The notes beneath the pieces are model-generated. The model did not search any database. It was not told where the DNA came from and saw only the letters and a program-made list of their open reading frames with translations. A stretch of DNA of 64,000 nucleotides. It comes from an uncultured Gemmatimonadota bacterium (GTDB taxonomy: Bacteria; JAAXHH01). The stretch covers positions 640,001-704,000 of the forward strand of contig OX638340.1 of the NCBI GenBank assembly GCA_951812955.1. Direction: 5' to 3'. Shown one piece after another: positions 1-64,000 of this stretch. The position numbers and the translations under genes were made by a program. Position 1 is the stretch's first letter, and each line of letters begins with the position of its first letter.

Positions 1-417
1 GCCGCGGGCCCTCTGATCGGTGGCACGCTTTCGTTACTCGCGGCCGCGGTCGGAACACCTTACGAATTCGAGTACGACGGTGCGATCCTGTTTTTCGAGG
101 ACGTAGGCGAGGAGCCCCACCGGATCGACCGGATGCTGACGCAACTGCTTCAGTCCGGCAGGCTGGATTGCCTGTCCGGGATCGTAATCGGAGAATGTGC
201 CGGGTGTGGCAGCGCGCCTGACAATCCCGCTTTCCCCTATGGCAACTTCAGTATAGAAGAAGTGTTCCTGGACCGGCTTCAACCGCTCGGAATCCCGGTA
301 ATCTATGGCCTGGGCATCGGTCACGGGACGTTCAAGGCGACCCTGCCTCTGGGGGTACGGGCTACGCTGGACGGGGATGCACGCACCCTCGCAATCGACG
401 AACCCGGTGTCATTTAG
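1..417 (+). CDS. LD-carboxypeptidase (LdcA/MccF family), C-terminal part; 5' end lies outside the window
   Basis: Frame 1 is open from nt 1 (AAGPLIGGTLSLLAAAVGTPYEFEYDGAILFFEDVGEEPHRIDRMLTQLL...) to TAG at 415-417. The motif pattern matches the C-terminal catalytic domain of S66 LD-carboxypeptidases. ORF-track entry 133..417 is the internal-Met part of the same frame. Confidence 0.55.
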   Translation, partial: AAGPLIGGTLSLLAAAVGTPYEFEYDGAILFFEDVGEEPHRIDRMLTQLLQSGRLDCLSGIVIGECAGCGSAPDNPAFPYGNFSIEEVFLDRLQPLGIPVIYGLGIGHGTFKATLPLGVRATLDGDARTLAIDEPGVI

Positions 418-475
418 TCTCGACGTTCCGCATCGCCTCCCGCGCGGCAAACGGAATGTATGACAGGGAAAACCT

Positions 476-1417
476 ATGGTCAGTCACATCTTGCTGGATG
501 TACCATTGCCGCCCGCCGTGCTGGACCTGTTCGAGCCCGGGGATACATTCCTTCTGCTTGACGATCTGTCCGACGGAGACGACCGGTGGGGTCTCGTCGA
601 AGCCTATCTTACCTATGGCCATCCTCCGACGGATGGGGAAACAATGGACCGCATGCCGAACCTGAAGGTCATCAGCAACTTCGGGGTTGGTGTCGACCAC
701 ATCGATACCGAGGCGGCCCGGGGGCGGGGCATTCCCGTAGGCAATACGCCGAACCTGCTCGACGGCGCAACGGCGGACATGACCTTTACCCTCCTGATGG
801 CGGCGGCACGGCGGGTCGTCATAGGGGACCGGTTCGCCCGCAGCCCCGAATTCATCCATTACGATCCCAGCATTCTGCACGGATTTGAGGTGCACGGCAG
901 CACCATCGGCATTATCGGCATGGGCAGCATCGGGAAGCAGGTCGCCAGGCGGGCCGCCGGATTCGACATGGAGATCGTTTACCACAATCGCAGGCGGGAT
1001 CCTGACGACCACATCTACCAGGCCCGGTACGTCGCGCTGGAATCGTTGCTCGATGTATCGGACTTCGTGACGTTGAACTGTCCGCTCACCGATCAGACAC
1101 GTGGACTGATCGACGAAGACGCCTTAAAACGCATGAAGAGAACCGCCGTCCTGGTCAACCTGGCGCGGGGCGGCGTAGTGGACCATGACGCCCTTTACAA
1201 CGCACTGAGCAACGACTGGATCGCTGCGGCGGCGCTGGACGTCACCGAACCCGAACCGTTGCCGAGACATCACCCGCTGCTTGGGCTGGACAACCTGGTG
1301 ATCGCACCCCACCTGGGCAGCGCGACTACGCGCACGCGCCACGCGATGGCCCGCTTGACCGTGGACAATCTCAAGGCGGGACTGGCCGGCCGGACACTGC
1401 CCAGCCGCGTCGTCTGA
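476..1417 (+). CDS. D-isomer-specific 2-hydroxyacid dehydrogenase (glyoxylate/hydroxypyruvate/2-ketogluconate reductase-like)
   Basis: 313 aa. Has the NAD-binding GIIGMGSIGKQVARRA Rossmann motif and the catalytic-domain signature (NLARGGVVDHDAL...APHLGSAT). Typical GhrB/SerA-like architecture. Confidence 0.85.
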   Translation: MVSHILLDVPLPPAVLDLFEPGDTFLLLDDLSDGDDRWGLVEAYLTYGHPPTDGETMDRMPNLKVISNFGVGVDHIDTEAARGRGIPVGNTPNLLDGATADMTFTLLMAAARRVVIGDRFARSPEFIHYDPSILHGFEVHGSTIGIIGMGSIGKQVARRAAGFDMEIVYHNRRRDPDDHIYQARYVALESLLDVSDFVTLNCPLTDQTRGLIDEDALKRMKRTAVLVNLARGGVVDHDALYNALSNDWIAAAALDVTEPEPLPRHHPLLGLDNLVIAPHLGSATTRTRHAMARLTVDNLKAGLAGRTLPSRVV

Positions 1418-1454
1418 GGTTGGTTTTATTCCGTTGCGGCCCGAGAGGGATGAT

Positions 1455-2183
1455 ATGGTGTTGGACTCCTCGCAGAAAAGATTCTTCATCGATTTCGGTT
1501 ACCTCGTCCTGCCCGGTCTCATGCGTGAGGAGGCACCGTGGATCATCGAAGAATTCGAGCGCGTGTTTGCCCGGGCCGGTGTCGTACATGACGGCAGCAA
1601 GCGGTCGAGCCTGGGACCCTTCATCGAACGCAGCGCCCGCCTGTGTTCGATGCTGGACAACCCGAAGGTCAACGGACTGCTCGCAGGCCTCCTGGGAGAG
1701 GACTTTAACTACCTGGGCAGCGGCGGCGAGTTGTACGTCGGCGACGGCATGTGGCATCCGGACTGTCATGGAGACCCGATACGCCAGCTCAAGTGGGCAA
1801 TGTATCTCGATCATCTGACCCAGAATACGGGCGCCCTGAGACTCGTCCCGGGTTCCCACCGGCACGGATGGCAGGGTAATCTCGACACCCAGGCGCTCTG
1901 GGGCATCGGCATGGAGGATGTCCCCTGCGTCGCCCCCGACAATGCGCCGGGCGACGTGATCGTGTTCAACCAGATGACCCTGCACAATGCCCTTGGCGGC
2001 GGTAATCGCCGGCGCATGTTGAACCTATTGGCCTGCTCATCGTGCCGTACGGAAGCCGAACTGGATTTTCTCAAGCGCAGACTTCCGGCTTCCCGCGCGG
2101 AACTGCATTGGGAGATCATGCGCGGTACCGCGACGGCCGAACGCATGCGCCACCTGGAGCAACCATGGACCCTGCTGAGCTGA
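1455..2183 (+). CDS. Phytanoyl-CoA dioxygenase (PhyH) family Fe(II)/2-oxoglutarate-dependent oxygenase
   Basis: The ORF-track entry starts at a TTG (1434). The first ATG is 1455, with a GAGAGG Shine-Dalgarno 6 nt upstream. Has the HxD...H facial-triad context (WHPDCHGD ... TLHNALGG) typical of PhyH proteins. Its end overlaps the dehydratase start by 19 nt. Confidence 0.65.
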   Translation: MVLDSSQKRFFIDFGYLVLPGLMREEAPWIIEEFERVFARAGVVHDGSKRSSLGPFIERSARLCSMLDNPKVNGLLAGLLGEDFNYLGSGGELYVGDGMWHPDCHGDPIRQLKWAMYLDHLTQNTGALRLVPGSHRHGWQGNLDTQALWGIGMEDVPCVAPDNAPGDVIVFNQMTLHNALGGGNRRRMLNLLACSSCRTEAELDFLKRRLPASRAELHWEIMRGTATAERMRHLEQPWTLLS

Positions 2184-3853
2184 CCGGAGTTGACAAGAAC
2201 CTGACCCGGTACGGAGATACGGAGTTCAGCCGGTACATGCGCAGGGCCTTCCTGTCCTCCGCGGGCTACGACGCCGATGATCTCAACCGGCCGATCATCG
2301 GCATCGCCGATACCTCATCGGATTATACGACCTGCCATCGGGACATGCCCGCGCTGTTGGAGGGCGTCCGGAGAGGAATCACCCAGGCGGGCGGACTCGC
2401 CCTCGCATTTCCCACGATCTCGCTGGCCGAAACCCAGTTGTCCCCCACGTCCATGCTGTTCCGCAACCTGATGGCCATGGGCACGGAGGAAATGATCCGG
2501 TCACAGCCAATGGACGGCGTCGTGCTGCTCGGGGGTTGCGACAAAACCGTACCTGCCCAGCTCATGGCCGCCGTCTCCGCCGGTGTCCCCGCGATCTCGC
2601 TCGTAACCGGCGCCATGCGCACGGGCAGCTGGCATGGCGATCGCCTCGGCGCCTGTACGGATTGCCGGCGTTACTGGCTGCGGCATCGCGCCGGCGAGAT
2701 CGACCGGGAGGAAATCGGTGAAATCGAACAGGCCCTGTGCCCAACGGGCGGAACGTGCATGGTCATGGGCACGGCCTCCACCATGGCCTGCATAACGGCC
2801 ACCCTGGGCCTGATGCTGCCCGGAGGAGCCACGCCGCTTTCCGGATCGGCGGACCGACTCAGGCAGGCGGTGATGACGGGGAGACGCATAGTCGAATTGG
2901 CAAGAGACGGCCAGTCACCGGACAGGTTTCTGACCGGGGCTTCTTTCAACAACGCGGCCATCGTACTCGCCGCGCTGGGAGGCTCCACCAACGCCGTGAT
3001 ACATCTCATCGCCATCGCACGGCGGGCGGGGGTCGAACTTACGCTGGAAGACCTTCACGACGCAGCGCGTGAAACCCCGGTGCTGGTGAACTGCAAGCCC
3101 GTGGGTACGGGATACATGGAAGACTTTCACAAGGCGGGCGGCCTGCCCGTACTGTGGAAGGCCTTGCAGTCCAGGCTGAACCTGGATGCGATGAACGTGA
3201 ATGGCTTGGCACTGGGAGAGATGCTGAAGGATACGCCGGCGCCGGCCGGGTGGCAGGATAACATCGGCACGCTGGAACACCCCATCGGCCCGCCCGGTGC
3301 GCTGGTCGTCCTGCGCGGTACACTCGCACCCGACGGTGCGCTGATCAAACGGGCCGCGGCTGCTTCGGACCTGCAGCGGCACCGGGGTCCGGCGGCCGTA
3401 TTCGAGTCACCCGACGACGTTGCGGCCCGGATCGACGACCCGGTATTGGGATTGACCCCCGATCACGTCCTCGTGATGCGGAATGCCGGTCCCGTGGCCA
3501 TGGGCATGCCGGAGGCCGGTTCGCTTCCCATACCGGCCTACCTGGCGAAAAAGGACGTCGTGGACATGGTGCGCGTTTCCGATGCGAGGATGAGCGGCAC
3601 GGCCTACGGCACGGTCGTGTTGCACTGCTGCCCTGAAGCCGCCGTGGGCGGTCCGCTGGCGCTCGTAAGAGACGGAGACCTCATCGAACTAGACGTGGCG
3701 CAACGGCGCCTGGACCTGTGCGTATCCGAGGAAGAATTGACCCGGCGAAAAACCAGTCACGTACCTCCCCCTTCGCCCGAAAGAGGGTGGCGCAGGCTAT
3801 ACGCCGAACATGTCCTTCCCGCGCACCTGGGCGCCGACCTGGATTTTCTCTAG
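2165..3853 (+). CDS. IlvD/EDD-family sugar-acid dehydratase (arabonate/xylonate/galactonate dehydratase-like)
   Basis: N-terminal block FSRYMRRAFLSSAGYDADDLNRPIIGIADTSSDYTTCHRDMPALLEGVRRGITQAGG matches the RSWMK...RPIIGI..TWSE..PCN..VKRG..EAGG signature of IlvD/EDD sugar-acid dehydratases. A CDKTVPA Fe-S cluster Cys motif is present. The ATG at 2165 is chosen over the GTG at 2042, which would overlap PhyH by 140 nt. Confidence 0.85.
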   Translation: MDPAELTGVDKNLTRYGDTEFSRYMRRAFLSSAGYDADDLNRPIIGIADTSSDYTTCHRDMPALLEGVRRGITQAGGLALAFPTISLAETQLSPTSMLFRNLMAMGTEEMIRSQPMDGVVLLGGCDKTVPAQLMAAVSAGVPAISLVTGAMRTGSWHGDRLGACTDCRRYWLRHRAGEIDREEIGEIEQALCPTGGTCMVMGTASTMACITATLGLMLPGGATPLSGSADRLRQAVMTGRRIVELARDGQSPDRFLTGASFNNAAIVLAALGGSTNAVIHLIAIARRAGVELTLEDLHDAARETPVLVNCKPVGTGYMEDFHKAGGLPVLWKALQSRLNLDAMNVNGLALGEMLKDTPAPAGWQDNIGTLEHPIGPPGALVVLRGTLAPDGALIKRAAAASDLQRHRGPAAVFESPDDVAARIDDPVLGLTPDHVLVMRNAGPVAMGMPEAGSLPIPAYLAKKDVVDMVRVSDARMSGTAYGTVVLHCCPEAAVGGPLALVRDGDLIELDVAQRRLDLCVSEEELTRRKTSHVPPPSPERGWRRLYAEHVLPAHLGADLDFL

Positions 3854-3949
3854 CATATACAGGAACAGTAAGTTGAATGAGTTAGTTGAGACATTAAATG
3901 CCGGTCTCTTAATGCACACGAACGACGCAATCAGCAAAGGAATACCACC

Positions 3950-4696
3950 ATGGCTGAAAACCGATTTGATCTGAAACTGCGCCGAGATGAACTGGCGCGG
4001 GAAAACGGCTTCGCCGTGTGGAGAACCATCATCACAGATACGACCTGGGACCCGTCACAGACCGCCCTTGTGTTGTGCGACATATGGGATTCGCACTGGT
4101 GCCGCGGAGCAGTCGAGCGGCTGAACGCCATGACCCCTCGGATGAACGACGTGGTGACCGCCTGCCGAGACCGGGGCATTCTGATTGTTCACGCCCCATC
4201 CGACACGCTGGAATTCTACAGGGATGCCCCGGCAAGAAAAAGGGCCGAGTCGGTGCCGGTCGTGCATCCACCGCCGGACCGCGATCTGCCGGATCCCCCG
4301 CTCCCGGTCGATGCATCCGACGAAGGTGCGGATACGGGCGAGACGAAAACCTTCAGCGCATGGTCCCGCCAGCATCCGGATATCTTCATCGACCAGGACA
4401 AAGATCTCATGTCCGACAACGGTCCGCAGATCTATGCCTGCTTCCAGCACTACGGAATACGCAACATGCTGATGATGGGCGTACACACAAACATGTGCAT
4501 CCTCCATCGATCCTTTGGGATAAAGCAAATGGTCCGCTGGGGCGTTCCCGTGGCGCTGGTACGCGACCTCACCGATATCATGTACAATCCCGCGATGCCG
4601 CCCTACGTCAGTCATGAAGAAGGCACGCGCCTGGTGGTATCTTTCATCGAGAAGCACTGGTGCCCCACCGTACACAGTTTGGAAATCCTGCCGTAA
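3950..4696 (+). CDS. Isochorismatase-fold (cysteine hydrolase) family protein
   Basis: 248 aa. Has the conserved Asp (ALVLCDIWDSHW) and the catalytic Cys in the GVHTNMCILHRSF context typical of the isochorismatase/nicotinamidase/CSHase D-K-C triad fold. Confidence 0.5.
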   Translation: MAENRFDLKLRRDELARENGFAVWRTIITDTTWDPSQTALVLCDIWDSHWCRGAVERLNAMTPRMNDVVTACRDRGILIVHAPSDTLEFYRDAPARKRAESVPVVHPPPDRDLPDPPLPVDASDEGADTGETKTFSAWSRQHPDIFIDQDKDLMSDNGPQIYACFQHYGIRNMLMMGVHTNMCILHRSFGIKQMVRWGVPVALVRDLTDIMYNPAMPPYVSHEEGTRLVVSFIEKHWCPTVHSLEILP

Positions 4697-4768
4697 TCAT
4701 ACAGCGAGAGACGGGATACGACCTTCCTGTCGCGTTCGTATCCCCGGATCGGATTCAAAGGTGAATCG

Positions 4769-5728
4769 ATGAAGCGCAGGCTGGACCTACTGTCCGTGGG
4801 GGACGGAAATCTTGACGTCTGGATGCGCGTGCCGCGCCATACCGGCGGTCTCACGGGAGGCGTGCGGGAAACCGGCATTGTCGGCGACGCCTGCCGGATC
4901 GGACCTGGGGGAGCGGCCGCGAACGTGGCCATAGGGATGGCGCGGCTCGGCGCGCGCACGGCCTTTGTCGGCGCGATCGGCGACGACACGCCCGGTGCGC
5001 AGTTCGCGGATAACATGCGGGAACACGGCGTTGATGTATCCCATCTCCACGTCATGGCCGGCCAGGCGACTTCCCTGGCCTGCATGTTCGAGACGCCCGA
5101 CCGGGAGTACGCGTTCTACGTGTGCCCGGGTCCCAGGTCCATTCCTTCCCACCGCCTCCCAAGCGGTTTCGTCCGGTCGGCACGTATCCTTTACGTAACC
5201 GGCCATGTGCTTACCGAAGAAGAAGCGACCTGCGATGTCATAATCGACGCGATGGCAACGGCACGCGATGCCGGCGTGACGGTAGCGCTGGACCCTGGAA
5301 AGTACTGGCTCAATCCCTCGCTGGAATCCCGTGTGCATGAGGCTGTGAAGCTGACGGACATCATCCTGCCCAACCGCATGGAAGCGGAGCGACTCACGGG
5401 CCGGCGCACTCCCCGTGACGCCGCCGGCGACCTGCTGGCGGCGGGTGTCGGCATTGTAGCCGTGACGATGGGTGACGGGGGCTGCCTGGCGGCGTGTGCA
5501 GACCGCATGATCGAGCGGTCCGCATACCGAACCGGGATCGTTTCCACGGTAGGCGCCGGCGACGCATTCGCCAGCGGGATGCTCTACAGTTTCCTCGCGA
5601 AGGAGAGCCTGGAGGACATGGCGTCTTTTGCGAATGCCGCGGCGGCCATCAAGATAGGCACACCCGGTGCGGCGGAAGGGATGCCCGGCGCGGATGAGGT
5701 CAGGTCGTTTCTGCGGGTAAACGCTTAA
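4769..5728 (+). CDS. PfkB-family carbohydrate kinase (2-dehydro-3-deoxygluconokinase/ribokinase-like)
   Basis: 319 aa. N-terminal GG motif region and C-terminal anion-hole GAGDAF motif (VGAGDAFASGMLY) are characteristic of ribokinase/PfkB kinases. It sits directly downstream of the sugar-acid dehydratase. Confidence 0.8.
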   Translation: MKRRLDLLSVGDGNLDVWMRVPRHTGGLTGGVRETGIVGDACRIGPGGAAANVAIGMARLGARTAFVGAIGDDTPGAQFADNMREHGVDVSHLHVMAGQATSLACMFETPDREYAFYVCPGPRSIPSHRLPSGFVRSARILYVTGHVLTEEEATCDVIIDAMATARDAGVTVALDPGKYWLNPSLESRVHEAVKLTDIILPNRMEAERLTGRRTPRDAAGDLLAAGVGIVAVTMGDGGCLAACADRMIERSAYRTGIVSTVGAGDAFASGMLYSFLAKESLEDMASFANAAAAIKIGTPGAAEGMPGADEVRSFLRVNA

Positions 5729-5747
5729 CCGGCTTACGTGTTCCGAA

Positions 5748-6845
5748 CTACTTCCTGCTTCCCGCGTAAAAAGGCAGATTCACCACCTCGGCCGGGATGT
5801 GCCTGCCCCTTATAGTCACCGCCAGGACCGTGCCGGGTTCCGCCCGATCAACGGACACGAACCCCGTCCCGATTCCATGTCCCAGCGTGGGCGAAATCGC
5901 GCCGCTGACGACTTGCCCCACCGGGCTTCCGTCGTGAACGATCTCATATCCCTGCCTGGGTATTCCCCTTTCCTGCATCCTCAGCCCGACCAGTTTTCGT
6001 TTCACGCCTGCTCGTTTGAGACGCTTGAGGGCATCCCGTCCGGTAAACGCTGGTTTCTTCAGCCTGACCGTCCATCCCAGACCGGCTTCGAACGGATTGA
6101 TCGATTCGTCGATCTCGTGTCCGTACAGCGCGAGTCCGGCTTCCAGTCGAAGGGTATCTCTTGCCCCCAGGCCGCACGGCTGCAATCCTGCCGAAGCACC
6201 GGAATCCATCAGGAGGTCCCATAGCGCGGCGGCATGCTCGGCCGGATACCAGATTTCGAAACCGTCCTCGCCCGTGTATCCGGTCCGAAACACCCTGGCT
6301 TCAATTCCCCCTATGCGGGTTACAACGAATTCCTGAAACCTTAGCGCGTCCAATCCGGCCTCCGTCAGCGGATCGAGTATTTCCTCGCTGCGGGGTCCCT
6401 GCAACGCGATGAGCATACTCTCCTCGCTCAGATCGCGTATTTCGACGTTGTACGCGGAGACGGACCGGCGAAACCAGGCAAGGTCCTTTTCCCTGTTGCC
6501 CGCGTTGGGAATGACCAGCAGACGGTCCGGCATCCGGTAAACCAGGAAATCATCGATTACGCCGCCGTCGTCAGCGCAGGCCAGGGTATACTGTGACCGA
6601 AAGGGCTTGAGCCGTTCGACGTCGTTTACCGTAATGCGATTCACGAAGTCCACGGCGTCCGGCCCGCATATCTCGACGCGGCCCATGTGGGAAACGTCGA
6701 ACAGGCCGGCCCGGGTGCGAACCGCGTGATGTTCAGTCAGAATCCCCTCGTACTGAACCGGCATCTCCCAGCCGCTGAACGGCACCAGTTTCGCACCCAG
6801 GTCCATGTGGCGCCCATACAGCGCGGTTCTGCGTAGTTCCGACAT
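5748..6845 (-). CDS. gcvT: Glycine cleavage system T protein (aminomethyltransferase)
   Basis: 365 aa. Full-length match to the GcvT pattern (MxxLRRTALY..H..LGAKLVPFSGWEMPVQY...FDVSHMGR...). Confidence 0.9.
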   Translation of the reverse strand: MSELRRTALYGRHMDLGAKLVPFSGWEMPVQYEGILTEHHAVRTRAGLFDVSHMGRVEICGPDAVDFVNRITVNDVERLKPFRSQYTLACADDGGVIDDFLVYRMPDRLLVIPNAGNREKDLAWFRRSVSAYNVEIRDLSEESMLIALQGPRSEEILDPLTEAGLDALRFQEFVVTRIGGIEARVFRTGYTGEDGFEIWYPAEHAAALWDLLMDSGASAGLQPCGLGARDTLRLEAGLALYGHEIDESINPFEAGLGWTVRLKKPAFTGRDALKRLKRAGVKRKLVGLRMQERGIPRQGYEIVHDGSPVGQVVSGAISPTLGHGIGTGFVSVDRAEPGTVLAVTIRGRHIPAEVVNLPFYAGSRK

Positions 6846-6898
6846 GAGATGCTCCCGGCGTCTGAGATGCTCCCGGCGATTGAGATGCTCCCGGCGTT
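6845..6898 (-). repeat. Three tandem 18-bp direct repeats (CGCCGGGAGCATCTCA+2 nt on the mRNA strand). The last copy supplies the gcvT Shine-Dalgarno (GGGAG) and ATG.
   Basis: Seen directly on the plus strand: tgagatgctcccggcg at 6845-6860, 6863-6878 and 6881-6896, with an 18-bp period. An in-frame TAA lies immediately upstream of the first copy on the mRNA strand. Confidence 0.8.
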
Positions 6899-6921
6899 AA
6901 TACACAACGTTCACCCCTCGC

Positions 6922-6950
6922 ATTTAACGCACGGTCCTTTGACGGTGTCA
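6922..6950 (-). promoter_or_regulatory. Putative sigma70-type promoter for gcvT (TTGACA-18 nt-TTAAAT on the minus strand)
   Basis: The reverse complement of 6922-6950 reads TTGACAccgtcaaaggaccgtgcgTTAAAT, about 25 nt upstream of the repeat block. This is a consensus-like -35/-10 with an 18-nt spacer. Promoter architecture of this lineage is not known. Confidence 0.25.
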
Positions 6951-7053
6951 ATACAAAAACGAGATTCGTGATGCGTTTCCGACTGATTGGGACAGACGGA
7001 TATCGCAGGTCAACGAACACGCGTCATCTATCATCAGAAGGAATAACCCGATC

Positions 7054-8841
7054 ATGATAAGAAAACACCATTTTGCCGTCACTGCACTATGCCTGTGTCT
7101 CACCGGAAAAGCCGCGGGTTCGGATGTCGTTATATCGGAGGTCCTGGCCGATCCTCATACAGAATCAAAAGGCGAGTTTGTCGAACTCTACAACGCGGGA
7201 GACGAACCGGTTGATCTCGACGGATGGCCCCTCGGTGATTCAAGGGATGTGAACGATACGATCATGGACTTCACCGGCCCACATGACATCGGCCTCGCAG
7301 GTACCGTACTGGCGCCGGGTGCATACGCGCTCGTCGTGGATCCTGATTACGAAGGAGCATACAACGTCCGGGTCGGCGTGGAAGGCGATCCCGCGAGCCT
7401 CCTTATGCTGACGGTCAAGGGCGACCGTACCCTTGGCAATGGGCTCGGCAACAGCCAGGACCTGGTCTTCATAAAGAAAGACGATATCACGATCGACCAG
7501 TTCGCATGGACCGAATCGGCGGGCGGTAACGGCATCTCCTGGGAGCGGACGCGATTGGACTTGCCCGTGGATGCAGCCAATCTCTTGTCGTCCGAACATC
7601 CCGATGGTTCGACTCCGGGGTTCAGAAACAGCACGTCGAACGATCCGCCTGCCGCACCGGAGCCGGAGGAACCCGGGGAACCGATCGTTCCAGAAGAACC
7701 GCATGAACCTGGCGGACCGGAGGACCCCGCCGAACCGACGGAGCCGGAAACGCCCACCGGGCCTGTTGATCCCGCCGAACCGGACGAGCCTGTCGAGCCC
7801 GGGGAGCCCGACCAGCCTGCTGAACCGACGGAACCCGGGGTGCCCGGGGATCCGGACGAGCCTGTCGAGCCCGGTGAGCCCGACGAACCGAACGAGCCTG
7901 TCGAGCCCGACGAGCCTGCTGAACCGCAGGAGCCCATGGACCCCGAAAAAACCGACGGGCCGACGGAGCCGGAAACGCCCACCGGGCCCGTTGATCCGTC
8001 GGAACCGATGCCTCCTCAGAACGCCGACCGGTCCTTGGAAAACGTGTTTATCAATGAAATCATGTTCAACCCGGGTCCGAACCGAACAGAATGGATTGAA
8101 TTACACAACAGGGGAAGGACCGAGATTGATCTTGCCGGCAGTATGCTGAGGCTGGATCACGTTGACCGGACGCGGCTCATTTCCTCGGATCGCCTCGTGA
8201 TCGAAGGCCAGGGGTTTCTCGTCATTGCGCACGACGCGGTCCTGTTCCATGAGACGTATCCCGGATTCGCAGGAATCGCGGTGGAAGCGGTGGGCGGTTG
8301 GGAGCGACTCCGAAACAGCGGTGCAAGGTTGTTGCTCCTGGATGCAGGTGGCAAAACCATACACGATGCGGAGTACGACGAGGAATCAAATCCCGATCCA
8401 GGCCGTTCCGTGGAACTGGTAAACCCGGACTTCGAGCCACAGATCTGGGGGCCTTCTGCCGATCCCGAAGGGAGCACTCCGGGCCGGAGGAACGCGCTGA
8501 ATGTAACTCATATCCCCGACGGAGTTTCGCTCCACGTCGCCAACAATCCATTCTCCCCGGATGGCGACAATTATGAGGACATTTGCCTGGTGACTGTTGA
8601 ACTGCCCGCATCCCACGGCATTCTGCATGCCATGGTTTTCGATATCAGCGGTCGATTTCTCAAAACGCTCATTAATCAGACTGCCGTAGCCAGCCGGCAT
8701 GTATTCTCCTGGGACGGAACGGATCAACACGGACGCAGCCTGCCCGTCGGTCCGTACATTCTATACGTGGAACAGATGCTGCCCACACTCGACAGGCTGA
8801 CGGCTTCCAAGCACGTGGTTGTGATCGCATCTTCGCCATGA
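7054..8841 (+). CDS. Secreted/cell-surface protein. It has a signal peptide, two lamin-tail (LTD) domains separated by an acidic Pro/Glu-rich repeat linker, and a C-terminal FlgD-Ig/T9SS-like sorting domain.
   Basis: 595 aa. The N-terminal signal peptide is MIRKHHFAVTALCLCLTGKAAG. Two LTD-like blocks begin VVISEVLADPHT..GEFVELYN and VFINEIMFNPGP..EWIELHN. A roughly 120-aa segment is made of EPxEP/EPTEPETPTGPVDP repeats. The C-terminal beta-sandwich (ICLVTVELP...VFDISGRFLKTL...GPYILYVEQ) resembles FlgD-Ig/por-secretion tail domains. Confidence 0.6.
   Translation: MIRKHHFAVTALCLCLTGKAAGSDVVISEVLADPHTESKGEFVELYNAGDEPVDLDGWPLGDSRDVNDTIMDFTGPHDIGLAGTVLAPGAYALVVDPDYEGAYNVRVGVEGDPASLLMLTVKGDRTLGNGLGNSQDLVFIKKDDITIDQFAWTESAGGNGISWERTRLDLPVDAANLLSSEHPDGSTPGFRNSTSNDPPAAPEPEEPGEPIVPEEPHEPGGPEDPAEPTEPETPTGPVDPAEPDEPVEPGEPDQPAEPTEPGVPGDPDEPVEPGEPDEPNEPVEPDEPAEPQEPMDPEKTDGPTEPETPTGPVDPSEPMPPQNADRSLENVFINEIMFNPGPNRTEWIELHNRGRTEIDLAGSMLRLDHVDRTRLISSDRLVIEGQGFLVIAHDAVLFHETYPGFAGIAVEAVGGWERLRNSGARLLLLDAGGKTIHDAEYDEESNPDPGRSVELVNPDFEPQIWGPSADPEGSTPGRRNALNVTHIPDGVSLHVANNPFSPDGDNYEDICLVTVELPASHGILHAMVFDISGRFLKTLINQTAVASRHVFSWDGTDQHGRSLPVGPYILYVEQMLPTLDRLTASKHVVVIASSP
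7660..8010 (+). repeat. Intragenic tandem/duplicated DNA repeats encoding the acidic EP-rich linker of the LTD protein
   Basis: The sequence ccgacggagccggaaacgcccaccgggcc(t/c)gttgatcc occurs at about 7737 and about 7960. The sequence gacgagcctgtcgagccc(g/c)g(g/t)gagcccgac occurs at about 7786 and about 7856. Confidence 0.7.
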
Positions 8842-8957
8842 ACAGCCGGATATTCTACTTGACACGGGCTATCAGTGTCCCTTGATTTACAGTGGCTCCA
8901 CGCAAAAATGCTGCTGAACGCCAAGAGCTGAATCGGGTCGCGTACAGAGATAGCTAC

Positions 8958-9905
8958 ATGAACAATATCGTGGTTTTCAGCGGCTCTTCCCATCCTGCTC
9001 TTTCGGAAGAGGTATGCCACTGCCTGAACGTGCCGCTGAGAGCCAGTACCCTGACACGGTTCAGCAATGATTGCCTCCAGGTCCAGTTGAATGCGAACTG
9101 CCGCGAAGGTGATGTTTACATCATCCAGCCGCTGGGTCCCCCCGTGCAGGAAAACCTGGTTGAGCTGCTGTTGATGCTGGATGCCGCGCGCGGTGCGTCA
9201 GCGGCTCGCACCACCGCCGTCCTTCCTTATTACTCCTACTCGAGATCCGACAAGAAGGATGCGCCCCGAATTTCCATCGCTGGACGCCTGGTGGCCGATC
9301 TGCTGGGCACGGCTGGAGCCAATCGCATACTCACGCTGCAAATGCATCAACCGCAGGTACACGGTTTTTTCAGTATACCGGTGGATCATTTGAACGCGAT
9401 CAAAGTCCTTGCCCAACATTTCCAGCAGCGGGATCTGAGCAATACGGTCGTGGTGTCGCCGGACCTGGGTAACGCAAAGAACGCTGCCCATTTCGCGCGG
9501 CAACTGATGCTGCCGGTTGCGGCGGGCAACAAGCGCCGCATATCGGACGAAAAGGTCGTGATCGACATGATTGTGGGCGATGTTACCGGCAAAAACGCGA
9601 TCATCATGGACGATGAGGTCGCGACCGGCGGCAGCATCATCGAGCTGATCCAACGGCTGGAGGAACGCGACGTACAAAAGGTGTCCGTCGCATGTACACA
9701 CGGTGTGTTCAGCGGAAAGGCTATAGAGAGATTCGCAAACTGTTCCCGGATCGATGAGATTGTCACGACCAACACGGTTCCAATAGGCGAAGACAAGCGA
9801 CTTCCCAATATGGTGATTCTATCCGTCGCTTCATTATTGGCCGAGACGATTCGAAGAATCCATAACGGAGAATCGGTGAGCAGCCTGTTTGCCGATACGA
9901 TGTAG
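8958..9905 (+). CDS. prs: Ribose-phosphate pyrophosphokinase (PRPP synthetase)
   Basis: Has the PRPP-binding loop (DDEVATGGSIIELIQRL) and the N-terminal domain pattern (MNNIVVFSGSSHPALSEEV...). The ORF-track entry starts at an upstream GTG; the first ATG at 8958 matches the canonical Prs N-terminus. Confidence 0.9.
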   Translation: MNNIVVFSGSSHPALSEEVCHCLNVPLRASTLTRFSNDCLQVQLNANCREGDVYIIQPLGPPVQENLVELLLMLDAARGASAARTTAVLPYYSYSRSDKKDAPRISIAGRLVADLLGTAGANRILTLQMHQPQVHGFFSIPVDHLNAIKVLAQHFQQRDLSNTVVVSPDLGNAKNAAHFARQLMLPVAAGNKRRISDEKVVIDMIVGDVTGKNAIIMDDEVATGGSIIELIQRLEERDVQKVSVACTHGVFSGKAIERFANCSRIDEIVTTNTVPIGEDKRLPNMVILSVASLLAETIRRIHNGESVSSLFADTM

Positions 9906-9912
9906 TTTCCGG

Positions 9913-9931
9913 CCGGAGGGGTTTCTCCCGG
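9913..9931 (+). terminator. GC-rich hairpin immediately after the prs stop (possible intrinsic terminator, but no U-tract)
   Basis: ccggagggGTTTctcccgg forms a roughly 7-bp stem with one bulge, 8 nt after the prs stop. No downstream T-run follows, so its function as a terminator is uncertain. Confidence 0.2.
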
Positions 9932-10001
9932 ATTGCCGCCCAACGCGGAAAACCGGTCGGAATACCGAACGCGGGATTAACCAGTTTCATGGAGGAAAAG
10001 G

Positions 10002-11120
10002 ATGGATAAGATCAAACGGCGCGAGTTTCTGAAGACGGCATCAACGGCTGGATTGGCCGGTGGTGCCGCGCTTGTTGCTGGTTGCGGGTCCGGACAGGAA
10101 AACAGCGGTCCCGCCATCCGCACGGATAAGAACTACGAATGGAAGATGGTCACTACCTGGACGCCGAATTTACCCATATTGCAGGAGAGTGCGCGGCTGT
10201 TTGCAGAATGGGTGGAGGAAATGTCCGAGGGACGAATGAAGATTACGGTGTATGCGGGTGGCGAGTTGATTCCAGCCCTTGAAGGATTCGAAGCGGTGAG
10301 CCAGGGGGTGGCGGAGTTGGGACACGGCGCCTCGTACTACTGGGCGGGGAAAGCGCCTGCCACCCAGTTCTTCTCGTCGGTACCCTTCGGTATGAACGCG
10401 CAACAGGTTACGGCCTGGCTTTACAGTGGAGGCGGTTTGAAGCTGTGGGAGGAAATCTACGCCCCCTTCAACCTGATACCCATGCCCGCGGGCAATACCG
10501 GATTCCAGATGGGCGGCTGGTTCAGGAAGGAAATCAACACGGCCGACGATCTGCGCGGACTGAAAATGCGCATACCAGGCCTTGGAGGAGACGTGATCAA
10601 GCGGGCGGGTGGTTCTGCCATTTTATCACCCGTTGGAGAGATCTACACCAACCTCGAACGCGGCGTAATCGACGCGACCGAATGGATCGGTCCCTACCAC
10701 GATTACCTCATGGGTTTTTACAGAGCGGCGCAGTACTACTACTATCCGGGATGGCACGAGCCGGGAACCGTGACGGAACTCATGGTCAATAAAAGCGCCT
10801 TCGAGGAACTTCCCGCATATCTGCAGACGGTGATCCGGACCGCGGCGGCCCGCTCGACGCACTGGGTGCTTTCCGAATTCGATGCCAGGAACAACGAATA
10901 CCTTCAGAAACTGATCAACGAAGAAGGGGTACAGCTTCGGCGCTTTCCGGATGCCGTACTAACGACACTCAAGGGTTACTCGGAGGAAGTCATCGCCCAG
11001 TTGATCGAAACCGACGAAGACAGCAAGAAGGTGTACGAATCCTTCACGACTTTTCGGAAGACAGTCAGCGGCTGGACGGACCTTGGGGAGAAGATCTACT
11101 ACTCGGGAGCGATGGGATAG
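10002..11120 (+). CDS. TRAP-transporter substrate-binding protein (DctP family) with a Tat signal peptide. No dctQM genes are adjacent.
   Basis: 372 aa. Has the twin-arginine motif RREFLK plus a lipobox-like AGC. The body matches the DctP/TRAP SBP fold (NTGFQMGGWFRKEIN..DLRGLKMRIPG...ATEW). A GGAGGAAAAGG Shine-Dalgarno lies upstream. Confidence 0.8.
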   Translation: MDKIKRREFLKTASTAGLAGGAALVAGCGSGQENSGPAIRTDKNYEWKMVTTWTPNLPILQESARLFAEWVEEMSEGRMKITVYAGGELIPALEGFEAVSQGVAELGHGASYYWAGKAPATQFFSSVPFGMNAQQVTAWLYSGGGLKLWEEIYAPFNLIPMPAGNTGFQMGGWFRKEINTADDLRGLKMRIPGLGGDVIKRAGGSAILSPVGEIYTNLERGVIDATEWIGPYHDYLMGFYRAAQYYYYPGWHEPGTVTELMVNKSAFEELPAYLQTVIRTAAARSTHWVLSEFDARNNEYLQKLINEEGVQLRRFPDAVLTTLKGYSEEVIAQLIETDEDSKKVYESFTTFRKTVSGWTDLGEKIYYSGAMG

Positions 11121-11173
11121 GCTGGGACCATAAGCGGAAACGGTAACGTCCGCTGGGACATCTTCCGGCCGAA

Positions 11174-11887
11174 TCATTCGAAGACGCCTGCAATTCGGGC
11201 TATCCACCCGGTCGATGCGTCACAGTACAACAGGTCGTTGCCGCATCGCGCCAAACCGTGCGGTTCCGGAAGGTCCGGAGCGATTTGTATCTCGTCGCGC
11301 ACATCACCGGTTTCGATGTCCAGTTTGGCAACGACACGGTCCATCTTGAAGACCATCCACAGGGCATCGTCCTCGGTCCTTACGACACCGTGACCGGCGT
11401 CGTAAGGCAGTGGGATGACCCTTTTTACCGACCAGTCCGGGATACGGACCTGGGTGAGTGTTTTTTCCTTGAGCGTGCTCAGCCAGATCGTGCCCGTTTC
11501 CACTGAATCATAATCCAGGCCATGGGTGCCGCCAGGCGCGGGAAGCGATCGGCGAAGCAGCGTTGCTCCTGTCAGGGGATCGACCTTGAGGATCTCGCCC
11601 GTACCGGACGGGGCATCCGTATGCTTCGGGAAGCGCCACCGTTCGCCCGGTCCGTTCGCGGCCAGCCAGAGACCGCCCTCGCCAAACGACATACCGCTTG
11701 TATTGGAAGATTCCGTAGGCAACTCGCGGATTATCCTGGAGACTCCGTACTCGTGGGGGGCTTCAAGGGCCAGTAGCGCTACTCGATCGGTTAATTGATC
11801 CACGACCCACAGGCCTTCATCGGTGACCTGCAGTCCATTGGGCGCTCCGTAAGGCGCGCGCATGTAACGGGTGATTTCGGGATTCAT
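11174..11887 (-). CDS. Six-bladed beta-propeller protein (SMP-30/gluconolactonase/Vgb-lyase-like)
   Basis: 237 aa. Has repeated WxxD / GxxD blade-like motifs (LWVVDQ, LWLAANGPG, IWLST, LWMVF, LLYCDASTG). The family is assigned from pattern only. Confidence 0.4.
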   Translation of the reverse strand: MNPEITRYMRAPYGAPNGLQVTDEGLWVVDQLTDRVALLALEAPHEYGVSRIIRELPTESSNTSGMSFGEGGLWLAANGPGERWRFPKHTDAPSGTGEILKVDPLTGATLLRRSLPAPGGTHGLDYDSVETGTIWLSTLKEKTLTQVRIPDWSVKRVIPLPYDAGHGVVRTEDDALWMVFKMDRVVAKLDIETGDVRDEIQIAPDLPEPHGLARCGNDLLYCDASTGWIARIAGVFE

Positions 11888-11979
11888 GGAATGTTCCGTG
11901 GTTATTGACGCTCGACATTAGATTCCAGGTGCTTCATACGCCCGGATGCCCGACCTGATATTGCACTCGTATGTCCTGG

Positions 11980-12948
11980 TTACTTTCGATCCTTGAGACG
12001 GGTCCAGCCTCTACCCGGGTTATATGGCTTCGCTTCGTGAAAACGGTCTCGTAATTCCTTGAAAGCGTCGGGCGTTCTGACCTCCCGTTCGGGATGACTC
12101 GAATCCCTGATTACGAAGTCCGCCTCGCTCGGATAGCAGGCCATGGTTACCGGGTCCCGTTCCGGAGTATAGGATTCCGGATCCTCCTCCGCGTTATTCG
12201 GCGCATCCATGGACTGATATCTAAGGTCCACGCTCCAGCGTACGATATCGGACCGGTTCACGAAGGAGGCATGAGGCGTCAGATTAGTCATGAACAGGAC
12301 GTCGCCCAGTTTCATCTGCAAAGGTACGGGATCGCGCCCGGGCAATTCGTCGGCCGGGATTTCCAGGTAGCCGCCGTGCCCACCGGTGTAATGTTTGAAT
12401 ACACCATTTTCATGGGCGCGCGGAATCACGTACAGACAGCCGTTTTCTACCGTCGTATCAACCAGCGGGATCCAACAGGTCACGATAAGGTACCGGTCGC
12501 AGTGGGGCAGGAAATAACCCGAGTCCTGGTGCCAGGGTACTTCCGTTCTCGTGTATTCCGGGATCTTCGGACGAATTCTGTACGCGGAAGCGCCCACGAT
12601 GTCCGGCCCGACCAGGTCGTTAACACAATCTACCAGGTTGTCGTTCCGCAACAGACCGAGCATCTCTTCCCCGCTGAATCCGCCCCCTCCCCGTCCCATG
12701 ATCATCTTCATGATCTCCTGCCCGGCTTCTTCGGATTCTTCGTATACACGCGCGAGACGGGTCTCGAATCCTGATGCTTCGTACAGATCGGACAACTTTC
12801 CTTCGCGGTGCAGACGGTGCGCTCCGTCTGCCACTATTTCGCCCAACGCGGCAATCAACGGCCGCAGTTCATCCCGCTCCAGCAGTCCTTCTTTGACCAG
12901 ATATCCCTGCGTGTTGAAATGTGCGATTTCCGTTTGTGCAAGTCCCAT
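11980..12948 (-). CDS. Phytanoyl-CoA dioxygenase (PhyH) family Fe(II)/2OG oxygenase (second copy)
   Basis: 322 aa. Has the HxD motif in VPWHQDSGYF, the distal His in LTPHASFVNRSD and an Arg in a VRWSVDLRYQ-like 2OG-binding context. Confidence 0.7.
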   Translation of the reverse strand: MGLAQTEIAHFNTQGYLVKEGLLERDELRPLIAALGEIVADGAHRLHREGKLSDLYEASGFETRLARVYEESEEAGQEIMKMIMGRGGGGFSGEEMLGLLRNDNLVDCVNDLVGPDIVGASAYRIRPKIPEYTRTEVPWHQDSGYFLPHCDRYLIVTCWIPLVDTTVENGCLYVIPRAHENGVFKHYTGGHGGYLEIPADELPGRDPVPLQMKLGDVLFMTNLTPHASFVNRSDIVRWSVDLRYQSMDAPNNAEEDPESYTPERDPVTMACYPSEADFVIRDSSHPEREVRTPDAFKELRDRFHEAKPYNPGRGWTRLKDRK

Positions 12949-13025
12949 GGTGCCTCTCGCTTCTCAAATGTACAGCGCGCGGTGCGCCAGGAAACCCGTC
13001 CGGCGGCTTACTGGCGTACCGAGCT

Positions 13026-14786
13026 TCAGATTCGCATCAGGTCAGAAACGTCCAATTCAGTTCTGGGCTGGTAGGGTTTGAGAAAACGCATGATCTCTTC
13101 CGACGTGGGCAGGTCCAGGGCTTCGCGGGTTATGGTCTTGAGCTCCTCATAGTCCGCCGAACGGATAAGGCTCTTGATCTCGGGGATATCGATCGGACTC
13201 ATTGAAAGCTCGTCAACGCCTAAACCCAACAGTATGCAGGCTGCAAGCGGATGAGCCGCCATGGCGCCGCAGACACCTACCCAGATATCGTTGTCGTGTG
13301 CGGCATCGATAATCGATGCGACCAGGCGGAGAACCGCCGGGTGGCATGGATTATACAGGGAGGCGATGCTCGGATTGCCCCGATCGGCCGCTACCGTGTA
13401 CTGGATCAGGTCGTTCGTGCCGATGCTGAAAAAGTCCACTTCCTTCGCCAGATCCTGGGCCGTCAGCGCGGCCGAAGGGATTTCGACCATGATCCCGATC
13501 GACATCGATTGATCGACAGGCACACCCGCCTCCAGCAACTCGTCCCTCGCTTCGTTAAAAAGTACCTTTGCCCTTCGGAGTTCATTTAATCCGGATATCA
13601 TTGGAAACATCAGACTTACGTTACCCTCTACACTGGCCCTCAGGATGGCTCGTAACTGTACCTTGAACATTTCCGGCCGATCAAGGCAGAGCCGGATGCC
13701 CCGTTGTCCAAGGGCGGGATTGGCTTCGTCAGGCATCTGTTTGGGCATCTTGTCCGCACCGAGATCCAGCGTGCGTATAATCACGGCATGCGGGGCCATG
13801 CGCTGGGCGATTTTCAGATAAGTCCGGGTCTGTTCATCTTCGGAAGGCAATTCGTTACCCACCAGGTACAGGAATTCGGTACGATACAGGCCGATCCCGT
13901 CCGCACCGTGATTCAAGACGTCTTCCAATTCAGCCGGCAGCTCGATATTGGCCGAAAGCTCGATGCGCCTGCCGTCCCGCGTCTCTGCCGGCAGGTCATG
14001 GAGCTCCTGCAGTTCATGCTCCAAAACTGATAACTGGGATTTCGTTTCCCTGTACCGGCTGATCGTTTCCGGATCCGGATCGAGATGGACCAGCCCGCTG
14101 TTGCCGTCGATAATGATCGTCATTCCGTCTGAAATTTCCTGCGTGGCGATGTTCGCGCCTACCACCGCCGGCACGGCCAGACCGCGGGCGACGATCGCCG
14201 TATGGGACGTCTGGCCTCCGGCGTCGGTGATGAAGCCGCACACCGCGTCGCGATCGATTTCCGCGGTGTCCGAAGGGGACAGGCTGTGGGCTACGAGCAC
14301 AGTCTCTCCCTTCATGTTCTCGATCTCCGTGTGCGCGCTACCCGTGAGCTTGGCCAACACCCGGTAGTGAACGTCTTCGAAATCTGCGGTCCGTTCTCGG
14401 AAGAATGGATTCGCAATGGAGGAGTAGCTGGCAATCCATCCTCGCATCACATCGTCGAAAACATACTCCGCGTTGGCCTTCTCCCGACGAATACGCACGA
14501 TGGTGACATCGACGACCTCCGGATCTTCAAGCACGGCCTGGTGGGTACGGAAGATCTTCAGGATGTCCTGGTCGATATCTACCGCGATGCGGCGCTGCAG
14601 TTGGGTCAGGTCGTCCAGGGCCTCATCGACCGCGGTCTTGAAGCGCTTGATTTCCGCTTCAACTTTGTCAGAGGAAATCTGACGCTGGTGAATGGCGGCG
14701 AAGCGGCGATTGTAAACTAAAGCGCGGCCGATGGCTATGCCTGGTGATGCCGGAATGCCTTTCAGCACGCGGTGCTCATCGCTCAT
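13026..14786 (-). CDS. ptsI: Phosphoenolpyruvate-protein phosphotransferase (PTS enzyme I)
   Basis: 586 aa. Has the active-site His region (GGQTSHTAIVARGLAVPAVVG) and the PEP-utilising TIM-barrel C-terminal domain. Confidence 0.9.
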   Translation of the reverse strand: MSDEHRVLKGIPASPGIAIGRALVYNRRFAAIHQRQISSDKVEAEIKRFKTAVDEALDDLTQLQRRIAVDIDQDILKIFRTHQAVLEDPEVVDVTIVRIRREKANAEYVFDDVMRGWIASYSSIANPFFRERTADFEDVHYRVLAKLTGSAHTEIENMKGETVLVAHSLSPSDTAEIDRDAVCGFITDAGGQTSHTAIVARGLAVPAVVGANIATQEISDGMTIIIDGNSGLVHLDPDPETISRYRETKSQLSVLEHELQELHDLPAETRDGRRIELSANIELPAELEDVLNHGADGIGLYRTEFLYLVGNELPSEDEQTRTYLKIAQRMAPHAVIIRTLDLGADKMPKQMPDEANPALGQRGIRLCLDRPEMFKVQLRAILRASVEGNVSLMFPMISGLNELRRAKVLFNEARDELLEAGVPVDQSMSIGIMVEIPSAALTAQDLAKEVDFFSIGTNDLIQYTVAADRGNPSIASLYNPCHPAVLRLVASIIDAAHDNDIWVGVCGAMAAHPLAACILLGLGVDELSMSPIDIPEIKSLIRSADYEELKTITREALDLPTSEEIMRFLKPYQPRTELDVSDLMRI

Positions 14787-15051
14787 TACACGCCTCCCGG
14801 TCCCTGTCGAACATATCGGTTATCGCCTCTATCGCAGCCGTTTCGTCCGGGCCTTCGATTTCCACCGTAATGGAACAGCCGTGTTCTGCAGCCAGCATCA
14901 TTACACCCATGATGCTCTTTCCATTAACCGGCACTTCGTCCTTGACCAGCGTGATATCCGATTCGAATCGGGAAGCCAAGCGGACCAGTTGTTCGGCGGG
15001 TCGCATGTGCAACCCTTTTCTATTCTTAACGGTAACGGTTTTCCGTACCAA
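14776..15051 (-). CDS. ptsH: Phosphocarrier protein HPr
   Basis: 91 aa. The His15 region is KNRKGLHMRPAEQLV and the Ser46 regulatory region is VNGKSIMGVMML. Overlaps ptsI by 11 nt. Confidence 0.85.
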   Translation of the reverse strand: MVRKTVTVKNRKGLHMRPAEQLVRLASRFESDITLVKDEVPVNGKSIMGVMMLAAEHGCSITVEIEGPDETAAIEAITDMFDRDREACNER

Positions 15052-15089
15052 GGCGCTGCCCGATTCATTCAGACGTAGGTGAGATGCTT

Positions 15090-16073
15090 CTATTCGTAAT
15101 CTTCCCTGCGGTACCTGACACGCTTGCCTTCCTTCATGACCTCCAGCACACGCTGATTCAGTGCCGACGCCGGGTTAATTCCCACTACCTTCAGGAGGTA
15201 CCTGAGCGCGATCACCTCGGATACGACAGTCAGATTCTTACCGGGATTGATAGGTATACGGACAAAGGGAAGTTCCGCGTCGAGTAACGTAGTGGTCTTC
15301 TCATCAAGCGCCGTACGTTCATAGTCGCCGTCGTTGTTCCAGTCTTCCAGATTCACCACCACTTCGATCCGCTTGCGCAAGCGGATGCTCCGGATGCCGA
15401 ACATGCGCGTTACGTCGATAATCCCGACACCGCGAATCTCCATGAAATGTTGCGTGACCGTGTTGCTCGTACCCATGACGATGCCGCGCCGGATTCGGTA
15501 CGCGGTGACCACATCGTCCGCAACCAGCCTGTGACCCCGTTCGACGAGATCGAGGGCCGTCTCGCTTTTGCCGATTCCGCTGCGTCCCGTGAACAGCAGG
15601 CCTACCCCATACACGTCGACCAGGGCGCCGTGTATGGTCGACATCGGCGCGAAATAGGGTTCCAGGTACTCGACCAGGGAATGTACGAAGGCGTCCGTAC
15701 TCAGCGTGGTCCCGAGGACGGCGGTCTCGAATCGCTCGGCGGTTTCGGTCAGTTCCCGAGGCGGATCCATGCCCTTCGTTATGACCATGCAGGGGACGCC
15801 CAGTTCGAACATTCTGTCCAGCGACGTGGACCGCTGTTTCCCGGACAGACTCTTCAGGTAGGTTAATTCGGTTTCTCCCAGGATTTGAATCCTGTTATTG
15901 GAAAACCGCTCGACATATCCCGCCAGCGCGAGTCCCGGCCGGTTCGTCTCCGCGTTTGTGATCTTCCTGGAAAGTCCCGTTTCACCCGTGAGCGGGGACA
16001 GTTTCAGATCGACCTGTTCTACCAGGGTCTTGATCAGCAAGGCGCGCGATTTCAAGGGCGATACCGTGGCCAT
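15090..16073 (-). CDS. hprK: HPr kinase/phosphorylase
   Basis: 327 aa. Has the P-loop GRSGIGKSETALDL and the signature LVADDVV...EIRGVGIID. Confidence 0.9.
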   Translation of the reverse strand: MATVSPLKSRALLIKTLVEQVDLKLSPLTGETGLSRKITNAETNRPGLALAGYVERFSNNRIQILGETELTYLKSLSGKQRSTSLDRMFELGVPCMVITKGMDPPRELTETAERFETAVLGTTLSTDAFVHSLVEYLEPYFAPMSTIHGALVDVYGVGLLFTGRSGIGKSETALDLVERGHRLVADDVVTAYRIRRGIVMGTSNTVTQHFMEIRGVGIIDVTRMFGIRSIRLRKRIEVVVNLEDWNNDGDYERTALDEKTTTLLDAELPFVRIPINPGKNLTVVSEVIALRYLLKVVGINPASALNQRVLEVMKEGKRVRYRREDYE

Positions 16074-16155
16074 CGTTATTTATCAAGGGGAAAGGTATGT
16101 ACCTGGTCCGGCATGGCAAATCCGGCTATATCGATACCGGCGCATGCCTGTCCGC

Positions 16156-16461
16156 TTACTGATTACGCCTAGTCCTGTGATCGTGCAACTTGCCATTGTG
16201 TTTTTTTATCTGGCTTTCCATCTTGTTGACCGCCTGATCGAGTGCGGTGTAGGCTTCGGCGTTCTCCTCCTTGCTGGTCAGGATGTGTCCCCCGACGTGT
16301 ACGTTCAGCTCAACCATATACCGGTATTTTTCCTGTGAGACGATAAGATCCGCACTCAGGATATTGTCGCTGTAACGGTTTAAACGGTCGATCTCTCTAT
16401 CCGCGTGCTGCTTGTATTCCTCTGCCAATTCGCAGTGGCGGGCCGTCATGGTTTTCTGCAC
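16156..16461 (-). CDS. hpf: Ribosome hibernation-promoting factor / sigma-54 modulation protein (short HPF)
   Basis: 101 aa. Shows the RaiA/HPF fold pattern and sits immediately downstream of rpoN, the conserved position. Confidence 0.85.
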   Translation of the reverse strand: MQKTMTARHCELAEEYKQHADREIDRLNRYSDNILSADLIVSQEKYRYMVELNVHVGGHILTSKEENAEAYTALDQAVNKMESQIKKHNGKLHDHRTRRNQ

Positions 16462-16493
16462 GTTCGCCTCCCTTCCCTGTGTTGCCGATCCGG

Positions 16494-17951
16494 TCAGATC
16501 CTTCTGCGCATTCGCGCAATGGGTATTCCCAGGTTCTCGCGGTACTTCGCCACCGTTCGCCGCTTGATCTGCACGCCCTCCTTCGATCGCAGGATGTCCT
16601 CGATAGCCTGATCACTCAGTGGCGCGTGCGCGTCTTCTTCATCGATGATCTGTGCGATCCGGTCCTTGACAGTCTTTGTTGCCAGTTGGCCGTCCGGGAC
16701 GTCTTCGGCGTTATTCGACGTTTTTTTCTTCAATCGACCATCGAAGAAAAACCTCAGCGCGTAAATCCCTCGGGGAGTCTGTACGTACTTGCCTTGCGTC
16801 GCCCGGCTGACGGTCGTTACATGCAGGCCTGCCTCGTCTGCCACCTCCTGAAGAATCATCGGTCTGAGAAAGGACAGGCCCGCATCCAGGAACTCGCGCT
16901 GGGCTTTAACGATGCAGTTCGTCACTTTCAACAAGGTAGACCGACGTTGTTCAATGGAGCTCACGAAGTGATTCGCTTCGGTCAACTTTCGCCTCACGTA
17001 CCGCCGATCCTCTTCTGTGGAATGCTCATGACGGCTCAGGATGACCTGGTACGCACGGCTGACTCGCACCCGGGGGAGGTTGCGGTCGTTGAGATACGCG
17101 ATGTATTCTCCCTCCACTTTTTCAACAATCAGGTCGGGGTGAATGGCAATTACGGATGAATCCCCGTAGGCAAGCCCGGGGTGGGGATTGAGTCCCGCGA
17201 CCACATTCAAGGCATCCCCGATTTCTTTCTCGGATGCCCCCATCTTCTTGCGAATCGAAGCGATGCGCCGCAATTTGACGTCGCGCCAGTTTTCGGAAAT
17301 CATCCGGAACGCGAGCGTATCATGCAAGTCCAGTGCATCCAACTGAAGCATGAGACACTCTCGCAGGTCTCGCGCGCCCACACCGGTAGGTTCGAGGGTC
17401 TGTACGATCTTCAGGACCCGTTCCGCCTCGTCGAACGGTAAGCCAGACTCCAGCGCCAGGTCAAGCAACGGAACATCGAACAGGCCGCTGTCGTTCAGAT
17501 TTCCGATCAGGTATTCACCGATCTCAAGATCCCGTGTGGACAGATCCAGGAGACGCAATTGCTCGACGAGGTACTGTGTGAGCGTTGCCCCCGACTTCCC
17601 CTCGCGTTCAAGGATGTTTTGATCTTCCCGTTTTTCAGACTCTTCGCGGGAATCCATCTGGTTGTGCATGCCGTCTTGTATATAGGCATCCCAGTCGATT
17701 TTATCCCGATCGGACGTCATTTCTCCAGGGTCGTCCTCACGCGTCGCATCCGGTTCCTCCGCCAGAGATTCGCCCGCTGAATCTTCCTCCGCCTCACGTG
17801 TCTCGTCTTCAAGTTCCAGCAGCGGATTCTCCTCGATTTTCGCCTTGATCTCCTGTTCGAGTTCCACCGTGGTGTACTGCAGCAGTTTGAGCGAGTACAT
17901 CAACTGTGGAGAAAACTGCTGTCTTGTCTGCGGCTGAAGCTGGAATTCCAT
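16494..17951 (-). CDS. rpoN: RNA polymerase sigma-54 factor
   Basis: 485 aa. Has the C-terminal RpoN box (RRTVAKYRENLGIPIARMRRRI), an HTH, an N-terminal Gln/Leu-rich region I and an acidic region II. Confidence 0.9.
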   Translation of the reverse strand: MEFQLQPQTRQQFSPQLMYSLKLLQYTTVELEQEIKAKIEENPLLELEDETREAEEDSAGESLAEEPDATREDDPGEMTSDRDKIDWDAYIQDGMHNQMDSREESEKREDQNILEREGKSGATLTQYLVEQLRLLDLSTRDLEIGEYLIGNLNDSGLFDVPLLDLALESGLPFDEAERVLKIVQTLEPTGVGARDLRECLMLQLDALDLHDTLAFRMISENWRDVKLRRIASIRKKMGASEKEIGDALNVVAGLNPHPGLAYGDSSVIAIHPDLIVEKVEGEYIAYLNDRNLPRVRVSRAYQVILSRHEHSTEEDRRYVRRKLTEANHFVSSIEQRRSTLLKVTNCIVKAQREFLDAGLSFLRPMILQEVADEAGLHVTTVSRATQGKYVQTPRGIYALRFFFDGRLKKKTSNNAEDVPDGQLATKTVKDRIAQIIDEEDAHAPLSDQAIEDILRSKEGVQIKRRTVAKYRENLGIPIARMRRRI

Positions 17952-17966
17952 GGTCTTGCCTTCCGG

Positions 17967-18740
17967 TTACTCCAGGCGGAACCGCTCGCCGAGATAAATA
18001 CGGCGCGCTTCTGGGTCATCGGCCAGGTGTTCGGCCGTTCCGGACACGTAAATCCGCCCTTCGGCCATGATATAGGACCGGTCCGTGATCTGTAACGTTT
18101 CCCGGACCATGTGATCCGTGACCAGTATGCCCAGGTTTCTTTTCTTCAGGCGCCCGATGATCTCCTGTATATCCTCCACGGCAATGGGATCGATGCCGGC
18201 AAATGGCTCATCGAGCAGTATGAATTTCGGTTCGGTTACCAGTACCCGGCTGATTTCGGTTCTACGCCGTTCGCCCCCCGATAGGGTGTAAGCCTTGTGC
18301 TTGGCCAGGTGCGCAATGCCGAAATCCTCCAGTAATGCCTCCATCTTCTGTCGCCTGGCCTTGCGGGACATGGGCAGGGTCTCGAGAATGGACATCAGGT
18401 TCTGTTCCACCGTCATCCGGCGAAAGATCGAGGGTTCCTGGGCCAGATACCCAATCCCGACGCGGGCCCTGCGGTACATGGGCCAACGTGTGATTTCCCT
18501 GCTCTTCCCGGTTTCCAGGTCATCGATCAGTACCCGTCCCGATCCCGGCTTGATCATGCCTACGATCATGTAAAACGAGGTGGTCTTCCCTGCTCCGTTG
18601 GGCCCGAGCAGTCCGACCACCTCGCCCTGGTCTACACGTAAGCTCACATCGTCGACCACGCGGTGATTCTGATAGGATTTGACCAGGCTCTCAGCTCGCA
18701 GGCACCGCACGAACCCTCCGTTTTCAACGGCTTCCGTCAT
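17967..18740 (-). CDS. lptB: LPS export ABC transporter ATP-binding protein
   Basis: 257 aa. Has Walker A (GPNGAGKTT), signature (LSGGERRR) and Walker B (ILLDEPFAG) motifs. Lies between lptA and rpoN, the conserved position. Confidence 0.9.
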
Positions 18741-20037
18741 CGTCTTCCGGTGTGAGATAGGTCCCGTCGACCCCGCCGTCCGCGTTCACCTTGACCGGCT
18801 CGCCGCCATCCAGTTCAATCACGATTTCTTTCGCCCGGACCACGTTGTGGCCGGACGGCCCGCTTTCGAGCGTAGACGGATTGTAGTTGCTCACCGCATT
18901 CCCGTTCGCAGTTATGGTCCTGACCGCTTCGTCGTCGAAATCCACGATCATGCTACGGCCTTCAATAGTGCTGCGGTCCGTTCCTTCCGTCTTCTCCACG
19001 GCATAGGTACCCTTGGCGTTCCCGGTTACCAACGCTTTTGTAACCTTGCCGTCTTCCATTTCGAGGACGATTTCATCCCCGGCGATCTCGCTGTGGACGC
19101 TCCGAATCACCGGATTCCCGATCAGATCGATCTTCAGGCCTTCGCCGTCGAAGCGCAAGGTATCGCAAATCCCTTCCAGCGTACCCTTCACGACTTTGAC
19201 CGAATCGAACACATCGGCAGTTCGATCTTCGAATCCATAGGTCATTCCGTTCCCCGTCACCTCGATTTCGCCTTCGTCGCTTCCCAGACTCCTTACCATT
19301 CGGGGCGAGCCACTGAATCGCGCGTTTTGCGTGGCTTTGTAGTACTCCGCGTGGTCGCAGTAAATTGTCACCCCTTCCCCTTCGTCCACCACCACGACGG
19401 AATCCTCAGCCAGCGCTTTCAGCAGGGTGTTGGATTCGGTGAAATAGTACTCGAGACGAAAGCCCTCGATGTTTATCCTGCTGCTGCCCTGTTGCCAGGT
19501 CATAGCCGGCTTGCCCGTCGCGACAGCGCGATGCGGTTCCTGGGTAAATACCATTCTGTGGCCGGTCAGCACCACGCCGTCCAACTCGTCGTCGAGCTTG
19601 ACCCGCCCCGCTCCGATAGCCCGTTGATCCTGTTCGTAGTATACCGCGGCTTCGGCGCTGAACGTACTGGTCTCGCGTACCATGCGCACGTTTCCGGCGA
19701 GATGCACGATTCCGTTCAGGCGGTCATAACGTACCCTGTCACTGGTCAGCACGGTATTTCCGTGCGACAGTCGCACGGAACCGGCCAGGTCGAAAACCTC
19801 ATCGACACCGGTAGCCCGGAGGACGCCCGCTTCTTCGATTTGCACCGGCTCGCGCCGCTCCTGGCCCGCCGCCCGCGGAGTAAATAACGCAGCGAGACAG
19901 CAGACTGAAACCAGCCACGCGACATGCCTGTTTACAAGGTAGAATATACCTGAATTCCGGCTGGACGTCAAGGGTGTCTCCCCGGCGTGACGGCTATGGA
20001 AGCGATCCGAGTCGACGGGGTCATCGCGACTGCGCAT
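18724..20037 (-). CDS. lptA: LptA/OstA-family periplasmic LPS-transport protein, unusually long (tandem OstA-like beta-jellyroll repeats). The start is uncertain.
   Basis: OstA-like repeats ([19 protein letters not shown]..., [11 protein letters not shown]...). A hydrophobic signal-like segment ([20 protein letters not shown]) follows a long charged N-region. The in-frame Met at 20037 (17-nt overlap with lptC) is chosen over 20133 (113-nt overlap). Confidence 0.6.
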
Positions 20038-20632
20038 CCGGTAAAAGCTGGCCTTTAATGTTGCGTCGTATAGTCCATTGGTGCATGCCCGGATCGGCTT
20101 CAAAGCCGTCGCCTGATATGATATCCCGGTCACTGGTCAAACGAACCGCGGCATCCGTTTCAATCACGTTCGCCGCGTTTATCCAGGTCAGGGAATCGGT
20201 TTCCAGGGTGCCTCGCTCCAAACTGTAGACGTTTACATCACCCCAGACACGCAGGTCGTGGGTCTGTCCGTCGATTTCACCCCGCTCGGCTTCCAGCGTC
20301 GAGGCCATTCCGCCGTCTTCTTCGAAGAATTCAACGAAAACGCCCTCGTCGATGACGGTTACGTTGGTTTCGGAGTAATACAGCCGGTGTCCGGCCCTGA
20401 TCGTGGCTTCCTGCCTTCCATCCCGGCTAAGGTAGATCGTCGTGTTCCACGCTTCCTGGTCCGGCGACACATCCTCCGTGCCGTTCTCCGGAGCCAGCTG
20501 ATCGACGGGCCGGCAGGCAGTTGAACATATGATCGCAACCACGACCAGACTTGCCAGAAAAAAGCGGGAAAGCCTTTCCGGTGCAGGGAGATTCAGGCGG
20601 GGCCAAACTTGTGAGAGATGCGAATTCGACAT
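20021..20632 (-). CDS. lptC: LPS export system protein LptC (N-terminal membrane anchor plus periplasmic beta-jellyroll)
   Basis: 203 aa. Has a single N-terminal TM (FFLASLVVVAIICSTA). Its size and its position upstream of lptA-lptB fit LptC. Confidence 0.65.
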   Translation of the reverse strand: MSNSHLSQVWPRLNLPAPERLSRFFLASLVVVAIICSTACRPVDQLAPENGTEDVSPDQEAWNTTIYLSRDGRQEATIRAGHRLYYSETNVTVIDEGVFVEFFEEDGGMASTLEAERGEIDGQTHDLRVWGDVNVYSLERGTLETDSLTWINAANVIETDAAVRLTSDRDIISGDGFEADPGMHQWTIRRNIKGQLLPDAQSR

Positions 20633-20668
20633 GACGGATTATACGCGATATCATCCGGCCAGGCAAGA

Positions 20669-21622
20669 TCAAGTTGGGCGGTCAGCAACTTGCCCGGCCT
20701 GCCTGGACGCCTTCCACCTGTCGTGCATCCATACCCACTGCGCCGGCGTTCTCCTGATGAACCGTTCCAATTCCGCGGTATACTCGCACGTCGTCCTTTC
20801 TACGTCATCCGGATTTCCTCCGGCGGGCCGGATCGGCGGGCGGACCGTTACGAGATGCGTATCGTCCGGGAGACGATGTATGGCCATGGGAACGATTGGC
20901 GCGCCCGACCGGTAGGCCAGCACCGCGGGGCCGGTGGGGGTTCTCGCGGGCCAGCCGAAAAACGGTACCGTGATGCCGGTTCCCCGTGTATCCTGATCCA
21001 CCAGCAACCCAACAACATGACCCTTCTTCAGCGCGCGAAACACGGCGGTGGCTGCCCTGTCGCGGCTCACGACGTTCAATCCGCCGCGCATCCTGTTTTG
21101 CATCAGGAGCGCGTCCAGCCTGGCATCGTACAGCGGCGCGGCCACCACGGTAACGGCAAATCCCTTGAGCGCCAGGTACGTACCCATCAGTTCGAAGTTC
21201 CCCAGGTGGGCGCTCACCGCCACGACACCTCTCCCCTCGCCAAAGGCCGATTCCAGGTACGGAAGTCCGTCGGCCCTGACCAGGTCGTCCACGTTTTCCG
21301 ACGTGACCCGCGGTATACGGGCGACATCCACGACGTTCCGTCCCAGTTCCCGGAAGACGCTCCGGCCCAGTTGCCTGATCTGCCTGCGGGACTTTTCGTC
21401 ACCGTAGGCCAATGTGAGATTGTCAAGGGTCAGGCGCCTGGACCCGCGGGCGGCCAGGTACGCCACGGCACCGGTCCAGCCGCTGACCGTCAAGGCCCAC
21501 CGTCTTGGAACCGCATTCATCAGGGCGATGAACGCACGCACCGCGTGATAGATGGCAACATTGCGCAGGCGTTTGATCAGGGAGGCCACGGCCGCACCCC
21601 AATGAAATTCAAAAGGCCGCAT
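20669..21622 (-). CDS. Lipid A biosynthesis lauroyl/myristoyl acyltransferase (LpxL/HtrB family)
   Basis: From Met35 the N-terminus (MRPFEFHWGAAVASLIKRL...IYHAVRAFIALMNAVPRRWALTVSGW..AYLAARGSRR) matches LpxL. Later blocks (N-terminal TM, AHLGNFE, LVDQD) also match. Overlaps the kdsA stop by 14 nt. Confidence 0.7.
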   Translation of the reverse strand: MRPFEFHWGAAVASLIKRLRNVAIYHAVRAFIALMNAVPRRWALTVSGWTGAVAYLAARGSRRLTLDNLTLAYGDEKSRRQIRQLGRSVFRELGRNVVDVARIPRVTSENVDDLVRADGLPYLESAFGEGRGVVAVSAHLGNFELMGTYLALKGFAVTVVAAPLYDARLDALLMQNRMRGGLNVVSRDRAATAVFRALKKGHVVGLLVDQDTRGTGITVPFFGWPARTPTGPAVLAYRSGAPIVPMAIHRLPDDTHLVTVRPPIRPAGGNPDDVERTTCEYTAELERFIRRTPAQWVWMHDRWKASRQAGQVADRPT

Positions 21623-22439
21623 GGGGCCGCACGACTTCGTCGATCGCCTGCAACCGTTCCAGAAGAGGTTCCAGACGGTCGAGAGGCAACATGCTCGCGG
21701 CGTCGCATAGTGCCTCGGAGACACGGGGATGTGTTTCTATAAAAACGGCGTCACAGCCCGTGGCCACGGCCGCACGGGCGAGTGGCTCGATAAACTCGGG
21801 CGTCCCTCCACTCGGTTCGCTGCTCGGGCGCCCATACAGCCTTACGACATGGGTGGCGTCGAATACCACGGGATATCCGATCCGCCGCATGATGGGCAGC
21901 GACCGCATATCGGCGACGAGATCGTGATATCCGAAAGAGACCCCGCGATCCGTCAGAAGGATTTTCCTGTTACCTGTACTCTCGATTTTTGACACGACCG
22001 AAGCCATGTCTCCCGGGGCAAGAAACTGCCCCTTTTTCACGTTGACGGGTTTCCCGGTGCGGGCCAGGGCAAGGGTCAGTTCCGTCTGCATGGACAGATG
22101 CGCGGGAAGCTGCAGTATATCGAGAACTTCCGCGGCCGCGTCTACTTCCTGGAGACTGTGCACATCCGAGAGCACCGGAACGCCCAGGTCACGCACTTTT
22201 TGCAGCACGCGCAACCCCTCCTGCAGACCGGGGCCCGCGTAATAGTCCACGGAGGAGCGATTCGCCTTCGCGTAAGATGATTTGAAAACGAGCGGCATGC
22301 CCAGGCGGCCGGCTACCGCCATCAGGCGTTCAGCGGTCTCCATGACCACGGCTTCGCTTTCGATTACGCAGGGACCGGCAATCAAGGCCAGTCGCCTTCC
22401 GCCGCCGATGGCCGCGTCTCCGACGAGGATCTCCTTCAT
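21609..22439 (-). CDS. kdsA: 3-deoxy-8-phosphooctulonate (KDO-8-P) synthase
   Basis: 276 aa. Strong match to the KdsA pattern (LIAGPCVIES...VFKSSYDKANRSS...DVHS..Q). Confidence 0.9.
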   Translation of the reverse strand: MKEILVGDAAIGGGRRLALIAGPCVIESEAVVMETAERLMAVAGRLGMPLVFKSSYAKANRSSVDYYAGPGLQEGLRVLQKVRDLGVPVLSDVHSLQEVDAAAEVLDILQLPAHLSMQTELTLALARTGKPVNVKKGQFLAPGDMASVVSKIESTGNRKILLTDRGVSFGYHDLVADMRSLPIMRRIGYPVVFDATHVVRLYGRPSSEPSGGTPEFIEPLARAAVATGCDAVFIETHPRVSEALCDAASMLPLDRLEPLLERLQAIDEVVRPHAAF

Positions 22440-23206
22440 GATGGTCCTTCCTCGGCGGCCAGCCTGCGCTCCGCCTTTTCGAGGTCCCCGGGCACGTCCA
22501 CTCCGAGCGGGGCGTATCCGGTCGGTTTCACCGCGATCCGGTATCCGTTTTCCAGGGCCCGCAATTGTTCCAGTCGTTCGATGCGCTCCAGCGGCGTCGG
22601 TTCCAGCTCGGCGAACGTGAGCAGGAAATCCCGCCGGTATCCATAGAGCCCCACGGTATTGTAGTACCGGTGTTCGCGCAGGTATTCCCCGTCCGGATGC
22701 TCACCCGGCCAGGGCAGCGGTGAGCGGGAAAAGTACAGCGCCAGGCCCTGTCCGTCGAACACCACTTTGCCCATGTGGGGATTGAGCAGGTCCTCCGGCC
22801 TGGTGATCCGGTGTGCGAGGGTCGTCATGGGCACTTCCGGATCATCGACCAGGGGCCTTACCACCGTTTCGATCGCTTCGGGTGTGATCAACGGTTCATC
22901 TCCCTGTATGTTCACGATCACGTCCGAATCCAGACCCCGGACCGCCTCGGCCAGCCTGTCCGTTCCGCTGGGATGGTCGCGCGAAGTCATGATCGGTTCG
23001 CCGCCGAACCCGCGGACCGCGTCAGCGATACGCCGGTCGTCGGTGACGACATATAGATCGGTAAGGCAGCGCGCCCGGACGGACCGCTCATACGTGTGTT
23101 GTATCATCGGTTTGCCCAGCAAGGGGACCAGCGCCTTGCCGGGGAAACGCGTAGAAGCGTAGCGGGCCGGTATGAGACCCGTTATTCTCCGGATTTCGGA
23201 TCCCAT
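22436..23206 (-). CDS. kdsB: 3-deoxy-manno-octulosonate cytidylyltransferase (CMP-KDO synthetase)
   Basis: 256 aa. Has the GLIPARYASTRFPGKAL N-terminus and the NIQGDEPL motif. There is a 4-nt ATGA overlap with kdsA. Confidence 0.9.
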   Translation of the reverse strand: MGSEIRRITGLIPARYASTRFPGKALVPLLGKPMIQHTYERSVRARCLTDLYVVTDDRRIADAVRGFGGEPIMTSRDHPSGTDRLAEAVRGLDSDVIVNIQGDEPLITPEAIETVVRPLVDDPEVPMTTLAHRITRPEDLLNPHMGKVVFDGQGLALYFSRSPLPWPGEHPDGEYLREHRYYNTVGLYGYRRDFLLTFAELEPTPLERIERLEQLRALENGYRIAVKPTGYAPLGVDVPGDLEKAERRLAAEEGPS

Positions 23207-23213
23207 AACACCT

Positions 23214-23498
23214 TCAGATGACCTTGGGTACCGTGAAATGGCCGCGATCGGACGCAGGAGCGTTCCGTAACGCTTCCTCCTGGGTCAGCGACGCCCCGAC
23301 TTCGTCTTCGCGGAATACGTTCTTGAGATGCAATACGTGCGAAGTCGGACCTGCGCCTTTCGTGTCGAGCGTATTCAGCTTCGCCATGTACGCGAGAATG
23401 GCGTTCAGCTGGTCCACCAGCTGTTCCCGGTCTTCATCCGAGAACTTCAGGTGCGCCAGCGTCGCGACATGGTCCACATCCTTGACTGTTACCGTCAT
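23214..23498 (-). CDS. gatC: Asp-tRNA(Asn)/Glu-tRNA(Gln) amidotransferase subunit C
   Basis: About 95 aa from the internal Met (MTVTVKDVDHVATLAHLKFSDEDREQL...), which matches the GatC N-terminus. An alternative Met at 23528 would add 10 aa. Confidence 0.8.
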   Translation of the reverse strand: MTVTVKDVDHVATLAHLKFSDEDREQLVDQLNAILAYMAKLNTLDTKGAGPTSHVLHLKNVFREDEVGASLTQEEALRNAPASDRGHFTVPKVI

Positions 23499-23540
23499 GG
23501 CATACCTCGTTTCCGGGCATCGTTTCACGAATGACCCGTG

Positions 23541-25751
23541 CTAAATCTTTTCTAACGCCGCGTACTTGACGATTACCTTCTTGGTCGTGTCGGAAAACCG
23601 GATCGTCGCCCTCAGGTCGTCCCCGCTTCCCGCGACCTGTAAGATACGCCCCTTGCCCCAGACGGGGTGTTTTACATCCTGTCCCCGGGATATCCGTATA
23701 CTGCCCGTCGGCGTCTGCACGGTACGGGGCGACGCGATATCGTCTTCGAACGGGGTATCGGAAGCCTTTTCGTCCTGCTGCCACGATGACCGCGTATAAA
23801 ACCGGCCCGTGCTCTCCCGGGTAACGAGCTCTTCGGGAATCTCGTCGATGAAACGGGACCTCAGCGAGGTCGTGGCACCTCCATATCTCCGCCGCAGATT
23901 GGCATGGGTTAGGAACAGTTGCTCCTGCGCGCGGGTGATGCCCACATAGCACAACCGCCGTTCCTCTTCCAGGTCGGCCGGGCTTTCCATCGCGCGCGAG
24001 ATGGGAAACAGGCCATCTTCCAAACCCGTGATGAAGACGATGGGGAACTCCAGCCCTTTGGCGTTGTGCAGGGTCATCAGGGTGACGCATTCAACGGATT
24101 CGTCCCAGCGGTCAATATCGGTTACCAGGGCTACTTCTTCAAGAAATTCGATCAGGCCGGTGACCGGCTGACCCTCTTCGGGCCTTTCGGTCGCCTCTTC
24201 AAGCGCGGCCATCAACTCGTTTATGTTCTGGACACGGGCCTCGGCCTCAACGTTTTTTGCTGCCTCCAGTTCCAGTTCACGAAGGTAGCCGGTCTTCTCG
24301 AGCAGGCTCCTTGCCGCTTCGGCGCCGGATATCTCATCCAGCCGCGACCTGAGGCGTAGCAGAAATTCCCCGAGATCCGCGGCGGCGCGGGCGGCCTTGC
24401 CTGAAAGCTCCTCCTCACCGGCGCGGTACAGCGCCTCCACATAGTCCATGTCCCGTTCAACGGCCAGGCGCTCCACGCGTCCCACGCTGACGGCTCCAAG
24501 GCCCCTGGCGGGTATGTTGACCATGCGACGGAAACTGATGACGTCTCTGCCGTTTACCAGGATCTTGAGATAGGCCAGGACGTCCTTGACTTCTTTCCGT
24601 TCGAAAAATCTCACGCCGCCTACAATCACGTAGGGCATGCCGGCGCGGCGCAATTCGTCCTCCAGCGTCCGCGACTGGGCGTTGGTTCGATAGAGCAGGG
24701 TGAAGTCTCTCAGAGACCTGCCGGCCCCGTTGCGCATCTCCTGGATCTTCCGGGAAATCCACCTTGCCTCGTCCCGTTCGTCCAGCGTCTCCACAAGGCC
24801 GATCTTCTCCCCGGTCGGGTTATCCGTCCACAGCTCTTTGCCCTTGCGGTCCTTGTTGTTTCTGATGACCTCGTTCCCCGCCTTCAGAATCAGCCCGGTG
24901 GATCGGTAGTTCTGTTCCAGGCGGACGACCCGCGCTTCGGGATAGTCTTTTTCAAATTCGAGGATGTTGCGGATATCCGCGCCCCGCCAGGCGTAGATGG
25001 ACTGGTCGTCATCCCCCACCACGCAGAGGTTCCTGTACTTTTTAGCCAATCGGTTGATCCATTCGTACTGGGCGCGGTTGGTATCCTGGTACTCATCCAC
25101 CAGAATGTACTGGAATCGTTCCTGATACCGGCTCAACAGGTCCGGATGCGTCGCGTATCCTTCGGCCAGCCGCATGATCAGATCGTCGAAATCCAGCGCG
25201 TTGCAGTCTTCCAGCGCTAGCTGATACGCATCGTAAACTCGGGAAACCACCTGCTGTTCGAAGAAATCACCGTGCTGATCCTTGTATTCGCCAGGCGGTA
25301 TGAGCCGATCTTTCGCTCCGCTGATATGGTTGCGCACCGCCTCCGGCGCAAAGCGTTTATCGGATATTTCCAGGTCCTTCATCAATCTGCGGATCAGCGT
25401 AAGCTGATCATCGCCGTCATAAATCACGAAATCCCGGCGGAAGCCCAGGGTCTCCGCCTCGCGGCGAAGTATCCGCGCGGAGAGCGAATGGAACGTGCCC
25501 ACCCACTGGGGGACGTCCCCCTGGACGAGCATGCGTTCTATCCGGTCCTTCATCTCCGCGGCCGCCTTGTTCGTGAACGTGACGGCCAGGATGTGATAGG
25601 GATCGATGCCGAGATTTTCGACGAGGTGGGCGATCCGGGAGGTCAACACCCGGGTCTTGCCGCTTCCGGCGCCGGCGAGCACAAGCAGCGGTCCATCGAG
25701 ATGGGACGCGGCCTTGAGTTGAGCGGGATTCAGTTCGCCAGCGAGGTTCAT
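23541..25751 (-). CDS. pcrA: ATP-dependent DNA helicase PcrA/UvrD (SF1A)
   Basis: 736 aa. Has motif I (LVLAGAGSGKTRVLT) and motifs II-VI including VDEYQDTN and TLHNAKGLEFPIVF. Confidence 0.9.
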   Translation of the reverse strand: MNLAGELNPAQLKAASHLDGPLLVLAGAGSGKTRVLTSRIAHLVENLGIDPYHILAVTFTNKAAAEMKDRIERMLVQGDVPQWVGTFHSLSARILRREAETLGFRRDFVIYDGDDQLTLIRRLMKDLEISDKRFAPEAVRNHISGAKDRLIPPGEYKDQHGDFFEQQVVSRVYDAYQLALEDCNALDFDDLIMRLAEGYATHPDLLSRYQERFQYILVDEYQDTNRAQYEWINRLAKKYRNLCVVGDDDQSIYAWRGADIRNILEFEKDYPEARVVRLEQNYRSTGLILKAGNEVIRNNKDRKGKELWTDNPTGEKIGLVETLDERDEARWISRKIQEMRNGAGRSLRDFTLLYRTNAQSRTLEDELRRAGMPYVIVGGVRFFERKEVKDVLAYLKILVNGRDVISFRRMVNIPARGLGAVSVGRVERLAVERDMDYVEALYRAGEEELSGKAARAAADLGEFLLRLRSRLDEISGAEAARSLLEKTGYLRELELEAAKNVEAEARVQNINELMAALEEATERPEEGQPVTGLIEFLEEVALVTDIDRWDESVECVTLMTLHNAKGLEFPIVFITGLEDGLFPISRAMESPADLEEERRLCYVGITRAQEQLFLTHANLRRRYGGATTSLRSRFIDEIPEELVTRESTGRFYTRSSWQQDEKASDTPFEDDIASPRTVQTPTGSIRISRGQDVKHPVWGKGRILQVAGSGDDLRATIRFSDTTKKVIVKYAALEKI

Positions 25752-26010
25752 TCACCGATCCCAAACGGCCGTGTGAAGGGACAGTAGATCCGGACTTGGG
25801 CTTGCGCCATCCATCTGGAAACCAAGGTGAGTAGCGCGGAAACATAATACACCCCTGTAAGAGACACTGTCAACAGAATCGTGGAACGGAAAGAGGCCGT
25901 CCGCAGTCGTTCCAATCAAAGATTCGTTGAATATACGGGCCAGCCCGGTATATTATGGCGGATCGATTTAAACCCGTATATCCGGAGCAAGAGGCGCAGG
26001 AACTCTGTCT

Positions 26011-27468
26011 ATGCTGGACTGTCTGACGGAACGCGGAACCGTGTCCGCCGACGTTGAAGCCTTCGAAAACGCACTGGCGTGCTCGCCAGAGAGCCCCTAC
26101 GGCCCGCTGGGAGCGCGATTCTCCGTCAAAAAACCGATTTATGTGGTCAGGGCTCCAGCGCGGCTGGACTGCATGGGTGGCATAGCGGACTACAGTGGTT
26201 CACTGGTTTGCGAGATGACACTCGACCAGGCCGTTTTGTTGGGCATCCAGGCACGGGACGACCGGAAGGTGGTCATACACAGCGCGGGCGTCGACGTACT
26301 CGGCATGTCGCCGGACGTTACGCTGGCCCTCGACGACCTGGCACCCGGTGGAAGTACCGTAGACTACGATACCGTAAAACGTAGTTTCTCCCGGACGCCG
26401 GAATCGGCCTGGGCAGCGTACGTGGCCGGGGCTTTCAGCGTGTTGCAGGGGGAAAGGCACGTGGATCGTTTCCCCCACGGCGCCACCATCGTGCTCGTGA
26501 GCGACATCCCGCTTCGGGTGGGCGTCTCTTCCTCAGCCGCGCTGGAAATCGCCGCCATGCAGGGACTGAACCTGCTCTACGGGACCGACCTTGACGGGAT
26601 GACGCTGGCCGTCCTTTCCCAGAAGGTGGAAAACCACGTGGTCGGCGCGGCCTGCGGCATCATGGACCAGGTCACCTGCGCCATGGGGACCCGGGACTGC
26701 CTGCTTTCCCTGTTCTGCCAGCCCCATACCGTACAGGAACAGATTCCCTTGCCGGAAGGGGTTCGTTTTATCGGTATAAACTCCGGCGTCCGTCGGGAGA
26801 TCAAGAGCTCGCGGTATACAAACAGCCGAATCGGCGCGTTCATGGGCCTTGCGATCATACGGGATAACCTGCGTTCCGGCAACGGAACGGCCTCAAATCC
26901 CCGCCTTGGTTACCTGTGCAATCTGTCCACCAGAGAATACGTGGATTTCTACCGATCCCTGCTGCCATCAAGCATCCTGGGGCGGGAGTTTACGCGGCGG
27001 TACGTAACCACGCCCGACCCGGTGACGACCGTTGACCCGGCGGTACGGTATATGGTGCGCAGCCGCGTGGAACACCCGGTTTACGAACACCGCAGGGTGA
27101 AAGAATTCACCGAATGTATCCGTTCGGCAGGAACCACGGACAAACCGGGACTTCTCGAGCGGGCAGGCAGGTTGATGTATGCCTCCGACTGGAGTTACAC
27201 GCACCGCTGCGGACTCGGCTGCGCCGAGACGTCCTGGATCGTCCGCGAGATCAGGAAACTGGGCGTTGAAGCGGGATTCTATGGCGCCAAGATAACGGGA
27301 GGCGGCGCTGGGGGAACGGTCGCCGTAGCCGGAGACGATCGCATGTTCGGCCACCTGGACAACCTGCTCGAGCGCTACGGTGAATCCACCGGTATCGAGG
27401 CACGGCTCTTTAACGGGACTTCGTCGGGCGCACTGGAATTCGGGCACCGAGTCTACCGAATAACCTGA
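26011..27468 (+). CDS. GHMP-family sugar-1-kinase (fucokinase/galactokinase/arabinokinase-like)
   Basis: 485 aa. The N-terminal RAPARLDCMGGIADYSG resembles the fucokinase/GalK RAPARIDLAGGWSD/GEHTDY motif. Has the GHMP motif 2 (PLRVGVSSSAALE) and motif 3 (GAKITGGGAGGTV). Confidence 0.7.
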   Translation: MLDCLTERGTVSADVEAFENALACSPESPYGPLGARFSVKKPIYVVRAPARLDCMGGIADYSGSLVCEMTLDQAVLLGIQARDDRKVVIHSAGVDVLGMSPDVTLALDDLAPGGSTVDYDTVKRSFSRTPESAWAAYVAGAFSVLQGERHVDRFPHGATIVLVSDIPLRVGVSSSAALEIAAMQGLNLLYGTDLDGMTLAVLSQKVENHVVGAACGIMDQVTCAMGTRDCLLSLFCQPHTVQEQIPLPEGVRFIGINSGVRREIKSSRYTNSRIGAFMGLAIIRDNLRSGNGTASNPRLGYLCNLSTREYVDFYRSLLPSSILGREFTRRYVTTPDPVTTVDPAVRYMVRSRVEHPVYEHRRVKEFTECIRSAGTTDKPGLLERAGRLMYASDWSYTHRCGLGCAETSWIVREIRKLGVEAGFYGAKITGGGAGGTVAVAGDDRMFGHLDNLLERYGESTGIEARLFNGTSSGALEFGHRVYRIT

Positions 27469-27502
27469 GCGGGTTGCACCGGATTCGAGGGAGTTGCAGG
27501 CA

Positions 27503-28420
27503 TTGAATCGTATTCGAAAAGCGGTCATACCCATTGCGGGACACGGCATCCGCATGATGCCGGCGACCCGTGCGGTACGCAAAGCGCTGTTTCCCATCGT
27601 GGACGACCGCGGACGGGTACGTCCCGTACTTCAGTTGATCATCGAGGAAGCGCTCAACGCGGAAATCGAGGAAATCGGCCTGGTGATCGCACCGGAAGAC
27701 AAGGCCCATATTGGCGCCTACTTCTCGCGGTTGCCCGGCCCGTTAAAAAAAGTAATTGGAAATCACGAAGAATTGCTGGAAGCGGCCGAGTTGCCGGGTC
27801 GTATTGCGGATAAACTGACCATAATCACCCAGGATCGCCCCAACGGACTCGGCGATGCCGTACTCCGAGCGGCGCCCTGGATCGGCGGCGACCCTTTCCT
27901 GGTCATGCTCGGTGACCACCTGTACCTCAGCCATGAAAAAAGATGCTGTGCGCGCCAGTTGCTGGACGCCTACGCGGATCTGCAGGCCCCGGTATCGGGT
28001 TTGATCCGCAAGCCCGTAGATGCCATCGGACATTTCGGCACGGTTTCAGGTCGACCCGAACCCCGCTCGAAAGGGCTTTATGCCCTTGACGCCGTGGTGG
28101 AAAAACCGGATATAAACCTTGCGCGTGACCGGTTGCGCGTGGAGGGGCTGCCGAAAGATACGTATTACTGCTGGTTTGGCCTGCACGCCATGAAGCCTGA
28201 CATCTTCGACTGCCTGGCGCGGATGGAAAGGGACGGCGCCGCGGATGGCGGAGAACTGCAGCTGACCGGGGCGCAGGCCATGTTATCGAAGCAGCGAACA
28301 ACCTACGGACTGGAAATCAACGGCGAGCACTTCGACACAGGCTCGCCGCGTGGATACGTCGATGCCGTCACGGCTTTCGCCGATCCCGCCGGTTTTTCCG
28401 GGAATCCTGACAACCGGTAA
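27503..28420 (+). CDS. Sugar-1-phosphate nucleotidyltransferase (GalU/UDP-sugar pyrophosphorylase-like)
   Basis: The N-terminal KAVIPIAGHGIRMMPATRAVRKALFPIV matches the GalU KAVIPAAGLGTRFLPATK..PKEMLPIV signature. There is no in-frame ATG before this motif. A TTG at 27503 with a GAGGGAG Shine-Dalgarno 9 nt upstream is the likely start (the ORF-track entry begins at the TTG at 27494). It begins 35 nt after the kinase stop. Confidence 0.7.
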   Translation: MNRIRKAVIPIAGHGIRMMPATRAVRKALFPIVDDRGRVRPVLQLIIEEALNAEIEEIGLVIAPEDKAHIGAYFSRLPGPLKKVIGNHEELLEAAELPGRIADKLTIITQDRPNGLGDAVLRAAPWIGGDPFLVMLGDHLYLSHEKRCCARQLLDAYADLQAPVSGLIRKPVDAIGHFGTVSGRPEPRSKGLYALDAVVEKPDINLARDRLRVEGLPKDTYYCWFGLHAMKPDIFDCLARMERDGAADGGELQLTGAQAMLSKQRTTYGLEINGEHFDTGSPRGYVDAVTAFADPAGFSGNPDNR

Positions 28421-28533
28421 AACACCGGAACGTGCGCGACCGATCGCCGACCCTGAATCATTCGAACAGTTAACCCCAAGGCGGCACAGTTCGCCTTTCA
28501 TTTCGTTCAAAACACGAAAAGGAATCCTAGACC

Positions 28534-29250
28534 ATGTCTGTACCGGAAGCTCCATCACGAGAAACGCTCGAATCCCTGCTCATACCGAGCACCGCTACGC
28601 TGACTTCCGTGCTCACGGAGTACGGGCTGTATAACACCTTCATGCACGACGTCACACCGCTCGAACCCGGCGCGCGCATGGCGGGACCGGCATTTACCCT
28701 GCGGTACATACCCGGCCGGGAAGACATCACGCACGTGCCCGTGGACAATCTGACGGATATGCAGCGCATCGGCATCGAAAGCATTCAGCAGGGCGAGGTG
28801 CTCGTGATCGACGCACGGGGTGATACCCGAGCCGGCGTCATGGGCGACATCCTCGCCACGAGAATCCAGCAGCGCGGGGCCGCGGGGGTCGTCAGCGACG
28901 GCGCATTCCGGGATACTCCGGCCATCGTGGAGACCGGAATGGCCGCGTACGCCCGGACCATGAACGCCCATAACAGCAAAAGCGTACATTATCCGAGTGA
29001 CATTCAGCGTCCCATCGCCTGCGGCGGTGTAGCGGTTTTCCCTGGAGATATCGTCGTGGGAGATACAGAAGGCGTGGTGGTCATTCCGCGCCACCTGGCC
29101 GAAGAAGTGGCGGCCAAGGCCGTCGCGCAGGAAGACCGGGAAGTGTTCATCCTGGAGAAAATCCAGCAGGGACACAGCATCATCGGCGTATACCCGCCCG
29201 ATGAGCAAACCCTCGCGGAATACGAGGCGTGGAAGGCTAAAAGGGGCTGA
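28534..29250 (+). CDS. RraA-family protein (regulator of RNase E activity A / 4-hydroxy-4-methyl-2-oxoglutarate aldolase-like)
   Basis: 238 aa. Shows the RraA/MenG-like swivelling beta/beta/alpha pattern (GDVLVIDARGD..AGVMGDILA...GAAGVVSDGAFRD). Confidence 0.65.
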   Translation: MSVPEAPSRETLESLLIPSTATLTSVLTEYGLYNTFMHDVTPLEPGARMAGPAFTLRYIPGREDITHVPVDNLTDMQRIGIESIQQGEVLVIDARGDTRAGVMGDILATRIQQRGAAGVVSDGAFRDTPAIVETGMAAYARTMNAHNSKSVHYPSDIQRPIACGGVAVFPGDIVVGDTEGVVVIPRHLAEEVAAKAVAQEDREVFILEKIQQGHSIIGVYPPDEQTLAEYEAWKAKRG

Positions 29251-29254
29251 ACGC

Positions 29255-31570
29255 TCAGCCGGTGGCCAAATCCGCGATTCGTTGCAGGGCCACCACCGCC
29301 AGCAGTCTCTCCTCGGCGTGCAGGGCCCTGTTCCGGCCTTCGGATTCCAGGCCCGACAGTACCCTGTACGCTAGTTCCACCCCTTCCAAACCCGCCGAAG
29401 AATCTCCCGCAGGCGCCGCATCCACGGCAGAAACGTCCGGTAAATCGGTACGCACCGTGCGAAGTACTTCCCTTGCGATTTCGACGAGTTGCTTCAGCAT
29501 CTCACCGGTTTGTTGCCGTTCGAAAGCGGCCATCGCCCGGTCGACTGCGGCCGTGTACCGATCCCTCGCATCTCGCTCGACATGTGACCAGCCGCCCAGT
29601 TGCCGGCGGACGGACCGGAATAACCGTACCGTCGACCGGTCCTGGTTCATCTCACCGGCCTGAAGCAACTGATACAGGAGATCCGGGGCGCCAAGGAGAT
29701 GCCCCGCCGACATGATCAGTACACCGCGTTCGAGACTGGTTTCGCTGGTCCTGATGAGGTCCTGAAGCCGGCTCAGTATCCCGGTATTGCCCATTCTGGC
29801 CAGCGTTTCCAGGGTAGTCTGGACGATCGCGGGGTCCCGTTCGTGTTCGAGCAGGGCTTCCAGCGCCGTCTCAACGCGCCGGTCCCCGATTCGATCGAGG
29901 GCGATTACGGCGCTTCGCCGGATGCCGGGGCGTTCATCGTGAAGCAGGGTCACCAGGATGTTGAGGCTGAGCGACGACGGCACCGAGCCCAGGGCCTCCA
30001 CGGCCTCCTCGGCGATGTCAGACGATGGGTTTCCCACGCATTCGAGCAGTGGGTTCACGGCCTCTTCCGCGCCGATCCTGCTCAGGGACTGCACTGCTTC
30101 CCGCCGCACGTTGCGATCGCTGTCATCCAGCAACGCGATCAACTCGTCCACAGCCAGGTGACTTCCGGTTTCGCCCAGTTCACGGGCCGCCCGGGCCCGG
30201 ACCGTTGGATTGCTGGATTTTCCCATGCGCACCAGGTGCCAGAGGGTCGCAATGGGATTCCCCTTGCGCACCCGGTTGATCACGTCACGGGGGGAGACCT
30301 GCGAATCGGAGACCAGGCGGGCCAGCAGGCCCATGTAGGATATTCGAAGCACCCCGTTGGCGAGGAAGAGGTATTGCAGTCCCGCGAAGGTGTAGCCGAA
30401 GAAGGATACGGCAGGTATGGAGGTACACAGTTCGGCGGCTATTCCACCGATTATGGCGCCGCACGCCGCGCATCCTCTCGATACCGCGGAGTAGCATCCC
30501 AGGAATGCGGAGCGGTTGGCCGCCGGGGCCGTTTTGACGATGAGATTGAACCGGGCCGTACCCCATCCCGCGCTCATGCTGCCGCCCCAGATCTGCACCA
30601 GCGGCACCATGACCCAGTAGTTGTCCAGCGTTACGAATCCCCATCCCAGCGGGAAAATGGCCAGTCCCGTGGCGGTAAGCGACATGACCGGCTTGTAACC
30701 GTACTTGTCCGCCAGGTAGCCCCAGAATGGATTCATGATGATCGTCGCGATAGTTTGTATTGCCGAGAAAACCGCGATCTGGGCGTAGGATACTTCGAGC
30801 GTCCGCAGCATGTAGACCGTGAAGAATGGCGCGGCGATCTGGGCGATGACGAGCCGCCCTGAAACCAGGAACATCAATTTGCGAAAAGGAGCGTGCCGGA
30901 AGGGGAGACGAAGCAGCTGGTTCGGCGGGACGCGCTCGCCCCTGCTCTTTCGCGGTTCGGGAATGCACGACCAGGCCCAGATCCCGAATCCTGAAAAGAC
31001 CACGGCCACGATGAATATGATACTGAAACCCTCCTGCGAGTCGCCCGCGGCGTATGTACTCAGGAAGAATCCCGCGCACACCGACGTGATCAGGCCGGCG
31101 GACGCCGTCAGGCTGCGCTGGCGCGCGACGAAGCGGCCGCGGATCTCGTCGGGAATCAGGTCGGTCAGCCAGGACTGACGCGCCGGAGAAACCAGGGACA
31201 TGGCGGCTTTCGATAAAGCGATGCAGGCTATGAGCGCCAGTAGTTGGTTCCCTTCGAAGAAGAGAAAGGGAATGAAGGCGATGGGCAGCCAGAGGGATGT
31301 GCTGACGCCATTGGCAAGCAGGCACAGCGTTTTGCGCCGGGGCAGGCGTTCGATAAGTAGCGGAGAGAAAGCCTGTAACAACTGACCGATGGAAATGGAG
31401 GCGGAAATAAAGCCGATCATGGCGGTGGATGCACCGAGATGCAGGGCGTAACCGGTGGTGTAAACGCCGGTGGTTATCGCGGAATGGACCGACTCGAGCA
31501 TGCCGTTCACGTTCCACATGCGCATTCCGCGCGCCGTCTGCAACCGGGTCAGTTTTCTCTCTTGTTGCAC
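29255..31570 (-). CDS. Fusion protein: N-terminal MFS transporter (about 12 TM) plus C-terminal HEAT/PBS-lyase-like repeat domain
   Basis: 771 aa. The first roughly 420 aa are polytopic (MFS-like, two 6-TM halves, with a GYLADKYGYKP loop). The C-terminal roughly 350 aa carry repeated DxxxxVRxxAxxALxxIG units (NVRREAVQSLSRIG, RPGIRRSAVIALDRIG, NPTVRARAARELGETG) typical of PBS-lyase HEAT-like repeats. Confidence 0.65.
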   Translation of the reverse strand: MQQERKLTRLQTARGMRMWNVNGMLESVHSAITTGVYTTGYALHLGASTAMIGFISASISIGQLLQAFSPLLIERLPRRKTLCLLANGVSTSLWLPIAFIPFLFFEGNQLLALIACIALSKAAMSLVSPARQSWLTDLIPDEIRGRFVARQRSLTASAGLITSVCAGFFLSTYAAGDSQEGFSIIFIVAVVFSGFGIWAWSCIPEPRKSRGERVPPNQLLRLPFRHAPFRKLMFLVSGRLVIAQIAAPFFTVYMLRTLEVSYAQIAVFSAIQTIATIIMNPFWGYLADKYGYKPVMSLTATGLAIFPLGWGFVTLDNYWVMVPLVQIWGGSMSAGWGTARFNLIVKTAPAANRSAFLGCYSAVSRGCAACGAIIGGIAAELCTSIPAVSFFGYTFAGLQYLFLANGVLRISYMGLLARLVSDSQVSPRDVINRVRKGNPIATLWHLVRMGKSSNPTVRARAARELGETGSHLAVDELIALLDDSDRNVRREAVQSLSRIGAEEAVNPLLECVGNPSSDIAEEAVEALGSVPSSLSLNILVTLLHDERPGIRRSAVIALDRIGDRRVETALEALLEHERDPAIVQTTLETLARMGNTGILSRLQDLIRTSETSLERGVLIMSAGHLLGAPDLLYQLLQAGEMNQDRSTVRLFRSVRRQLGGWSHVERDARDRYTAAVDRAMAAFERQQTGEMLKQLVEIAREVLRTVRTDLPDVSAVDAAPAGDSSAGLEGVELAYRVLSGLESEGRNRALHAEERLLAVVALQRIADLATG

Positions 31571-31573
31571 GAT

Positions 31574-33079
31574 CTACAGTCTCCGGTTCCTGGACAGTAT
31601 CCAGCTTACCGCCGTACCGACGGCAAGATTCACGCCCAATGCCATCGGACTGATCCACATGAAGCTGACTGGGTCGCTCCCATCGGGCAGCATGCCGAAC
31701 AGCGGCCCGGAGAAGGCGATCAGCGAAGCGGTGAGGATGCCGCACACGGCGCCCGCGACGACGCCGGCCGGGCGGGCGAACGGCACGAACAACGCGAAGA
31801 CGAACAGGGCGAAAATGGGCGTCGTCAGCAGGTTCGAAGTCTTGTTGGTTACCGCCGTGATGTTGCCGGGCACCAGTTCCATCAGCGAGCTCGCGCCCAC
31901 GACAATGGCGCCGATGACGAATGCGAGCGATTTCGCCGTCCGCGTCAGCTGTTTCTCGGTCGCCGGGGATTTTCTGAACCGGCCGATGAAATCCGTCGAA
32001 ACCACTGCCGTAATAGCGTTGACCCCCGAGTCCAGGCTCGACATGGCGGCTGCGAACATGGCGGCTACCACGAATCCGGACACGCCGGGGGGAAGATAGT
32101 AGGCAATGTAATGGGGGAACACGTGGTCCGCCCGGCCGGCCAGGTCGGTACTGGCGGGCAGCAGATCGGGCTGGGCCTGGAAGAAGCCCAGGAGCGCGAA
32201 ACCGGCCACCCACAGGGTGATCCCGATGCAGAGCCCCACCAGTTGCTGGGTCAGGTACGACCGCCGGGCCGCGCGGGCGTCGGTCGTCGCCATGAAGCGC
32301 TGTACCACGGTCTGGTCTCCCCCGGCCGTGGCTATGGCCCACGTCATGGACGCCAACATGGATCCGATCACGGTCAGTCGCACGGACGGGTCCAGACTGA
32401 AGACCGGCTGTTCGTCCCAGTGAGGCTGCCAGGAATTCGGAATCCAACCGAATCCGTCGAAATGCATGGTAACCGTGACGATAACCAGGATGGCGCCTCC
32501 GAGCATGAGCAGGGTTTGCATCGTATCGGTGATCACCACCGCCCGCAGGCCGCCGAGTGAGGTGTAAACAACCGCGACGAACCCGGTAACCAGCGTGATG
32601 GCGGGGATCCAGTCATCTCCCACGCCCAGCATGACCGTCATGGCCTTGGCGGACAGGTAGATCAGGAGGGCCATCCAGACCAGTCGGAGCAGGATGAACA
32701 TGACCGCGCCCAGCAGGCGGATGCCCACGCCGAGCCGATCCTCCAGCAGCTCATAGGCGCTCGTAACGCGCGTCCGCATGTAAACCGGGATCAGTACGTA
32801 GCCCACCACCACGAAGATGATCGGGATCGTCAGGTAGTTGAGCATCCAGACGGGCCCCTTGCCGATGGCCTCGCCCGGGATGGACAGGTAGGAGATCGTG
32901 CTGAGCAGGGTGGCGAACAGTGAGAAGCCGATCAGCGTCGGCGGCATGTTCCCCCCGCCGGTGAAATACTCGCTGACCGTGCTTTGCCTTCGGCTGTAAT
33001 AGTATCCCAGCGAGATGGTCGCGAAGGCGTATCCGACGATGATGGTCCAGTCGACGAGCGTCAGTCCGCCGGAGGGCAT
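31574..33079 (-). CDS. Sodium:solute symporter (SSS/SLC5 family)
   Basis: About 500 aa from Met21 (MPSGGLTLVDWTIIVGYAFATISLGYYYSRR...), a canonical SSS N-terminus. An alternative Met at 33139 would begin 1 nt after the pyk stop. The stop lies 3 nt before the MFS::HEAT start. Confidence 0.85.
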   Translation of the reverse strand: MPSGGLTLVDWTIIVGYAFATISLGYYYSRRQSTVSEYFTGGGNMPPTLIGFSLFATLLSTISYLSIPGEAIGKGPVWMLNYLTIPIIFVVVGYVLIPVYMRTRVTSAYELLEDRLGVGIRLLGAVMFILLRLVWMALLIYLSAKAMTVMLGVGDDWIPAITLVTGFVAVVYTSLGGLRAVVITDTMQTLLMLGGAILVIVTVTMHFDGFGWIPNSWQPHWDEQPVFSLDPSVRLTVIGSMLASMTWAIATAGGDQTVVQRFMATTDARAARRSYLTQQLVGLCIGITLWVAGFALLGFFQAQPDLLPASTDLAGRADHVFPHYIAYYLPPGVSGFVVAAMFAAAMSSLDSGVNAITAVVSTDFIGRFRKSPATEKQLTRTAKSLAFVIGAIVVGASSLMELVPGNITAVTNKTSNLLTTPIFALFVFALFVPFARPAGVVAGAVCGILTASLIAFSGPLFGMLPDGSDPVSFMWISPMALGVNLAVGTAVSWILSRNRRL

Positions 33080-33140
33080 GGCGCCTCGCTTCCGTTCGTG
33101 GGCATATGCAGTATATCCAAAGACACCGAAAAAACACAAT

Positions 33141-34565
33141 CTACGGTATGGCGGCGACTCGCAGAAAGTCGGTATGACCAGGGCCCGCCGCGGGCGATCC
33201 GCCGACGATGACTATATGGTCCCCCCGGACCAGGCCACCGGCCTCCCGGGCCGCGTCGATCGACGTGCGAATCATGCCGTCGGTTCCGTCCGGCGAATCG
33301 AACTCTTCGCACTGCACGGGTTTGACGCCCCATACCAGGGCGAGACGTCGGACAGTTTCCTCATCCGGGCTCACCGCGATGACCGGAACGTTGATTCGGT
33401 ACCGGGCGGCCATCCGGGCGGTGTGGCCGGACCGCGTGCAGCAGACGATGGCCTTCGCGCGTGATTCCCGGGCAAGCACGCAGGAAGCGTGGCTGATGGC
33501 ACCGGAAACACCGTGCGTTTCGAATGGTCCAGACATACCGCCGGGCTTACGCTGGAACAGTCTTTCCTCGGCCTGTTCCGCGATGGCCGCCAGTGCGCGC
33601 ACCGCTTCCACCGGATAGGCGCCGATGGCGCTTTCTTCCGATAACATCACGGCATCCGATCCGTCGAGGACGGCATTGGCCACGTCCGCGGCCTCGGCCC
33701 GGGTGGGCCTGGGACTTTCGACCATGGAACGCAGCATCTGCGTCGCGGTGACCACGGGCCGTGCCGCGTGCAGGGCCTTGGTTATGATGTCCTTCTGTAC
33801 CAGCGGGACTTCCTGGTACGGTATTTCCACGCCCAGGTCTCCTCTCGCGACCATGAGCGCATCCACGGCCGGCAGGATGTCGTCGAGCGCATCCACGGCC
33901 TCCGGTTTCTCTATCTTCGCCATCAACGGCAGGCTCGAACCCCGGCTGTCCAGCAATGCGCGTGCGCTCATCACGTCCTTGCGGTTGCGGACGAAGGAAA
34001 GGGCGGCCATGTCCACACCCATGTCGAGCCCTTCCACCAGCAGGTCCCGGTCTTTCTCCGTGAAGGCGGCAATGCCCGACGCGCCGCGTGGTACCGTGAT
34101 GCCCTTGTGATCGGACAATATACCTCCCAGGAGCACCTTGCATCGTATATCGGGAGGTTCCACGGCCTGAATGCGCAACTCGACCAGCCCGTCCGCGAGC
34201 AAAAGGCGTTGCCCGGCTCGCACCTCGTCGGCCAGTTGCGCGTAGTTGACCGGGATGCGGGTCCGGTCTCCGGTCACGCGATCCGTAGTGAGGGTAATCT
34301 CTTCGCCCGCTCCCAGGGTTACGGGGCCGTCCCGGAATGTTCCAATGCGGATCTTGGGGCCGGGCAGGTCCTGAAGAACGGCGACGGGTTTACCGAGATC
34401 GCCCGCGGCGGATCGAATACGACGGACGCAGTCGCTATGTTCGTCGGGCGTGCCATGGGAGAAATTGAGCCGGAAGACATCGACGCCCGCTTCGAGTACC
34501 CGGCGGATCATATCGGATGAACTGATCGCGGGACCCACGGTGCAAACGATTTTGGTGCGTCGCAT
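33141..34565 (-). CDS. pyk: Pyruvate kinase
   Basis: 474 aa. Has the signature (MRRTKIVCTVGPA..., MVARGDLGVEIP) and a C-terminal allosteric domain. Confidence 0.9.
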   Translation of the reverse strand: MRRTKIVCTVGPAISSSDMIRRVLEAGVDVFRLNFSHGTPDEHSDCVRRIRSAAGDLGKPVAVLQDLPGPKIRIGTFRDGPVTLGAGEEITLTTDRVTGDRTRIPVNYAQLADEVRAGQRLLLADGLVELRIQAVEPPDIRCKVLLGGILSDHKGITVPRGASGIAAFTEKDRDLLVEGLDMGVDMAALSFVRNRKDVMSARALLDSRGSSLPLMAKIEKPEAVDALDDILPAVDALMVARGDLGVEIPYQEVPLVQKDIITKALHAARPVVTATQMLRSMVESPRPTRAEAADVANAVLDGSDAVMLSEESAIGAYPVEAVRALAAIAEQAEERLFQRKPGGMSGPFETHGVSGAISHASCVLARESRAKAIVCCTRSGHTARMAARYRINVPVIAVSPDEETVRRLALVWGVKPVQCEEFDSPDGTDGMIRTSIDAAREAGGLVRGDHIVIVGGSPAAGPGHTDFLRVAAIP

Positions 34566-34655
34566 CGGCTGGTCCTTCTGCGTGCCGTTCGCGTATAGGG
34601 GACCGGCCAGGTGCGGGTACGGCGGATGGTCCGGACCGCATCGCGCGTCCGGGGG

Positions 34656-37600
34656 TTACTTCAACACCCCGATGCGCGCGACATGCCCGCCGAGTTTGAG
34701 TTCGCCGGCGTGCACATCCACAGGTACGGGCTCCTCGCGCAGTTCCGTTGAAAGCGTTTCGGTCCTGATGTAGTCCGCGTGGGCGTCTATGGCCTCGGCC
34801 AGATCGCCTTCGGCTTCGTAGAACAGGGTAATCCTGTCGTTCACGTTGAAATCCGCTTCCTTGCGCATATTCTGCACATGACGGACAAAATCCCGCATCA
34901 ATCCCTCGAGGAGGAGATCGCGGGTGACCCTGGTGTCAATGGCGACCGTGCAGCCAAAGTCGGATGTCACCGCGAGCCCGTCCGCATCCACCCGTTCGAC
35001 AACGAGCTCCTCAGGCGTCAGCTCGACCTGTTCGCCGTCCACTTCAAGCGAAAGGGACCCGCCCGCCGCGACACGGGCACCGGTTTCGTGGCCGTCCAGC
35101 ACCTCGAGCGCCTGGCGCACGGCATTCAAACGCTTGCCGAACCGGGGACCCCATTTTGAAAAATCCGGTTTCACGGCGTACCCGCGAAAGGCATCCTCAT
35201 TATCGACCAGGTCCAGGTCCTTCACATTCAGTTCTTCCAGGATCTGAGCGCGCAGCCGCGTCAGGGTGTCTCCCTGCCGGGCGGTCGCGGGTTTCACCAG
35301 CAGGCGCAACGCGGGCTGGCGGACCTTCATCCGGGCTTCGTTGCGAACCGCGCGGCCCAGTTCGATCACCTGCATCAGGTCTTCCATGTCGTCCATGAGG
35401 TCCTGGTCGATCAATTCCTCGGAGACCTCCGGGTATCTGCAGAGATGGACGCTTGATGGCGCTGAAGAATCGATGGGCGGAACCAGGCTCTGATAGAGTT
35501 CCTCCGCGGAGAAAGGCAGAATAGGCGCGATCAGCTTGCTCATCGTGACCAGAACTTCGTAGAGCGTCTGGATGGCCGATTGCTTGTCCGCGTCATCGCC
35601 GCTCTTCCAGAACCGGCGCCTGCTCCGGCGGACGTACCAGGTGGAAAGCACGTCCATGAACCGTTCGGTTTCGCGTACCACGGTCGCCGAATCGAAATTA
35701 TCCAGCCGGTCGTTGCAGAGTCGGACCAGTTGATTGAGCCGGGAAAGCACCCACCTGTCGAGTTCGCTACGGCCCGAAACAGGAGCTGAGGCAGAAATGG
35801 GAGGGCAGTCCGGCAGATTGGCGTAGGTCACGAAGAAAGCGTATACGTTCCACAACCTGAGCATTTTCCGCATGACGTCTTCGGCGGGTCCATAGCCGAA
35901 CCGGAAGACCATGTTCAGCGGCGCGCCAGCGTATTGCCATCTCATCACATCGGCGCCCATACGGGCGGTGGCGTCCTCCACGGCGATCGCGTTATCGCCG
36001 CTCTTGCTGAAGGGTTCCCCGTTCTCGTCCCGCATTTCTTCGAAGGTGAGTACCGCCTTGAACGGGGTCCGGTCGTACAGGGTCACCGACATGAACAACT
36101 GGGAATAGAACCACAGCCTGATCTGTTCGCGCATTTCCGTGATCCAGTCAGCGGGAGACCATGATTCCCAGGCAGTATCCGTGCCGTTGCGGGAAACTCC
36201 GGTCTTGTCCCTTTCGGCCTCGGGCCCCCGTTCCGACCGGATCGTGCCATTGATCCCGCGGTGCTCCGGCAGATAGTTCAATGTTGAAAAAGGGACGATT
36301 CCCGCGTCGAGCCAGCAGTCCCCGACTTCGGTCACCCGCTTTACGGCCTCTCCGCAACGCTCGCAGGAAATCTCGATATCATCGATCCACGGACGATGGA
36401 GTTCGGGCAGCTCTTCGACCAGCGCGGGATTCACGGCCCGCTGCCGCAGTTCGGCCGTGCTGCCGATGACGTTCACGTGATCGCAGTTCCCACAATTGTA
36501 GAAGGGCAGGGGCAACCCCCAGAATCGGCGGCGCGATATGCACCAGTCCCCCATGTTGTCCAGCCAGTCCTGCATCAGGAGGCCGCTGTATTCGGGTACC
36601 CACCGGACCGTCGCGGCGGCCTGCTTCATCGGCGCCCTGATCTCGTCCGCTGAAATGAACCACTCGTCGGCCAGGCGAAAGACCAGCGGAGTCTTGCAAC
36701 GCCAACAGAAGGGATACCGGTGCGTGTAGTCTTCCCAGCGAAACAACACGCCCCTGGATTCCAACTCCCGCCTGACGCCTTCTGCTGATTCCCGTACATG
36801 GGTGGCTGTCAGTGGCCCCATATCGTCTGTGAAATAACCGTTCTCATCAATGGGCACAATGATGGCCAGGCCGAGTTCCTGCCCGAGCTGATAATCCTCG
36901 GCGCCACAGCCCGGTGCGATATGCACGATGCCCGTGCCTTCCTCGTCAGATACCATGTCCCACGGAACGGTGGTGCGGTTGACCTCACGCTGCGCGGGGA
37001 GATCCTCCAGAGGGCCGTGGAAGGGCAGCCCGATCAGATCCTTGCCCTTCACGGTCTCGACCACTACCGCTTCGGGCGGCAGGACGGTCTCGACGAGTGA
37101 CTTCATCAAGTAGTAGTATTCGCCGTCCAGGCTCGCTTTCGCGTATTCGGCTTCAGGATGCAAGGCCAGGGCCGTATTGGCGGTCAGGGTCCACGGCGTA
37201 GTGGTCCAGACCAGGAAATACTCGTCCCTTCGGCCCCCGACCCGGCATCGGAAGAAACAGGATGGATCGGTCTGCTCCTGGTAAGAATCCACCAGCTCGT
37301 GCTGGCTCAGGCTGGTCCCGCACCGCCAGCACCAGGGCATGGAACGGTAACCGCGGTACAGCCATTTCCTGGCGTCGCAGGCCTTCAGAAAATGCCAGAT
37401 ATGCTCGATGTTGTTGTCATCCAGGGTGTAGTAGGAGGCCGGATGGCCGTCGTCGTGGTACCACTGCATCCAGTGTCCCATGCGAATGGACTGCCGCGTT
37501 ATCCGCTCCGCGTACTCGTCCACCCGAGCGCGGCACGCCCGGGAGAACTCGGCGAGACCGAACGACTCGATGTCCCGTTTCGAATCAAAACCAAGCGCCC

Positions 37601-37895
37601 GCTCCACCTCGACTTCCACCCACAAGCCCTGACAGTCGAACCCGTTCTGCCACCGCTGGTTGAATCCCTTCATGGCTTTGTACCGGCAGTACATGTCCTT
37701 GTAGGTCCGGCCCCAGGCGTGATGAACGCCCATGGCGTTATTCGCGGTGATCGGTCCGTCGATAAAGGACCAGGTCGGTCGATCCGCCAATTGTGCTCGC
37801 AGTTTGTCGAAAATCCGATGGTCCTCCCACCATGCGAGGATGCGCTCCTCCATCCGGGGGTATTCCATCTTTCCATCAAAGGGTTTGAATTTCAT
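34656..37895 (-). CDS. ileS: Isoleucine-tRNA ligase, long type-2 (eukaryote/archaeal-like) form
   Basis: 1079 aa. Has the DWCISRRRFWGLPLPFY signature of IleS editing/catalytic core and a class I Rossmann HIGH-like region (PITANNAMGVHHAWGRT). The KMSKS variant (FSKSGDN) and overall length are typical of type-2 IleS. Confidence 0.9.
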   Translation of the reverse strand: MKFKPFDGKMEYPRMEERILAWWEDHRIFDKLRAQLADRPTWSFIDGPITANNAMGVHHAWGRTYKDMYCRYKAMKGFNQRWQNGFDCQGLWVEVEVERALGFDSKRDIESFGLAEFSRACRARVDEYAERITRQSIRMGHWMQWYHDDGHPASYYTLDDNNIEHIWHFLKACDARKWLYRGYRSMPWCWRCGTSLSQHELVDSYQEQTDPSCFFRCRVGGRRDEYFLVWTTTPWTLTANTALALHPEAEYAKASLDGEYYYLMKSLVETVLPPEAVVVETVKGKDLIGLPFHGPLEDLPAQREVNRTTVPWDMVSDEEGTGIVHIAPGCGAEDYQLGQELGLAIIVPIDENGYFTDDMGPLTATHVRESAEGVRRELESRGVLFRWEDYTHRYPFCWRCKTPLVFRLADEWFISADEIRAPMKQAAATVRWVPEYSGLLMQDWLDNMGDWCISRRRFWGLPLPFYNCGNCDHVNVIGSTAELRQRAVNPALVEELPELHRPWIDDIEISCERCGEAVKRVTEVGDCWLDAGIVPFSTLNYLPEHRGINGTIRSERGPEAERDKTGVSRNGTDTAWESWSPADWITEMREQIRLWFYSQLFMSVTLYDRTPFKAVLTFEEMRDENGEPFSKSGDNAIAVEDATARMGADVMRWQYAGAPLNMVFRFGYGPAEDVMRKMLRLWNVYAFFVTYANLPDCPPISASAPVSGRSELDRWVLSRLNQLVRLCNDRLDNFDSATVVRETERFMDVLSTWYVRRSRRRFWKSGDDADKQSAIQTLYEVLVTMSKLIAPILPFSAEELYQSLVPPIDSSAPSSVHLCRYPEVSEELIDQDLMDDMEDLMQVIELGRAVRNEARMKVRQPALRLLVKPATARQGDTLTRLRAQILEELNVKDLDLVDNEDAFRGYAVKPDFSKWGPRFGKRLNAVRQALEVLDGHETGARVAAGGSLSLEVDGEQVELTPEELVVERVDADGLAVTSDFGCTVAIDTRVTRDLLLEGLMRDFVRHVQNMRKEADFNVNDRITLFYEAEGDLAEAIDAHADYIRTETLSTELREEPVPVDVHAGELKLGGHVARIGVLK

Positions 37896-38103
37896 TCTTC
37901 ACACCTGGCGCTTCGTGATACAGTGACCACAACACGTTCCATGGATCACACGATGCATGACTCAAGCCGGCGTCGTAAATGACCTGCTGCCATCAAGAAG
38001 GGCGATCCGCGACGCCGGTCAGAAAATAGGCGGTAGAGGGCCGGTACACAAGGTAATTCTGGGGTATGGTCGAGCGCGCAGGGACGAGCAGGCCACCTGA
38101 GAT

Positions 38104-38784
38104 TCAGGCCGTAGGATTCCCATCAGGGAACCGGTTCAGTTCTTCTCTGTACGATCGCCAACTCGGCATAAATCTGTCGAGAATGCCCCAAAACCGCCGA
38201 TTGTGCGATGGCTCGATCAGGTGCGCCATTTCGTGGACGATCACGTACTCCAGGCAACGGATGGGTTTCTTGGCCAACTCCAGGTTCAGCCAGATCCGCC
38301 GGGCACGGCAGTTGCAGGTGCCCCAGCGGGTCTTCATGCGCCGGATGCGCCATTCCGCCACCTGGACCTCCATTACCGGCTCCCACGCCGCAATGATCGC
38401 GGGTACCCGGGACCCCAGACGGTGTCGGTACCAACGGGTGAGCAGTTCGCTGCGCTGTCTCAGGTCCGCACCCGGACGGACCCGCATCTCAAGGGTCGAT
38501 TCACCCAGCAGGTAGACGGAAGGGGGGCCATCATAGGTCGTGACGTTGAGCGATACGCTCGATCCCTCTACGTAGTGGTGTTCTCCCGAAACGAGTCGAA
38601 GTTCGGTTTCACGACCGCGACGGCGGTGCTTCTCCTGTTGCCGTCGAATCCACGGCATCCTTTTGGCCACGGCCTGTCGGACCGCCGCTTCGTCGATGTA
38701 CAGCGGGGCGGAAACCCGCACGCGGCCGTCAGGTGGTCCCACCCTGATGTACAGGTGCCGGATCCGCTTGCGGTAGACGTCCAC
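38104..38784 (-). CDS. YgjP/DUF45-family zinc metallopeptidase-like protein (HExxH)
   Basis: 226 aa. Has the HEMAH motif in the YVIVHEMAHLIEPSHNRRFW context typical of DUF45/SprT-like (WLM-related) proteins. The track start is a GTG; no in-frame ATG lies upstream. Confidence 0.6.
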   Translation of the reverse strand: MDVYRKRIRHLYIRVGPPDGRVRVSAPLYIDEAAVRQAVAKRMPWIRRQQEKHRRRGRETELRLVSGEHHYVEGSSVSLNVTTYDGPPSVYLLGESTLEMRVRPGADLRQRSELLTRWYRHRLGSRVPAIIAAWEPVMEVQVAEWRIRRMKTRWGTCNCRARRIWLNLELAKKPIRCLEYVIVHEMAHLIEPSHNRRFWGILDRFMPSWRSYREELNRFPDGNPTA

Positions 38785-39097
38785 TTCAACGTCTTCCAGG
38801 AGGAGCGTGTAACTTTTTTTGCCTTTGATGTACAGCCTCTTTCTGCTTCAAACCGACGGCCGTTCGGGGAAGATTGCGCCCTTGCCGGCAAAATCGGCAT
38901 CAACCTTCCTGAACACCCAATATAGTCTCGAGCATGAAGCGACGGTAGTGCTATGGGATATCATGGGACAGGGCCTGACGGGCTTGACATGGACTGGACA
39001 AAACGGCTCTATAAAATACCCCGATGGCGGCGTCTTCGATGGCACCTCGCCTCGGGATGCCACATGAATCGCTCGTAACTATCTCATGCATTCCTGC

Positions 39098-39135
39098 GGG
39101 CGTACCGTCATCAAGGGCGTACCGTCATCAAGGGC
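39098..39135 (+). repeat. Tandem 17-bp direct repeat (gggcgtaccgtcatcaa x2 plus a partial third copy) about 40-75 nt upstream of the sulfatase start
   Basis: Seen directly: gggcgtaccgtcatcaagggcgtaccgtcatcaagggc. Confidence 0.75.
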
Positions 39136-39174
39136 ATACCCCCAGTAACGACGCGAAGAAGGAGTAGATGTAAA

Positions 39175-40577
39175 TTGCATAGCGAAAAACCCAACATCCT
39201 CTTTTTGTTTTCAGATGACCAGCGCTTCGATACGGTGAATTCGCTTGGAAATCCAGGCGTGCATACGCCGTCGATGGATCGGCTTGCGGCACGGGGGACG
39301 GCCTTCACGCACGCGCACATTCCCGGAGGCACGTCCGCCGCGATATGCATGCCGAGCCGTGCCATGCTGCACACCGGGCGCACGCTGTTTCACCTGGACG
39401 GCGCGGGCGAGGACATACCTCGGGACCATGTGCTCATGGGCGAGCATCTGAAAAGTTGCGGATACCGCACCTGGGGCACGGGCAAATGGCACAACGGCGT
39501 CTCGGCTTTCGCACGCAGCTTTTCTGATGGGGCCGAGATATTCTTCGGAGGTATGGACGACCACTGGAACGTGCCCGTCTTCGACTATGATCCGCAAGGC
39601 CGGTATGAAGGGACGTTACCGCAGTGTCCCGACGCGTTTCATTCCAATGCGTTGAAAGTCCGGCGCGGGGACCGCGTGTCGGCGGGAAGGCATTCCAGCG
39701 AGTTGTTCGGCGAATGCGCCGCGGACTGGCTGGAGAGCTACGAAGGCACCGATCCATTTTTCATGTACGTGTCCTTCATGGCGCCCCACGATCCCCGGAC
39801 CGTGCCACAGGCGTACCTGGACCTGTACGATCCGGAACAGATCCCGCTTCCCGGCAATTTCCAGGGCGGCCATCCCTTCGACAACGGCGATCTCAAAGTC
39901 AGGGATGAAGTGTTGGAAGATTTTCCGCGCGACCCGTTTAAAGTACGCCGGCACATCGCCGAATACTACGGAATGATCACCCACCTGGACGCCCAGATGG
40001 GCCGAATCCTGGACGTGCTGGACACCCGGGGCATGACGGACAATACGATCGTGGTCTTTGCCGGCGACAACGGATTGGCCGTGGGGCAGCACGGACTGTT
40101 CGGCAAACAGAACATGTACGAACACAGCGTGCGGATTCCCCTTATGTTCGCCGGACCGGGAATACCCCGGGGGTTTGCCGATCTTCCTACGCTTACCTGC
40201 TGGACATCTTCCCGACGCTGTGCGAACTGGCCGGCATCGATACACCCGAATCCGTCGAAGGAACGAGTCTGGCCTCCGCCATGGCGGATCCCGGCGTGCG
40301 ACCCCGGACATCCCTGTATGCCGCGTACCAACAGTGGCAACGCATGGTCAAGGATGCCCGGTTCAAACTGATCGAATACGTCGTCGACGGCCGTCGAACG
40401 ACCCAGTTGTTCGACCTGGAACGCGATCCGTCGGAGTGTCGCAACCTGGCCGGCGATCCGTCCGAACAGGACCGGCTGCGAGCACTCAGGGACCTGCTTT
40501 TTCAATGGCGCGACGACTGGGACGATGCCCGGAGTCCATGGGGCAAGGCCTTCTGGGACGGTTACGACGCCCATTGA
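39175..40577 (+). pseudogene. Cys-type sulfatase (arylsulfatase family, CxPxR) with an internal +1 frameshift near 40165-40190. This is either a pseudogene or a homopolymer sequencing error. There is no signal peptide.
   Basis: The N-terminal part (39175-40371) has the FGly motif CMPSRAMLHTGR and the FSDDQRFD metal-binding start. The C-terminal part continues in another frame (40281..40577, from ...AYLLDIFPTLCELAGIDTPESVEGTSL...). The frame switch maps to a C4/G5 run (ataccccgggggtttgcc). The apparent start is a TTG, preceded by an ATG-TAA start-stop and a GAAGGAG Shine-Dalgarno. Confidence 0.7.
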
Positions 40578-40609
40578 GATAGTCAGCCCGGGTCTTGGCT
40601 CAGCTTCCC

Positions 40610-42346
40610 TCAGGCGACGGCCGTCCGGTTCCTGGCAATCCGGTACAGTATCTGGCTCATGGCGCCAAGTCCCAATATGACCAGCAACCCGTTGACAACC
40701 CAGCCGACATAGGGCAGGCTGACCGCGACCAGCACCAGTACCAGTCCAACAGACAACGCCAAAGCCACCGAACGCATGTCCTGCCGCTTCGATCGCAACA
40801 GTGCGGTGCCCAGATAGTGCGCCACGACGATCTTGGACAGGTAAAGTCCCACCGCCCATATAACCACCGTGACCAATCCTACTGGAATACCGATGAGTGT
40901 CACGGCAAACACCGCCGCTGCGACCGGCAGGGTAATGAGGATAACAACCCCGGTGCCGGCGGACACGAGTATCGACCTGAAATCTTCCAGCGGCTGGATT
41001 CTGAAAGCGGGTAGTGCCCAGAACACCAACATGCCCGATATGAATGCCGCGGCCAGCCACAAGACCGAAAACAGGAGCGACCAGAACGACCAGGACGACC
41101 AGAACGACCCGGCCTCCTCCTGGCGCTCTTCGTAAACGTCGATACTTGTCGTGCCCGCCACAGATGAGACGGAGTCCACCAGCAGGTCTTCCTCACTCGG
41201 CAATTCCACGTCGAGGTTGCCGCCGATCGATGCGGACGACTGAATGGCCGCAACACGCCCCGAGAAGGTTACATCCCGCAATACCTTGCCCGATACGGTA
41301 AGCCTGTTGCCGAACACCGTCACATTGCGGCCTACCGAACCGCCCACGTTGATCTGGTCGGCGAAAGCAAAAAGATCGCCTCCGATAGCGGCGTCCCGTC
41401 TCGTTAGAATGGACTTGCCGAACCAGTATACGCTTTGTCCGACCGTATTTCCCATGCGAATCATCTCTCCGAATGCCCCGACTCCGCCTTCGACCTTGCC
41501 TTCAATCTCTATGATCTGCCCGAAAAAGAACGCGTCTCCGTGCACCGAGCCCTGGATATCGATCGATTCCGCGAAGGCGATCAGGTCTCCGGTTACCACC
41601 CCGTCAATACGCACGGTACGACCGAAGGCAACGAAGGTGTCATCGATGACTTCATTGGCTTCAATCGACACACTCTCGCCGGATTTGATCTCGATGGCTT
41701 TCGCCGGCGTGGCTGCTATGAATGCCAGAATCAGGGTGCCAAGTATCACCGGCAACCCAGAGGACCTTTGAAAACTCGCATAAATCAAATAGACAAGCGT
41801 GCCGAGAAGGGCGGTGATTCCGGCGGTTATCATCAGGGATTCCATGATCGATCCTCCTTCGCGAATTAAATAGACACATGAGCTGAACAGCAGGGACAGC
41901 TGACCGGAAACCTGGAGCGGATTGAGCCAGGCCAGTCCCCAGGGCAGCTGAAGTCCGGTAACCAGGTCGAACCCCATCCTCAACAAAAGCGCGGTTCCGA
42001 TGACCAGTCCCATGAGTTGCAGGACCAGTGCCGGGGAAGAGGCCGGGACAGGCACATGAGACGAGGCCGGGACAGGCACATGAGATGAGGCCGGGACAGG
42101 TAACGGAGATGAGGCCGGGACAGGTAACGGCTCAGATTCAGCCAGGAACGCATCTGCGTTACCGATAAACCCGACGAGCGTTTCTCTTTCCACCTGGAAC
42201 GCAAGGACCAGTTCACGGCAACGGGGACAGCGGTCCAGATGTTCGCGCAACAGCTTGGCTTCGGATACGGACAACTCGCCATCGGCGTACATCGCGCAGG
42301 TCAGTTCGGCCGGACAGGACTTGCTACGCACACCTGTATCGGTCAT
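40610..42346 (-). CDS. Membrane anti-sigma factor with four parts: N-terminal zf-HC2 zinc finger, TM segments, a bactofilin-like (polymer-forming beta-helix) domain, and a C-terminal polytopic membrane domain
   Basis: 578 aa. The zf-HC2 motif is CPAELTCAMYADGELSVSEAKLLREHLDRCPRCR. A repetitive beta-helix region (GRTVRIDGVVTGDLIAFAESIDIQGSVHGDAFFFGQIIEIEGKVEGGVGAFGEMIRMGNTVG...) resembles bactofilin/CcmA. Several hydrophobic helices lie before and after it. The gene is translationally coupled (ATGA) to the upstream ECF sigma gene. Confidence 0.6.
   Translation of the reverse strand: MTDTGVRSKSCPAELTCAMYADGELSVSEAKLLREHLDRCPRCRELVLAFQVERETLVGFIGNADAFLAESEPLPVPASSPLPVPASSHVPVPASSHVPVPASSPALVLQLMGLVIGTALLLRMGFDLVTGLQLPWGLAWLNPLQVSGQLSLLFSSCVYLIREGGSIMESLMITAGITALLGTLVYLIYASFQRSSGLPVILGTLILAFIAATPAKAIEIKSGESVSIEANEVIDDTFVAFGRTVRIDGVVTGDLIAFAESIDIQGSVHGDAFFFGQIIEIEGKVEGGVGAFGEMIRMGNTVGQSVYWFGKSILTRRDAAIGGDLFAFADQINVGGSVGRNVTVFGNRLTVSGKVLRDVTFSGRVAAIQSSASIGGNLDVELPSEEDLLVDSVSSVAGTTSIDVYEERQEEAGSFWSSWSFWSLLFSVLWLAAAFISGMLVFWALPAFRIQPLEDFRSILVSAGTGVVILITLPVAAAVFAVTLIGIPVGLVTVVIWAVGLYLSKIVVAHYLGTALLRSKRQDMRSVALALSVGLVLVLVAVSLPYVGWVVNGLLVILGLGAMSQILYRIARNRTAVA
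42039..42134 (-). repeat. Four tandem 24-bp repeats encoding (P/H)(L/V)PVPASS x4 in the anti-sigma factor linker
   Basis: Plus strand: gaggccgggacaggcacatgaga(c/t) x2, then gaggccgggacaggtaacgg(agat/ctca) x2. Confidence 0.8.
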
Positions 42347-42849
42347 AATTCGGCCAGCTCCTTTCTCAATTGCTGCTTGGCGCGGAATAGCAGCGTCGCT
42401 ACCGTATTTCGTTTCAGCCCGAGGGCATTTCCGATTTCGTCGTAGGTAAACTGGTTATAGTAAGCCAGTATGAGCGGCACGCGGTACTTCTCAGGTAGCG
42501 ATTGGACGGCGGACCGCACGCTTTCCCCCTTTTCCGCCTGCACAAGATATTCGAGCGTATCCTCGGACACCCTGGACGGTCCGATCCGATCGAAGCCTGC
42601 GGTTTCGAAGATCCTGGTCTCCGAACTGCTACGCCGCAATCGGTCAAGACAGTGATTGGTCGCTATTTTAAGCAGCCAGTTCAGGCATGACTTCGAGTGA
42701 TCAATCGTCGAACGCTTCTCGTAGGCGCGGACGAAAACTTCATGGGTCGCGTCCTCGGCCTCGTCGGCTGACTTCAACAGATACCTGCAAAGCGCGAGAA
42801 TCCGCCGGGAGTGCTTCCGGTAGCTCTCGTCGAAGTCGTAATCCATCAT
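42343..42849 (-). CDS. ECF-type RNA polymerase sigma factor (sigma-70 regions 2 and 4)
   Basis: Has region 2 (ILALCRYLLKSADEAEDATHEVFVRAY) and region 4 (PEKYRVPLILAYYNQFTYDEIGNALGLKRNTVATLLFRAKQQLRK). The Met at 42849 (MMDYDFDESYRKH...) is preferred over the upstream Met at 42918. Confidence 0.8.
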   Translation of the reverse strand: MMDYDFDESYRKHSRRILALCRYLLKSADEAEDATHEVFVRAYEKRSTIDHSKSCLNWLLKIATNHCLDRLRRSSSETRIFETAGFDRIGPSRVSEDTLEYLVQAEKGESVRSAVQSLPEKYRVPLILAYYNQFTYDEIGNALGLKRNTVATLLFRAKQQLRKELAEL

Positions 42850-43108
42850 GGAGGGATTTCCAGCATTCGAATTCACGTCTCTACTACGGATAACCGGACG
42901 AAATAGTTTCATTTCCATGTCCGAAAGGACTGGTACGCCGGCGGCACCGGTGGAATCGAGACATTACAGGTGGGGACCGGACGGGCCGGTGTTGCGCGTT
43001 ACTGCTGATCAGGCAGGGGAGTGGAAGGGAATAAACCGGGTTACAAAAACACATCGTCAGGCCAGGGGAGCCTGGACGTGCAAATACCCTTCAATTACCG
43101 GCTGTTCC

Positions 43109-46009
43109 CTAATCCTCTACAACGACTTTCTCGACCGCCACAGCGCAGTACTTGAACTCGGGGATCTTGCCCTCGGGATCCAGCGCGTCGTTGGTCAGGA
43201 TATTGGCGGCCGCTTCCTTGAAGTGGAAGGGAATGAAAACGTTGCCTTCGGCGACCCGCGTCGAAGCCTTCGACTTCAGCGTGATGGCGCCGCGGCGGGA
43301 GGAGACGACGACCGGTTCGCCGTCGACTACGCCGAGCAGGTCCAGGTCTGCCGGCGTCATCTCGACGAACGCTTCGGGCGCTATGGCATCCAGGGCCTTC
43401 GCCCGGCGGGTCATGGTTCCCGTATGCCAGTGTTGCAGAAGCCGTCCGGTATTCAGGACAAAGGGGAACTCAGCGTCCGGCAGTTCATCGGGCGGCGCGA
43501 AGGATACGGGCATGAATCGCCCCCGTCCGATGGGGAAGGTGTCGCTGAAGAGGATGGGCTCGTCAAGCGGCCATACCACCGTGCTTTGTTCCATCGATTC
43601 ATAGGTGATCCCATTGAATATAGGCGTTAGGCCCACGATCTCCTCCCAGACTTCCTCCGGCCCCCCGTATTCCCATGCGTCTATCGCATCGCCTTGCTCC
43701 ATCCGTATCATCCGGTTGGCCAGATCGATCAGTATATCCCCGTCCAGCCGCGCTTCGCCTGGTGGCTGGATCGCCTGCCTGCCGACCTGGACCATGCGGT
43801 TGGTGTTGACATAGGTGCCTCGTTTCTCGATCGCGGTGGAAGCCGGCAGGACCACGTCGGCGAATTCGGCGGTCTCCGTCAGGAAGATGTCCTGAACGAC
43901 CAGGAAGGACAGGTTCTGCAGGGCTTTTCTTACCTTGTTCATGTTCGGGTCCGACAGGAAGGGATTCTCTCCCATCATGAACATGCCCGCGATGCGTCCA
44001 TCGAGCGCGCCGTGCATGATCTCCACGACGGTCAGTCCATCCGCCGGATCCAGGGCTTTGCCCCATGCGGATTCGAATCGTCTGCGAACTTCCTGGTCCG
44101 TAACAGGCTGATAGCCCGGGTAGTACCGGGGGATCAGTCCCACGTCAGAAGCGCCCTGCACGTTGTTCTGGCCGCGCAGGGGATGCAGCCCGGTGCCGCG
44201 GCGCCCGATATTGCCGGTCATGAGACACAGCGAAATGAGCGCGCGGGCATTGTCGGTGCCCTTGACGTGCTGGCTGATCCCCATGCCCCAGAAGATGATC
44301 GCCCGCTCCGCGCGCCCGTAAACTCGCGCCAGCTCTTCAATCAATTCCGCGGAAACGCCGGTGATCCTGGAGGTCATTTCCGGGTTGTATGAACGCACCG
44401 ATTCGGCGAGTGCTTCGATTTTTTCGGTACGGTCCGCGATGAACGCGTCGTCCTGCAATCCTTCCCGCAGAATTACGTGCATCAATCCGTTGAGTAACGC
44501 GACATCCGTGCCGGGCTTGAACCGCACGTACCGGGTGGCGTGGTCCGCGATGGTGGGCCGACGCGGATCGAGCACGTAGAGCTTGATCCCCTTCTGGGCC
44601 GCCTGTTTCAAGTAGGTGGCGGCAACGGGATGGTTGTCCTCGGTATTGGAGCCGATCACGAAGATCACGTCCGTATCGAGGACTTCCTGGAAGGCGTTCG
44701 ACACGGCCCCGCTTCCGATGGCCTCCGTGAGTGCCGCAACGGAAGACGCGTGGCAGAGACGCGTGCAGTGGTCTACGTTGTTGGTACCGAATACGACACG
44801 GATCAGCTTCTGGAAGAGGTAGGCTTCCTCGTTGGTGACCTTGGCCGAACCGAAGCCGGCCAGGGCGCCCGGTCCGTTCGATTGCTTGATTTCCAGCAGC
44901 TTTCGGGCCGCGAGGTCGAGCGCCTCATCCCATTCGGCTTCCCGGTATACTTCGCGGATGCGGTCGTTCCAGTCCGCGGACCGCAGCGAACGCCTGAATT
45001 CCCGGTAATCCGTAAAATCCGCCGAAAGCGGTTGCTTGGGATAGGCGTCTTCCCTCCTGATGAGCGGTTTCAGGAGCCGCTGCGGATGGTGCGTGTAGTC
45101 GTAGCCATACCTTCCCTTGACACACAGCCTGCCTTCCGTGTGGGTTTCCTCCCGTCCGGTCGCCCTCAGGATCCTGTTGTTTCGAACATGGTACGTGATG
45201 CCACAGCCCACCCCGCAGTAGGGACACAGGGAGTCGATCCGCGTAACGTCCCGTTCATCCCCTTGCGAAACGACATCGCGGGGTACGTGTTGTTCGCGAT
45301 CGGACAGGCAATCCGGGTCTGCGGCCGGTTTCACGGACCCGGGACTGCTCCCGGCCGTATCTACGAGCGGGATGTCGGTCAGAGCCCCGGTGGGACAGGC
45401 GGCCACACATTCACCGCAGGAGACGCAGGAGGACTTCCCCATGGGCAGGTCGTTGTCGAAGGCGATCCGGGTACCGCAGCCCTTGCCGGCACGGCCAATG
45501 ACGTCGTTTACCTGCACGTCGTCGCAGGCGCGGATACAACGGTCGCACAGGATGCAGGCATTGTGCGCCACCGCGATCACCGGCGAGGACACATCCTCAT
45601 GTTGCGTCGGATTCGGCGCCGCCGGGGCAAACCTATCGGGTCGCGCGGCGAGTTGCCTACCCAGACGCGCCAGTTCATCATGCTCGACCGGCTTGCGCCG
45701 TTCCGGCGCCTTCGGCTGTCCGGCCTCCAGCAATTCCACGAGGGTACGGCGGGTGCGCCGGACCCGCTCCGTATCGGTACGCACGACCATGCCCTCTTCC
45801 ACCTGGCGGATGCAAGCCGCCGGCAAGGTCCGGGCGTTTTCCACGTCTACTACGCACACGCGGCATACGGCCACGGGACGCATCCCTGGATCGTGGCAAA
45901 GCGTGGGGATTTCGATACCGGCCGAGCGGGCCGCATCCCAGATCGTGGCGCCTTCCGGCGCGGTTACGCGTCTGCCGTCGAGGGTCAGCGTCACGGAATC
46001 ACTGCGCAT
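43109..46009 (-). CDS. Molybdopterin oxidoreductase catalytic subunit, NAD-linked formate dehydrogenase alpha (FdsA/NuoG-like), Cys-type
   Basis: About 966 aa from MRSDSVTLTLDGRR. Has an N-terminal 2Fe-2S (CHDPGMRPVAVCRVC) and 4Fe-4S ferredoxin motifs (CILCDRCIRAC, CVSCGECVAACP). The Mo-bisPGD domain carries the active-site CTRLCHASSVAAL, with Cys where selenoprotein FDHs have Sec. The reading frame is uninterrupted, so there is no in-frame TGA. Confidence 0.85.
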   Translation of the reverse strand: MRSDSVTLTLDGRRVTAPEGATIWDAARSAGIEIPTLCHDPGMRPVAVCRVCVVDVENARTLPAACIRQVEEGMVVRTDTERVRRTRRTLVELLEAGQPKAPERRKPVEHDELARLGRQLAARPDRFAPAAPNPTQHEDVSSPVIAVAHNACILCDRCIRACDDVQVNDVIGRAGKGCGTRIAFDNDLPMGKSSCVSCGECVAACPTGALTDIPLVDTAGSSPGSVKPAADPDCLSDREQHVPRDVVSQGDERDVTRIDSLCPYCGVGCGITYHVRNNRILRATGREETHTEGRLCVKGRYGYDYTHHPQRLLKPLIRREDAYPKQPLSADFTDYREFRRSLRSADWNDRIREVYREAEWDEALDLAARKLLEIKQSNGPGALAGFGSAKVTNEEAYLFQKLIRVVFGTNNVDHCTRLCHASSVAALTEAIGSGAVSNAFQEVLDTDVIFVIGSNTEDNHPVAATYLKQAAQKGIKLYVLDPRRPTIADHATRYVRFKPGTDVALLNGLMHVILREGLQDDAFIADRTEKIEALAESVRSYNPEMTSRITGVSAELIEELARVYGRAERAIIFWGMGISQHVKGTDNARALISLCLMTGNIGRRGTGLHPLRGQNNVQGASDVGLIPRYYPGYQPVTDQEVRRRFESAWGKALDPADGLTVVEIMHGALDGRIAGMFMMGENPFLSDPNMNKVRKALQNLSFLVVQDIFLTETAEFADVVLPASTAIEKRGTYVNTNRMVQVGRQAIQPPGEARLDGDILIDLANRMIRMEQGDAIDAWEYGGPEEVWEEIVGLTPIFNGITYESMEQSTVVWPLDEPILFSDTFPIGRGRFMPVSFAPPDELPDAEFPFVLNTGRLLQHWHTGTMTRRAKALDAIAPEAFVEMTPADLDLLGVVDGEPVVVSSRRGAITLKSKASTRVAEGNVFIPFHFKEAAANILTNDALDPEGKIPEFKYCAVAVEKVVVED

Positions 46010-47702
46010 CGGCACCGCCCGTGGTACGATCGGCCTGGCGATCGGCCTGAGGATCGGCCTGGCGATCCGCCGCTTGCCGACAGAGGATCTCGAACTCTTC
46101 CGGGAAATGCCGGCGGGCGGAGGTAAGCGGAAGTGCCGCAGCCTGGCCGAGCCCGCATATGGACGATAGCTCCATCGCTTCTGCAACATCCTTTACGGGT
46201 GCCAGCATGTCGGGCCGCCCGTTGCCTTCAAGTACCTTTTCCAATAGCTGAACGAGATGCTCCGTACCGGTCCGGCAGGGCACGCACTTTCCGCAGGATT
46301 CGTTGCGAAAGAACGTTACCGCGTTCAAGGCTAGATCCACCATGTTTGTGCCCTCGGCCAGAACGATGACCGCACCGGACCCCAGCATGGACCCGGCGTC
46401 CGCGAGGGGCTTGAAGTCAAGCGGGATATCCGCCATGGAAGCTGGAAGGAAACCCGACGACGTGCCTCCCGGAGAAAAGGCCTTCAGCTTGCGACCGTCG
46501 GAAACGCCGCCCCCCTCGTTATCAATGAGATCGCGAACCCGCGTTCCGAGGGGGATTTCGTACACGCCGGGCCGGTTGACATGCCCGCTGAGGGCGATGT
46601 ACTTGCGTCCCGCCGCGCCGTTTATCCCCTGGCTTCTGAACCATTCGGCGCCGCGACGCAAAATGGCGGGCACCCAGGCGAACGTCTCCACATTGTTGAT
46701 GAGCGTGGGCCTGCCGTGTAGCCCGTGCGTACCCGGGAACGGCGGCTTGTTCCGGGGTTCTGCACGTTTGCCTTCCATTGCTTCCAGCAGAGCCGTCTCC
46801 TCGCCGCAGATATAACCGCCCGGACTGTCGAAGATCTCAAGGTGAAACGAATGTTCCGAATTGAACACGCCGTCGCCCAGGTATCCCGCGGAGTAGAACG
46901 CCCTGATGGTCTTCTCCAGCACTTCCCGTTCCCGTTCGTATTCATGGCGAAGGTAAAGGTATCCCTGATTTGCCCCGACCACGAGACCACCCAGGATCAG
47001 CCCTTCGACGACGAGATGGGGATAGTGGTACAGGATCTCGCGGTCCTTGAACGTGCCGGGTTCGCTCTCGTCCGCATTGCAGATCGCGTACTTGTCCTCG
47101 GATTCGGCCTTTCGGACCAGATCCCACTTCACCCCCGTCGGGAACCCGGCTCCGCCCATGCCGCACAGCCCGCTGTCCTTGATTACCTGCAGAATCCGGT
47201 CCGAGTTGCCGTCCGAAACCCACGCTTTTAACGATTCGGCGGCCAGTGGATGGCCATAGGGATCAATAAGCCCGGGGCTGGCACGCCGCCGGGTGGGCTG
47301 CCGGGCGACCCTTCCGTCCTCGGCCAACCGGGCGACGAAATTGCTAAGACGGTCCGGTGACATGGAACGGTAACTGAGATCGTTGATCGAGACCGCCGGC
47401 GCCCCATCGCACTGTCCAAGGCAGGAAACTCCGGTTACCTCCCAGTTTTCAAGCCCGGCATAATCCACGGTTTCCCGCAGGGTCTCCAGCAGGTCACAGG
47501 CGCCGTGGAGGTGGCACGTGAGGTCGGTACAGACGCGCAGCGTAGCCACCGGGGGAGGCTCAAGTCTGAAGTGAGGGTAGAAGCTGGCCACGCCATGGGC
47601 TTCGTAGAGGGGAATGCCCTTCCGCTCCGACAGGGATTTCAGTTCATCTTCAGGCAGATAGCCGTGGCGCGCCTGTATCTCCTTCAGATCATCTATCAGC
47701 AT
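45999..47702 (-). CDS. NAD(H)-binding diaphorase subunit. It is a fusion of a NuoE-like 2Fe-2S thioredoxin-fold domain with a NuoF-like FMN/NAD/4Fe-4S domain (FdsG+FdsB / HoxF-like).
   Basis: 567 aa. The NuoE-like N-terminus is MLIDDLKEIQARHGYLPEDELKSL...CTDLTCHLHGACDLLE...GVSCLGQCDGAPA. The NuoF-like core has GLCGMGGAGFPTGVKW and the ESCGKCVPCR 4Fe-4S motif. The C-terminal tail is low-complexity (QADR)n. It overlaps the alpha-subunit start by 11 nt. Confidence 0.8.
   Translation of the reverse strand: MLIDDLKEIQARHGYLPEDELKSLSERKGIPLYEAHGVASFYPHFRLEPPPVATLRVCTDLTCHLHGACDLLETLRETVDYAGLENWEVTGVSCLGQCDGAPAVSINDLSYRSMSPDRLSNFVARLAEDGRVARQPTRRRASPGLIDPYGHPLAAESLKAWVSDGNSDRILQVIKDSGLCGMGGAGFPTGVKWDLVRKAESEDKYAICNADESEPGTFKDREILYHYPHLVVEGLILGGLVVGANQGYLYLRHEYEREREVLEKTIRAFYSAGYLGDGVFNSEHSFHLEIFDSPGGYICGEETALLEAMEGKRAEPRNKPPFPGTHGLHGRPTLINNVETFAWVPAILRRGAEWFRSQGINGAAGRKYIALSGHVNRPGVYEIPLGTRVRDLIDNEGGGVSDGRKLKAFSPGGTSSGFLPASMADIPLDFKPLADAGSMLGSGAVIVLAEGTNMVDLALNAVTFFRNESCGKCVPCRTGTEHLVQLLEKVLEGNGRPDMLAPVKDVAEAMELSSICGLGQAAALPLTSARRHFPEEFEILCRQAADRQADPQADRQADRTTGGADAQ
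46025..46075 (-). repeat. 12-bp tandem repeats (gatcggcctg g/a c/g x4) encoding the QADRQADPQADRQADR tail of the diaphorase subunit. They overlap the RBS region of the alpha subunit.
   Basis: Seen directly: cgatcggcctggcgatcggcctgaggatcggcctggcgatccgc. Confidence 0.7.
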
Positions 47703-47725
47703 GTAACTGGTCCGGTATGATTCGG

Positions 47726-48493
47726 TTACGAGGCGAGTTGGCGTATCGAGGTCGTCCAGCCCGAGTCGTCGATATCGACGATCCGGAACGCGGCCGGTTC
47801 GTCCGTAGCAATGACACGGGTGCCGTCCGCTCTGATTACGGGGTCCTTGCGAAACTGCAGTCCCACGCTCGGTGCGGTCAGGACGGTTGCATGGTCGAGT
47901 TCAATGCAGAAGTCGTGGTGCACGTGACCGCACAGGATCAGTCGTAACGAGGGGTGGGCATTGCATATTCGGAGAAAACGGCCGCTTTCCTGCAGTATCA
48001 ACTCATCCATCCAGGCGACGCCCACGGGTACGGGCGGGTGATGCATGCAGATGACGGCGGGCGGATTGGTAGACAACCCACGCTCCAGCCAGTCCAGCTG
48101 AACGTCGTTCAGCCTGCCCGCCACCTCCCCTTCGTCCTGCGTATCGAGCACGATAACCCGTTGGCCGGCCCGCTCCAGCGCGTAGTAGTAAGGGGCCGAA
48201 TTCGCAACGGACTCTTCCAGCATGATCCGGCGGAAGACCGGTCTGTAATCGTGATTGCCTATAGCCATGTGACAGGGAAAACGAAGGTAAGAAAGAACGT
48301 CCTTGATCGCCCGGTAGGAGTCTTCGGATCCGTCGTTTATTTGATCGCCCGTCATGACGACGAGATCGGGCGAGGGACTCAGCACGTTGACCGCATCAAT
48401 GGCGGCCCGAAGCCGTCCCAGCGTGTCCTGGCCGTGGACGGGCTGCCGGTCCGCCGGCACGATATGGGGATCGGAAAGCTGAACGATGCGCAT
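47726..48493 (-). CDS. Calcineurin-like metallophosphoesterase (CpdA/3',5'-cyclic-nucleotide phosphodiesterase-like)
   Basis: 255 aa. Has MPE motifs DPH (SDPHIV), GDxxD (MTGDQINDG), GNHD (AIGNHDY) and GHVHH (CGHVHHD). Confidence 0.75.
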   Translation of the reverse strand: MRIVQLSDPHIVPADRQPVHGQDTLGRLRAAIDAVNVLSPSPDLVVMTGDQINDGSEDSYRAIKDVLSYLRFPCHMAIGNHDYRPVFRRIMLEESVANSAPYYYALERAGQRVIVLDTQDEGEVAGRLNDVQLDWLERGLSTNPPAVICMHHPPVPVGVAWMDELILQESGRFLRICNAHPSLRLILCGHVHHDFCIELDHATVLTAPSVGLQFRKDPVIRADGTRVIATDEPAAFRIVDIDDSGWTTSIRQLAS

Positions 48494-48496
48494 GAA

Positions 48497-49993
48497 TCAG
48501 GGTTTCCAATCTCTAACCAGCTGAACGAGCAGGCGAACCCCCACTCCTGTAGCGCCTTTAGGGCAATAGGACTTGCTCGACTCCGTGTAGGCCGTTCCCG
48601 CGATGTCCAGGTGCACCCAGGGACGCTCGATGAATTTCTCCAGAAAGGCGCCGGCGGTCAGTGCGCCGCCCCATCGACCGCCCGTGTTTTTCACGTCGGC
48701 GATATGGCTCTTGATCTGGTCGTGGTAATCCTTCCAGATTGGCAGGGGCCAGACTCGCTCGCCCGTCGTCTCTCCAGCCTTGCGTACCCGTTCCTGCAAA
48801 GGCTCGTCATTGCCCATCATCCCCGATGCCGCGTGGCCGAGGGCGACCACACATGCGCCGGTCAACGTGGCCAGGTCGATCACCGCCGCCGGACTGAATC
48901 GTTCCGCGTACCCCAGGGCGTCGGCCAGGACGAGGCGCCCCTCGGCGTCGGTGTTGATGACTTCGATCGTCTTCCCCGAAAGGGCCGTGATGATGTCGCC
49001 TGGTTTCAAAGCCTTGCCGTCCGGGAGGTTTTCGGTGGCGGGAACGAGCCCCACCACGTGAAGGGGTGGTTTCAACATGGCGATAGACTGCATGGCGCCG
49101 ATTACGGCCGCCGCGCCCGACATGTCGTGTTTCATTTCTTCCATGCCGCCGCTTGACTTGATGGAAATGCCCCCGCTATCGAAGGTGATGCCCTTCCCAA
49201 CGAAAACCAGGGTATCCCGGTCTTCGGAAGGTTCTCCGTACTCCAGAACAATGAATCGGGGGGGTTCCTCACTGCCCGCATTGACTGCGACCAAAGCGCC
49301 CATGCGTTCTTTTTCAATGTCCTTACGGGTAAGGACTCGGCATTTAAGATCGGAATCAGCGGCCATTTTTCGGGCGGCCGAAGCCAACTTGCGCGGTGGT
49401 AGCGCATTCCCTGGGGCGTTGGAGAGGTCGCGTGCCAGCGCCGTTCCCGCGGCGGTTATCCGCGCGGTTTCGATTCCGTCCCGGACCTCATTGGCTTGTG
49501 CGCGCTGCTGTATCACGACCGTCAGGTTCTCGAGCCTGGTTCGCTCGGGACCGGCGGACTTGTGGCAATCATATCGGTATTCGCCCAGTAACAGTCCTTC
49601 CACGGTGGCTTGTGTGCATTCCTGCAGTTCAAAGTCCGGTACGTCCAGTCCATGCACGGCCGTCGAAAGTTCAGAGACGCCGAGTTTAAGCGCCCGTTTG
49701 ACCGCTATGCCCGATGCGCGCCGGGCCGTTTCCAGACAGAAGTCGTTTCGTGGTCCGAGCCCCAGGAGGATAACCCTTCCGGGCGGCGCCTGGCCGCACG
49801 GATACAGCACCGCGACTTCCTGTTCATCGCCCTTGAAATCACCCAACTTCAGCATGCCATGCAGATAACGGCGCAGGGCGCTCTCCATGACCATGGAATC
49901 GGTCTCCTCGAGCTGATCGCCCTTGAAGAGCCCGATGATTACGTTGGTGTCGATTTCCGATCCGATTCGACCGATTTTCACGTCTATTTGCAT
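48497..49993 (-). CDS. pepA: Leucyl aminopeptidase (M17 family)
   Basis: 498 aa. Has the NTDAEGRL signature (INTDAEGRLVLADAL) and the catalytic-domain pattern (VGKGITFDSGGISIK). Confidence 0.9.
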   Translation of the reverse strand: MQIDVKIGRIGSEIDTNVIIGLFKGDQLEETDSMVMESALRRYLHGMLKLGDFKGDEQEVAVLYPCGQAPPGRVILLGLGPRNDFCLETARRASGIAVKRALKLGVSELSTAVHGLDVPDFELQECTQATVEGLLLGEYRYDCHKSAGPERTRLENLTVVIQQRAQANEVRDGIETARITAAGTALARDLSNAPGNALPPRKLASAARKMAADSDLKCRVLTRKDIEKERMGALVAVNAGSEEPPRFIVLEYGEPSEDRDTLVFVGKGITFDSGGISIKSSGGMEEMKHDMSGAAAVIGAMQSIAMLKPPLHVVGLVPATENLPDGKALKPGDIITALSGKTIEVINTDAEGRLVLADALGYAERFSPAAVIDLATLTGACVVALGHAASGMMGNDEPLQERVRKAGETTGERVWPLPIWKDYHDQIKSHIADVKNTGGRWGGALTAGAFLEKFIERPWVHLDIAGTAYTESSKSYCPKGATGVGVRLLVQLVRDWKP

Positions 49994-50092
49994 GCGTTTC
50001 CGTCCGGTTTGCGGCCGGTAGATCGTACTGTACGACTATACGATCACCCTGACCGGGTGAATTGGGGTCTCACCGAATGTGTTTCATCAACA

Positions 50093-50317
50093 TTAATGAT
50101 GGCATCCGCAGGCGGGACCGCATGGCGCGGATGGCACGGGTGCCGGGGCCGCCGAGGTGTCTTTCGCCGAAATCGCCGTGGCGAAGGCGGAGAATTTCTT
50201 GACCACGTCGTTGTCCGAGCACGCGGGGCACGAAACGTTTTCCGACGCGTCCGCGTTCTTTACCAGCAATTCAAAATCTTCACCACAACTGGCGCATTCA
50301 TATTCGAAAACAGGCAT
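50093..50317 (-). CDS. FmdB-family zinc-ribbon putative regulatory protein
   Basis: 74 aa. Has the MPVFEYECASCGEDFE...VSCPACS pattern (CxxC...CxxC), typical of the FmdB/CxxC_CxxC_SSSS family. The Cys-rich tail is CGPACGCHH. Confidence 0.5.
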   Translation of the reverse strand: MPVFEYECASCGEDFELLVKNADASENVSCPACSDNDVVKKFSAFATAISAKDTSAAPAPVPSAPCGPACGCHH

Positions 50318-50403
50318 AACGATAACACTCCAATGGGATGTTGCGGCGCCGGGCCGAAACCCGGTCGCGATGATGCATGCTAACCGCCGTCAGGTAATTC
50401 CGG

Positions 50404-51711
50404 TTAAACGTTGTTTGCTTCCTCGCGCTTCAGGCGATAGGCCCTGTCCAGCAGTTCCACCGGATGAAGGACATCGATCTCCCTTCCGTCCCGTCGAACG
50501 CCGTGCTGGATCTGAAGGATGCAGCCGGGATTTCCTGTCGCCACCATATCGGGCTCCGCTTGTCTGACATGACCCATCTTGCGGACCAGCAGCCTGTCCG
50601 CCATTTCGGGATGCGTCAGGTTGTATATGCCGGCGCTGCCGCAGCACCAGTCCGATTCCTCCAGTTCGACGAGTTCGAGTCCGGGAATCAGGCTCAGCAG
50701 GTCCCGGGGTTCCTCCCGCACGCGCTGGCCGTGAGCAAGGTGGCAGGCGTCGTGATAGGCGACCCGCGCCCTGATCGTACCCATCTCCTCATTAACGGGT
50801 ATCCCGGCGAGAAACTCGTGAACGTCCTTAACCTTGTTCGAAAAGGCAAAGGCGCGGTCTCGGTAAGCGGGATCCCCTGCCAGCAAATCACCGTACTCTT
50901 TCAGTTGTGCACCGCAGCCCGCGGCGTTTATGATGATGGTGTCCACTTCCGCCTTTTCGAAAGCATCGATGTTCCTGCGGGCAAGCGATTCGGCCACGGT
51001 ACGCTCACCGCTGTGCACCTGAAGCGCGCCGCAGCAGGTCTGTGTCTCGGGTATGACTACGTCGCAACCGTTTTCGTTCAACACCCGGGCGGTGGCGGTG
51101 TTCACATGGGTGAACATTTCGTTCATCACGCAACCCGATATCAGGCCCACGCGGTGGCTGGACTTCCCCCGTGCGGGCATGAACGGTCTCAACTGCCCTT
51201 TCATGGCCCGGTCCGGCATGACAGGGATCATGGATTCCATGTCGCGAATCCGTGACGGGAGCAGTTTCGTCAATCCCAGAATCCGTACGATCTTCTGAAG
51301 ACCCAGTGCCTGGTAGGCGCGCAACGGCAGGAAGGCGACGGAGAGCCTGAAGCGCGAAGGCAGCAGCATTTCGAACACGAGTTTCCGGAGAAACCGGTCA
51401 ATCACGGAACGGGGCCGTTTTTCCGCGATCTCCGCCCGGGCGGCTTCCACGAGACTGCCGTAGTGGACACCCGCGGGACAGGCCGTTTCGCAGGCCCGGC
51501 AGTCCAGGCACCCGTCCATGTGCTTCTCGAAATGATCCGTCAGTTCAATTCGACCATCCGCATAGGCGCGCATGAGGTGGATGCGGCCACGCGGCGAATC
51601 CATTTCCACGCCGAGTTCAGTATAAGTCGGACATGCCGGAAGACACAATCCGCAGTGCACGCAATCCAGAAACTTGTCGTATTCGTGTACCAGTCTATTC
51701 TGCGAGCTCAT
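50404..51711 (-). CDS. (Fe-S)-binding protein of the GlcF / heterodisulfide-reductase-like family (2x 4Fe-4S plus two CCG domains)
   Basis: From Met33 (MSSQNRLVHEYDKFLDCVHCGLCLPACPTY...CLDCRACETACPAGV). The ferredoxin motifs are followed by two Cys-rich CCG domains (CCGALQVHSG...; DWCCGSAGIYN). The upstream roughly 30-aa extension in the ORF-track entry is probably untranslated. Confidence 0.7.
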   Translation of the reverse strand: MSSQNRLVHEYDKFLDCVHCGLCLPACPTYTELGVEMDSPRGRIHLMRAYADGRIELTDHFEKHMDGCLDCRACETACPAGVHYGSLVEAARAEIAEKRPRSVIDRFLRKLVFEMLLPSRFRLSVAFLPLRAYQALGLQKIVRILGLTKLLPSRIRDMESMIPVMPDRAMKGQLRPFMPARGKSSHRVGLISGCVMNEMFTHVNTATARVLNENGCDVVIPETQTCCGALQVHSGERTVAESLARRNIDAFEKAEVDTIIINAAGCGAQLKEYGDLLAGDPAYRDRAFAFSNKVKDVHEFLAGIPVNEEMGTIRARVAYHDACHLAHGQRVREEPRDLLSLIPGLELVELEESDWCCGSAGIYNLTHPEMADRLLVRKMGHVRQAEPDMVATGNPGCILQIQHGVRRDGREIDVLHPVELLDRAYRLKREEANNV

Positions 51712-51947
51712 GCTATACGGATTCCGATCTTGCGGGAACGGGTGTACCGGCCGGTCGCGCCTGGACGCGCCTGGTCGCACCTGGACCGGCCTGGCCATGG
51801 CGCTCACGAGGGGATTCCACTAAGTGCAACGGCACGATCGGCTGGTTTGCAGGGCGATAGTCGTAGAATAACAGTAGTTTAAACGTATAATGTCAAGCAG
51901 TTTATGGGATGTCCACAGGGCGAAATAAACCTTCCATATTCCGTCGA

Positions 51948-52085
51948 TTGACATACTTTCCCCTGAAGACGCCGCCGGCTTGCGTGGCGCGGTAGGGAAC
52001 ATCCGAAATTCACCGTTCGACATACTTTCCCTTGAAGACGCCGCCGGCTTGCGTGGCGCGATAGGGAACATCCGATTCGTACGTC
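51948..52085 (+). repeat. Two tandem copies (period 69 bp) of a roughly 57-bp element (gacatactttccc(c)tgaagacgccgccggcttgcgtggcgcg(g/a)tagggaacatccga). They lie in the divergent intergenic region between the GlcF-like and DapA-like genes.
   Basis: Seen directly at 51950-52006 and 52019-52075, with about 95% identity. The second copy ends about 40 nt before the DapA-like start codon. Confidence 0.8.
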
Positions 52086-52115
52086 ATGTCCACCCGACTG
52101 GAAGGAGTTGTACGC

Positions 52116-53000
52116 ATGTCCGCGTTTGAAGGTATCCTGCCTGCCATTATTACCCCGATGAACGGCGACGGAAGTTTCAATGAAGAGGCGTTCCGCCGGG
52201 TCATGGAATTCAACATTGGGTCCGGAGTTCAAGGATTCTGGATCGCAGGCGGCACAGGGGAAAGCATACTGCTAAGCGACGAGGAGAACATGCGGATCGC
52301 TTCGGCGGCGGCGGACCAGTCCCAGGGCCGGGTAAACAATATCATGCACGTCGGCGCCGCAACCACGGACCGTGCGGCCAGGCTGGCGGAACATGCCGCG
52401 GGCGCCGGGGTGGAAGCCATTTGCTGCGTGCCCCCTTTCTTCTACGGCAGGACAGACGACGCGATCGCCGAACACTATCGTATCGTGGCCGCGGCGGCGG
52501 ATCTACCCCTGTTCGTCTATAACCTGCCCCAGTCCACGGGCGTTGAGATCACCACCAGCCTGATGCGGAAGATCCAGGAGCGGGTGCCTCAGCTGGCCGG
52601 ACTCAAACATTCCTCGCAGTTCTTTCCCGCCATGCGGAACTTCTCGGCCATGGGGCTCGACTGCCTGGTAGGCAATCACCAGTTGATGCTCCCCGCCTTG
52701 ACGATCGGCGCTACGGGCTGCGTTGACGGTCCGCCCATCGTAACGCCGGAATACTGGGTTGAAATATGGAATGCCTACCAGGCGGGTGATCTCGAACGCG
52801 CAGAAACCGCGCAGGACCGGGCCAGTGGGGTGTGGGCAGCCCTGGGCGCGTGCGGCGGGGAGTTTCACTCCGTGGCCAAGGCGGCGCTCAGCGAGCGCCT
52901 CGGCATCGAGTGCGGCGCGGCGCGGCCGCCGGGCAGGCCCCTATCGATAGAGCAAAGAGAAAAGCTGCGCGGGACCATGGCGAAACTAGGTCTACTGTAA
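52116..53000 (+). CDS. DapA/NAL-family class I aldolase (4-hydroxy-tetrahydrodipicolinate synthase / 2-keto-3-deoxy-sugar-acid aldolase-like)
   Basis: Has the GxxGE motif (IAGGTGESILLS) and a Schiff-base Lys context (GLKHSS). The start at ATG 52116 has a GGAAGGAG Shine-Dalgarno 7 nt upstream (the ORF-track entry begins at the ATG at 52086). Confidence 0.75.
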   Translation: MSAFEGILPAIITPMNGDGSFNEEAFRRVMEFNIGSGVQGFWIAGGTGESILLSDEENMRIASAAADQSQGRVNNIMHVGAATTDRAARLAEHAAGAGVEAICCVPPFFYGRTDDAIAEHYRIVAAAADLPLFVYNLPQSTGVEITTSLMRKIQERVPQLAGLKHSSQFFPAMRNFSAMGLDCLVGNHQLMLPALTIGATGCVDGPPIVTPEYWVEIWNAYQAGDLERAETAQDRASGVWAALGACGGEFHSVAKAALSERLGIECGAARPPGRPLSIEQREKLRGTMAKLGLL

Positions 53001-53030
53001 CAGTCCGTGTATCGAGGATTACAAACAGGA

Positions 53031-54092
53031 CTACCGTTGCGACAGGCGCCGCACGATGTCATCGCCCACATCGACGGTACGCGACGTGCCACCGATATCG
53101 GGCGTGCGGATCCTGGCCTCGCCGAGGTTTTCCGCCACGGCTTTTCGTATGGCCGATCCGGCTTCCGCCTGGCCCAGGAACTCGACCATCATAGCCGCCG
53201 CCAGGATCGTGGCGATGGGGTTGACCTGGCTCTTACCGATCAGTTCGAAGGCCGAACCGTGGACCGGTTCGAACATGGAGGGATGTAAACGTTCGGGGTT
53301 CAGGTTCGCGCTGGGGGCCAGTCCCATGCTGCCAATGGTAATCGCCGAGATATCGGTCAGGATGTCGCCGAAAAGGTTCGAGGCCACCACTACGTCGAAA
53401 TCCTGCGGCCTGCGCACGAAATCCATGGCCGCCGCGTCGATCAGGAGGGATTCGGTCTCGATATCTTCGTATTCCTGCTTCACGTTATCGAACACCTCGT
53501 CCCAGAATACCATGCCGTGACCCTGGGCATTCGACTTCGTAATGGACGTGACCCTGCGCCTTCCTCCGCGCCGCCGCGCTTCTTCGAATGCATACCGGAT
53601 AATCCGTTCCGTGCCGTGCCGGGTGAAAACAGAAGTCTGGACTGCGACCTCCTGGTCGGTCTGGTGATACACGCGGCCCCCAATGTCGGCGTATTCCCCT
53701 TCTGTGTTCTCACGGACGACCACCAGGTCAATGTCCCCGGGTCCCTGGTCCGCCAGGGGGGACCGAACCCCTTCGTACAAATAAGCGGGCCGGACACAGG
53801 CGTACTGGTCGAACCTGCGGCGAATGGGTAGGATCAGGTTGTTCAGGGTAATGTGATCCTGGACTTCCTCATCGCCGACCGCACCGAAGAAAATCGCGTC
53901 GAAAGCAGCCAGTTCATCCAGGCCGTCTTCCGGAATAAACCTGCCCGTACGTTTGTAGCGGTTGGAACTCCAGTCGAACCGGGTAAAACGGAAAGCCGGT
54001 TCGCCCAGCGCTTCGAGCGTCTTTATGCCTTCCTCGATGACTTCGGGGCCTACACCGTCCCCGGCGATCACGGCAATTTCGAAATTTGTCAT
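53031..54092 (-). CDS. Tartrate dehydrogenase / 3-isopropylmalate dehydrogenase family (decarboxylating beta-hydroxyacid dehydrogenase)
   Basis: From Met133 of the ORF-track entry (MTNFEIAVIAGDGVGPEV...). Has the ICDH/IMDH signature NLFGDILTD. The upstream 132 codons of the listed ORF overlap the preceding gene and are not part of the protein. Confidence 0.8.
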   Translation of the reverse strand: MTNFEIAVIAGDGVGPEVIEEGIKTLEALGEPAFRFTRFDWSSNRYKRTGRFIPEDGLDELAAFDAIFFGAVGDEEVQDHITLNNLILPIRRRFDQYACVRPAYLYEGVRSPLADQGPGDIDLVVVRENTEGEYADIGGRVYHQTDQEVAVQTSVFTRHGTERIIRYAFEEARRRGGRRRVTSITKSNAQGHGMVFWDEVFDNVKQEYEDIETESLLIDAAAMDFVRRPQDFDVVVASNLFGDILTDISAITIGSMGLAPSANLNPERLHPSMFEPVHGSAFELIGKSQVNPIATILAAAMMVEFLGQAEAGSAIRKAVAENLGEARIRTPDIGGTSRTVDVGDDIVRRLSQR

Positions 54093-54637
54093 GTTTTGAT
54101 GGTACAATCGTCGCAGATCCACGCGGCCCGTGTCATCCCACCCACCGGGATTTCCGTATCGTAGTCCTGCATTACCGGCACCCGAGTTCTTCCACAGAAG
54201 TCGCATTTGCCCGTCCGCTTGCCTGGCGGGCTTTCCGCCCGTTTCATGGCGACCACATCGCTTTCCCGGTACGGATCCGCGAAACGTCGTGCGAATCCGA
54301 GCACCTGTCGATCCGTTTCTGTTTGCAACGCTCGCCTGACAATGGGTTCGAAGGCGGGATCGGTGGGACAACCTCCGTCTTCCAGCGTATGCCACGCCCG
54401 GCGGCGGACACGGGCGTCCTCGTCCTCCATCATGCGGTAGATCGCCTTCCAGACTTCTTCGTTGCGGTGACGGACGTGGCACGGACACATGTAGGTCGCC
54501 GCCACGATCCGTTCCTCGGGATCCGTGCTCTGGGACAGGCGCAGGAGTTCGGCGATATCTTCCCTGCTCACGCGTTCCTCGCCCGGTTTTCGCCAGGCCT
54601 TCTGATGTCTGTTAAGGCCGGTGTTTCGTTTTGCCAT
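54089..54637 (-). CDS. Hypothetical protein with HEAT/PBS-lyase-like repeats and a C-terminal ClpX-type C4 zinc ribbon
   Basis: 182 aa. The repeats (EERIVAATYMCPCH, DARVRRRAWHTLEDGG) resemble HEAT-like units. The C-terminus KCDFCGRTRV...WICDDCT resembles the ClpX N-terminal zinc-binding motif (CSFCGK...ICDEC). It is translationally coupled (ATGA) to the dehydrogenase gene. Confidence 0.4.
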   Translation of the reverse strand: MAKRNTGLNRHQKAWRKPGEERVSREDIAELLRLSQSTDPEERIVAATYMCPCHVRHRNEEVWKAIYRMMEDEDARVRRRAWHTLEDGGCPTDPAFEPIVRRALQTETDRQVLGFARRFADPYRESDVVAMKRAESPPGKRTGKCDFCGRTRVPVMQDYDTEIPVGGMTRAAWICDDCTIKT

Positions 54638-54650
54638 GGTTTTAAGCGAC

Positions 54651-55556
54651 CTATAGCTGATGCACGGGATTGGAGAGCACGCCGATCTGGGGAGAGGAAA
54701 TTACTACGATGTCATCCTCCTTCAGTCCCAGGTCGTTCGGTATGATAATGCCCGTCCCCGTGGAAACGACGGTACCCGCCGGAATGAGATTGTCCCGGTA
54801 GAGGTATTCGTTCAACTCGTCGAAGCCGCGCGCCAATTGCGACGTGTTGGCCTCCCCTTCGAACACGACGGCGTCGTCCCGCAGTATCCGGCAGTGAATG
54901 TCGATGTCGTAAGGATCGTCGATCGCATCCGCTGTGACGAGCGTGGGGCCGAGCGCGCAACAGCCCTGGTATATCTTGGACTGGTTCAGATAAAGGGGAT
55001 TCTCCTTCTCGATATCCCAGGCCGAAACGTCGTTGCACAGGGTGTAGCCGATTATCTCGCCTTCTTCGCCCAGTACGTAGGCCAATTCGGGCTCGGTTGC
55101 GGTGAACTTCGAGTCACTGCGCACGCAAATAGGCGCGTTCGGTCCCGAACACCGGGAAGCGGTGGCCTTGAAGAACGATTCCGGCCGGTCGGAATTGTAC
55201 ACCTGGTCATAGATGGTCTGTTGGGCGTCGTCGTCTCTGAACTCTGCGCTCCGTTTGTAGGTAACGCCGAAGCCCCATACCTCGGGCGCGAATACCGGGA
55301 CCATCAGGTGCGGTACGCCTACGTCCGGCGTGACATCGATCGATTCGTAGGTGAACCCGGTCAACTGGCCTTCATAGTCCTGCACGGCGCGATCGACGAG
55401 TTCGGACAGTGAAAGGCGCGCGACTCCGGATACGTGCATGAGGTCGTTGACGGTCTCCACCTCCGGCATAATCTCCGTGAGGTCGATGACATGATCGTCC
55501 TGGACGATACCCAGACCGGAATCCTGGCCGGGTTCATAGAATTGAACCAGTCTCAT
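54651..55556 (-). CDS. Fumarylacetoacetate hydrolase (FAH)-family protein (2-keto-4-pentenoate hydratase / oxaloacetate decarboxylase-like)
   Basis: From MRLVQFYEPGQ... Has FAH-fold metal-binding acidic residues (TEPELAYVLGEEGEIIGYTLCNDVSAWDIE). An alternative Met lies at 55583. Confidence 0.75.
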   Translation of the reverse strand: MRLVQFYEPGQDSGLGIVQDDHVIDLTEIMPEVETVNDLMHVSGVARLSLSELVDRAVQDYEGQLTGFTYESIDVTPDVGVPHLMVPVFAPEVWGFGVTYKRSAEFRDDDAQQTIYDQVYNSDRPESFFKATASRCSGPNAPICVRSDSKFTATEPELAYVLGEEGEIIGYTLCNDVSAWDIEKENPLYLNQSKIYQGCCALGPTLVTADAIDDPYDIDIHCRILRDDAVVFEGEANTSQLARGFDELNEYLYRDNLIPAGTVVSTGTGIIIPNDLGLKEDDIVVISSPQIGVLSNPVHQL

Positions 55557-55726
55557 TCGCTTCTTCCCCGTATTGGTCAGCAACGTTGCATTGGATTCAT
55601 GCCTGTAAATGGCTCAGCTAAAGATAGGATGCAGGCGCCACGTGTAAAGGGGATTTTAAACCAGGTCCCATGAGGATATACGGGGTTAGTGCTTGATCGA
55701 GGAGTCGGCGCGCGTTACTTTTTGCG

Positions 55727-56614
55727 ATGGTGTTATTTGTTGAAGCGGGAAGGGCTGGACGGTGTACATTACTGCGTCCCAGCCGTACCTACAGGTGGCG
55801 CAAACAGCAAACACAGAAAGCGTACCGAGTGACCTACTTGATCCGGACCGCCGTCGTCATGCTCTTGTTGACCGTCATGATCGCCGTGGCTCTGCCAACG
55901 GCCCGTGGACAACGTACGCCCGATTCTCCCGTAACGAGCTGGCGCAAACTCGAAACGCGGATGACAGACAATTGCGCCCTCTGTCACCAGCGCCTGGGCG
56001 AACCCCTCGCCAAACAGGTCGCGCAATGGCAGGGGAGCATCCATGCGTGGCGCGGAGTTTTCTGCGACACGTGCCACGGGGGCGATCCCACCAGCACCAT
56101 CCTCACCGTGGCCATGGGCGAGCAGAATGGGTTCATGGACGCGCCGCTGCCCGAGGCCATACCCGATGACTGCGGACGCTGTCACCCGGAAGCGCTGGAA
56201 AGCTTCTGGGAAAGCGCCCACGGGGACCTGTTCGAGGCCAATGACTTCGAACCCGGATGCGTCACCTGCCACGACAGTCACGACGTGAAGGAAGTGCATA
56301 TCGACATGGTATCGATCACCGCGCCTTGCGGCGAATGCCACGACCAGGACTATATCGACGAGGTCCGCAACCCCCTGGTCGACACGGACGGAAGATTAGA
56401 ACGGCTCTACGGCCAGATCCTGGCGATGCCAGGGGACAACCCCAACGCGCCCTACCTCCGCAACCGTCTCATCCGCGTCCGCAAGCAGTTCCGTGGCCTG
56501 GCCCACTACCTGGCCACCAACACCATTGTCACCAAGCGGCAGGCTATCGACCGGGAACTCGACTACATCGAATTCATGCTGCATTTCGATGACAACACCG
56601 TCGAAGGCAAGTAG
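55727..56614 (+). CDS. Pentaheme c-type cytochrome (five CxxCH motifs) with an N-terminal signal/anchor
   Basis: The CxxCH motifs are CALCH, CDTCH, CGRCH, CVTCH and CGECH. A hydrophobic segment (VVMLLLTVMIAVALPTARG) follows a basic N-region. The start is uncertain: ATG at 55727 or internal Met at 55859. Confidence 0.7.
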   Translation: MVLFVEAGRAGRCTLLRPSRTYRWRKQQTQKAYRVTYLIRTAVVMLLLTVMIAVALPTARGQRTPDSPVTSWRKLETRMTDNCALCHQRLGEPLAKQVAQWQGSIHAWRGVFCDTCHGGDPTSTILTVAMGEQNGFMDAPLPEAIPDDCGRCHPEALESFWESAHGDLFEANDFEPGCVTCHDSHDVKEVHIDMVSITAPCGECHDQDYIDEVRNPLVDTDGRLERLYGQILAMPGDNPNAPYLRNRLIRVRKQFRGLAHYLATNTIVTKRQAIDRELDYIEFMLHFDDNTVEGK

Positions 56615-56693
56615 CTACAAGACCGCGTATAACCCGCTTTATTACCCCCGTTTACAGCTCTGCCGGGTTTTCCTTCCATACGGGTAATTTTTG

Positions 56694-56723
56694 TTGACAT
56701 CGAACGTGGCCATCGCTAATATT
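56694..56723 (+). promoter_or_regulatory. Consensus-like sigma70 promoter (TTGACA-17 nt-TAATAT) about 25 nt upstream of tRNA-Phe
   Basis: Seen directly: TTGACAtcgaacgtggccatcgcTAATAT. A second TTGACA follows at 56722. Confidence 0.35.
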
Positions 56724-56746
56724 GACAGGCTTTGCGAGGTAAGGTT

Positions 56747-56819
56747 GCCGAGGTAGCTCAGGCGGTAGAGCAGTGGACTGAAAATCCATGTGTCGACAGT
56801 TCGACTCTGTCCCTCGGCA
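56747..56819 (+). tRNA. tRNA-Phe (anticodon GAA), 73 nt, CCA not encoded
   Basis: The sequence is GCCGAGGTAGCTCAGGCGGTAGAGCAGTGGACTGAAAATCCATGTGTCGACAGTTCGACTCTGTCCCTCGGCA. A 7-bp acceptor stem (GCCGAGG/CCTCGGC) is followed by an A discriminator. It has a D-arm (GCTCAGGCGGTAGAGC) and an anticodon loop cTGAAaa. The T-arm is GACAGTTCGACTCTGTC. Confidence 0.85.
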
Positions 56820-57302
56820 TTTCATTTCATATTCAAATAGTCGACTGTCGTGGCAATCTTGGCCCGTGTATCCCACGCCGAGGCGCCAGCAGCTTTAGAA
56901 AGCTCAGGCGCGCCACCAAAGCCACCGCTGCCTGGAAATCCTGGGATGGCCCCAGCCACCCCCGATGTGCTGGCACGGATTGCATCCCCATCGTACCTCC
57001 CGTCCGTTCTTCCATACTGCCACTGGTATTTCCGCGGACAACCGCCTGCATGCTGCATCATCCCGCAGACCGGTTACCTCGAAATCACAGCCTGTTTGAC
57101 AACGGCGCCGCCCGGTCGATAGGCGGCAAAAAGCGAGGCGGCCGCGTCGGCTCGAAATGCGAAGCACAATTCTTTCGCAACGTTTCAGGTAAACCAGGGG
57201 TCAAACAACAGATCGCCATAATCAAGCAAATGACAACAGACACAAACCAGTTCATCCGCTGACGCTCCAAGACACCCATTTCCCTGAACCCAAGGCGCAA
57301 TC

Positions 57303-59723
57303 ATGTTCCGAAATTACCTCAAGATCATCCAACGAAACACCCTGCGCCAAAAGGGATACGCCGTGATCAACGTCCTTGGTCTCGCGGTGGGGATGGCCAG
57401 TTGCATCCTGATCATGCTCTATGTACAGGATGAACTCGGTTATGACCGGTACGCGGCGCGGCACGACCGGATCTATAGGCTTGCCATGTCGATAGAGACG
57501 GCGGACAGAGCGGAAACCAGGACCGCGCGGAGCCCGGCAGCCTGGGGATGGATGCTGGCCGACTCCTTCCCGGATGTCGAAGGATACGCCCGGGTAAAAG
57601 CACCGCTGGTCTCCTGGCAGGTCACCTACGTGGAGGGCAACAAACGGTTCAACGAACCGGGATTCTATTTCGCGGATCACGGCATACTGGATATGTTCGA
57701 TTTCGAACTGGTACGCGGCGATGCGAACACGGCCTTGAATGCCCCCAATACGGTGGTGATTACCGAAACCACGGCGGCAAGGTACTTCGGACGGGACGAA
57801 GCACTGGGCAAAGTGATTCGGATCGATAACACGTACGACCTGACCGTTACCGGCGTAATGCAAGACGTACCGCGCAATTCCCATATGACGTTCAGTTTCC
57901 TGGGGTCCTTCGAAACGCTCAACGTGAACCCGATTTACGGTGGGCTGGATTACGGCCGGAATACCCAGAACTTCGCCCCGGACCTGTACACCTATCTGCT
58001 GCTAGCCGACGGTTACACGCCGGATTCCCTCGAACCGAAACTGGCGGAGTTTGTAGAAACGCGCTACGGACCGGCCCTGCGGCAGTTCAACGCGCAAATC
58101 AAGGCCAGTCTTCAGCCACTGACCAGCATTCACCTGCATTCGAACCTCGACGGGGAACTGGGCGCGAACAGCGACATCGCTTACATCTACATCTTCACGG
58201 CCGTTGCTTTCTTTCTACTGTTGATCGCCTGCATCAACTTCATGAACCTCGCGACGGCCCGCTCCGCCGGGCGAGCCAGGGAGGTAGGTATCCGCAAGGT
58301 ATTGGGGGCGTACCGCGTTCAGTTGATCGGTCAGTTCATGGGTGAATCCACGATCATGGCGTTGCTTTCATTGGCCGTGGCCGCGGGACTGGTCCTTGCG
58401 TTTCTGCCGGCGTTCAACACCCTGGCCGGCAAGGAACTGATCTTTGCCTTCGACGATATGCGCACGGTATTCGGCCTGCTCGGAATCGTTGTGCTGGCCG
58501 GTGCACTGGCCGGCAGCTATCCGGCACTGTTCCTGTCTTCATTCCAACCGGTCTCCGTGCTGAAGGGCTCTTCCAGGGCGGGTGCGGTGAATACGAACCT
58601 TCGGAAGATACTGGTCGTACTGCAATTCGTAATATCGGTCATGTTCATCATCGGCACGGGCGTGGTAGCAGACCAGATGCGGTTCGTGCAGGACAAGCAC
58701 CTTGGATTCGAGAAAGAACAACTGGTGGTCATGCCGCTCGGAGACCCCAGGCAACGCGTGATCTACAATGCCTACAAGGACAGGATCGCCGACTATCCCA
58801 ACGTATTGGGCGTTACGGTGGCCAACGAATTGCCGGGCGGCCTGGTGAACGACATCCTGTTTACTCCGGACGGCGCTCCGGAAGAGGAATCGGTCCGCAT
58901 CAACAACATGTGGATCGACCACGACTTCATCCGCACGATGGGCGTTGAACTCGCGGAGGGGCGCGATTTCTCCAGATCCTTCCCCGCGGATACGATGCAG
59001 TCTTTCGTGATTAACGAGGCCGCCGTAAAATGGCTCGGTTGGGTAGACGCTCCGATCAACAAGAGAGTCCGCCTCGGAAACTTCAAAGATGGGCGGGTCA
59101 TCGGTGTTGTGCGAGACTTCCATGTGCGGTCACTGCACAGCGACATCGAACCGATGATGCTGCAGCTGCCGCCCAGTCCGGACCCGTACCATTATCTCGC
59201 CGTGCGGATTGCACCGGATGACGTGGCCGGAACCATGGGATTCCTGGAAGGCAGCTGGCGCGAGATCTATCCGGACGACTCGTTTACCTATTCGTTTCTT
59301 GACGCGGACTTCGACAGTCTGTATCAGAATGAAGCACGGCAGGGACGCATCTTCCGGAGTTTCTCCCTGCTGGCCGTTTTCATCGCGTGCCTTGGTCTGC
59401 TGGGACTTGCCTCCTTCACCGCGGAACAGCGAACCCGGGAAATCGGCGTGCGGAAAGTGCTGGGCGCGACCGCATCCGGCATCGTCGCGCTGGTTTCGAA
59501 AGAATATGTCAAACTGGTCGTGTACGCCAACTTGATCGCCTGGCCTGTTGCCTACTATGTGATGAACGGCTGGCTCGACAGCTTCGCTTACAGTACGGGC
59601 CTTTCACCCTGGGTTTTCGTGCTCGCCGCGGCGCTTGCGATAGCCGTTACGATGCTGACGGTAAGCTACAAGGCCATCAGCGTCGCCCACACCGATCCCG
59701 TGGACGCGTTGCAACACGAATGA
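57303..59723 (+). CDS. FtsX-like ABC transporter permease with two FtsX/MacB-type domains and large periplasmic domains (YbbP/MacB-like). No cognate ATPase is adjacent.
   Basis: 806 aa. There are two copies of the four-TM FtsX permease module (…FMNLATARSAGRAREVGIRKVLGA… and …EQRTREIGVRKVLGA…), each preceded by a MacB-PCD-like extracytoplasmic domain. Confidence 0.8.
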   Translation: MFRNYLKIIQRNTLRQKGYAVINVLGLAVGMASCILIMLYVQDELGYDRYAARHDRIYRLAMSIETADRAETRTARSPAAWGWMLADSFPDVEGYARVKAPLVSWQVTYVEGNKRFNEPGFYFADHGILDMFDFELVRGDANTALNAPNTVVITETTAARYFGRDEALGKVIRIDNTYDLTVTGVMQDVPRNSHMTFSFLGSFETLNVNPIYGGLDYGRNTQNFAPDLYTYLLLADGYTPDSLEPKLAEFVETRYGPALRQFNAQIKASLQPLTSIHLHSNLDGELGANSDIAYIYIFTAVAFFLLLIACINFMNLATARSAGRAREVGIRKVLGAYRVQLIGQFMGESTIMALLSLAVAAGLVLAFLPAFNTLAGKELIFAFDDMRTVFGLLGIVVLAGALAGSYPALFLSSFQPVSVLKGSSRAGAVNTNLRKILVVLQFVISVMFIIGTGVVADQMRFVQDKHLGFEKEQLVVMPLGDPRQRVIYNAYKDRIADYPNVLGVTVANELPGGLVNDILFTPDGAPEEESVRINNMWIDHDFIRTMGVELAEGRDFSRSFPADTMQSFVINEAAVKWLGWVDAPINKRVRLGNFKDGRVIGVVRDFHVRSLHSDIEPMMLQLPPSPDPYHYLAVRIAPDDVAGTMGFLEGSWREIYPDDSFTYSFLDADFDSLYQNEARQGRIFRSFSLLAVFIACLGLLGLASFTAEQRTREIGVRKVLGATASGIVALVSKEYVKLVVYANLIAWPVAYYVMNGWLDSFAYSTGLSPWVFVLAAALAIAVTMLTVSYKAISVAHTDPVDALQHE

Positions 59724-59902
59724 GCCGTCGGCGCCCCGCTTGGATTTCTGGTTTGACGACCTCCCCTTGCAACTGTAGATTCCATCGTCTCGAAGGTATA
59801 AAGTGCGGGCAAGCATCACCGTAACTTCATGCGACCATTAAGTCGCGCATCGCGGCGCATCGCGCAGATCTGCCGTGCCGCCCGGGAAAGACAGCGCTGA
59901 TC

Positions 59903-61834
59903 GTGGCTACTAAAAACTATGCCTCGCTGCCTTACACCGAACCGGACAACCTCGTCCGGGATTTCGCCAGTCGCGGCATCGTCGCCCTGCCGCCTGAAAG
60001 CCTGGGCATCCCCGAAGAAATCCATCATCGCATATACACCCTGGAAAAGCAGGCCTACCTGGCGAGAAAGCCCGTAACACCGGGCGGCATGCCGGACGTC
60101 CTGAAGGTCATCAACGCCCCGGGCGTGGTTGAAGCCTGCAACCGCATCGTGGGACGAAACTGGGCCATCGTCCCTTTCACACACAACGCCTCATTCGCGA
60201 GCGGCGCGCGGGACCAGCACTGGCACAAGGACGACAACGGCCCCTACAACGGCCGCAAGCAACGCCATCACCAGGCTGTGCAGATCGAAATGCTGTACTA
60301 TCCCCAGGACGTGAGCGAAGTCATGGGGCCGACGGCCACCATCCCCTACTCCCATTACTGGACGTTCAATCACGAAGAGAACCATGATAATTTCGCGGGG
60401 GCCGATCACCTCGATTTCGAGTACCAGATCAGCGGGATGGAAGGCGTCCCGGTCAGCGGTCCCGACTCCGAATACGACTGGGAGGAAGTCGTCCAACGGC
60501 GCACGGCCCACGACGTCCGCATGCGGGAAGCGGTGACCAATACGGGATGGCCCCTCGTGAGACCCTACGAGGCCGCGCCGCTACGGGCGGGAAGCGTGCT
60601 GCTTTACTCCCACAACACGTTCCACAGGGGAAATCACAGGCGCGACGACTGGAAACTGTGGGACAGCCATCCGCGCTTCATGTGGCGATTCTGGATCTAC
60701 CGAACTACCGAACCGGCCATACGCGATGGCGATGATCCCGGGGAAACCGCCTGGCGAAGCCTCGGCGCGGACCCCTTGACCGGTGTTGACCTGCGGTCGG
60801 CCGATGACGACGTGACGGTTGTCTGGCGCTACCACAACTACTGGATGCAGACCGGGAAAACACCCCCGCCGAGACCCGAAGCCGATTCGCAATCCATTGC
60901 GGGACGGAAATCCGAGGCACGGAATCTAAACGCGCAGTTGCACGCCATGGGCGACGAGTCGGAACCTCTCCGTATCGGCGCGGCCTACAAGCTCGCTTCG
61001 ATCGGGGACGACGCACTGGCGGTAAAGCACCTCGGCGAGGCGTTGTACAGTCATAGGGAAAGCGTACGCCGGGCGGCGACTTACGGCCTGATCGCCACTG
61101 GAGAGCAGGCCACGGCGACCTTCATCGAAGCGACGAAGTCACCGGTCAAATGGGTCAGAAAGGCCGGCGTATACGGACTGGGCGACTGCGCGCCGCTCAC
61201 CGACGAAGTACTGGCATCCGCAACTTCGCTCCTCCACGGTGATCCGTCCGTCTACGTCCGTGCTGTAGCCGCCGGAACACTGGGCTGCCTGGGACGGCGC
61301 GCCGCGGGAACGGGTATCGGAACGACCCTGATTCCCCGATGCCTCGCTGCGCTAGTACGCAGCATCGAGCGCGAAGAGAACCGGCTGAGCATGGACCTTG
61401 CGCAGCAGCGTAGCATCAAGTTCGCGCGACCCACCGACGCGTGCGACGTCTGCGAAGGCAACGGAGTCGACATGGGCCTGGACCGGTTCGAACCGGTACG
61501 CTCGGCGGTTCGGGAAAACGCCTTGTGGTCCATGGTCATCCTTTGTTCCCATGGAACTTACCTGGCGGACGATGCCCTGGTTTCCACCATCGAAGCCTTG
61601 AAAATGGTGGTGCGCAACGATAAAAACGTCATCTGCGTAGGATTCGCAATGGACGCCCTCAATCGCCTGGCGAACCTGGAAACCACCGGACCCACGCCGG
61701 CCGCGCTCGACAGACTGCGTGCAGACCTGCTGCAGATTCTCGGCGAATCCCCCATACGGTGCTGGGAAGCGCTCGTTCGGGGCGGACTGAGTACGGAGTT
61801 CCTGGCCGCGTTCTCCGAATCCGAAGCCGGATAG
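59903..61834 (+). CDS. Fusion protein: N-terminal PhyH-like Fe(II)/2OG dioxygenase domain plus C-terminal HEAT/PBS-lyase-like repeat domain
   Basis: 643 aa. The N-terminal roughly 300 aa have an HxD (QHWHKDDN) and a distal His (LLYSHNTFHRGNHRR), as in PhyH. The C-terminal roughly 330 aa carry HEAT-like repeats (EPLRIGAAYKLASIG, ESVRRAATYGLIATG, KWVRKAGVYGLGD, SVYVRAVAAGTLGCLG, ...). Confidence 0.55.
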   Translation: MATKNYASLPYTEPDNLVRDFASRGIVALPPESLGIPEEIHHRIYTLEKQAYLARKPVTPGGMPDVLKVINAPGVVEACNRIVGRNWAIVPFTHNASFASGARDQHWHKDDNGPYNGRKQRHHQAVQIEMLYYPQDVSEVMGPTATIPYSHYWTFNHEENHDNFAGADHLDFEYQISGMEGVPVSGPDSEYDWEEVVQRRTAHDVRMREAVTNTGWPLVRPYEAAPLRAGSVLLYSHNTFHRGNHRRDDWKLWDSHPRFMWRFWIYRTTEPAIRDGDDPGETAWRSLGADPLTGVDLRSADDDVTVVWRYHNYWMQTGKTPPPRPEADSQSIAGRKSEARNLNAQLHAMGDESEPLRIGAAYKLASIGDDALAVKHLGEALYSHRESVRRAATYGLIATGEQATATFIEATKSPVKWVRKAGVYGLGDCAPLTDEVLASATSLLHGDPSVYVRAVAAGTLGCLGRRAAGTGIGTTLIPRCLAALVRSIEREENRLSMDLAQQRSIKFARPTDACDVCEGNGVDMGLDRFEPVRSAVRENALWSMVILCSHGTYLADDALVSTIEALKMVVRNDKNVICVGFAMDALNRLANLETTGPTPAALDRLRADLLQILGESPIRCWEALVRGGLSTEFLAAFSESEAG

Positions 61835-61917
61835 ACTCGCAGACCTCTTTTTCGTTTCACTGTCTACGCGGAGCACCGTACTCCTCGGAACGTACCTGCC
61901 AGATTGATACAAGGGCG

Positions 61918-62910
61918 ATGCCCGTGCCGCATATCCTCGTCGAAAATATCGTCAAAACCTTCCGCATCGCCCAGCGCCGATCCGGGCTCTGGGGGGCCTT
62001 CCAGGGCGTCCTTCGCCGTGAATACAGGACGATCAAGGCCCTGGACCGCGTCTCCTTCGAACTGGCGCAGGGAGAACTGGTCGGTTATATCGGACCCAAC
62101 GGGGCGGGCAAGTCCACGACCGTTAAAGTCCTCTCCGGCATCCTGGTACCTGATTCGGGACGTTGCGAGGTCGATGGGCGCGTCCCATGGCGAAACCGTA
62201 TCGCCAACGCGGCCAACATCGGCGTGGTGTTCGGACAGCGGACCCAGTTGTGGTGGGATCTGCCCGTTATCGAATCTTTCGACCTGCTTCGGGATATCTA
62301 CCGGATCGGAAGCGGCGAATACGAGCGGGCCAGGGACGAGCTCGCGGCGCTCATGGATTTGGAACCGCTGTACGATATCCCGGTGCGTCAACTCAGCCTC
62401 GGACAGCGCATGCGGTGCGACCTGGCCGCGGCCCTGCTTCACGCACCCTCGGTGCTCTTCCTGGACGAGCCCACCATCGGCCTGGACGCCGTGTCAAAAC
62501 TTGCCGTACGGGATTTCATCAAGCGGCTGAACCGGGAACGGGGCGTTACCGTCGTACTGACAACCCACGACATGGACGATATCGAGGCCCTGTGTGAACG
62601 CGTGATGGTGATCGGTCACGGGAGCATTCTGTCCGACAGCACGCTGGACGACCTGCGCGCCCGTGTCACCCGGGAACGTCGTCTCATCATAGATCTGCTC
62701 GACGATGGCCAGGCGATCGAGGACCCGGACGTCGACTTCATCTCGCGAAGCGGAAACCGTGTCCACCTGCAGTTCGATCCGGACCGCGTTCAGACCGCGG
62801 CCCTGATCAGCCGGATTACGGCGAAGTACGCCATCAAGGACTTGTACGTAGAGAACCCGCCGATAGAAGAAATCATTTCCCGGCTGTACGACGAACACGA
62901 ACTCCGCTGA
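61918..62910 (+). CDS. ABC transporter ATP-binding protein (ABC-2/CcmA-like exporter ATPase)
   Basis: Has Walker A (GPNGAGKSTT), signature (LSLGQRMRC), Walker B (LFLDEPTIGLD) and an H-loop (TTHDM). The ATG at 61918 has an AAGGG Shine-Dalgarno. The longer ORF-track entry (61759) overlaps the previous gene. Confidence 0.85.
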   Translation: MPVPHILVENIVKTFRIAQRRSGLWGAFQGVLRREYRTIKALDRVSFELAQGELVGYIGPNGAGKSTTVKVLSGILVPDSGRCEVDGRVPWRNRIANAANIGVVFGQRTQLWWDLPVIESFDLLRDIYRIGSGEYERARDELAALMDLEPLYDIPVRQLSLGQRMRCDLAAALLHAPSVLFLDEPTIGLDAVSKLAVRDFIKRLNRERGVTVVLTTHDMDDIEALCERVMVIGHGSILSDSTLDDLRARVTRERRLIIDLLDDGQAIEDPDVDFISRSGNRVHLQFDPDRVQTAALISRITAKYAIKDLYVENPPIEEIISRLYDEHELR

Positions 62911-62923
62911 AAACCGGCCAGGC

Positions 62924-63730
62924 ATGATACAATCCTTTGTTCTCCCGTATACCGCCGTGCTATCCGCCCGGTTCCGGATGATCCTCCAGTACCGGGCCGC
63001 GGCCATTGCCGGCTTCGTCACGCAGATCGGCTGGGGCGCGATACGTGTCATGGCCATGGAAGCCTTTTACCGGTCCACGAACGCCCCCCAGCCCATGAAC
63101 CTCGAAGACGTAGTGACCTATGTCTGGCTGGGCCAGGCCCTCCTCGGCCTTTTACCGTGGAATCCCGACACGGAAGTCCGCACCATGGTCCGCTCCGGTA
63201 CCGTGGCCTACGAGCTGGTCCGGCCGGTAAACCTCTATGCCTACTGGTTCTCCCGTTCGCTGGCATTCCGTATAGCGCCGACACTGATGAGATCCATCCC
63301 GCTTGCGTTACTTGCGTTGCTGTTTTTCGGGATGCAGCCTCCGGCATCACCGGAGGCACTGGTCGTCTGGCTGGCGGCGACCCTCGGCGCGGTATTGCTA
63401 AGTACGGCGCTTACCGTAATCCTCACGATTACATTAATGTGGACGATTTCGGGGGAAGGCGTGGCCTTGCTTGTCTCGCCGGTCATCTATATTCTGGCGG
63501 GAATGGTCATCCCCCTGCCGCTCTTTCCCGACTGGGCGCAATTCGCGCTCGAAATCCTGCCTTTCCGCGGCATTTGCGACGCTCCGTTCAGGCTGTACAT
63601 GGGCCATATACCAATCACGGAAGCCTGGACCGTCCTGCTACATCAGTTGATCTGGATCATAGTCCTGGTGGCATTCGGCGCATGGTTGCTCTCGAAAGCG
63701 ACCCGCCGCCTGGTCATTCAGGGAGGCTAA
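62924..63730 (+). CDS. ABC-2 family transporter permease
   Basis: 268 aa with six predicted TM helices. It lies immediately downstream of the ABC ATPase (13-nt gap). Confidence 0.6.
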   Translation: MIQSFVLPYTAVLSARFRMILQYRAAAIAGFVTQIGWGAIRVMAMEAFYRSTNAPQPMNLEDVVTYVWLGQALLGLLPWNPDTEVRTMVRSGTVAYELVRPVNLYAYWFSRSLAFRIAPTLMRSIPLALLALLFFGMQPPASPEALVVWLAATLGAVLLSTALTVILTITLMWTISGEGVALLVSPVIYILAGMVIPLPLFPDWAQFALEILPFRGICDAPFRLYMGHIPITEAWTVLLHQLIWIIVLVAFGAWLLSKATRRLVIQGG

Positions 63731-63733
63731 CGG

Positions 63734-64000
63734 ATGGCGAACCCACTTGCGCTGTACACCCACTACGTGAGCATCTCCCTGCGCAGCCAGATGCAGTACC
63801 GGGTCTCCTTCATACTCGGTACGATGGGACAGCTGCTCGGTACGGCGGTGGAATTCATCGGTATCCTTGCCCTGTTCGACCGTTTCGGGAGCCTGAGCCA
63901 GTGGTCGCTCGCCGAGGTCGCATTCTTCTATGGACTGGTCAACGTGGCATTCGCCGTCACCGACATGTTGTCTCGCGGATTCGACCACGTGGGCGACCTG
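63734..64000 (+). CDS. Second ABC-2 family permease, 5' part only (runs off the window end)
   Basis: ATG at 63734 with a GGGAGG Shine-Dalgarno. It starts 4 nt after the previous stop. The frame (MANPLALYTHYVSISLRSQMQYRVSFILGTMGQLLGTAVEFIGILALF...) is open to the window end. Confidence 0.45.
   Translation, partial: MANPLALYTHYVSISLRSQMQYRVSFILGTMGQLLGTAVEFIGILALFDRFGSLSQWSLAEVAFFYGLVNVAFAVTDMLSRGFDHVGDL

Follow-up and report, generated by a model that had tools for sequence, protein, structure and literature searches.

What does a GHMP-family kinase do next to a GalU-like nucleotidyltransferase (NT), and on which sugar would the two enzymes act? The initial annotation of this locus had read the two genes as a module that converts a free sugar to a nucleotide sugar. 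We examined this reading within the 64-kb stretch of DNA analysed (the window) and across related loci, and all results given here come from computation.

The two genes and their flanking signals

The following features were found in and around the pair.

25873–25844, minus strand: promoter-like site of a divergent UvrD/PcrA gene, the stronger of the two listed and back-to-back with the next (consensus scan)
25927–25956, + strand: promoter-like site, TTGAAT, 16–18 nt spacer, TATATT/TATTAT, 55–85 nt upstream of the kinase ATG (consensus scan)
26011–27468, + strand: kinase ORF, ATG start, 485 aa; a GHMP-family anomeric sugar-1-kinase, apparently of the ARA1/AbGHMP type (Pfam, NCBIfam, PDB 9ulx match, residue mapping)
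27487–27493, + strand: Shine-Dalgarno-like GAGGGAG, serving an NT start at 27503
27494–28420, + strand: longest form of the NT ORF, TTG start, 308 aa
27503–28420, + strand: probable form of the NT, a GalU-fold sugar-1-phosphate nucleotidyltransferase of 305 aa (Pfam, TIGR01099, PDB matches, AlphaFold model)
28478–28507, + strand: terminator-like hairpin AAGGCGGCACAGTTCGCCTT, followed by a weak T-rich tail, in the gap that separates the NT stop from the RraA-like gene (consensus scan)
28534–29250, + strand: RraA-like/class II aldolase-family gene (Pfam RraA-like, 1.3e-34; NCBIfam PRK08245, 282.6 bits versus a cut-off of 208)

Both ORFs were verified on the + strand as the adjacent, co-oriented genes that had been described, with a spacing of 25 nt when the NT is started at 27494, and the four peptides quoted in the initial annotation (RAPARLDCMGGIADYSG, PLRVGVSSSAALE, GAKITGGGAGGTV and KAVIPIAGHGIRMMPATRAV) were all found in them. 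Many distant genomes keep the two genes in this order and orientation, so the adjacency is not due to chance. The annotation had also given the pyrophosphorylase an apparent TTG start. A non-ATG start was retained, but alignment favoured a different position. NT homologues begin with MNRIRKAV or MKRIRKAV, and the NT of a 95%-identical relative (L081) was called at 305 aa. A DNA alignment placed the conserved start at window position 27503, which is TTG in the window and in L081 and GTG in L001, and the sequence GGGAG lies 8–10 nt 5' of this start in all three, at an equal distance from the aligned position. The NT therefore probably starts at TTG 27503 rather than at 27494, 9 nt further downstream, leaving a gap of 34 nt from the kinase stop.

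Four promoter-like sites were observed in the region against 0.9 expected, in a consensus scan that returns pattern matches only, and terminator-like hairpins were no commoner than in shuffled sequence. The position of the hairpin between the NT stop and the RraA-like gene weakly suggests a bicistronic unit. The RraA-like gene follows the pair in L081, L001 and L082 but is missing from L002, L083/L084 and every locus outside Gemmatimonadota, making its place in the module doubtful. It was rejected as a member together with an MFS-HEAT gene and an SSF symporter, as their synteny is limited to L081 and L001 (for RraA also L082) and is absent in other phyla. Rfam matched no RNA element over 25000–29500. 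The surrounding genes of the window are housekeeping genes (Lpt/Kds, UvrD, pyruvate kinase and IleRS).

Families of the kinase and the nucleotidyltransferase

The kinase protein search scored more than 7,000 clusters; look-ups in the contig collection used a 95% relative (P0001), because the window kinase itself is not on record there. Pfam assigned the kinase to GHMP_kinases_N (PF00288; 1.4e-17, 64.1 bits versus a cut-off of 22.3) and GHMP_kinases_C (PF08544; 2e-4, 22.1 bits versus 21), and it carries motif II (PLRVGVSSSAA) and motif III (KITGGGAGGTV) of the GHMP superfamily. Residues G171, S174, S175, A176 and G430–G435 are invariant in the family. The enzyme had been called fucokinase/galactokinase-like. 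The galactokinase part of this description held at the level of the superfamily, with 152–155 bits against NCBIfam galactokinase models. The fucokinase part did not: of the profiles that had been proposed for searching, GHMP_kinases_N/C and NTP_transferase were found, whereas Fucokinase gave no Pfam match at E<=0.01. Membership of the fucokinase/FKP group was rejected on this ground and on the GalU fold of the partner. The identities that had been set against the original reading, HddA (16.7 bits versus a cut-off of 600) and mevalonate kinase (57.8 bits versus 403), were likewise rejected, both scoring far under the galactokinase-type matches.

The kinase nevertheless falls below every GalK cut-off (TIGR00131, 152.4 bits versus 226.65; NF003006, 155.2 versus 443), and GalKase_gal_bdg is sub-threshold in Pfam (19.7 bits versus 23.1). 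Residue mapping showed that Arg37, Asp46, Gly183, Asp186 and Tyr236 of human GALK1 are kept as R51, D60, G216, D219 and Y269, leaving the catalytic Arg51 and Asp219 intact. In contrast, Glu43 and His44 of GALK1 are replaced by Gly57 and Ile58, so that the kinase lacks the Glu-His pair of the GalK signature GRVNLIGEHxDY. The replacement is identical in 19 NT-linked and 30 GalT-linked kinases. In GalK structures this pair binds the C6 hydroxyl (O6) of galactose. By its sequence, then, the kinase is classed as a GalK-superfamily anomeric sugar kinase but not as a canonical GalK.

The closest solved relative is AbGHMP (PDB 9ulx/9uly; 9ulx match E=3.9e-97, residues 13–480), a GHMP kinase from an Acidobacteria bacterium MAG (GCA_018269055.1). 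The similarity is full-length, the two proteins share the motif RLDxMGGIADYSG, and the N-terminal motif of AbGHMP (RAPGRLDVMGGIADYSGSLV) is almost identical to that of the window kinase (RAPARLDCMGGIADYSGSLV). The shared motif agrees with what we take to be the corresponding motif of plant ARA1, and many kinase homologues are named 'L-arabinokinase' in JGI (some 'galactokinase'). These names and the ARA1 motif point to a kinase of the type found in the kinase domain of ARA1.

The only Pfam match of the NT is NTP_transferase (PF00483; 1.5e-15, residues 9–294), and the UDPGP domain (PF01704) of eukaryotic-type USP was not found. PDB sequence matches to GalU reached E=7e-28 at 25–30% identity. 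The AlphaFold model (pLDDT 89.6) gave top 50 PDB fold matches that were all GalU/UGPase chains, with TM-scores of 0.73–0.80. The NT therefore has the GalU fold that the annotation had expected, but it does not score as a GalU equivalog (TIGR01099 galU, 147.5 bits versus a cut-off of 326.8; NF009928, 91.9 versus 548). It shares with bacterial GalU (UTP--glucose-1-phosphate uridylyltransferase) its fold, its length class and the conserved Gln, Gly, Asp and EKP, which correspond to Gln110, Gly115, Asp138 and Glu200-Lys201-Pro202 and are invariant in the family alignment. The roles of the loop, the base-contacting Gln and Gly, the metal-binding Asp and the EKP lysine are those generally known from GalU and RmlA. 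It differs from GalU in its low identity, in an unusual phosphate-binding signature of the window clade (GHGIRMMPATR versus GxGTRFLPATK, that is, GxGTR to GHGIR and ATK to ATR), in two insertions specific to the family and close to the active site (5 aa following PIVD, 11 aa following EKP), and in being dedicated to the kinase in two clades. MurU membership was rejected (NF045761, 16.8 bits versus 250). Sequence scores and model together classify the NT as a divergent GalU-fold enzyme and not a GalU equivalog.

Conservation of the pair and the GalT-linked sister clade

Among 80 kinase loci in genomes, 18 carry the NT 30–480 nt downstream of the kinase. These linked loci bear six phylum labels: Gemmatimonadota, Verrucomicrobiota, Armatimonadota, Acidobacteriota, Planctomycetota and Fibrobacterota. 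The kinase is followed by the NT in all seven Gemmatimonadota relatives (L001, L002, L081–L084), in 13/13 members of a clade labelled for the most part Verrucomicrobiota, and in MAGs of the other four phyla. The linked clades agree between the kinase tree and the NT tree, and linkage is 100% in two separate clades (6/6 and 13/13). In Gemmatimonadota, the pair outlasts the loss of all other synteny (L002, L083/L084). Being adjacent, co-oriented and kept across distant lineages, the genes have the form of a two-gene activation module. No kinase-NT fusion proteins were present among the homologues listed. Co-occurrence in relatives, which had been proposed as a check, was thus borne out in Gemmatimonadota and under the six phylum labels but did not extend to the wider NT family: at 35–41% identity, 49 of 57 informative metagenome loci had no kinase within 6 kb. 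Since most of these homologues stand alone, the NT family as a whole is not dedicated to the kinase.

In another 29 of the 80 loci, GalT lies next to the kinase, and no locus has both GalT and the NT. In this other branch of the kinase tree, GalT is a non-orthologous displacement of the NT. Their mutual exclusivity speaks independently for a sugar-1-phosphate as the product of the kinase, which would then be uridylylated. The GalT and GalE of this sister clade score above their cut-offs (TIGR00209, 316 bits versus 102; TIGR01179, 409–432 bits versus 262), and a GalM-like mutarotase is also present. GalE, an inositol-monophosphatase-like gene, GH51/GH127 arabinofuranosidases, GalM and XylA/XylB are frequent in the GalT loci. 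GH51 or GH127 L-arabinofuranosidases were found in about 10 GalT-type loci and in none of the NT-linked loci. One operon (L072) comprises GalT, the inositol-monophosphatase-like gene, the kinase, GalE, XylB and XylA. An NT-bearing locus (L126) has the kinase, the inositol-monophosphatase-like gene, the NT, an SDR-family gene and XylA, with similar arrangements in L104/L107 and L130. In L045, a true GalK (362 bits) lies 6 kb from the ARA1-type kinase, suggesting that the latter is not simply the galactokinase.

AbGHMP belongs to the GalT-linked clade, with the gene order GH127, GalT, AbGHMP and no NT within 10 kb on either side. The AP_endonuc_2 and FGGY genes upstream of it were considered as XylA and XylB and rejected, as NCBIfam identified them as rhamnose isomerase and rhamnulokinase; true XylA and XylB are present in other loci. 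An E. coli AraA query matched none of the sequences searched. In the window, tblastn with GalT, GalE, inositol-monophosphatase-like and GH51 queries gave no match, nor did searches with XylA, XylB and GalM, and its 64 kb hold no arabinofuranosidase, GalE, GalT, inositol-monophosphatase-like gene, XylA or glycosyltransferase. The window carries the two-gene minimal form only, and not the GalT and GalE of a Leloir-type operon.

Proposed function and its alternatives

Starting from the observed family assignments, intact catalytic motifs, gene order over six phylum labels and GalT/NT exclusivity, we propose, with a probability of about 0.6, that the two genes form a small operon whose products convert a free monosaccharide, most likely L-arabinose, to a UDP-sugar in two steps. 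The GHMP kinase would use ATP to phosphorylate the anomeric hydroxyl, giving a sugar-1-phosphate, and the GalU-fold NT would condense this product with UTP, the co-substrate that we infer, to give the UDP-sugar and pyrophosphate. For L-arabinose, the products of the two steps would be beta-L-arabinose-1-phosphate and UDP-beta-L-arabinopyranose. The UDP-sugar may be used by glycosyltransferases, or it may be 4-epimerised by a GalE encoded elsewhere and returned to central metabolism. As the annotation had held, the sequence by itself does not reveal the substrate. The context now favours L-arabinose, our best guess from gene context and JGI names. As the window has no arabinofuranosidase, GalE, GalT, XylA or similar gene, the assignment is carried over from the sister clade. 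A related galacto-configured sugar that lacks the C6 hydroxymethyl group recognised by GalK is a possible alternative substrate.

The initial annotation had compared the pair with plant arabinokinase and USP, and this proved to be the closest analogy. In plants, L-arabinose is salvaged by the arabinokinase ARA1 and the UDP-sugar pyrophosphorylase USP (PMC12281597). The bacterial pair follows the same logic from free sugar through sugar-1-phosphate to UDP-sugar, with a kinase of apparently the same GHMP subtype. It differs in that ARA1 has an N-terminal glycosyltransferase-like domain that is missing from the bacterial kinase, the second enzyme has the GalU fold (PF00483) and not the eukaryotic-type USP/UGPase fold (PF01704), and the bacterial genes lie side by side and are probably transcribed together. 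Bacteroides FKP and AmgK/MurU share the salvage logic of a kinase and a pyrophosphorylase. However, FKP joins both activities in one fused protein, its GHMP domain is of the fucokinase type and it makes a GDP-sugar, and AmgK is not a GHMP kinase. The Leloir pathway (GalK, GalT, GalE, GalM) likewise joins a GalK-superfamily kinase to uridylyl transfer, and relatives of the kinase lie in GalT/GalE/GalM operons. In the Isselbacher variant, a UDP-hexose pyrophosphorylase replaces GalT, and the GalT/NT swap mirrors these two alternatives. The likeness ends with the kinase, which fails the GalK cut-offs and lacks Glu-His, with the absence of GalT, GalE and GalM from the window, and with the associated genes, which encode arabinofuranosidases, xylose isomerase, xylulokinase and the inositol-monophosphatase-like protein.

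The mirrored alternatives raise the question of whether the pair serves to catabolise D-galactose by bypassing GalT in the Isselbacher manner. The kinase would then be a non-canonical galactokinase, and the NT would convert Gal-1-P and UDP-Gal into one another, and likewise UDP-Glc and Glc-1-P, with GalE encoded elsewhere. The best curated matches of the kinase are galactokinase models, a name that some JGI entries also carry, the residues that bind galactose O1–O4 are conserved, and the sister clade is embedded in Leloir genes. We nonetheless consider galactose unlikely, as the C6-hydroxyl-binding Glu-His is Gly-Ile in every family member, the kinase is under all GalK cut-offs, L045 holds a true GalK beside the ARA1-type kinase, the co-located hydrolases are arabinofuranosidases and not galactosidases, and the operons are shared with XylA/XylB and not with pgm-type genes. 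The NT could instead be a housekeeping UDP-glucose pyrophosphorylase kept beside the kinase by lineage-specific synteny or loose co-regulation, with no intermediate handed over. Its fold, its closest solved relatives (all GalU/UGPase), the varied contexts of the mostly stand-alone 35–41% homologues and the housekeeping neighbours in the window would fit this explanation. It is made distinctly unlikely by a TIGR01099 score less than half of the cut-off, the insertions near EKP and the altered signature, the complete linkage in two clades, the survival of the Gemmatimonadota link after all other synteny is lost, the mutual exclusivity of GalT and NT, and NT loci such as L126 that resemble the GalT-type gene sets.

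Some Armatimonadota kinases (P0080, P0111) carry an Amidase_2 (AmpD/PGRP-type) domain at their N-terminus, as a fusion, and MurU gives a faint match to the NT (E=0.0046). Both would fit a pair that recycles a cell-wall amino sugar in the way of AmgK/MurU (MurNAc to MurNAc-1-P to UDP-MurNAc) without being orthologous to it. This reading is very improbable: MurU scores far under its cut-off, the Amidase_2 fusion loci have no adjoining NT, peptidoglycan-recycling genes occur in none of the loci, and neutral-sugar genes dominate the family context. The peptidoglycan-recycling reading of the fusions was accordingly rejected.

Returning to L-arabinose, the context of the related loci (XylA/XylB, GalE, GalM and arabinofuranosidases) points no less to catabolism than to the envelope or glycan synthesis that the annotation had suggested. 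A possible, if rather unlikely, extension is that the pair represents, in its smallest form, a bacterial L-arabinose pathway of the Leloir/Isselbacher kind that has yet to be described, a reading drawn from the L072- and L126-type operons, GH51/GH127, GalM and the lack of an AraA match. In such a pathway, the ARA1-type kinase would phosphorylate L-arabinose at C1, GalT or the GalU-like NT would uridylylate the arabinose-1-phosphate, and a GalE-type enzyme would 4-epimerise UDP-L-arabinose to UDP-xylose. Reverse action of the same transferase would free xylose-1-phosphate, the conserved inositol-monophosphatase-like protein would take off the phosphate, and xylose would pass to XylA and XylB. 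Arabinose would thus reach xylulose-5-phosphate independently of AraBAD.

That a kinase and a pyrophosphorylase can activate a sugar in two steps is well known from plant ARA1/USP, FKP and AmgK/MurU. The combination here is a bacterial ARA1-type kinase paired with a dedicated, divergent GalU-fold transferase. We found no published function for the pair, no published activity for any enzyme of the bacterial kinase or NT families and no paper on AbGHMP (9ULX/9ULY), and the literature on bacterial arabinokinase, salvage by GHMP sugar-1-kinases and a Leloir-like route for arabinose yielded nothing on bacterial members. If the sugar is L-arabinose, the pair would let bacteria make UDP-L-arabinose without passing through UDP-xylose, which could be of use in the enzymatic synthesis of UDP-pentoses. 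The pair and the GalT loci give the orphan structure AbGHMP a testable functional context. Together with the GalT-type operons, the pair may reveal a fourth, nucleotide-sugar-based way in which bacteria use plant cell-wall arabinose, in little-studied soil and marine phyla that include Gemmatimonadota, Acidobacteriota, Verrucomicrobiota, Chloroflexota and Armatimonadota.

Organisation of the pair and its surroundings

The initial annotation described a GHMP sugar-1-kinase gene followed by a gene for a GalU-like nucleotidyltransferase. Two adjoining ORFs on the same strand were found, and every quoted peptide was located in the window. The first product matched the Pfam families GHMP_kinases_N (1.4e-17) and GHMP_kinases_C, together with a sub-threshold match to the galactokinase signature, and NTP_transferase covered almost the entire second product. 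The neighbourhood of the pair consists of housekeeping genes.

Features of the window
26011-27468, + strand: kinase (gene 1), 485 aa, ATG start
27494-28420, + strand: nucleotidyltransferase (gene 2), longest ORF, 308 aa, TTG start
28534-29250, + strand: RraA-like / class II aldolase-family gene (PRK08245 subfamily), directly 3' of the pair
29255-31570, - strand: MFS-HEAT fusion, 771 aa, MFS transporter with C-terminal HEAT/PBS-lyase-type repeats
13026-16073: PTS enzyme I and HPr kinase
7054-8841, + strand: 595-aa protein with two Lamin Tail Domain matches and a FlgD Ig-like domain
Upstream of the pair, - strand: Lpt and Kds lipopolysaccharide genes, GatC, UvrD/PcrA
Further downstream, - strand: sodium:solute symporter, pyruvate kinase, IleRS

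The transferase probably starts 9 nt downstream of the listed TTG, at 27503. Its homologues begin with MNRIRKAV or MKRIRKAV, the gene of the 95%-identical relative L081 was called at 305 aa, and aligned DNA shows a conserved start codon, TTG in both the window and L081 and GTG in the relative L001, each with GGGAG 8-10 nt 5' of it. The non-ATG start proposed earlier is therefore real, with its position shifted, and the gap between the two genes becomes 34 nt. Pattern matching alone placed a promoter-like site 55-85 nt 5' of the kinase and a hairpin with a T-rich tail between the transferase and the following gene; Rfam gave no family match in the pair region.

Annotation of large ORFs and tblastn searches across the window yielded neither a glycosyltransferase nor GalE, GalT or a glycoside hydrolase. 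For the RraA-like gene there was a further match, to a fumarylacetoacetate-hydrolase fusion model over the C-terminal half of that model. A possible sugar-acid catabolic set lies at 476-5728 and 10002-11120; it comprises a D-2-hydroxyacid dehydrogenase, an IlvD/Edd-family dehydratase and a PfkB kinase, and close to it is a TRAP DctP-type binding protein. The 595-aa protein is probably either secreted or surface-located. Three long ORFs of 370-720 aa (30285-32447, -; 29699-30862, +; 20618-21742, +) overlie genuine genes, in a different frame or on the opposite strand, and resemble the spurious ORFs that GC-rich DNA often contains.

Conservation and families of the two proteins

The closest homologues of the pair are in Gemmatimonadota MAGs. 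In a scan with one genome per species, which yielded 80 kinase loci, the transferase lay directly downstream of the kinase on the same strand in 18, labelled Gemmatimonadota, Verrucomicrobiota, Armatimonadota, Acidobacteriota, Planctomycetota and Fibrobacterota. MAGs labelled Capsulimonas, Nibricoccus and Pyrinomonas are among those in which the kinase was found. A metagenome scan from the transferase side found the kinase upstream in only 8 of 80 loci, and 49 loci had at least 1.5 kb of upstream sequence but no kinase. Neighbour-joining trees reconcile these counts: the window transferase belongs to a Gemmatimonadota subclade with kinase linkage in every member (6/6), a second, mainly Verrucomicrobiota-labelled clade is linked in 13/13 cases, the remaining family is mostly stand-alone, and the transferase-linked clades of the kinase tree match those of the transferase tree. 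Co-occurrence in relatives, proposed earlier as a check, was borne out. Synteny of the RraA-like, MFS-HEAT and symporter genes extends to L081 and L001 only, and that of RraA also to L082, all close Gemmatimonadota relatives. In the Gemmatimonadota loci L002 and L083/L084 the pair is retained while all other synteny is gone, so the conserved unit is the two genes. The MFS-HEAT fusion, kept in L081 and L001, is of unusual architecture.

Poribacteria kinases (L005-L012, L016, L017, L023, L024) are sister to the Gemmatimonadota transferase-linked clade; their loci have no transferase within 8 kb and are flanked by a large DUF6785/DUF6784 membrane protein and genes tentatively labelled HlyD-like and TolC-like. 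Armatimonadota kinases of this family (P0080 and P0111; L162 1184-3115) are fused N-terminally to an Amidase_2 (N-acetylmuramoyl-L-alanine amidase / PGRP) domain, and no transferase adjoins these fusions.

The transferase has a GalU-type fold, in line with the first proposal. Its PDB sequence matches were all GalU/UGPase (E down to 7e-28), as were the top 50 PDB fold matches, all bacterial (TM 0.73-0.80, 25-30% identity), of a confident AlphaFold model (pLDDT 89.6). It scored 147.5 bits against TIGR01099 (galU), below the curated cut-off of 326.8. Gln110, Gly115, Asp138 and Glu200-Lys201-Pro202, which correspond to base-contacting, metal-binding and phosphate-binding residues of GalU and RmlA, are invariant in 22 family members; catalytic activity with a preference for uridine (or thymidine) nucleotides is therefore plausible. 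Unlike GalU, the family has a 5-residue insertion after PIVD and an 11-residue insertion right after EKP, and the window clade reads GHGIRMMPATR where GalU has GxGTRFLPATK.

For the kinase, the closest curated models are galactokinases, yet it fell under every cut-off (TIGR00131, 152 bits against 226.65). Profile scores ruled out membership of the HddA (17 bits, cut-off 600), mevalonate kinase (58 bits, cut-off 403) and FKP families, the first two having been named as groupings that would speak against a salvage kinase. By far the best solved relative is AbGHMP (PDB 9ulx/9uly; E=3.9e-97, residues 13-480), from a MAG labelled Acidobacteria bacterium (homologue P0241), on which our literature search found no paper. 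Alignment with human GALK1 revealed that the catalytic Arg and Asp are retained as R51 and D219, and Asp46, Gly183 and Tyr236 as D60, G216 and Y269, while Gly57-Ile58 stand in place of the signature Glu43-His44. At these and at further pocket positions, 19 transferase-linked and 30 GalT-linked kinases are identical, and a canonical GalK found at one of the loci differs from them. Glu43 and His44 bind the galactose C6 hydroxyl in GalK structures, and L-arabinose is galactose minus the C6 group; loss of Glu-His would fit a sugar like L-arabinose. Homologues are named 'L-arabinokinase' in many JGI entries and 'galactokinase' in others, and the motif RLDxMGGIADYSG presumably matches that of plant arabinokinase, ARA1.

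Partner genes of the kinase

The most informative result came from clustering the genes around the kinase in the 80 loci. GalT lies beside the kinase in 29/80 loci, mostly Acidobacteriota and Chloroflexota, and is bona fide (TIGR00209, 316 bits, cut-off 102). None of these 29 loci has the transferase, and none of the 18 transferase loci has GalT. The best explanation for this complementary distribution beside one kinase is that GalT and the transferase would both use the kinase product.

An inositol-monophosphatase-like gene accompanies the kinase in 28-30/80 loci and lies between kinase and transferase in several metagenome loci (L085, L104/L107, L126); examples are L065 6914-7951 and L107 4965-5984. 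Its proteins from GalT-type and transferase-type loci are 46% identical over their full length; that of L107 had no NCBIfam match at E<=1e-5, and Pfam Inositol_P matches were weak. Other recurring partners are GalE (TIGR01179, 409-432 bits), a GalM-like mutarotase (Pfam Aldose_epim; NF008277, 351.5 bits, cut-off 240), a sugar ABC transporter (binding protein, permease, ATPase), GH51 alpha-L-arabinofuranosidase (~7-10 loci) and GH127 beta-L-arabinofuranosidase (directly 5' of GalT-AbGHMP and at two other loci). Xylose isomerase (TIGR02631, 542 bits, cut-off 447) and xylulokinase (TIGR01312, 578 bits, cut-off 380) occur in operons of both module versions, with GalT in L027, L031, L033, L055, L061, L072, L045 and L079 and with the transferase in L104/L107, L126, L130 and L105. 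E. coli AraA had zero matches in any sequences searched, and AraB and AraD matched in one locus only.

Acidobacteriota/Chloroflexota MAG operons (L072 5849-13233; L033 5898-11485; L031 4195-16923; L027 506-9377; L061 41-9332) combine GalT, the inositol-monophosphatase-like gene, the ARA1-type kinase, GalE and XylB/XylA, some also with GalM and GH51, and no AraA was found in them. Their make-up suggests a candidate Leloir-like pathway leading from L-arabinose to xylose. The 'full' transferase-type module (L104/L107 3605-7823; L126 2018-9286; L130 366-4534; L085 3591-6897) runs kinase, inositol-monophosphatase-like gene, transferase and SDR epimerase-like gene, with XylA nearby. Beside AbGHMP, XylA and XylB were considered and rejected, the genes there being rhamnose isomerase and rhamnulokinase; that locus (L164 1-10013) also has a molybdenum hydroxylase pair, a DUF7790 protein and GH127, a content that points to use of sugars from plant cell walls (pectin or extensin).

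A predicted route from free sugar to UDP-sugar

The complementary distribution supports the core of the two-step idea put forward originally: the kinase would convert a free sugar to its 1-phosphate, and GalT or the transferase would convert this to a UDP-sugar. Sister-clade context, loss of Glu-His and KEGG-based names point to L-arabinose as the putative sugar, the arabinose signal originating in the GalT clade rather than in transferase-linked loci. The UDP-sugar might enter glycan synthesis, as first suggested, or be channelled back into metabolism after epimerisation by a GalE whose gene lies elsewhere; the 64-kb window holds only the minimal two-gene form, and searches of it found no epimerase, phosphatase or xylose genes.

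A galactose bypass of the Isselbacher type is possible, but the kinase signature speaks against it, as does the true GalK (362 bits) coexisting in L045, from which it follows that the ARA1-type kinase is not merely the local galactokinase. The transferase could alternatively be a housekeeping GalU beside an unrelated kinase. Its many stand-alone homologues fit such a role; its sub-threshold galU score, its insertions, the 100% kinase linkage in two clades and the exclusivity with GalT argue against it. The Amidase_2 fusions suggest a role in peptidoglycan recycling, a reading with almost no other support.

Two-step logic of this kind is known from FKP and AmgK/MurU. It is also known for a kinase and pyrophosphorylase in plants, ARA1 and the UDP-sugar pyrophosphorylase USP (PMC12281597). 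Our literature search found no published description of a bacterial ARA1-type kinase paired with a dedicated GalU-fold transferase. Taking the system as a whole, we put at roughly one in five the probability of the pair being part of an undescribed route, based on nucleotide sugars, that leads from L-arabinose to D-xylose; if true, such a route would be of high interest.

Follow-up and report, generated by a model that had tools for sequence, protein, structure and literature searches.

In the GlnK-AmtB and SbtB-SbtA systems, a small trimeric nucleotide sensor of the PII fold is encoded beside the gene of a transporter, to which its binding has been demonstrated. Another way of adding a cytoplasmic element to a transporter is seen in the Escherichia coli MFS protein YajR (PDB 3WDO), which carries an extra cytosolic C-terminal domain, the small ferredoxin-like YAM domain. 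The regulation of MFS proteins by dedicated fused cytoplasmic domains is poorly documented in bacteria. NTT-HEAT(-cNBD) proteins join an MFS-clan transporter with 12 TM helices to a C-terminal HEAT domain (PF13646/PF02985), with a cyclic-nucleotide sensor often fused to them or encoded within a few nucleotides downstream; they are uncharacterised, and their HEAT domain has been proposed to be a module for protein interaction and regulation (PMC5381601; Major, Embley & Williams, 2017). Finally, structures of c-di-AMP receptors of the DarA/PstA type are available from Firmicutes (PDB 4RWW, 4D3H, 4RLE; PMC4475381). The cellular targets of these receptors are still unresolved.

The stretch of DNA analysed here (the window, 64,000 nucleotides from an uncultured Gemmatimonadota bacterium) encodes an MFS permease extended by a HEAT-repeat domain (Table 1). 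The gene is a single ORF of 771 aa with a GTG start, a stop codon at 29255-29257 and no internal stops, and lies on the minus strand, a detail missing from the original prediction of an in-frame MFS-HEAT fusion. This prediction is borne out by Pfam, in which all three profiles match well above their cut-offs: MFS_1 (PF07690; 1.4e-27, 97 bits versus 33.4), HEAT_2 (PF13646; 1.1e-28, 99.8 bits versus 27.7) and HEAT_PBS (PF03130; 4.7e-13, 48.6 bits versus 20.9), the latter two confirming the repeat nature of the C-terminal half.

Table 1. Coordinates in the window of the MFS-HEAT gene, its parts and its neighbours
Feature	Position	Strand	Basis
Whole MFS-HEAT fusion gene	29255..31570	-	Single ORF; Pfam MFS_1 + HEAT_2 + HEAT_PBS
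MFS permease domain, aa 1-420, 12 TM	30311..31570	-	AF2 helices and hydropathy
Conserved linker, aa 421-451, two short helices from TM12 to the solenoid	30218..30310	-	AF2
Six PBS-lyase-type HEAT repeats, aa 452-637	29660..30217	-	
C-terminal helical cap, aa 638-771, 134 aa	29258..29659	-	AF2 secondary structure, pLDDT, conservation
GGAG Shine-Dalgarno-like motif, within the 3' end of SSS, 10 nt upstream of the fusion GTG	31581..31584	-	Read directly
SSS sodium:solute symporter	31574..33139	-	SSF 2.5e-42 (Pfam); TIGR00813 207.6 bits versus 184
Pyruvate kinase (pyk)	33141..34565	-	Pfam PK + PK_C; TIGR01064 505 bits versus 306
ileS, isoleucine-tRNA ligase	34656..37895	-	TIGR00392 706.7 bits versus 621.4
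RraA-like/aldolase gene, convergent	28534..29250	+	Pfam RraA-like 1.3e-34

The AF2 helices give the permease a 6+6 layout with a cytoplasmic central loop and both the N- and the C-terminus inside. The predicted cytoplasmic loops hold 21 K+R residues versus 1 in the periplasmic loops and, because of the positive-inside rule, we place the tail in the cytoplasm, which settles on which side of the membrane the HEAT domain is predicted to sit. The linker helices (aa 427-435 and 439-451 in the AF2 model) carry the family-wide consensus SxRxVIxxVRxGxPLxTLWxLxRM, and are followed by six repeats with a period of exactly 31 aa (~186 aa in all), a tandem helix-turn-helix solenoid of ~31-residue units. 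The original prediction of a ~350-aa HEAT array has to be shortened accordingly, as the canonical repeats span ~186-190 aa: the rest of the tail, aa 638-771, is helical but shows neither a Pfam match nor the 31-aa register. This cap includes a low-confidence loop (aa 711-724, by AF2 pLDDT), and its last helix is conserved (E753, L756, L757, A761). Conserved positions on the HEAT surface include D483, R489, R551 and Y633. When conservation is compared along the protein, the rate of change in the HEAT region is as low as in the core of the permease, which argues for a specific function and not for a loose appendage.

A survey of how far the fusion is spread recovered ~70 full-length homologues that carry it, at identities between 98% and 27%; clustering at 50% identity leaves at least 76 clusters of full-length proteins among the best 150 matches. 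The complete chromosome most similar to the window is OY762445.1, at 98% identity. Their hosts are Gemmatimonadota/Latescibacterota-labelled MAGs, Zixibacteria and Armatimonadota. All 49 aligned homologues (49/49) are conserved end to end, with invariant residues in both halves, and MFS_1 is matched by every one of them. Judged from these sequences, MFS-HEAT is a conserved, uncharacterised family, in which an orthologous subfamily (38-59% identity) can be told from a group of paralogues (26-36% identity). The isolate names of the closest-matching MAGs look sponge- or coral-derived, as far as names can be read in this way.

The most recurrent neighbour of this family is a gene for a PII-like protein of the DarA/PstA type. 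It lies immediately upstream of the fusion and on the same strand in 12 of the 17 loci of the orthologous subfamily, at a spacing of at most ~125 nt and with an overlap of up to 4 nt in L086 and L096; in one further locus of this subfamily a DarA-like gene is found 2.4 kb upstream. Adjacency to a PII-fold gene is seen in L023-L027, L029, L031, L032, L084-L087, L096 and L098, and the DarA-linked loci span at least 10 otherwise different gene contexts. When the look-up was reversed and started from the DarA side, the fusion was found directly downstream in both cases (2/2), and five further candidate DarA/fusion pairs were found on contigs of equal size. Four loci of the subfamily (L028, L081, L082 and L088) and all 48 loci of the paralogue group lack the DarA-like gene, and no natural DarA-MFS-HEAT fusion protein occurs among 264 related proteins. 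The neighbour is a 109-aa protein of PF06153 (precomputed domain matches) that aligns over its full length with PstA (Lmo2692; E 2.7e-20). The residues that contact c-di-AMP are retained in it, namely R26, T28, GGFL at 34-37, N41, G47 and the GGA of the B-loop. Of these, T28, the GGFL of the T-loop, N41 and G47 are conserved in most of the 13 DarA-like sequences compared. The protein misses the NCBIfam DarA equivalog cut-off (104.9 bits versus 140).

When the neighbouring families of 58 Armatimonadota and other loci were clustered de novo, none was present in more than 11 of 53, except for the DarA-like gene in the closer subfamily. NadE (CN_hydrolase + NAD_synthase) is a divergent neighbour in L081-L083 and NadA/Nfo occur near distant paralogues; since each is limited to one clade, we treat them as remnants of synteny and rejected them as functional partners. 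In Methanoperedens, CutA1 and OtsA/B precede a HEAT-less MFS homologue, accompanied by a convergent gene for a 630-aa HEAT protein. This would be a 'split' version of the fusion, but because the HEAT similarity is that of generic repeats, we keep the arrangement as a lead and not as evidence.

The window itself holds no DarA gene and no diadenylate cyclase within its 64 kb, no PII-fold gene lies beside the fusion there or in L001-L022, and neither a c-di-AMP (ydaO) nor any other riboswitch was found in it or at the loci that lack DarA. In a neighbour-joining tree the window clade is nested inside DarA-linked lineages, and its sister (L023/L085) is DarA-linked. A separated pair is seen in L017, where an Aminotran_3 gene is followed by DarA, as in L085, at 1.24 Mb, and the fusion lies at 0.58 Mb on the same contig. 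A search with the DarA of the window clade found no cluster on the 3.5-3.9 Mb chromosomes that encode fusions 81-96% identical to that of the window (P0008, P0011, P0016 and P0022). The window clade has split the DarA/fusion pair and probably lost DarA. The HEAT repeats encoded on these same four chromosomes are 87-96% identical to those of the window, and such conservation where DarA is not found implies a DarA-independent role for the tail.

Our preferred reading, which we hold at a probability of about one half, is that the protein is a working MFS transporter with a solenoid docking tail, from a family that was ancestrally controlled by c-di-AMP through DarA. The fusion would be a 12-TM MFS secondary transporter whose cytoplasmic C-terminus is lengthened by a rigid alpha-solenoid made of the linker, the six HEAT repeats and the helical cap, and the solenoid would most likely act as a regulatory docking module for proteins, coupling transport to cytoplasmic signalling. 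The ancestral genetic partner in the orthologous subfamily is the DarA/PstA PII-like c-di-AMP receptor encoded immediately upstream, and the family would therefore most likely be one of c-di-AMP-controlled solute transporters. The PII-like trimer might bind the HEAT tail or the cytoplasmic face of the permease and gate transport, as GlnK does on AmtB and SbtB on SbtA. That the HEAT tail in particular is the docking platform for this receptor is a tentative proposal. In the lineage of the window, the pair has been broken, leaving the fusion together with its RraA-like neighbour 3 nt behind the SSS gene, and the tail would there have to act with another partner or intramolecularly, DarA seeming to be gone from the closest genomes. 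From what c-di-AMP controls elsewhere, one may guess at an osmolyte or a small metabolite as the class of substrate.

Adjacency of DarA could mean co-regulation and not contact. It is possible, if doubtful, that the HEAT tail regulates or scaffolds by itself, as an autonomous domain with no physical link to DarA, and that the two genes adjoin in other phyla only through co-expression in a shared stress regulon. Variants of this idea would have the tail as an autoinhibitory plug, or as a platform for enzymes or for another transporter such as the adjacent SSS protein. The situation in the window crown clade agrees with such an autonomous tail, as the conservation of HEAT there equals that of the permease, DarA is not linked and seems to be missing, and the gene is translationally close to the SSS gene instead; the fusion is likewise kept in L081/L082, L028/L088 and the whole paralogue group without DarA. 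Against it stands the survival of the DarA pair across phyla in all those contexts with overlapping or closely spaced genes, and its blind recovery from the DarA side. Pairing of this kind is typical of PII proteins and transporters that interact (glnK-amtB, sbtA-sbtB).

The original prediction had proposed a regulated or transceptor-like transporter. The first half of this proposal has gained from the DarA-like neighbour in other phyla; the transceptor half has not, nothing in this analysis favouring it over a working transporter. A non-transporting MFS part that senses a ligand and whose occupancy is relayed by the HEAT tail to cytoplasmic partners would suit the nature of HEAT arrays as scaffolds for protein-protein interaction, and the PII-like signalling protein that is the family's usual neighbour. 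We nevertheless consider it improbable, as the permease looks intact. Motif A is the conformational-switch motif of MFS proteins, and its pattern (GxxxD[RK]xGR[RK] in the TM2-TM3 and/or TM8-TM9 loop) was found as GYLADKYGYKP in the TM8-TM9 loop and in a degenerate form, ERLPRRK, in the TM2-TM3 loop. Across the family W283, G291 and P294 are invariant, and D288 and K289 vary little if at all. The model shows the whole 12-TM fold at high confidence, and neither the protein itself nor its conserved neighbourhood includes an output domain (kinase, cyclase, DNA-binding). The model has the MFS fold, with YegT, NupG, MFSD2A, MelB and SPNS2 as fold matches, and among PDB sequences NorA matches the permease best (E 3e-10), over half a domain only. 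These neighbours were rejected as guides to the substrate, the similarity being generic for MFS proteins at 9-17% identity.

The gene order around the fusion had been predicted to tie transport to translation and central metabolism in an unusual operon. The order ileS-pyk-SSS-MFS, the shared strand and the spacing stand as described: the gaps are 90, 1-61 and 3 nt, the last one following the SSS stop TAG at 31574-31576, ileS opens the co-directional run (a gene in divergent orientation begins at 38203), and no terminator-like site separates the four genes, in promoter and terminator scans that were uninformative, scoring below the shuffle expectation. At the other end, the stop of the RraA-like gene lies 4 nt from that of the fusion. 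The full order is kept in L001-L016, L018, L019, L021 and L022 (the contig of L020 ends inside pyk), and of the 22 loci L001-L022, 21 have the SSS gene beside the fusion, the exception being L012, whose contig begins 116 nt before the fusion gene. One could imagine a functional unit that ties the uptake of solutes to glycolysis through pyk and to translation through ileS, which we find very unlikely. The order is conserved only as part of a 20-kb synteny of the whole region within one clade, L017 has no pyk at this position, pyk and SSS are separated by an unrelated AAA_14/DUF4143 gene in L013, L014, L016 and L022, and neither SSS, pyk nor ileS was found near the fusion outside the window clade (L023-L080), in any other phylum. 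Because the order is confined to this clade and pyk is dispensable there, it is uninformative on function. The RraA-like gene reaches further, with a 74% identical copy directly downstream of the fusion in the sister clade (L023) and an RraA-like gene likewise downstream in L085.

It is hardly credible that the protein belongs to a known HEAT-bearing family, either as a divergent NTT/TLC-HEAT fusion, whose layout of a 12-TM transporter with C-terminal HEAT it shares, or as a bilin lyase domain of the CpcE/F/NblB type on a membrane anchor, as weak NCBIfam matches might suggest. The TLC profile (PF03219) is matched neither by the window protein at E<=0.1 nor by any of the 49 members (0/49) at E<=0.01. 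The bilin-lyase type equivalogs are missed by far, with 22-42 bits against cut-offs of 220-330 (CpcE NF058502, 37.3 versus 330; CpcF NF058515, 21.9 versus 220; NblB NF045915, 42.2 versus 300), and the similarity is to generic PBS-type repeats. That two genes were joined by an assembly or frameshift artefact is refuted as far as assemblies show, because more than 20 independent assemblies, complete 3.5-3.9 Mb chromosomes included, contain the same unbroken ORF of 771 aa, and the continuous frame extends with its conserved linker to full-length homologues as distant as 27% identity in several phyla.

In the organism of the window, the fusion marks a conserved putative transporter co-located with a Na+/solute symporter. 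The recurrence of the DarA-like/MFS-HEAT gene pair across phyla provides a concrete, clonable candidate partner for this group of c-di-AMP receptors. If the tail does dock DarA/PstA, that receptor family would have its first membrane-transporter target. GlnK-AmtB and SbtB-SbtA would then be joined by a third PII-transporter paradigm, one where a monomeric MFS permease has gained a solenoid adaptor through which a trimeric sensor reads it; the lineage of the window would then represent a natural 'uncoupled' variant that retains the adaptor.

Compared to known systems, the sensor-first order glnK-amtB is that of the DarA-like and MFS-HEAT genes. AmtB and SbtA, however, are trimers from outside the MFS and have no HEAT tail, and binding, which is established for those two, would here be presumed from the gene pairing, with no PII gene adjacent in the window. 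The DarA-like neighbour resembles the DarA/PstA receptors of Firmicutes in its PF06153 domain, full-length alignment and c-di-AMP contact residues, and differs in scoring below the equivalog cut-off, in its phyla and in its gene context. In YajR the extra domain is a YAM domain and not, as here, a 350-aa alpha-solenoid. The HEAT repeats are of the same 31-residue type as those of the alphaRep/PBS-lyase HEAT-like proteins (MTH187, YibA, CpcE/F), and match consensus-designed alphaRep with E-values as low as 1e-119, but those proteins are soluble. By analogy, the closest precedent for MFS-HEAT is that of the NTT-HEAT(-cNBD) fusions, which share the 12-TM transporter with C-terminal HEAT; their proximity to a nucleotide second-messenger sensor has a possible analogue here in the DarA-like gene upstream in 12/17 orthologue loci. 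The permease of the present family is of the MFS_1 and not of the TLC/NTT type, the gene upstream of it codes for a sensor of another type, a PII-like c-di-AMP receptor (and none lies beside the window gene), instead of a cNBD downstream, and its taxa (Armatimonadota, Zixibacteria, Gemmatimonadota/Latescibacterota-labelled MAGs) are different. The recurrent DarA-like/MFS-HEAT pair suggests that c-di-AMP control of solute transport may reach into Armatimonadota and lineages of the FCB group by way of a new adaptor architecture, which parallels that of NTT-HEAT-cNBD.

The protein encoded by this gene matches both an MFS permease and a HEAT-repeat tail well above chance (Pfam MFS_1, 1.4e-27, 97 bits versus a cut-off of 33.4; HEAT_2, 1.1e-28; HEAT_PBS, 4.7e-13; the tail also matches HEAT and HEAT_EZ), and a GGAG motif lies 10 nt 5' of its start codon. 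The original prediction had the ORF, its domains, the upstream genes and the 3-nt gap right, and lacked the strand. A confident AlphaFold2 model (mean pLDDT 87, pTM 0.70), computed with 49 homologues as input, accompanies a permease of 12 TM helices (6+6). Lysines and arginines in the permease loops number 21 on the predicted cytoplasmic side versus 1 on the periplasmic side, and both termini, hence the entire tail with its HEAT domain, are therefore predicted to be cytoplasmic. Motif A is intact in the TM8-TM9 loop (GYLADKYGYKP; invariant W283, G291 and P294), which disfavors the transceptor-like role proposed originally; a second, degenerate copy occupies the TM2-TM3 loop. The C-terminal cap matches no Pfam family.

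Coordinates of the fusion gene, its domains and associated genes (window positions, unless amino acids or a retrieved genome locus, L, are indicated)
Feature	Position	Strand	Remarks
MFS-HEAT fusion ORF	29255-31570	minus	771 aa, GTG start; single uninterrupted ORF
Linker	aa 421-451		two helices, conserved, directly after TM12
HEAT repeats	aa 452-637		six, exact 31-residue register
Helical cap			C-terminal end, 134 aa; one disordered loop, aa 711-724
RraA-like/aldolase gene	28534-29250	plus	convergent on fusion, the other boundary of the run; NF006093, 282.6 bits
SSS symporter	31574-33139	minus	upstream; SSF, 2.5e-42; TIGR00813 above cut-off
Pyruvate kinase (pyk)	33141-34565	minus	TIGR01064, 505 bits
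Isoleucine-tRNA ligase (ileS)	34656-37895	minus	TIGR00392, 706.7 bits, above 621.4
Divergent gene	starts 38203		bounds the co-directional run
NAD synthetase neighbor, L081	1-1609
NAD synthetase neighbor, L082	3707-5998
NAD synthetase neighbor, L083	478-2769

An assembly artefact, the alternative raised at the outset, is excluded: about 70 full-length homologue clusters carry both domains, at identities from 98% down to 27%. The profile search covered 1.84 billion representatives; among the best 150 matches listed, full-length fusions account for at least 76 clusters at 50% identity. All 49 aligned members match MFS_1 and HEAT_2, none of the 49 matches TLC, and invariant residues occur in the HEAT repeats (D483, R489, L508, L539, R551, Y633) as well as in the permease and the last helix. 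Among the 80 genome loci retrieved, the window's own clade (L001-L022) comprises MAGs labelled Gemmatimonadetes or Latescibacterota, some with isolate names that suggest a sponge or coral origin, and several complete chromosomes of 3.5-3.9 Mb; loci outside it belong mostly to Armatimonadota, and Zixibacteria likewise carry the fusion. Existing annotation reads only 'MFS transporter'.

The proposed ileS-pyk-SSS-MFS operon holds as regards gene order and the 3 nt between the SSS stop and the fusion's GTG, but its suggested link to translation and glycolysis finds no comparative support. This order is restricted to the window clade, within an overall synteny of ~20 kb, and tblastn of the window's neighbor proteins against all loci found no SSS, pyk or ileS near the fusion outside that clade. 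Even within it, SSS directly follows ileS in L017 (5118-9927), where pyk is absent from this position, and an AAA_14/DUF4143 ATPase gene lies between pyk and SSS in L013 (7271-8413), L014, L016 and L022. The stable local unit is thus SSS, MFS-HEAT and the convergent RraA-like gene, whose stop lies 4 nt from that of the fusion. Co-transcription of the four genes is plausible from their arrangement; pattern scans found no terminator-like sites in the intergenic gaps, and no Rfam family matched there. The 90-nt ileS-pyk gap contains an inverted repeat (CCGGAC-N10-GTCCGG, 34595-34639, minus strand) with no T-run and no Rfam match. Just upstream of the RraA-like gene and co-directional with it, a GHMP-family sugar kinase (485 aa) and a nucleotidyl transferase (26011-28420, plus) look like a sugar-1-phosphate activation pair.

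Elsewhere in the window, a MacB-like FtsX permease gene (57303-59723, plus) followed by a gene for a 643-aa HEAT_2 protein (59903-61834, plus) forms a second membrane-permease/HEAT pairing, here as two genes. The minus-strand cluster at 13026-20133 (LptA-like, LptB-like ABC ATPase, sigma-54, ribosome hibernation factor, HPr kinase), with PTS enzyme I further on, has an rpoN-region layout. About 900 nt (46816-47725) yielded only short ORFs, none convincing, with a crude ORF caller (one has GC3 0.38 versus about 0.7 elsewhere), and no Rfam family at gathering score; tRNA-Phe (GAA; 56746-56820, plus) is the sole RNA gene detected in the window.

The sole recurrent neighbor of the 38-59%-identity orthologues is a 109-aa PF06153 (CdAMP_rec) gene of the DarA/PstA type, directly upstream on the same strand, with spacing from a 4-nt overlap to a gap of ~125 nt. 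It adjoins the fusion in 12 of 17 distinct loci (L023-L027, L029, L031, L032, L084-L087) and lies 2.4 kb upstream in L030, while the surroundings otherwise vary from locus to locus. A blind reverse look-up from the DarA side found MFS-HEAT directly downstream in both contigs new to the analysis (2/2); in five further DarA/fusion pairs the two genes lie on contigs of equal length. The neighbor aligns with Listeria PstA end to end (E 2.7e-20) and keeps the c-di-AMP contacts of PstA/DarA (R26, T28, N41, G47, the GGFL T-loop and the GGA B-loop), scoring below the NCBI DarA equivalog cut-off. The more distant paralogue group (26-36% identity; 48 loci) lacks this neighbor throughout. A glutamine-dependent NAD synthetase (CN_hydrolase plus NAD_synthase) diverges from DarA-less fusions in a Zixibacteria-related clade. 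Our literature search turned up no publication that connects an MFS-HEAT protein with c-di-AMP or DarA/PstA, and a 2026 preprint still calls PstA function a longstanding question.

In a neighbor-joining tree the window clade nests within DarA-linked lineages, its sister being the DarA-linked L023/L085 (58-59% identity). The L017 genome (79% identity) keeps DarA behind Aminotran_3 at 1.24 Mb, matching the order upstream of the L085 fusion, while its fusion gene sits behind SSS at 0.58 Mb of that contig; this indicates that the pair split in the window-clade ancestor. An RraA-like gene also accompanies the fusion in the sister clade as well as at one Zixibacteria locus (copies: L023, ~8674; L085, 9387-10103; L081, 8476-9204), suggesting that the fusion took it along on separating from DarA. 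Searching with the clade-internal DarA of L017 found no cluster on the complete chromosomes with 81-96%-identity fusions, and the 64-kb window contains neither DarA nor a diadenylate cyclase, so that the closest relatives of the window have probably lost DarA. Their HEAT repeats are nevertheless 87-96% identical to the window's, conserved at least as well as the permease, and the cap diverges faster. Given the apparent loss, this conservation implies that the tail must have a DarA-independent function in these relatives. The main rival explanation, that the tail works without DarA as an autoinhibitory module or as a scaffold for other partners, is supported by this history. Taken alone, the window gene is an ordinary member of the fusion family, its informative neighbor lost.

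Some homologues have no HEAT tail. In Candidatus Methanoperedens (L091-L093, 1396-7560; 30% identity) the last 17 nt of a fused trehalose-6-phosphate synthase/phosphatase gene are shared with the MFS gene; CutA1, a protein with a PII-like fold, precedes it, and a 630-aa HEAT_2 protein with only generic similarity to the window tail faces it. In L094/L095 the neighbors of a 685-aa homologue are a 690-aa MFS paralogue and a gene encoding a K+ channel with TrkA_N/TrkA_C (RCK) domains.

The 'regulated transporter' proposed originally stands as the best reading, with support from the DarA-like gene beside the orthologues: a secondary transporter, predicted functional, whose cytoplasmic solenoid would be a regulatory docking module, in a family whose ancestral partner appears to be a PII-like c-di-AMP receptor. 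Readings as a transceptor, bilin lyase, NTT protein or artefact are disfavored or refuted. We infer binding, c-di-AMP control and transport alike: a PII-like trimer would bind the tail or the cytoplasmic face in a nucleotide-dependent manner, and c-di-AMP would control the transporter via this receptor. An osmolyte as substrate is a guess from the targets of c-di-AMP elsewhere, weakly echoed by the trehalose gene overlap in Methanoperedens. The fusion follows two known themes, regulation of a transporter through a cytoplasmic domain and the pairing of a transporter with a PII protein, and is not categorically new. The proposed binding draws on analogy with the PII-transporter pairs GlnK-AmtB and SbtB-SbtA, and on an architectural parallel with NTT-HEAT fusions. 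In the latter, a cyclic-nucleotide-binding domain follows or is fused (PMC5381601), an architecture paralleled by MFS-HEAT and its DarA-like gene.

Follow-up and report, generated by a model that had tools for sequence, protein, structure and literature searches.

A predicted ECF sigma/anti-sigma gene pair whose membrane anti-sigma factor carries a HalB-like, bactofilin-related module

Introduction

Pairs of ECF sigma and anti-sigma factors are the commonest route by which bacteria sense the state of their envelope, and most of these pairs have no established input domain or signal. Within the 64-kb stretch of DNA analyzed here (the window), an ECF sigma gene overlaps the gene for a long, polytopic anti-sigma factor, and the question that this locus raises is what such a protein could report, and from which side of the membrane. 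The domain proposed below as its input comes from a very large and almost unstudied family, of which the only characterized look-alike is the archaeal protein HalB.

Results

An ECF sigma gene with a predicted autoregulated promoter. By its domain content, the sigma ORF is an ECF (group IV) sigma-70 factor made up of sigma-2 and sigma-4 only. Sigma70_r2 (54.9 bits) and Sigma70_r4_2 (52.6 bits) were both detected, and the same Pfam scan gave no match to region 3 or region 1.1. The ORF scores above the cut-off of the ECF superfamily model TIGR02937 (86.4 bits versus 42.9) and falls below every NCBIfam subfamily cut-off, the closest being TIGR02985 (108.6 versus 126.4). The original prediction of an ECF sigma factor coupled through an ATGA to a zf-HC2 anti-sigma factor was borne out: both ORFs and their overlap lie at the predicted positions (Table 1), and the Sigma70_r2, Sigma70_r4_2, TIGR02937, and zf-HC2 models all pass.

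Table 1. Features of the sigma/anti-sigma locus, in window positions
Feature	Position	Strand	Extent and basis
Anti-sigma ORF	40610-42346	-	578 aa + stop
Five-helix TM tail	40613-41089	-	Residues ~420-578; AF2
Second small repeat, (SFW/SSW)n, 9-bp units	41072-41109	-	TRF period 9, 3.6 copies
Low-confidence segment after beta-helix	41072-41137	-	Residues ~404-425; pLDDT 57-69 (AF2)
Bactofilin-like right-handed beta-helix	41138-41695	-	Residues 218-403; ~10 windings of 17 residues; predicted periplasmic
Signal-peptide-like segment	41696-41773	-	Residues 192-217; alignment with stand-alone homologues
Fusion-specific N-terminal membrane region	41774-42034	-	TM1, residues 105-127; loop, 128-167; TM3, 168-191; hydropathy
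Pro-rich linker	42035-42130	-	Residues 73-104; four 24-bp/8-aa units
Class I zinc-binding anti-sigma domain, cytoplasmic (predicted)	42137-42325	-	Residues ~8-70; predicted ligands C11, H36, C40, C43
ATGA overlap, sigma stop/anti-sigma start	42343-42346	-	Read from sequence
ECF (group IV) sigma ORF as called	42343-42918	-	191 codons
Sigma-4 domain	~42367-42522	-	Pfam
Sigma-2 domain	~42625-42822	-	Pfam
ECF-type promoter TGAAAC-N17-CGTA	42885-42911	-	-35 TGAAAC, 42911-42906; -10 CGTA, 42888-42885

The predicted promoter falls inside codons 1 to 11 of the sigma ORF as mechanically called and is the single match to TGAAAC-N17-CGTA in the window (0.14 expected). It resembles the Bacillus subtilis sigma-W consensus, which we take to be TGAAAC-N16-CGTA. 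Of 25 related loci, 23 have a G[AT]AA[CT]-N16/17-CGTA element upstream of their sigma gene (background, 0.013 per region), and in distant loci (L026, L001, L025, and L027) in-frame stops separate it from the body of the sigma gene, so that it is non-coding there. Because the first 11 called codons hold this conserved ECF-type promoter, the true sigma start is probably downstream of the called one, at the GTG of codon 15 (42876-42874) or at the ATG of codon 24 (42849); at codon 15, some relatives have ATG and others GTG. The sequence thus contains the two features by which an ECF group is recognized, namely, a predicted autoregulated ECF-type promoter 5' of the sigma gene and an anti-sigma gene 3' of it.

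An AAGGAG Shine-Dalgarno-like sequence lies 11 nt upstream of the ATGA overlap. The two genes overlap by the same 4 bp in one relative (L001) and by 17 nt in another (L003), and a sigma gene stands directly upstream of the anti-sigma gene in 27 of 29 loci, including loci from Terriglobia, Acidobacteria, and Gammaproteobacteria (the genome scan used an alignment of 11 closer sequences). Among the loci compared, conservation beyond the close clade was seen for no other neighboring gene. Housekeeping genes flank the pair in the window; they are conserved within that clade only, and thus no functional partner emerged; no protease gene was linked to the locus. An ABC transporter link suggested by L001 and L003 was rejected, as the transporter is near the pair in only three of seven distant loci.

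A zinc-binding anti-sigma domain at the N terminus. The N-terminal zinc finger of the original prediction passes the Pfam cut-off for zf-HC2 (PF13490, residues 20 to 44; 30.3 bits versus 22.2), and the ligands of its C11-x24-H36-x3-C40-x2-C43 motif are conserved in 41/43 to 46/46 homologues. The family profile matches RsiW (5wuq, 2.4e-5), RslA (3hug, 9.4e-5), DdvA (8rlz), and ChrR. The domain is modeled as four helices (pLDDT 90 to 95, AF2), for which Foldseek returned local matches to ChrR, RslA, and RsiW with probabilities of 0.96 to 1.0. By motif and modeled fold, the N terminus belongs with the class I zinc-binding anti-sigma domains (ZAS).

Membrane segments and predicted topology. Where about three TM helices had been expected after the beta-helix, hydropathy and AF2 gave five, in addition to three hydrophobic helices before it, and eight TM helices are predicted for the whole anti-sigma protein. 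The N-terminal membrane region, which is specific to the fusion, is poorly modeled (pLDDT 43 to 65, AF2) and carries a conserved motif, P..WL.P....G.....F....Y...EG. Its loop is conserved and net acidic (net charge -2.15), with an amphipathic helix. A weakly hydrophobic helix at residues 147 to 162 could alter the helix count; parity with the cytoplasmic anti-sigma domain and the positively charged loop speak against such a change.

The fourth hydrophobic segment of the fusion falls exactly where stand-alone relatives of the C-terminal part of the protein have a cleavable-type signal peptide. It has a positively charged n-region (R194), a 15-residue h-region (L198 to A212), and a c-region, T-P-A-K-A, whose last residue is A217, followed by I218. 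Its AxA site is conserved, with A, G, S, or V at -3 in 42 of 46 sequences, A or G at -1 in 42 of 46, and Pro at -4 in 26 of 46. The loop that precedes it has 2.26 K/R and 0 D/E. Conservation of the AxA might alternatively reflect descent from a signal peptide, or capping of the beta-helix by the residues that follow.

The tail helices were modeled by AF2 with pLDDT 80 to 94 at residues 421 to 444, 456 to 482, 484 to 517, 524 to 542, and 548 to 577, with a short helix at 446 to 449 (model numbering, +1). The protein has a precomputed match to PF26514 (DUF8173), and the matched region is probably this tail. Alternate tail loops and the C terminus are positively charged, and the C terminus is probably cytoplasmic. 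The net charge of the beta-helix is -11.7, and together with the tail loops and the positive loop before the signal-like segment, it follows the positive-inside rule with the beta-helix outside. Because the segment preceding it resembles a signal peptide and keeps the AxA, the beta-helix is probably periplasmic and would report on the envelope rather than on the cytoskeleton.

A HalB-like module shared with a large stand-alone family. Residues ~192 to 578 align end to end with stand-alone proteins that consist of a signal peptide, a beta-helix, and a five-TM DUF8173 tail. A profile search found 22,034 representative clusters of this family at E<=1e-3, of which 8,984 reach E<=1e-30, with many Dehalococcoidia among them. 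Full-length homologues of the anti-sigma factor were found in 131 clusters. Kinship between fused and stand-alone forms was judged by best-hit analysis, a neighbor-joining tree of the module being too crude to address monophyly of the fusions, and the four apparent stand-alone proteins nearest the fusions look like truncated gene calls.

The domain combination is visible in databases as PF13490+PF26514(+PF04519), as "zf-HC2 domain-containing protein" (NCBI), and as "anti-sigma factor RsiW/cytoskeletal protein CcmA" (JGI); over 100 clusters (90% identity) contain it, and it recurs in several phyla. The original prediction had allowed that the architecture might already be a commonly annotated one, and this holds in part, as regards automated annotation and number of clusters, but no descriptive paper was found: searches of the literature on anti-sigma factors, bactofilins, DUF8173, and halofilin yielded no account of an anti-sigma/bactofilin-like/DUF8173 fusion.

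The characterized look-alike, HalB (HVO_1237) of Haloferax volcanii, is described as a cell-shape factor and forms filaments only in cells stripped of their S-layer; its bactofilin domain was shown with HaloTag to be extracellular, and its homologues, with up to 10 windings, are mostly bacterial, especially from Chloroflexota (PMC11459167). The likeness lies in the published layout of a signal or signal-like segment, a beta-helix, an unstructured segment, and five TM helices plus a short helix, ending in a cytoplasmic C terminus. As predictions, all of these elements recur here: the signal-like segment (internal in the fusion) is followed by an extracytoplasmic beta-helix, and AF2 gives low confidence at residues 405 to 420 before the five long helices and the short one. 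Unlike HalB, the module is preceded by ~190 residues (anti-sigma domain, Pro-rich tether, and two TM helices) and is paired with an ECF sigma gene, a fusion of a kind that the HalB paper does not describe (PMC11459167); HalB, moreover, is not described as a signaling protein, in contrast to the role proposed below. A homology search with the module profile gave no haloarchaeal match, and the best 150 hits of an exhaustive profile search included no acidic proteins of haloarchaeal type. A tblastn search of plasmids for haloarchaeal HalB returned one weak match, to Acaryochloris. A "Bathyarchaeota" member (P0122) was considered as an archaeal route to HalB and dismissed, its relatives being Dehalococcoidia.

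Relationship of the beta-helix to bactofilins. The beta-helix is modeled with high confidence (pLDDT 95 to 98 over residues 218 to 404, AF2), and the autocorrelation of its sequence has maxima at lags of 17 and 34 residues, giving the right-handed beta-helix with ~17-residue windings that characterizes bactofilins. The window protein scores 19.0 bits against Bactofilin PF04519 (E 0.0017) and does not reach the gathering cut-off of 27.9. Among orthologues, 43/46 match PF04519 at E<=0.01 and ~18/46 at E<=3.6e-6, the latter value being our own estimate of the equivalent of the Pfam cut-off, and the anti-sigma family profile matches BacA (2n3d) with E 4.4e-4. The bactofilin-like segment that had been proposed is thus upheld as a confident beta-helix with a family-level link to PF04519, but the window protein itself misses the Pfam cut-off, and these profile matches support relatedness to bactofilins at the family level only. 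That the domain is instead a generic right-handed beta-helix of the adhesin or pectate lyase type, unrelated to bactofilins, and that the Pfam match is an artifact of low complexity, seems to us most improbable.

Comparison with known anti-sigma factors and bactofilins. In its H-x3-C-x2-C domain, with profile and fold matches, and in the position of its gene directly downstream of and overlapping an ECF sigma gene with a predicted autoregulated promoter, the system resembles RsiW/SigW (B. subtilis), RslA/SigL (Mycobacterium tuberculosis), and ChrR/SigE (Rhodobacter sphaeroides). However, RsiW and RslA each span the membrane with a single helix and ChrR, which has a cupin domain, is soluble, whereas eight TM helices and a ~190-residue beta-helical domain, predicted to be extracytoplasmic, are found here. 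As in RsiV/SigV (B. subtilis), a predicted signal peptidase-type AxA site stands at the boundary of membrane and periplasm; by sequence it fits recognition by signal peptidase I, and it lies where a TM segment would emerge on the extracytoplasmic side. RsiV reportedly undergoes site-1 cleavage by signal peptidase. The RsiV sensor is unrelated, as it binds lysozyme through a DUF4179-type domain, and RsiV has a single TM helix, whereas the AxA of the fusion, where cleavage is purely hypothetical, comes after an internal third membrane pass. The Pfam and NCBIfam matches of the window proteins included no RsiV-type family, and RsiV is therefore an analogy of mechanism and not of membership.

Canonical bactofilins are small cytoplasmic proteins with ~6 windings and disordered Pro-rich tails that polymerize end to end. 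The beta-helix described here shares with them (BacA of Caulobacter crescentus, 2n3d; TtBac, 6ria; PF04519) the 17-residue winding and a family-level similarity of sequence, but it has ~10 windings, is flanked by membrane anchors on either side, and is probably periplasmic.

A working model and its alternatives. Taken together, we favor, with a probability of roughly 0.6, the reading that the locus is a self-contained, autoregulated two-gene ECF unit in which a membrane anti-sigma factor bears a HalB-like module as its input. In the working model, (i) the anti-sigma domain, by homology, would retain the sigma factor on the cytoplasmic side of the membrane; (ii) the variable Pro-rich tether and two TM helices would join this domain to the rest of the protein; (iii) with the domain and tether cytoplasmic, TM1 would lead out, the acidic loop would be periplasmic, and TM3 would lead back in; (iv) the signal-like segment would lead out again to the ~10-winding periplasmic beta-helix, and the five TM helices would return the C terminus to the cytoplasm; and (v) the periplasmic beta-helix and membrane domain would serve as the input. 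If the envelope changes state, or if the beta-helix alters its self-association, the anti-sigma factor may be inactivated; the sigma factor thereby freed would transcribe its own operon and a regulon. The most concrete route of inactivation, although speculative, would be regulated proteolysis, with a cut at the AxA (A217|I218), as in RsiV, followed by intramembrane cleavage. A more specific form of the model, in which the beta-helix assembles or comes apart with envelope mechanics or structure and the signal passes through the DUF8173 domain to release the sigma factor, is an idea that we hold as doubtful.

Alternatives differ in which part of the protein senses, and on which side of the membrane. 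The original prediction placed a polymer-forming bactofilin domain in the cytoplasm, where the anti-sigma factor would read the state of the cytoskeleton. The family-level homology to PF04519 and BacA agrees with this, as do the cytoplasmic location and Pro-rich tails of canonical bactofilins, but a cytoskeletal input is very unlikely, given that the stretch leading into the beta-helix lines up with signal peptides of the cleavable type and keeps the AxA, that the strongly positive loop before it, the acidic beta-helix, and the charges of the tail loops all fit an outside location, and that the bactofilin domain of HalB, whose architecture matches, is extracellular by experiment (PMC11459167). 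It is also unlikely, if less so, that the zinc domain is the sensor, responding like RsrA or RslA to oxidation of its thiols or to loss of zinc, with the HalB-like module a mere anchor or localizer. The complete, conserved C-x24-H-x3-C-x2-C motif would suit such a sensor, RslA (a profile match) is a zinc-associated anti-sigma factor, and there is a weak, subthreshold match to the RsrA model TIGR03988 (20.3 bits versus 62.5). Many zinc-binding anti-sigma domains, however, including those of RsiW and ChrR, are not known to be redox sensors. Furthermore, the anti-sigma domain is no more strongly conserved than the ~385 residues of beta-helix and tail, with a mean pairwise identity of 0.38 to 0.40 in all three across phyla, and a mere anchoring role makes this equal conservation hard to explain.

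The AxA site lends itself to a further reading, in which the gene encodes a polyprotein that signal peptidase I cuts constitutively at A217|I218 into a three-TM anti-sigma factor and a mature HalB-like protein, the fusion serving for coexpression. The n/h/c organization of the segment, the length of its h-region, the Pro at -4, the small residues at -3 and -1, and the alignment with genuine signal peptides are what this reading would lead one to expect. Yet internal signal-like helices in polytopic bacterial proteins are seldom known to be cleaved, the fusion has stayed in one piece in several phyla and nothing points to a split of its halves into separate genes, and the nearest apparent stand-alone proteins seem to be miscalled rather than separate; we consider a polyprotein quite improbable.

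What the fusion may offer. For the favored reading of a HalB-like module as the input of an ECF unit, its occurrence in nature fused to an anti-sigma domain is an argument that the module is capable of sensing envelope state, and a defined promoter and sigma factor provide an easy read-out for what HalB-like modules respond to. If assembly of the beta-helix is indeed the input, this would be the first signaling pathway with an extracytoplasmic bactofilin-type polymer as its input and would give the first functional handle on ~22,000 clusters of uncharacterized bacterial HalB-like proteins. In practical terms, the limits are that every genome found to carry the fusion is an uncultured MAG and that the architecture already shows in the automated annotation noted above.

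Two small repeats in the anti-sigma gene. The Pro-rich linker has pLDDT below 50 (AF2), i.e., it is modeled as disordered, and would be a cytoplasmic tether between the anti-sigma domain and TM1. It had been read as (PLPVPASS)x4 encoded by perfect 24-bp repeats; the units are in fact PLPVPASS x2 and HVPVPASS x2, and two of the four have diverged (units 1 and 2 match base for base, unit 3 shows 5 base differences from unit 1, and unit 4 shows 2 from unit 3; TRF period 24, 4.1 copies, 88 to 91% matches). The expectation that the linker is a site of length variation held, since relatives at 86 to 91% identity carry 1, 2, 3, or 4 units of 8 aa. The SFW/SSW repeat varies as well, with three units in P0001 to P0004 and P0006 and two in other close relatives.

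ECF sigma factor and anti-sigma factor

The locus encodes a real pair of ECF sigma and anti-sigma factors; the proposed sensor module of the latter is HalB-like, unusual, and conserved across phyla. The sigma product contained only the Pfam domains Sigma70_r2 and Sigma70_r4_2. Against TIGR02937, the model for the ECF superfamily, it scored 86.4 bits (cut-off, 42.9), and it reached none of the subfamily cut-offs in the same comparison. The anti-sigma factor passed zf-HC2 over residues 20 to 44 (30.3 bits versus 22.2), and its N-terminal domain belongs to the class I zinc-binding anti-sigma domains. At its N terminus, a profile built from 46 diverse homologues (alignment A1) matched RsiW (5wuq, 2.4e-5), RslA (3hug, 9.4e-5), DdvA (8rlz, 2.5e-4), and ChrR; RsiW, RslA, and ChrR were also alike in fold, as local Foldseek matches with probabilities of 0.96 to 1.0. 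The domain was modeled with pLDDT values of 90 to 95, and the zinc ligands C11-x24-H36-x3-C40-x2-C43 were kept in 41/43, 45/46, 45/46, and 46/46 members, respectively. From this homology and the gene pairing, the domain would be expected to bind the sigma factor. The architecture originally predicted was largely right, but the repeat, the strength of the bactofilin match, and the number of helices needed correction.

Coordinates of features in the window
Feature	Position	Strand	Description
Sigma ORF as called	42343-42918	minus	191 codons
Anti-sigma ORF	40610-42346	minus	578 codons; ATGA overlap with sigma ORF
Putative promoter element	42885-42911		TGAAAC-N17-CGTA
Second repeat, (SFW/SSW)n	41072-41109	minus	9-bp units, just before first tail helix, predicted periplasmic side
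Sulfatase ORF 1	39175-40371	plus	Sulfatase domain up to residue 331
Sulfatase ORF 2	40281-40577	plus	SGSH_C C-terminal domain
Tandem repeat	39098-39140		17-bp unit, 2.5 copies, 96% matches
Tandem repeat	46027-46071		12-bp unit, 3.8 copies
Tandem repeat cluster	7761-7934		imperfect 9/27/36-bp units, 67-71% matches

Full-length homologues formed 131 clusters at 90% identity. They are named "zf-HC2 domain-containing protein" at NCBI (in Gemmatimonadota, Zixibacteria, Vicinamibacterales, Pseudomonadales, and Pseudomonadota) and [quoted passage not shown] at JGI. The Pfam hits precomputed for them comprise PF13490 and PF26514 (DUF8173) and often PF04519 as well. Pairing of the two genes is conserved: a sigma gene lay directly upstream in 27 of 29 loci, and the paired loci included those of Terriglobia, Acidobacteria, and Gammaproteobacteria, with anti-sigma identities of 28 to 35%.

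Putative promoter element and start of the sigma gene

When sequences upstream of the sigma gene were compared among related loci, a conserved putative promoter element emerged; in its window form, it had a single match across the 64 kb (0.14 expected). Of 25 upstream regions, 23 contained a relaxed form, G[AT]AA[CT]-N16/17-CGTA, the background rate of which was 0.013 per region; gammaproteobacterial loci carried the variant GTAAT-N16-CGTA. The sigma-W consensus of B. subtilis, TGAAAC-N16-CGTA, is the classic ECF consensus, which we take the window element to match, and this match implies autoregulation of the sigma gene through the putative promoter. In four loci (L026, L001, L025, and L027), in-frame stops separated the element from the sigma body, so the element is noncoding there; in the window clade the reading frame between them was open. 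Since sigma codon 15 was either GTG or ATG among relatives and lay about 8 nt past the −10 element, the sequences suggest that sigma translation starts at GTG 42876, in which case the transcript would be nearly leaderless, or else at ATG 42849.

The beta-helix and its relationship to bactofilins

AlphaFold2 with A1 gave a mean pLDDT of 79.5 for the window anti-sigma factor and modeled residues 218 to 404 as a beta-helix with pLDDT values of 95 to 98 (model numbering is protein numbering minus 1). Sequence autocorrelation peaked at 17 and 34 residues, which gives about 10 windings; Deng et al. reported windings of the same length, 17 residues, in bactofilins. The match of the window protein itself to Pfam Bactofilin (PF04519) was subthreshold (19.0 bits versus 27.9; E = 0.0017). 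At the family level, PF04519 was matched by 43 of 46 orthologues at E≤0.01 (best E, 7.8e-11) and by 18 of 46 at E≤3.6e-6, the estimated equivalent of its gathering score. Searched against the PDB, the family profile matched BacA (2n3d) at 4.4e-4 and TtBac (6ria) at 0.33 and matched no other beta-helix family. A generic beta-helix is judged the less likely reading. For the bactofilin-like domain first proposed, support came from the beta-helix and from matches at the family level; the window protein alone falls below the Pfam cut-off.

Stand-alone homologues and HalB

The C-terminal two thirds of the window protein is homologous to signal-peptide-bearing stand-alone proteins. Homologues without the anti-sigma domain (P0110, P0111, P0113, P0114, P0116, and P0118 among them) consist of an N-terminal signal peptide, a beta-helix, and a polytopic tail and align end to end with residues 192 to 578; P0118 reads ...ALASVKA/IEIKSGESV where the window protein reads ...AATPAKA(217)/IEIKSGESV. 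An exhaustive profile search returned 22,034 representative clusters at E≤1e-3, 15,735 at 1e-10, and 8,984 at 1e-30, of which the weaker matches may include other bactofilin-domain proteins. Only two of the best 150 matches carried the N-terminal extension, and so, judged from sequence, the anti-sigma fusion is a minority derivative of the module family. In a best-hit analysis with the module alone, the closest relative was another fusion for 43 of 48 fusions, and the four "stand-alones" that came nearest to fusions are apparently gene calls that were cut short. A single origin of the fusions is consistent with the sequences.

Halofilin B (HalB) of Haloferax volcanii was described by Curtis et al. 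(PMC11459167) as a signal peptide, an extracellular bactofilin domain (up to 10 windings), and an unstructured segment, followed by five TM helices and a short extra helix; HaloTag experiments established its topology, and most of its homologues come from bacteria (PMC11459167). The predicted layout of the module in the window protein agrees with that published description. Anti-sigma fusions are mentioned neither by Curtis et al. nor in the other literature searched. The architecture is present in automated annotation without a description in that literature, and it belongs to a class of system that is already known.

Among bacteria, Chloroflexota have the most HalB homologues (PMC11459167), and the close relatives of the stand-alone protein P0122 agree circumstantially with this: they are 66 to 97% identical, and those with an organism name are Dehalococcoidia. 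P0122 is labeled "Candidatus Bathyarchaeota archaeon" despite these relatives, so the archaeal label may reflect mis-binning.

A stand-alone module gene is also present in the cultured myxobacterium Enhygromyxa salina SWB005 (locus L028, about 7990-9152), with no sigma gene directly upstream. The protein has a signal peptide (MLRSS...AAAHA/ADLRK), then a beta-helix, the start of which is close to that of the fusions (ADEVIDDTLIAFG), and then the tail. Just before the gene is a small ORF that contains two motifs of the CxxCH haem-binding type. This organism may be tractable for studies of the module.

Predicted membrane topology and proposed signaling

Charges were counted by region across A1. 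The five-residue loop before the signal-peptide-like segment averaged 2.26 K/R and 0 D/E, and net charge was −11.7 for the beta-helix region and −2.15 for the loop at 128 to 167. In the tail, positive charge lay at loops 5/6 and 7/8 and at the C terminus; loops 6/7 and 8/9 were very short and uncharged. Together with a cytoplasmic anti-sigma domain, this pattern gives a predicted path in which TM1 leads out, the acidic loop is periplasmic, TM3 leads in, the signal-peptide-like segment leads out, the beta-helix is periplasmic, and five helices follow it, leaving the C terminus inside. The N-terminal membrane region was poorly modeled (pLDDT, 43 to 65). Several TM helices do follow the beta-helix, as anticipated, but there are five in the tail rather than about three. 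Residues 192 to 217 carry the signal-peptidase I pattern, with a hydrophobic core of 15 residues, Pro at −4 in 26/46 members, and a small residue at −3 and at −1, each in 42/46.

In the mechanism that we propose, the anti-sigma domain would sequester the sigma factor, and the periplasmic beta-helix and DUF8173 domain would provide the input. The sigma factor would then be released when the envelope changes or the beta-helix alters its state of assembly, and once free it would transcribe its own operon. By analogy with RsiV, proteolysis at the AxA site might, speculatively, be the first step, although descent alone may explain why this site is conserved. Constitutive cleavage of the anti-sigma factor into two proteins would also fit the signal-peptidase I pattern, but it is less likely, as the fusion has stayed intact in several phyla. 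The original prediction allowed that the protein reports cytoskeletal state. A cytoplasmic, cytoskeletal beta-helix would suit the bactofilin relationship, but the module is most likely exposed to the periplasm, which makes that reading probably wrong. The conserved zinc ligands would suit a domain that senses redox, with the rest of the protein a passive anchor; the beta-helix and tail, however, match the anti-sigma domain in degree of conservation across phyla, and we consider redox sensing the less likely account.

Repeats within the anti-sigma gene

The Pro-rich linker (residues 73 to 104) is encoded by four 24-bp units. The first two are identical, the third departs from them at five bases, and the fourth departs from the third at two, so that neither the perfect 24-bp repeats nor the (PLPVPASS)x4 peptide originally described was borne out: the peptide is PLPVPASS x2 plus HVPVPASS x2. 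The linker did prove to vary in length, as suggested, with 1, 2, 3, or 4 copies of the 8-aa unit in relatives of 86 to 91% identity; in more distant relatives, this position is taken by other Pro/Ala-rich repeats, e.g., PDPAWTPS x3. With the linker on the cytoplasmic side, variation in copy number would alter the length of the tether that joins the sigma-binding domain to the membrane. The second repeat, (SFW/SSW)n, runs to 3 units in the window protein and in four of its close relatives and to 2 units in the remaining ones.

Genomic neighborhood

Neighbors in the window include an NAD-linked formate-dehydrogenase-like pair, a sulfatase, a YgjP-like peptidase, Ile-tRNA synthetase, and pyruvate kinase. 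The housekeeping neighbors were syntenic only within a close clade (L006 to L024, MAGs labeled Latescibacterota or Gemmatimonadetes), in which neighbors were 66 to 93% identical to those of the window, sigma factors 64 to 73%, and anti-sigma factors 48 to 57%; the pair therefore evolves faster than its surroundings. A link to ABC transporters, suggested by loci L001 and L003, was rejected because only 3 of 7 distant loci had them close to the pair. In the Pseudomonadales locus L001, a second ECF sigma gene lies 4.6 kb downstream of the homologous pair, and after it come an ORF of 166 aa and a DUF4097 protein, which belongs to a different family; this segment (12246-13653) is another sigma unit.

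The sulfatase gene (39175-40577), convergent with the anti-sigma gene, consists of two overlapping ORFs in different frames, and alignments with relatives extend over only about 333 residues of the first. This indicates a frameshift, from a sequencing or assembly error or in a pseudogene. The 17-bp tandem repeat lies immediately before the sulfatase start codon, in the short intergenic region. The 12-bp repeat lies where the NuoF-like ORF (C-terminal ...ADRQADPQADRQADR...) overlaps a long N-terminal extension of the FdhA-like ORF (...RPILRPIARPIVPR...); the FdhA-like protein probably starts at a downstream Met (MRSDSVTLTLDG...). The imperfect repeats of the cluster at 7761-7934 would encode a Pro/Asp/Glu-rich stretch if they are in a coding frame.
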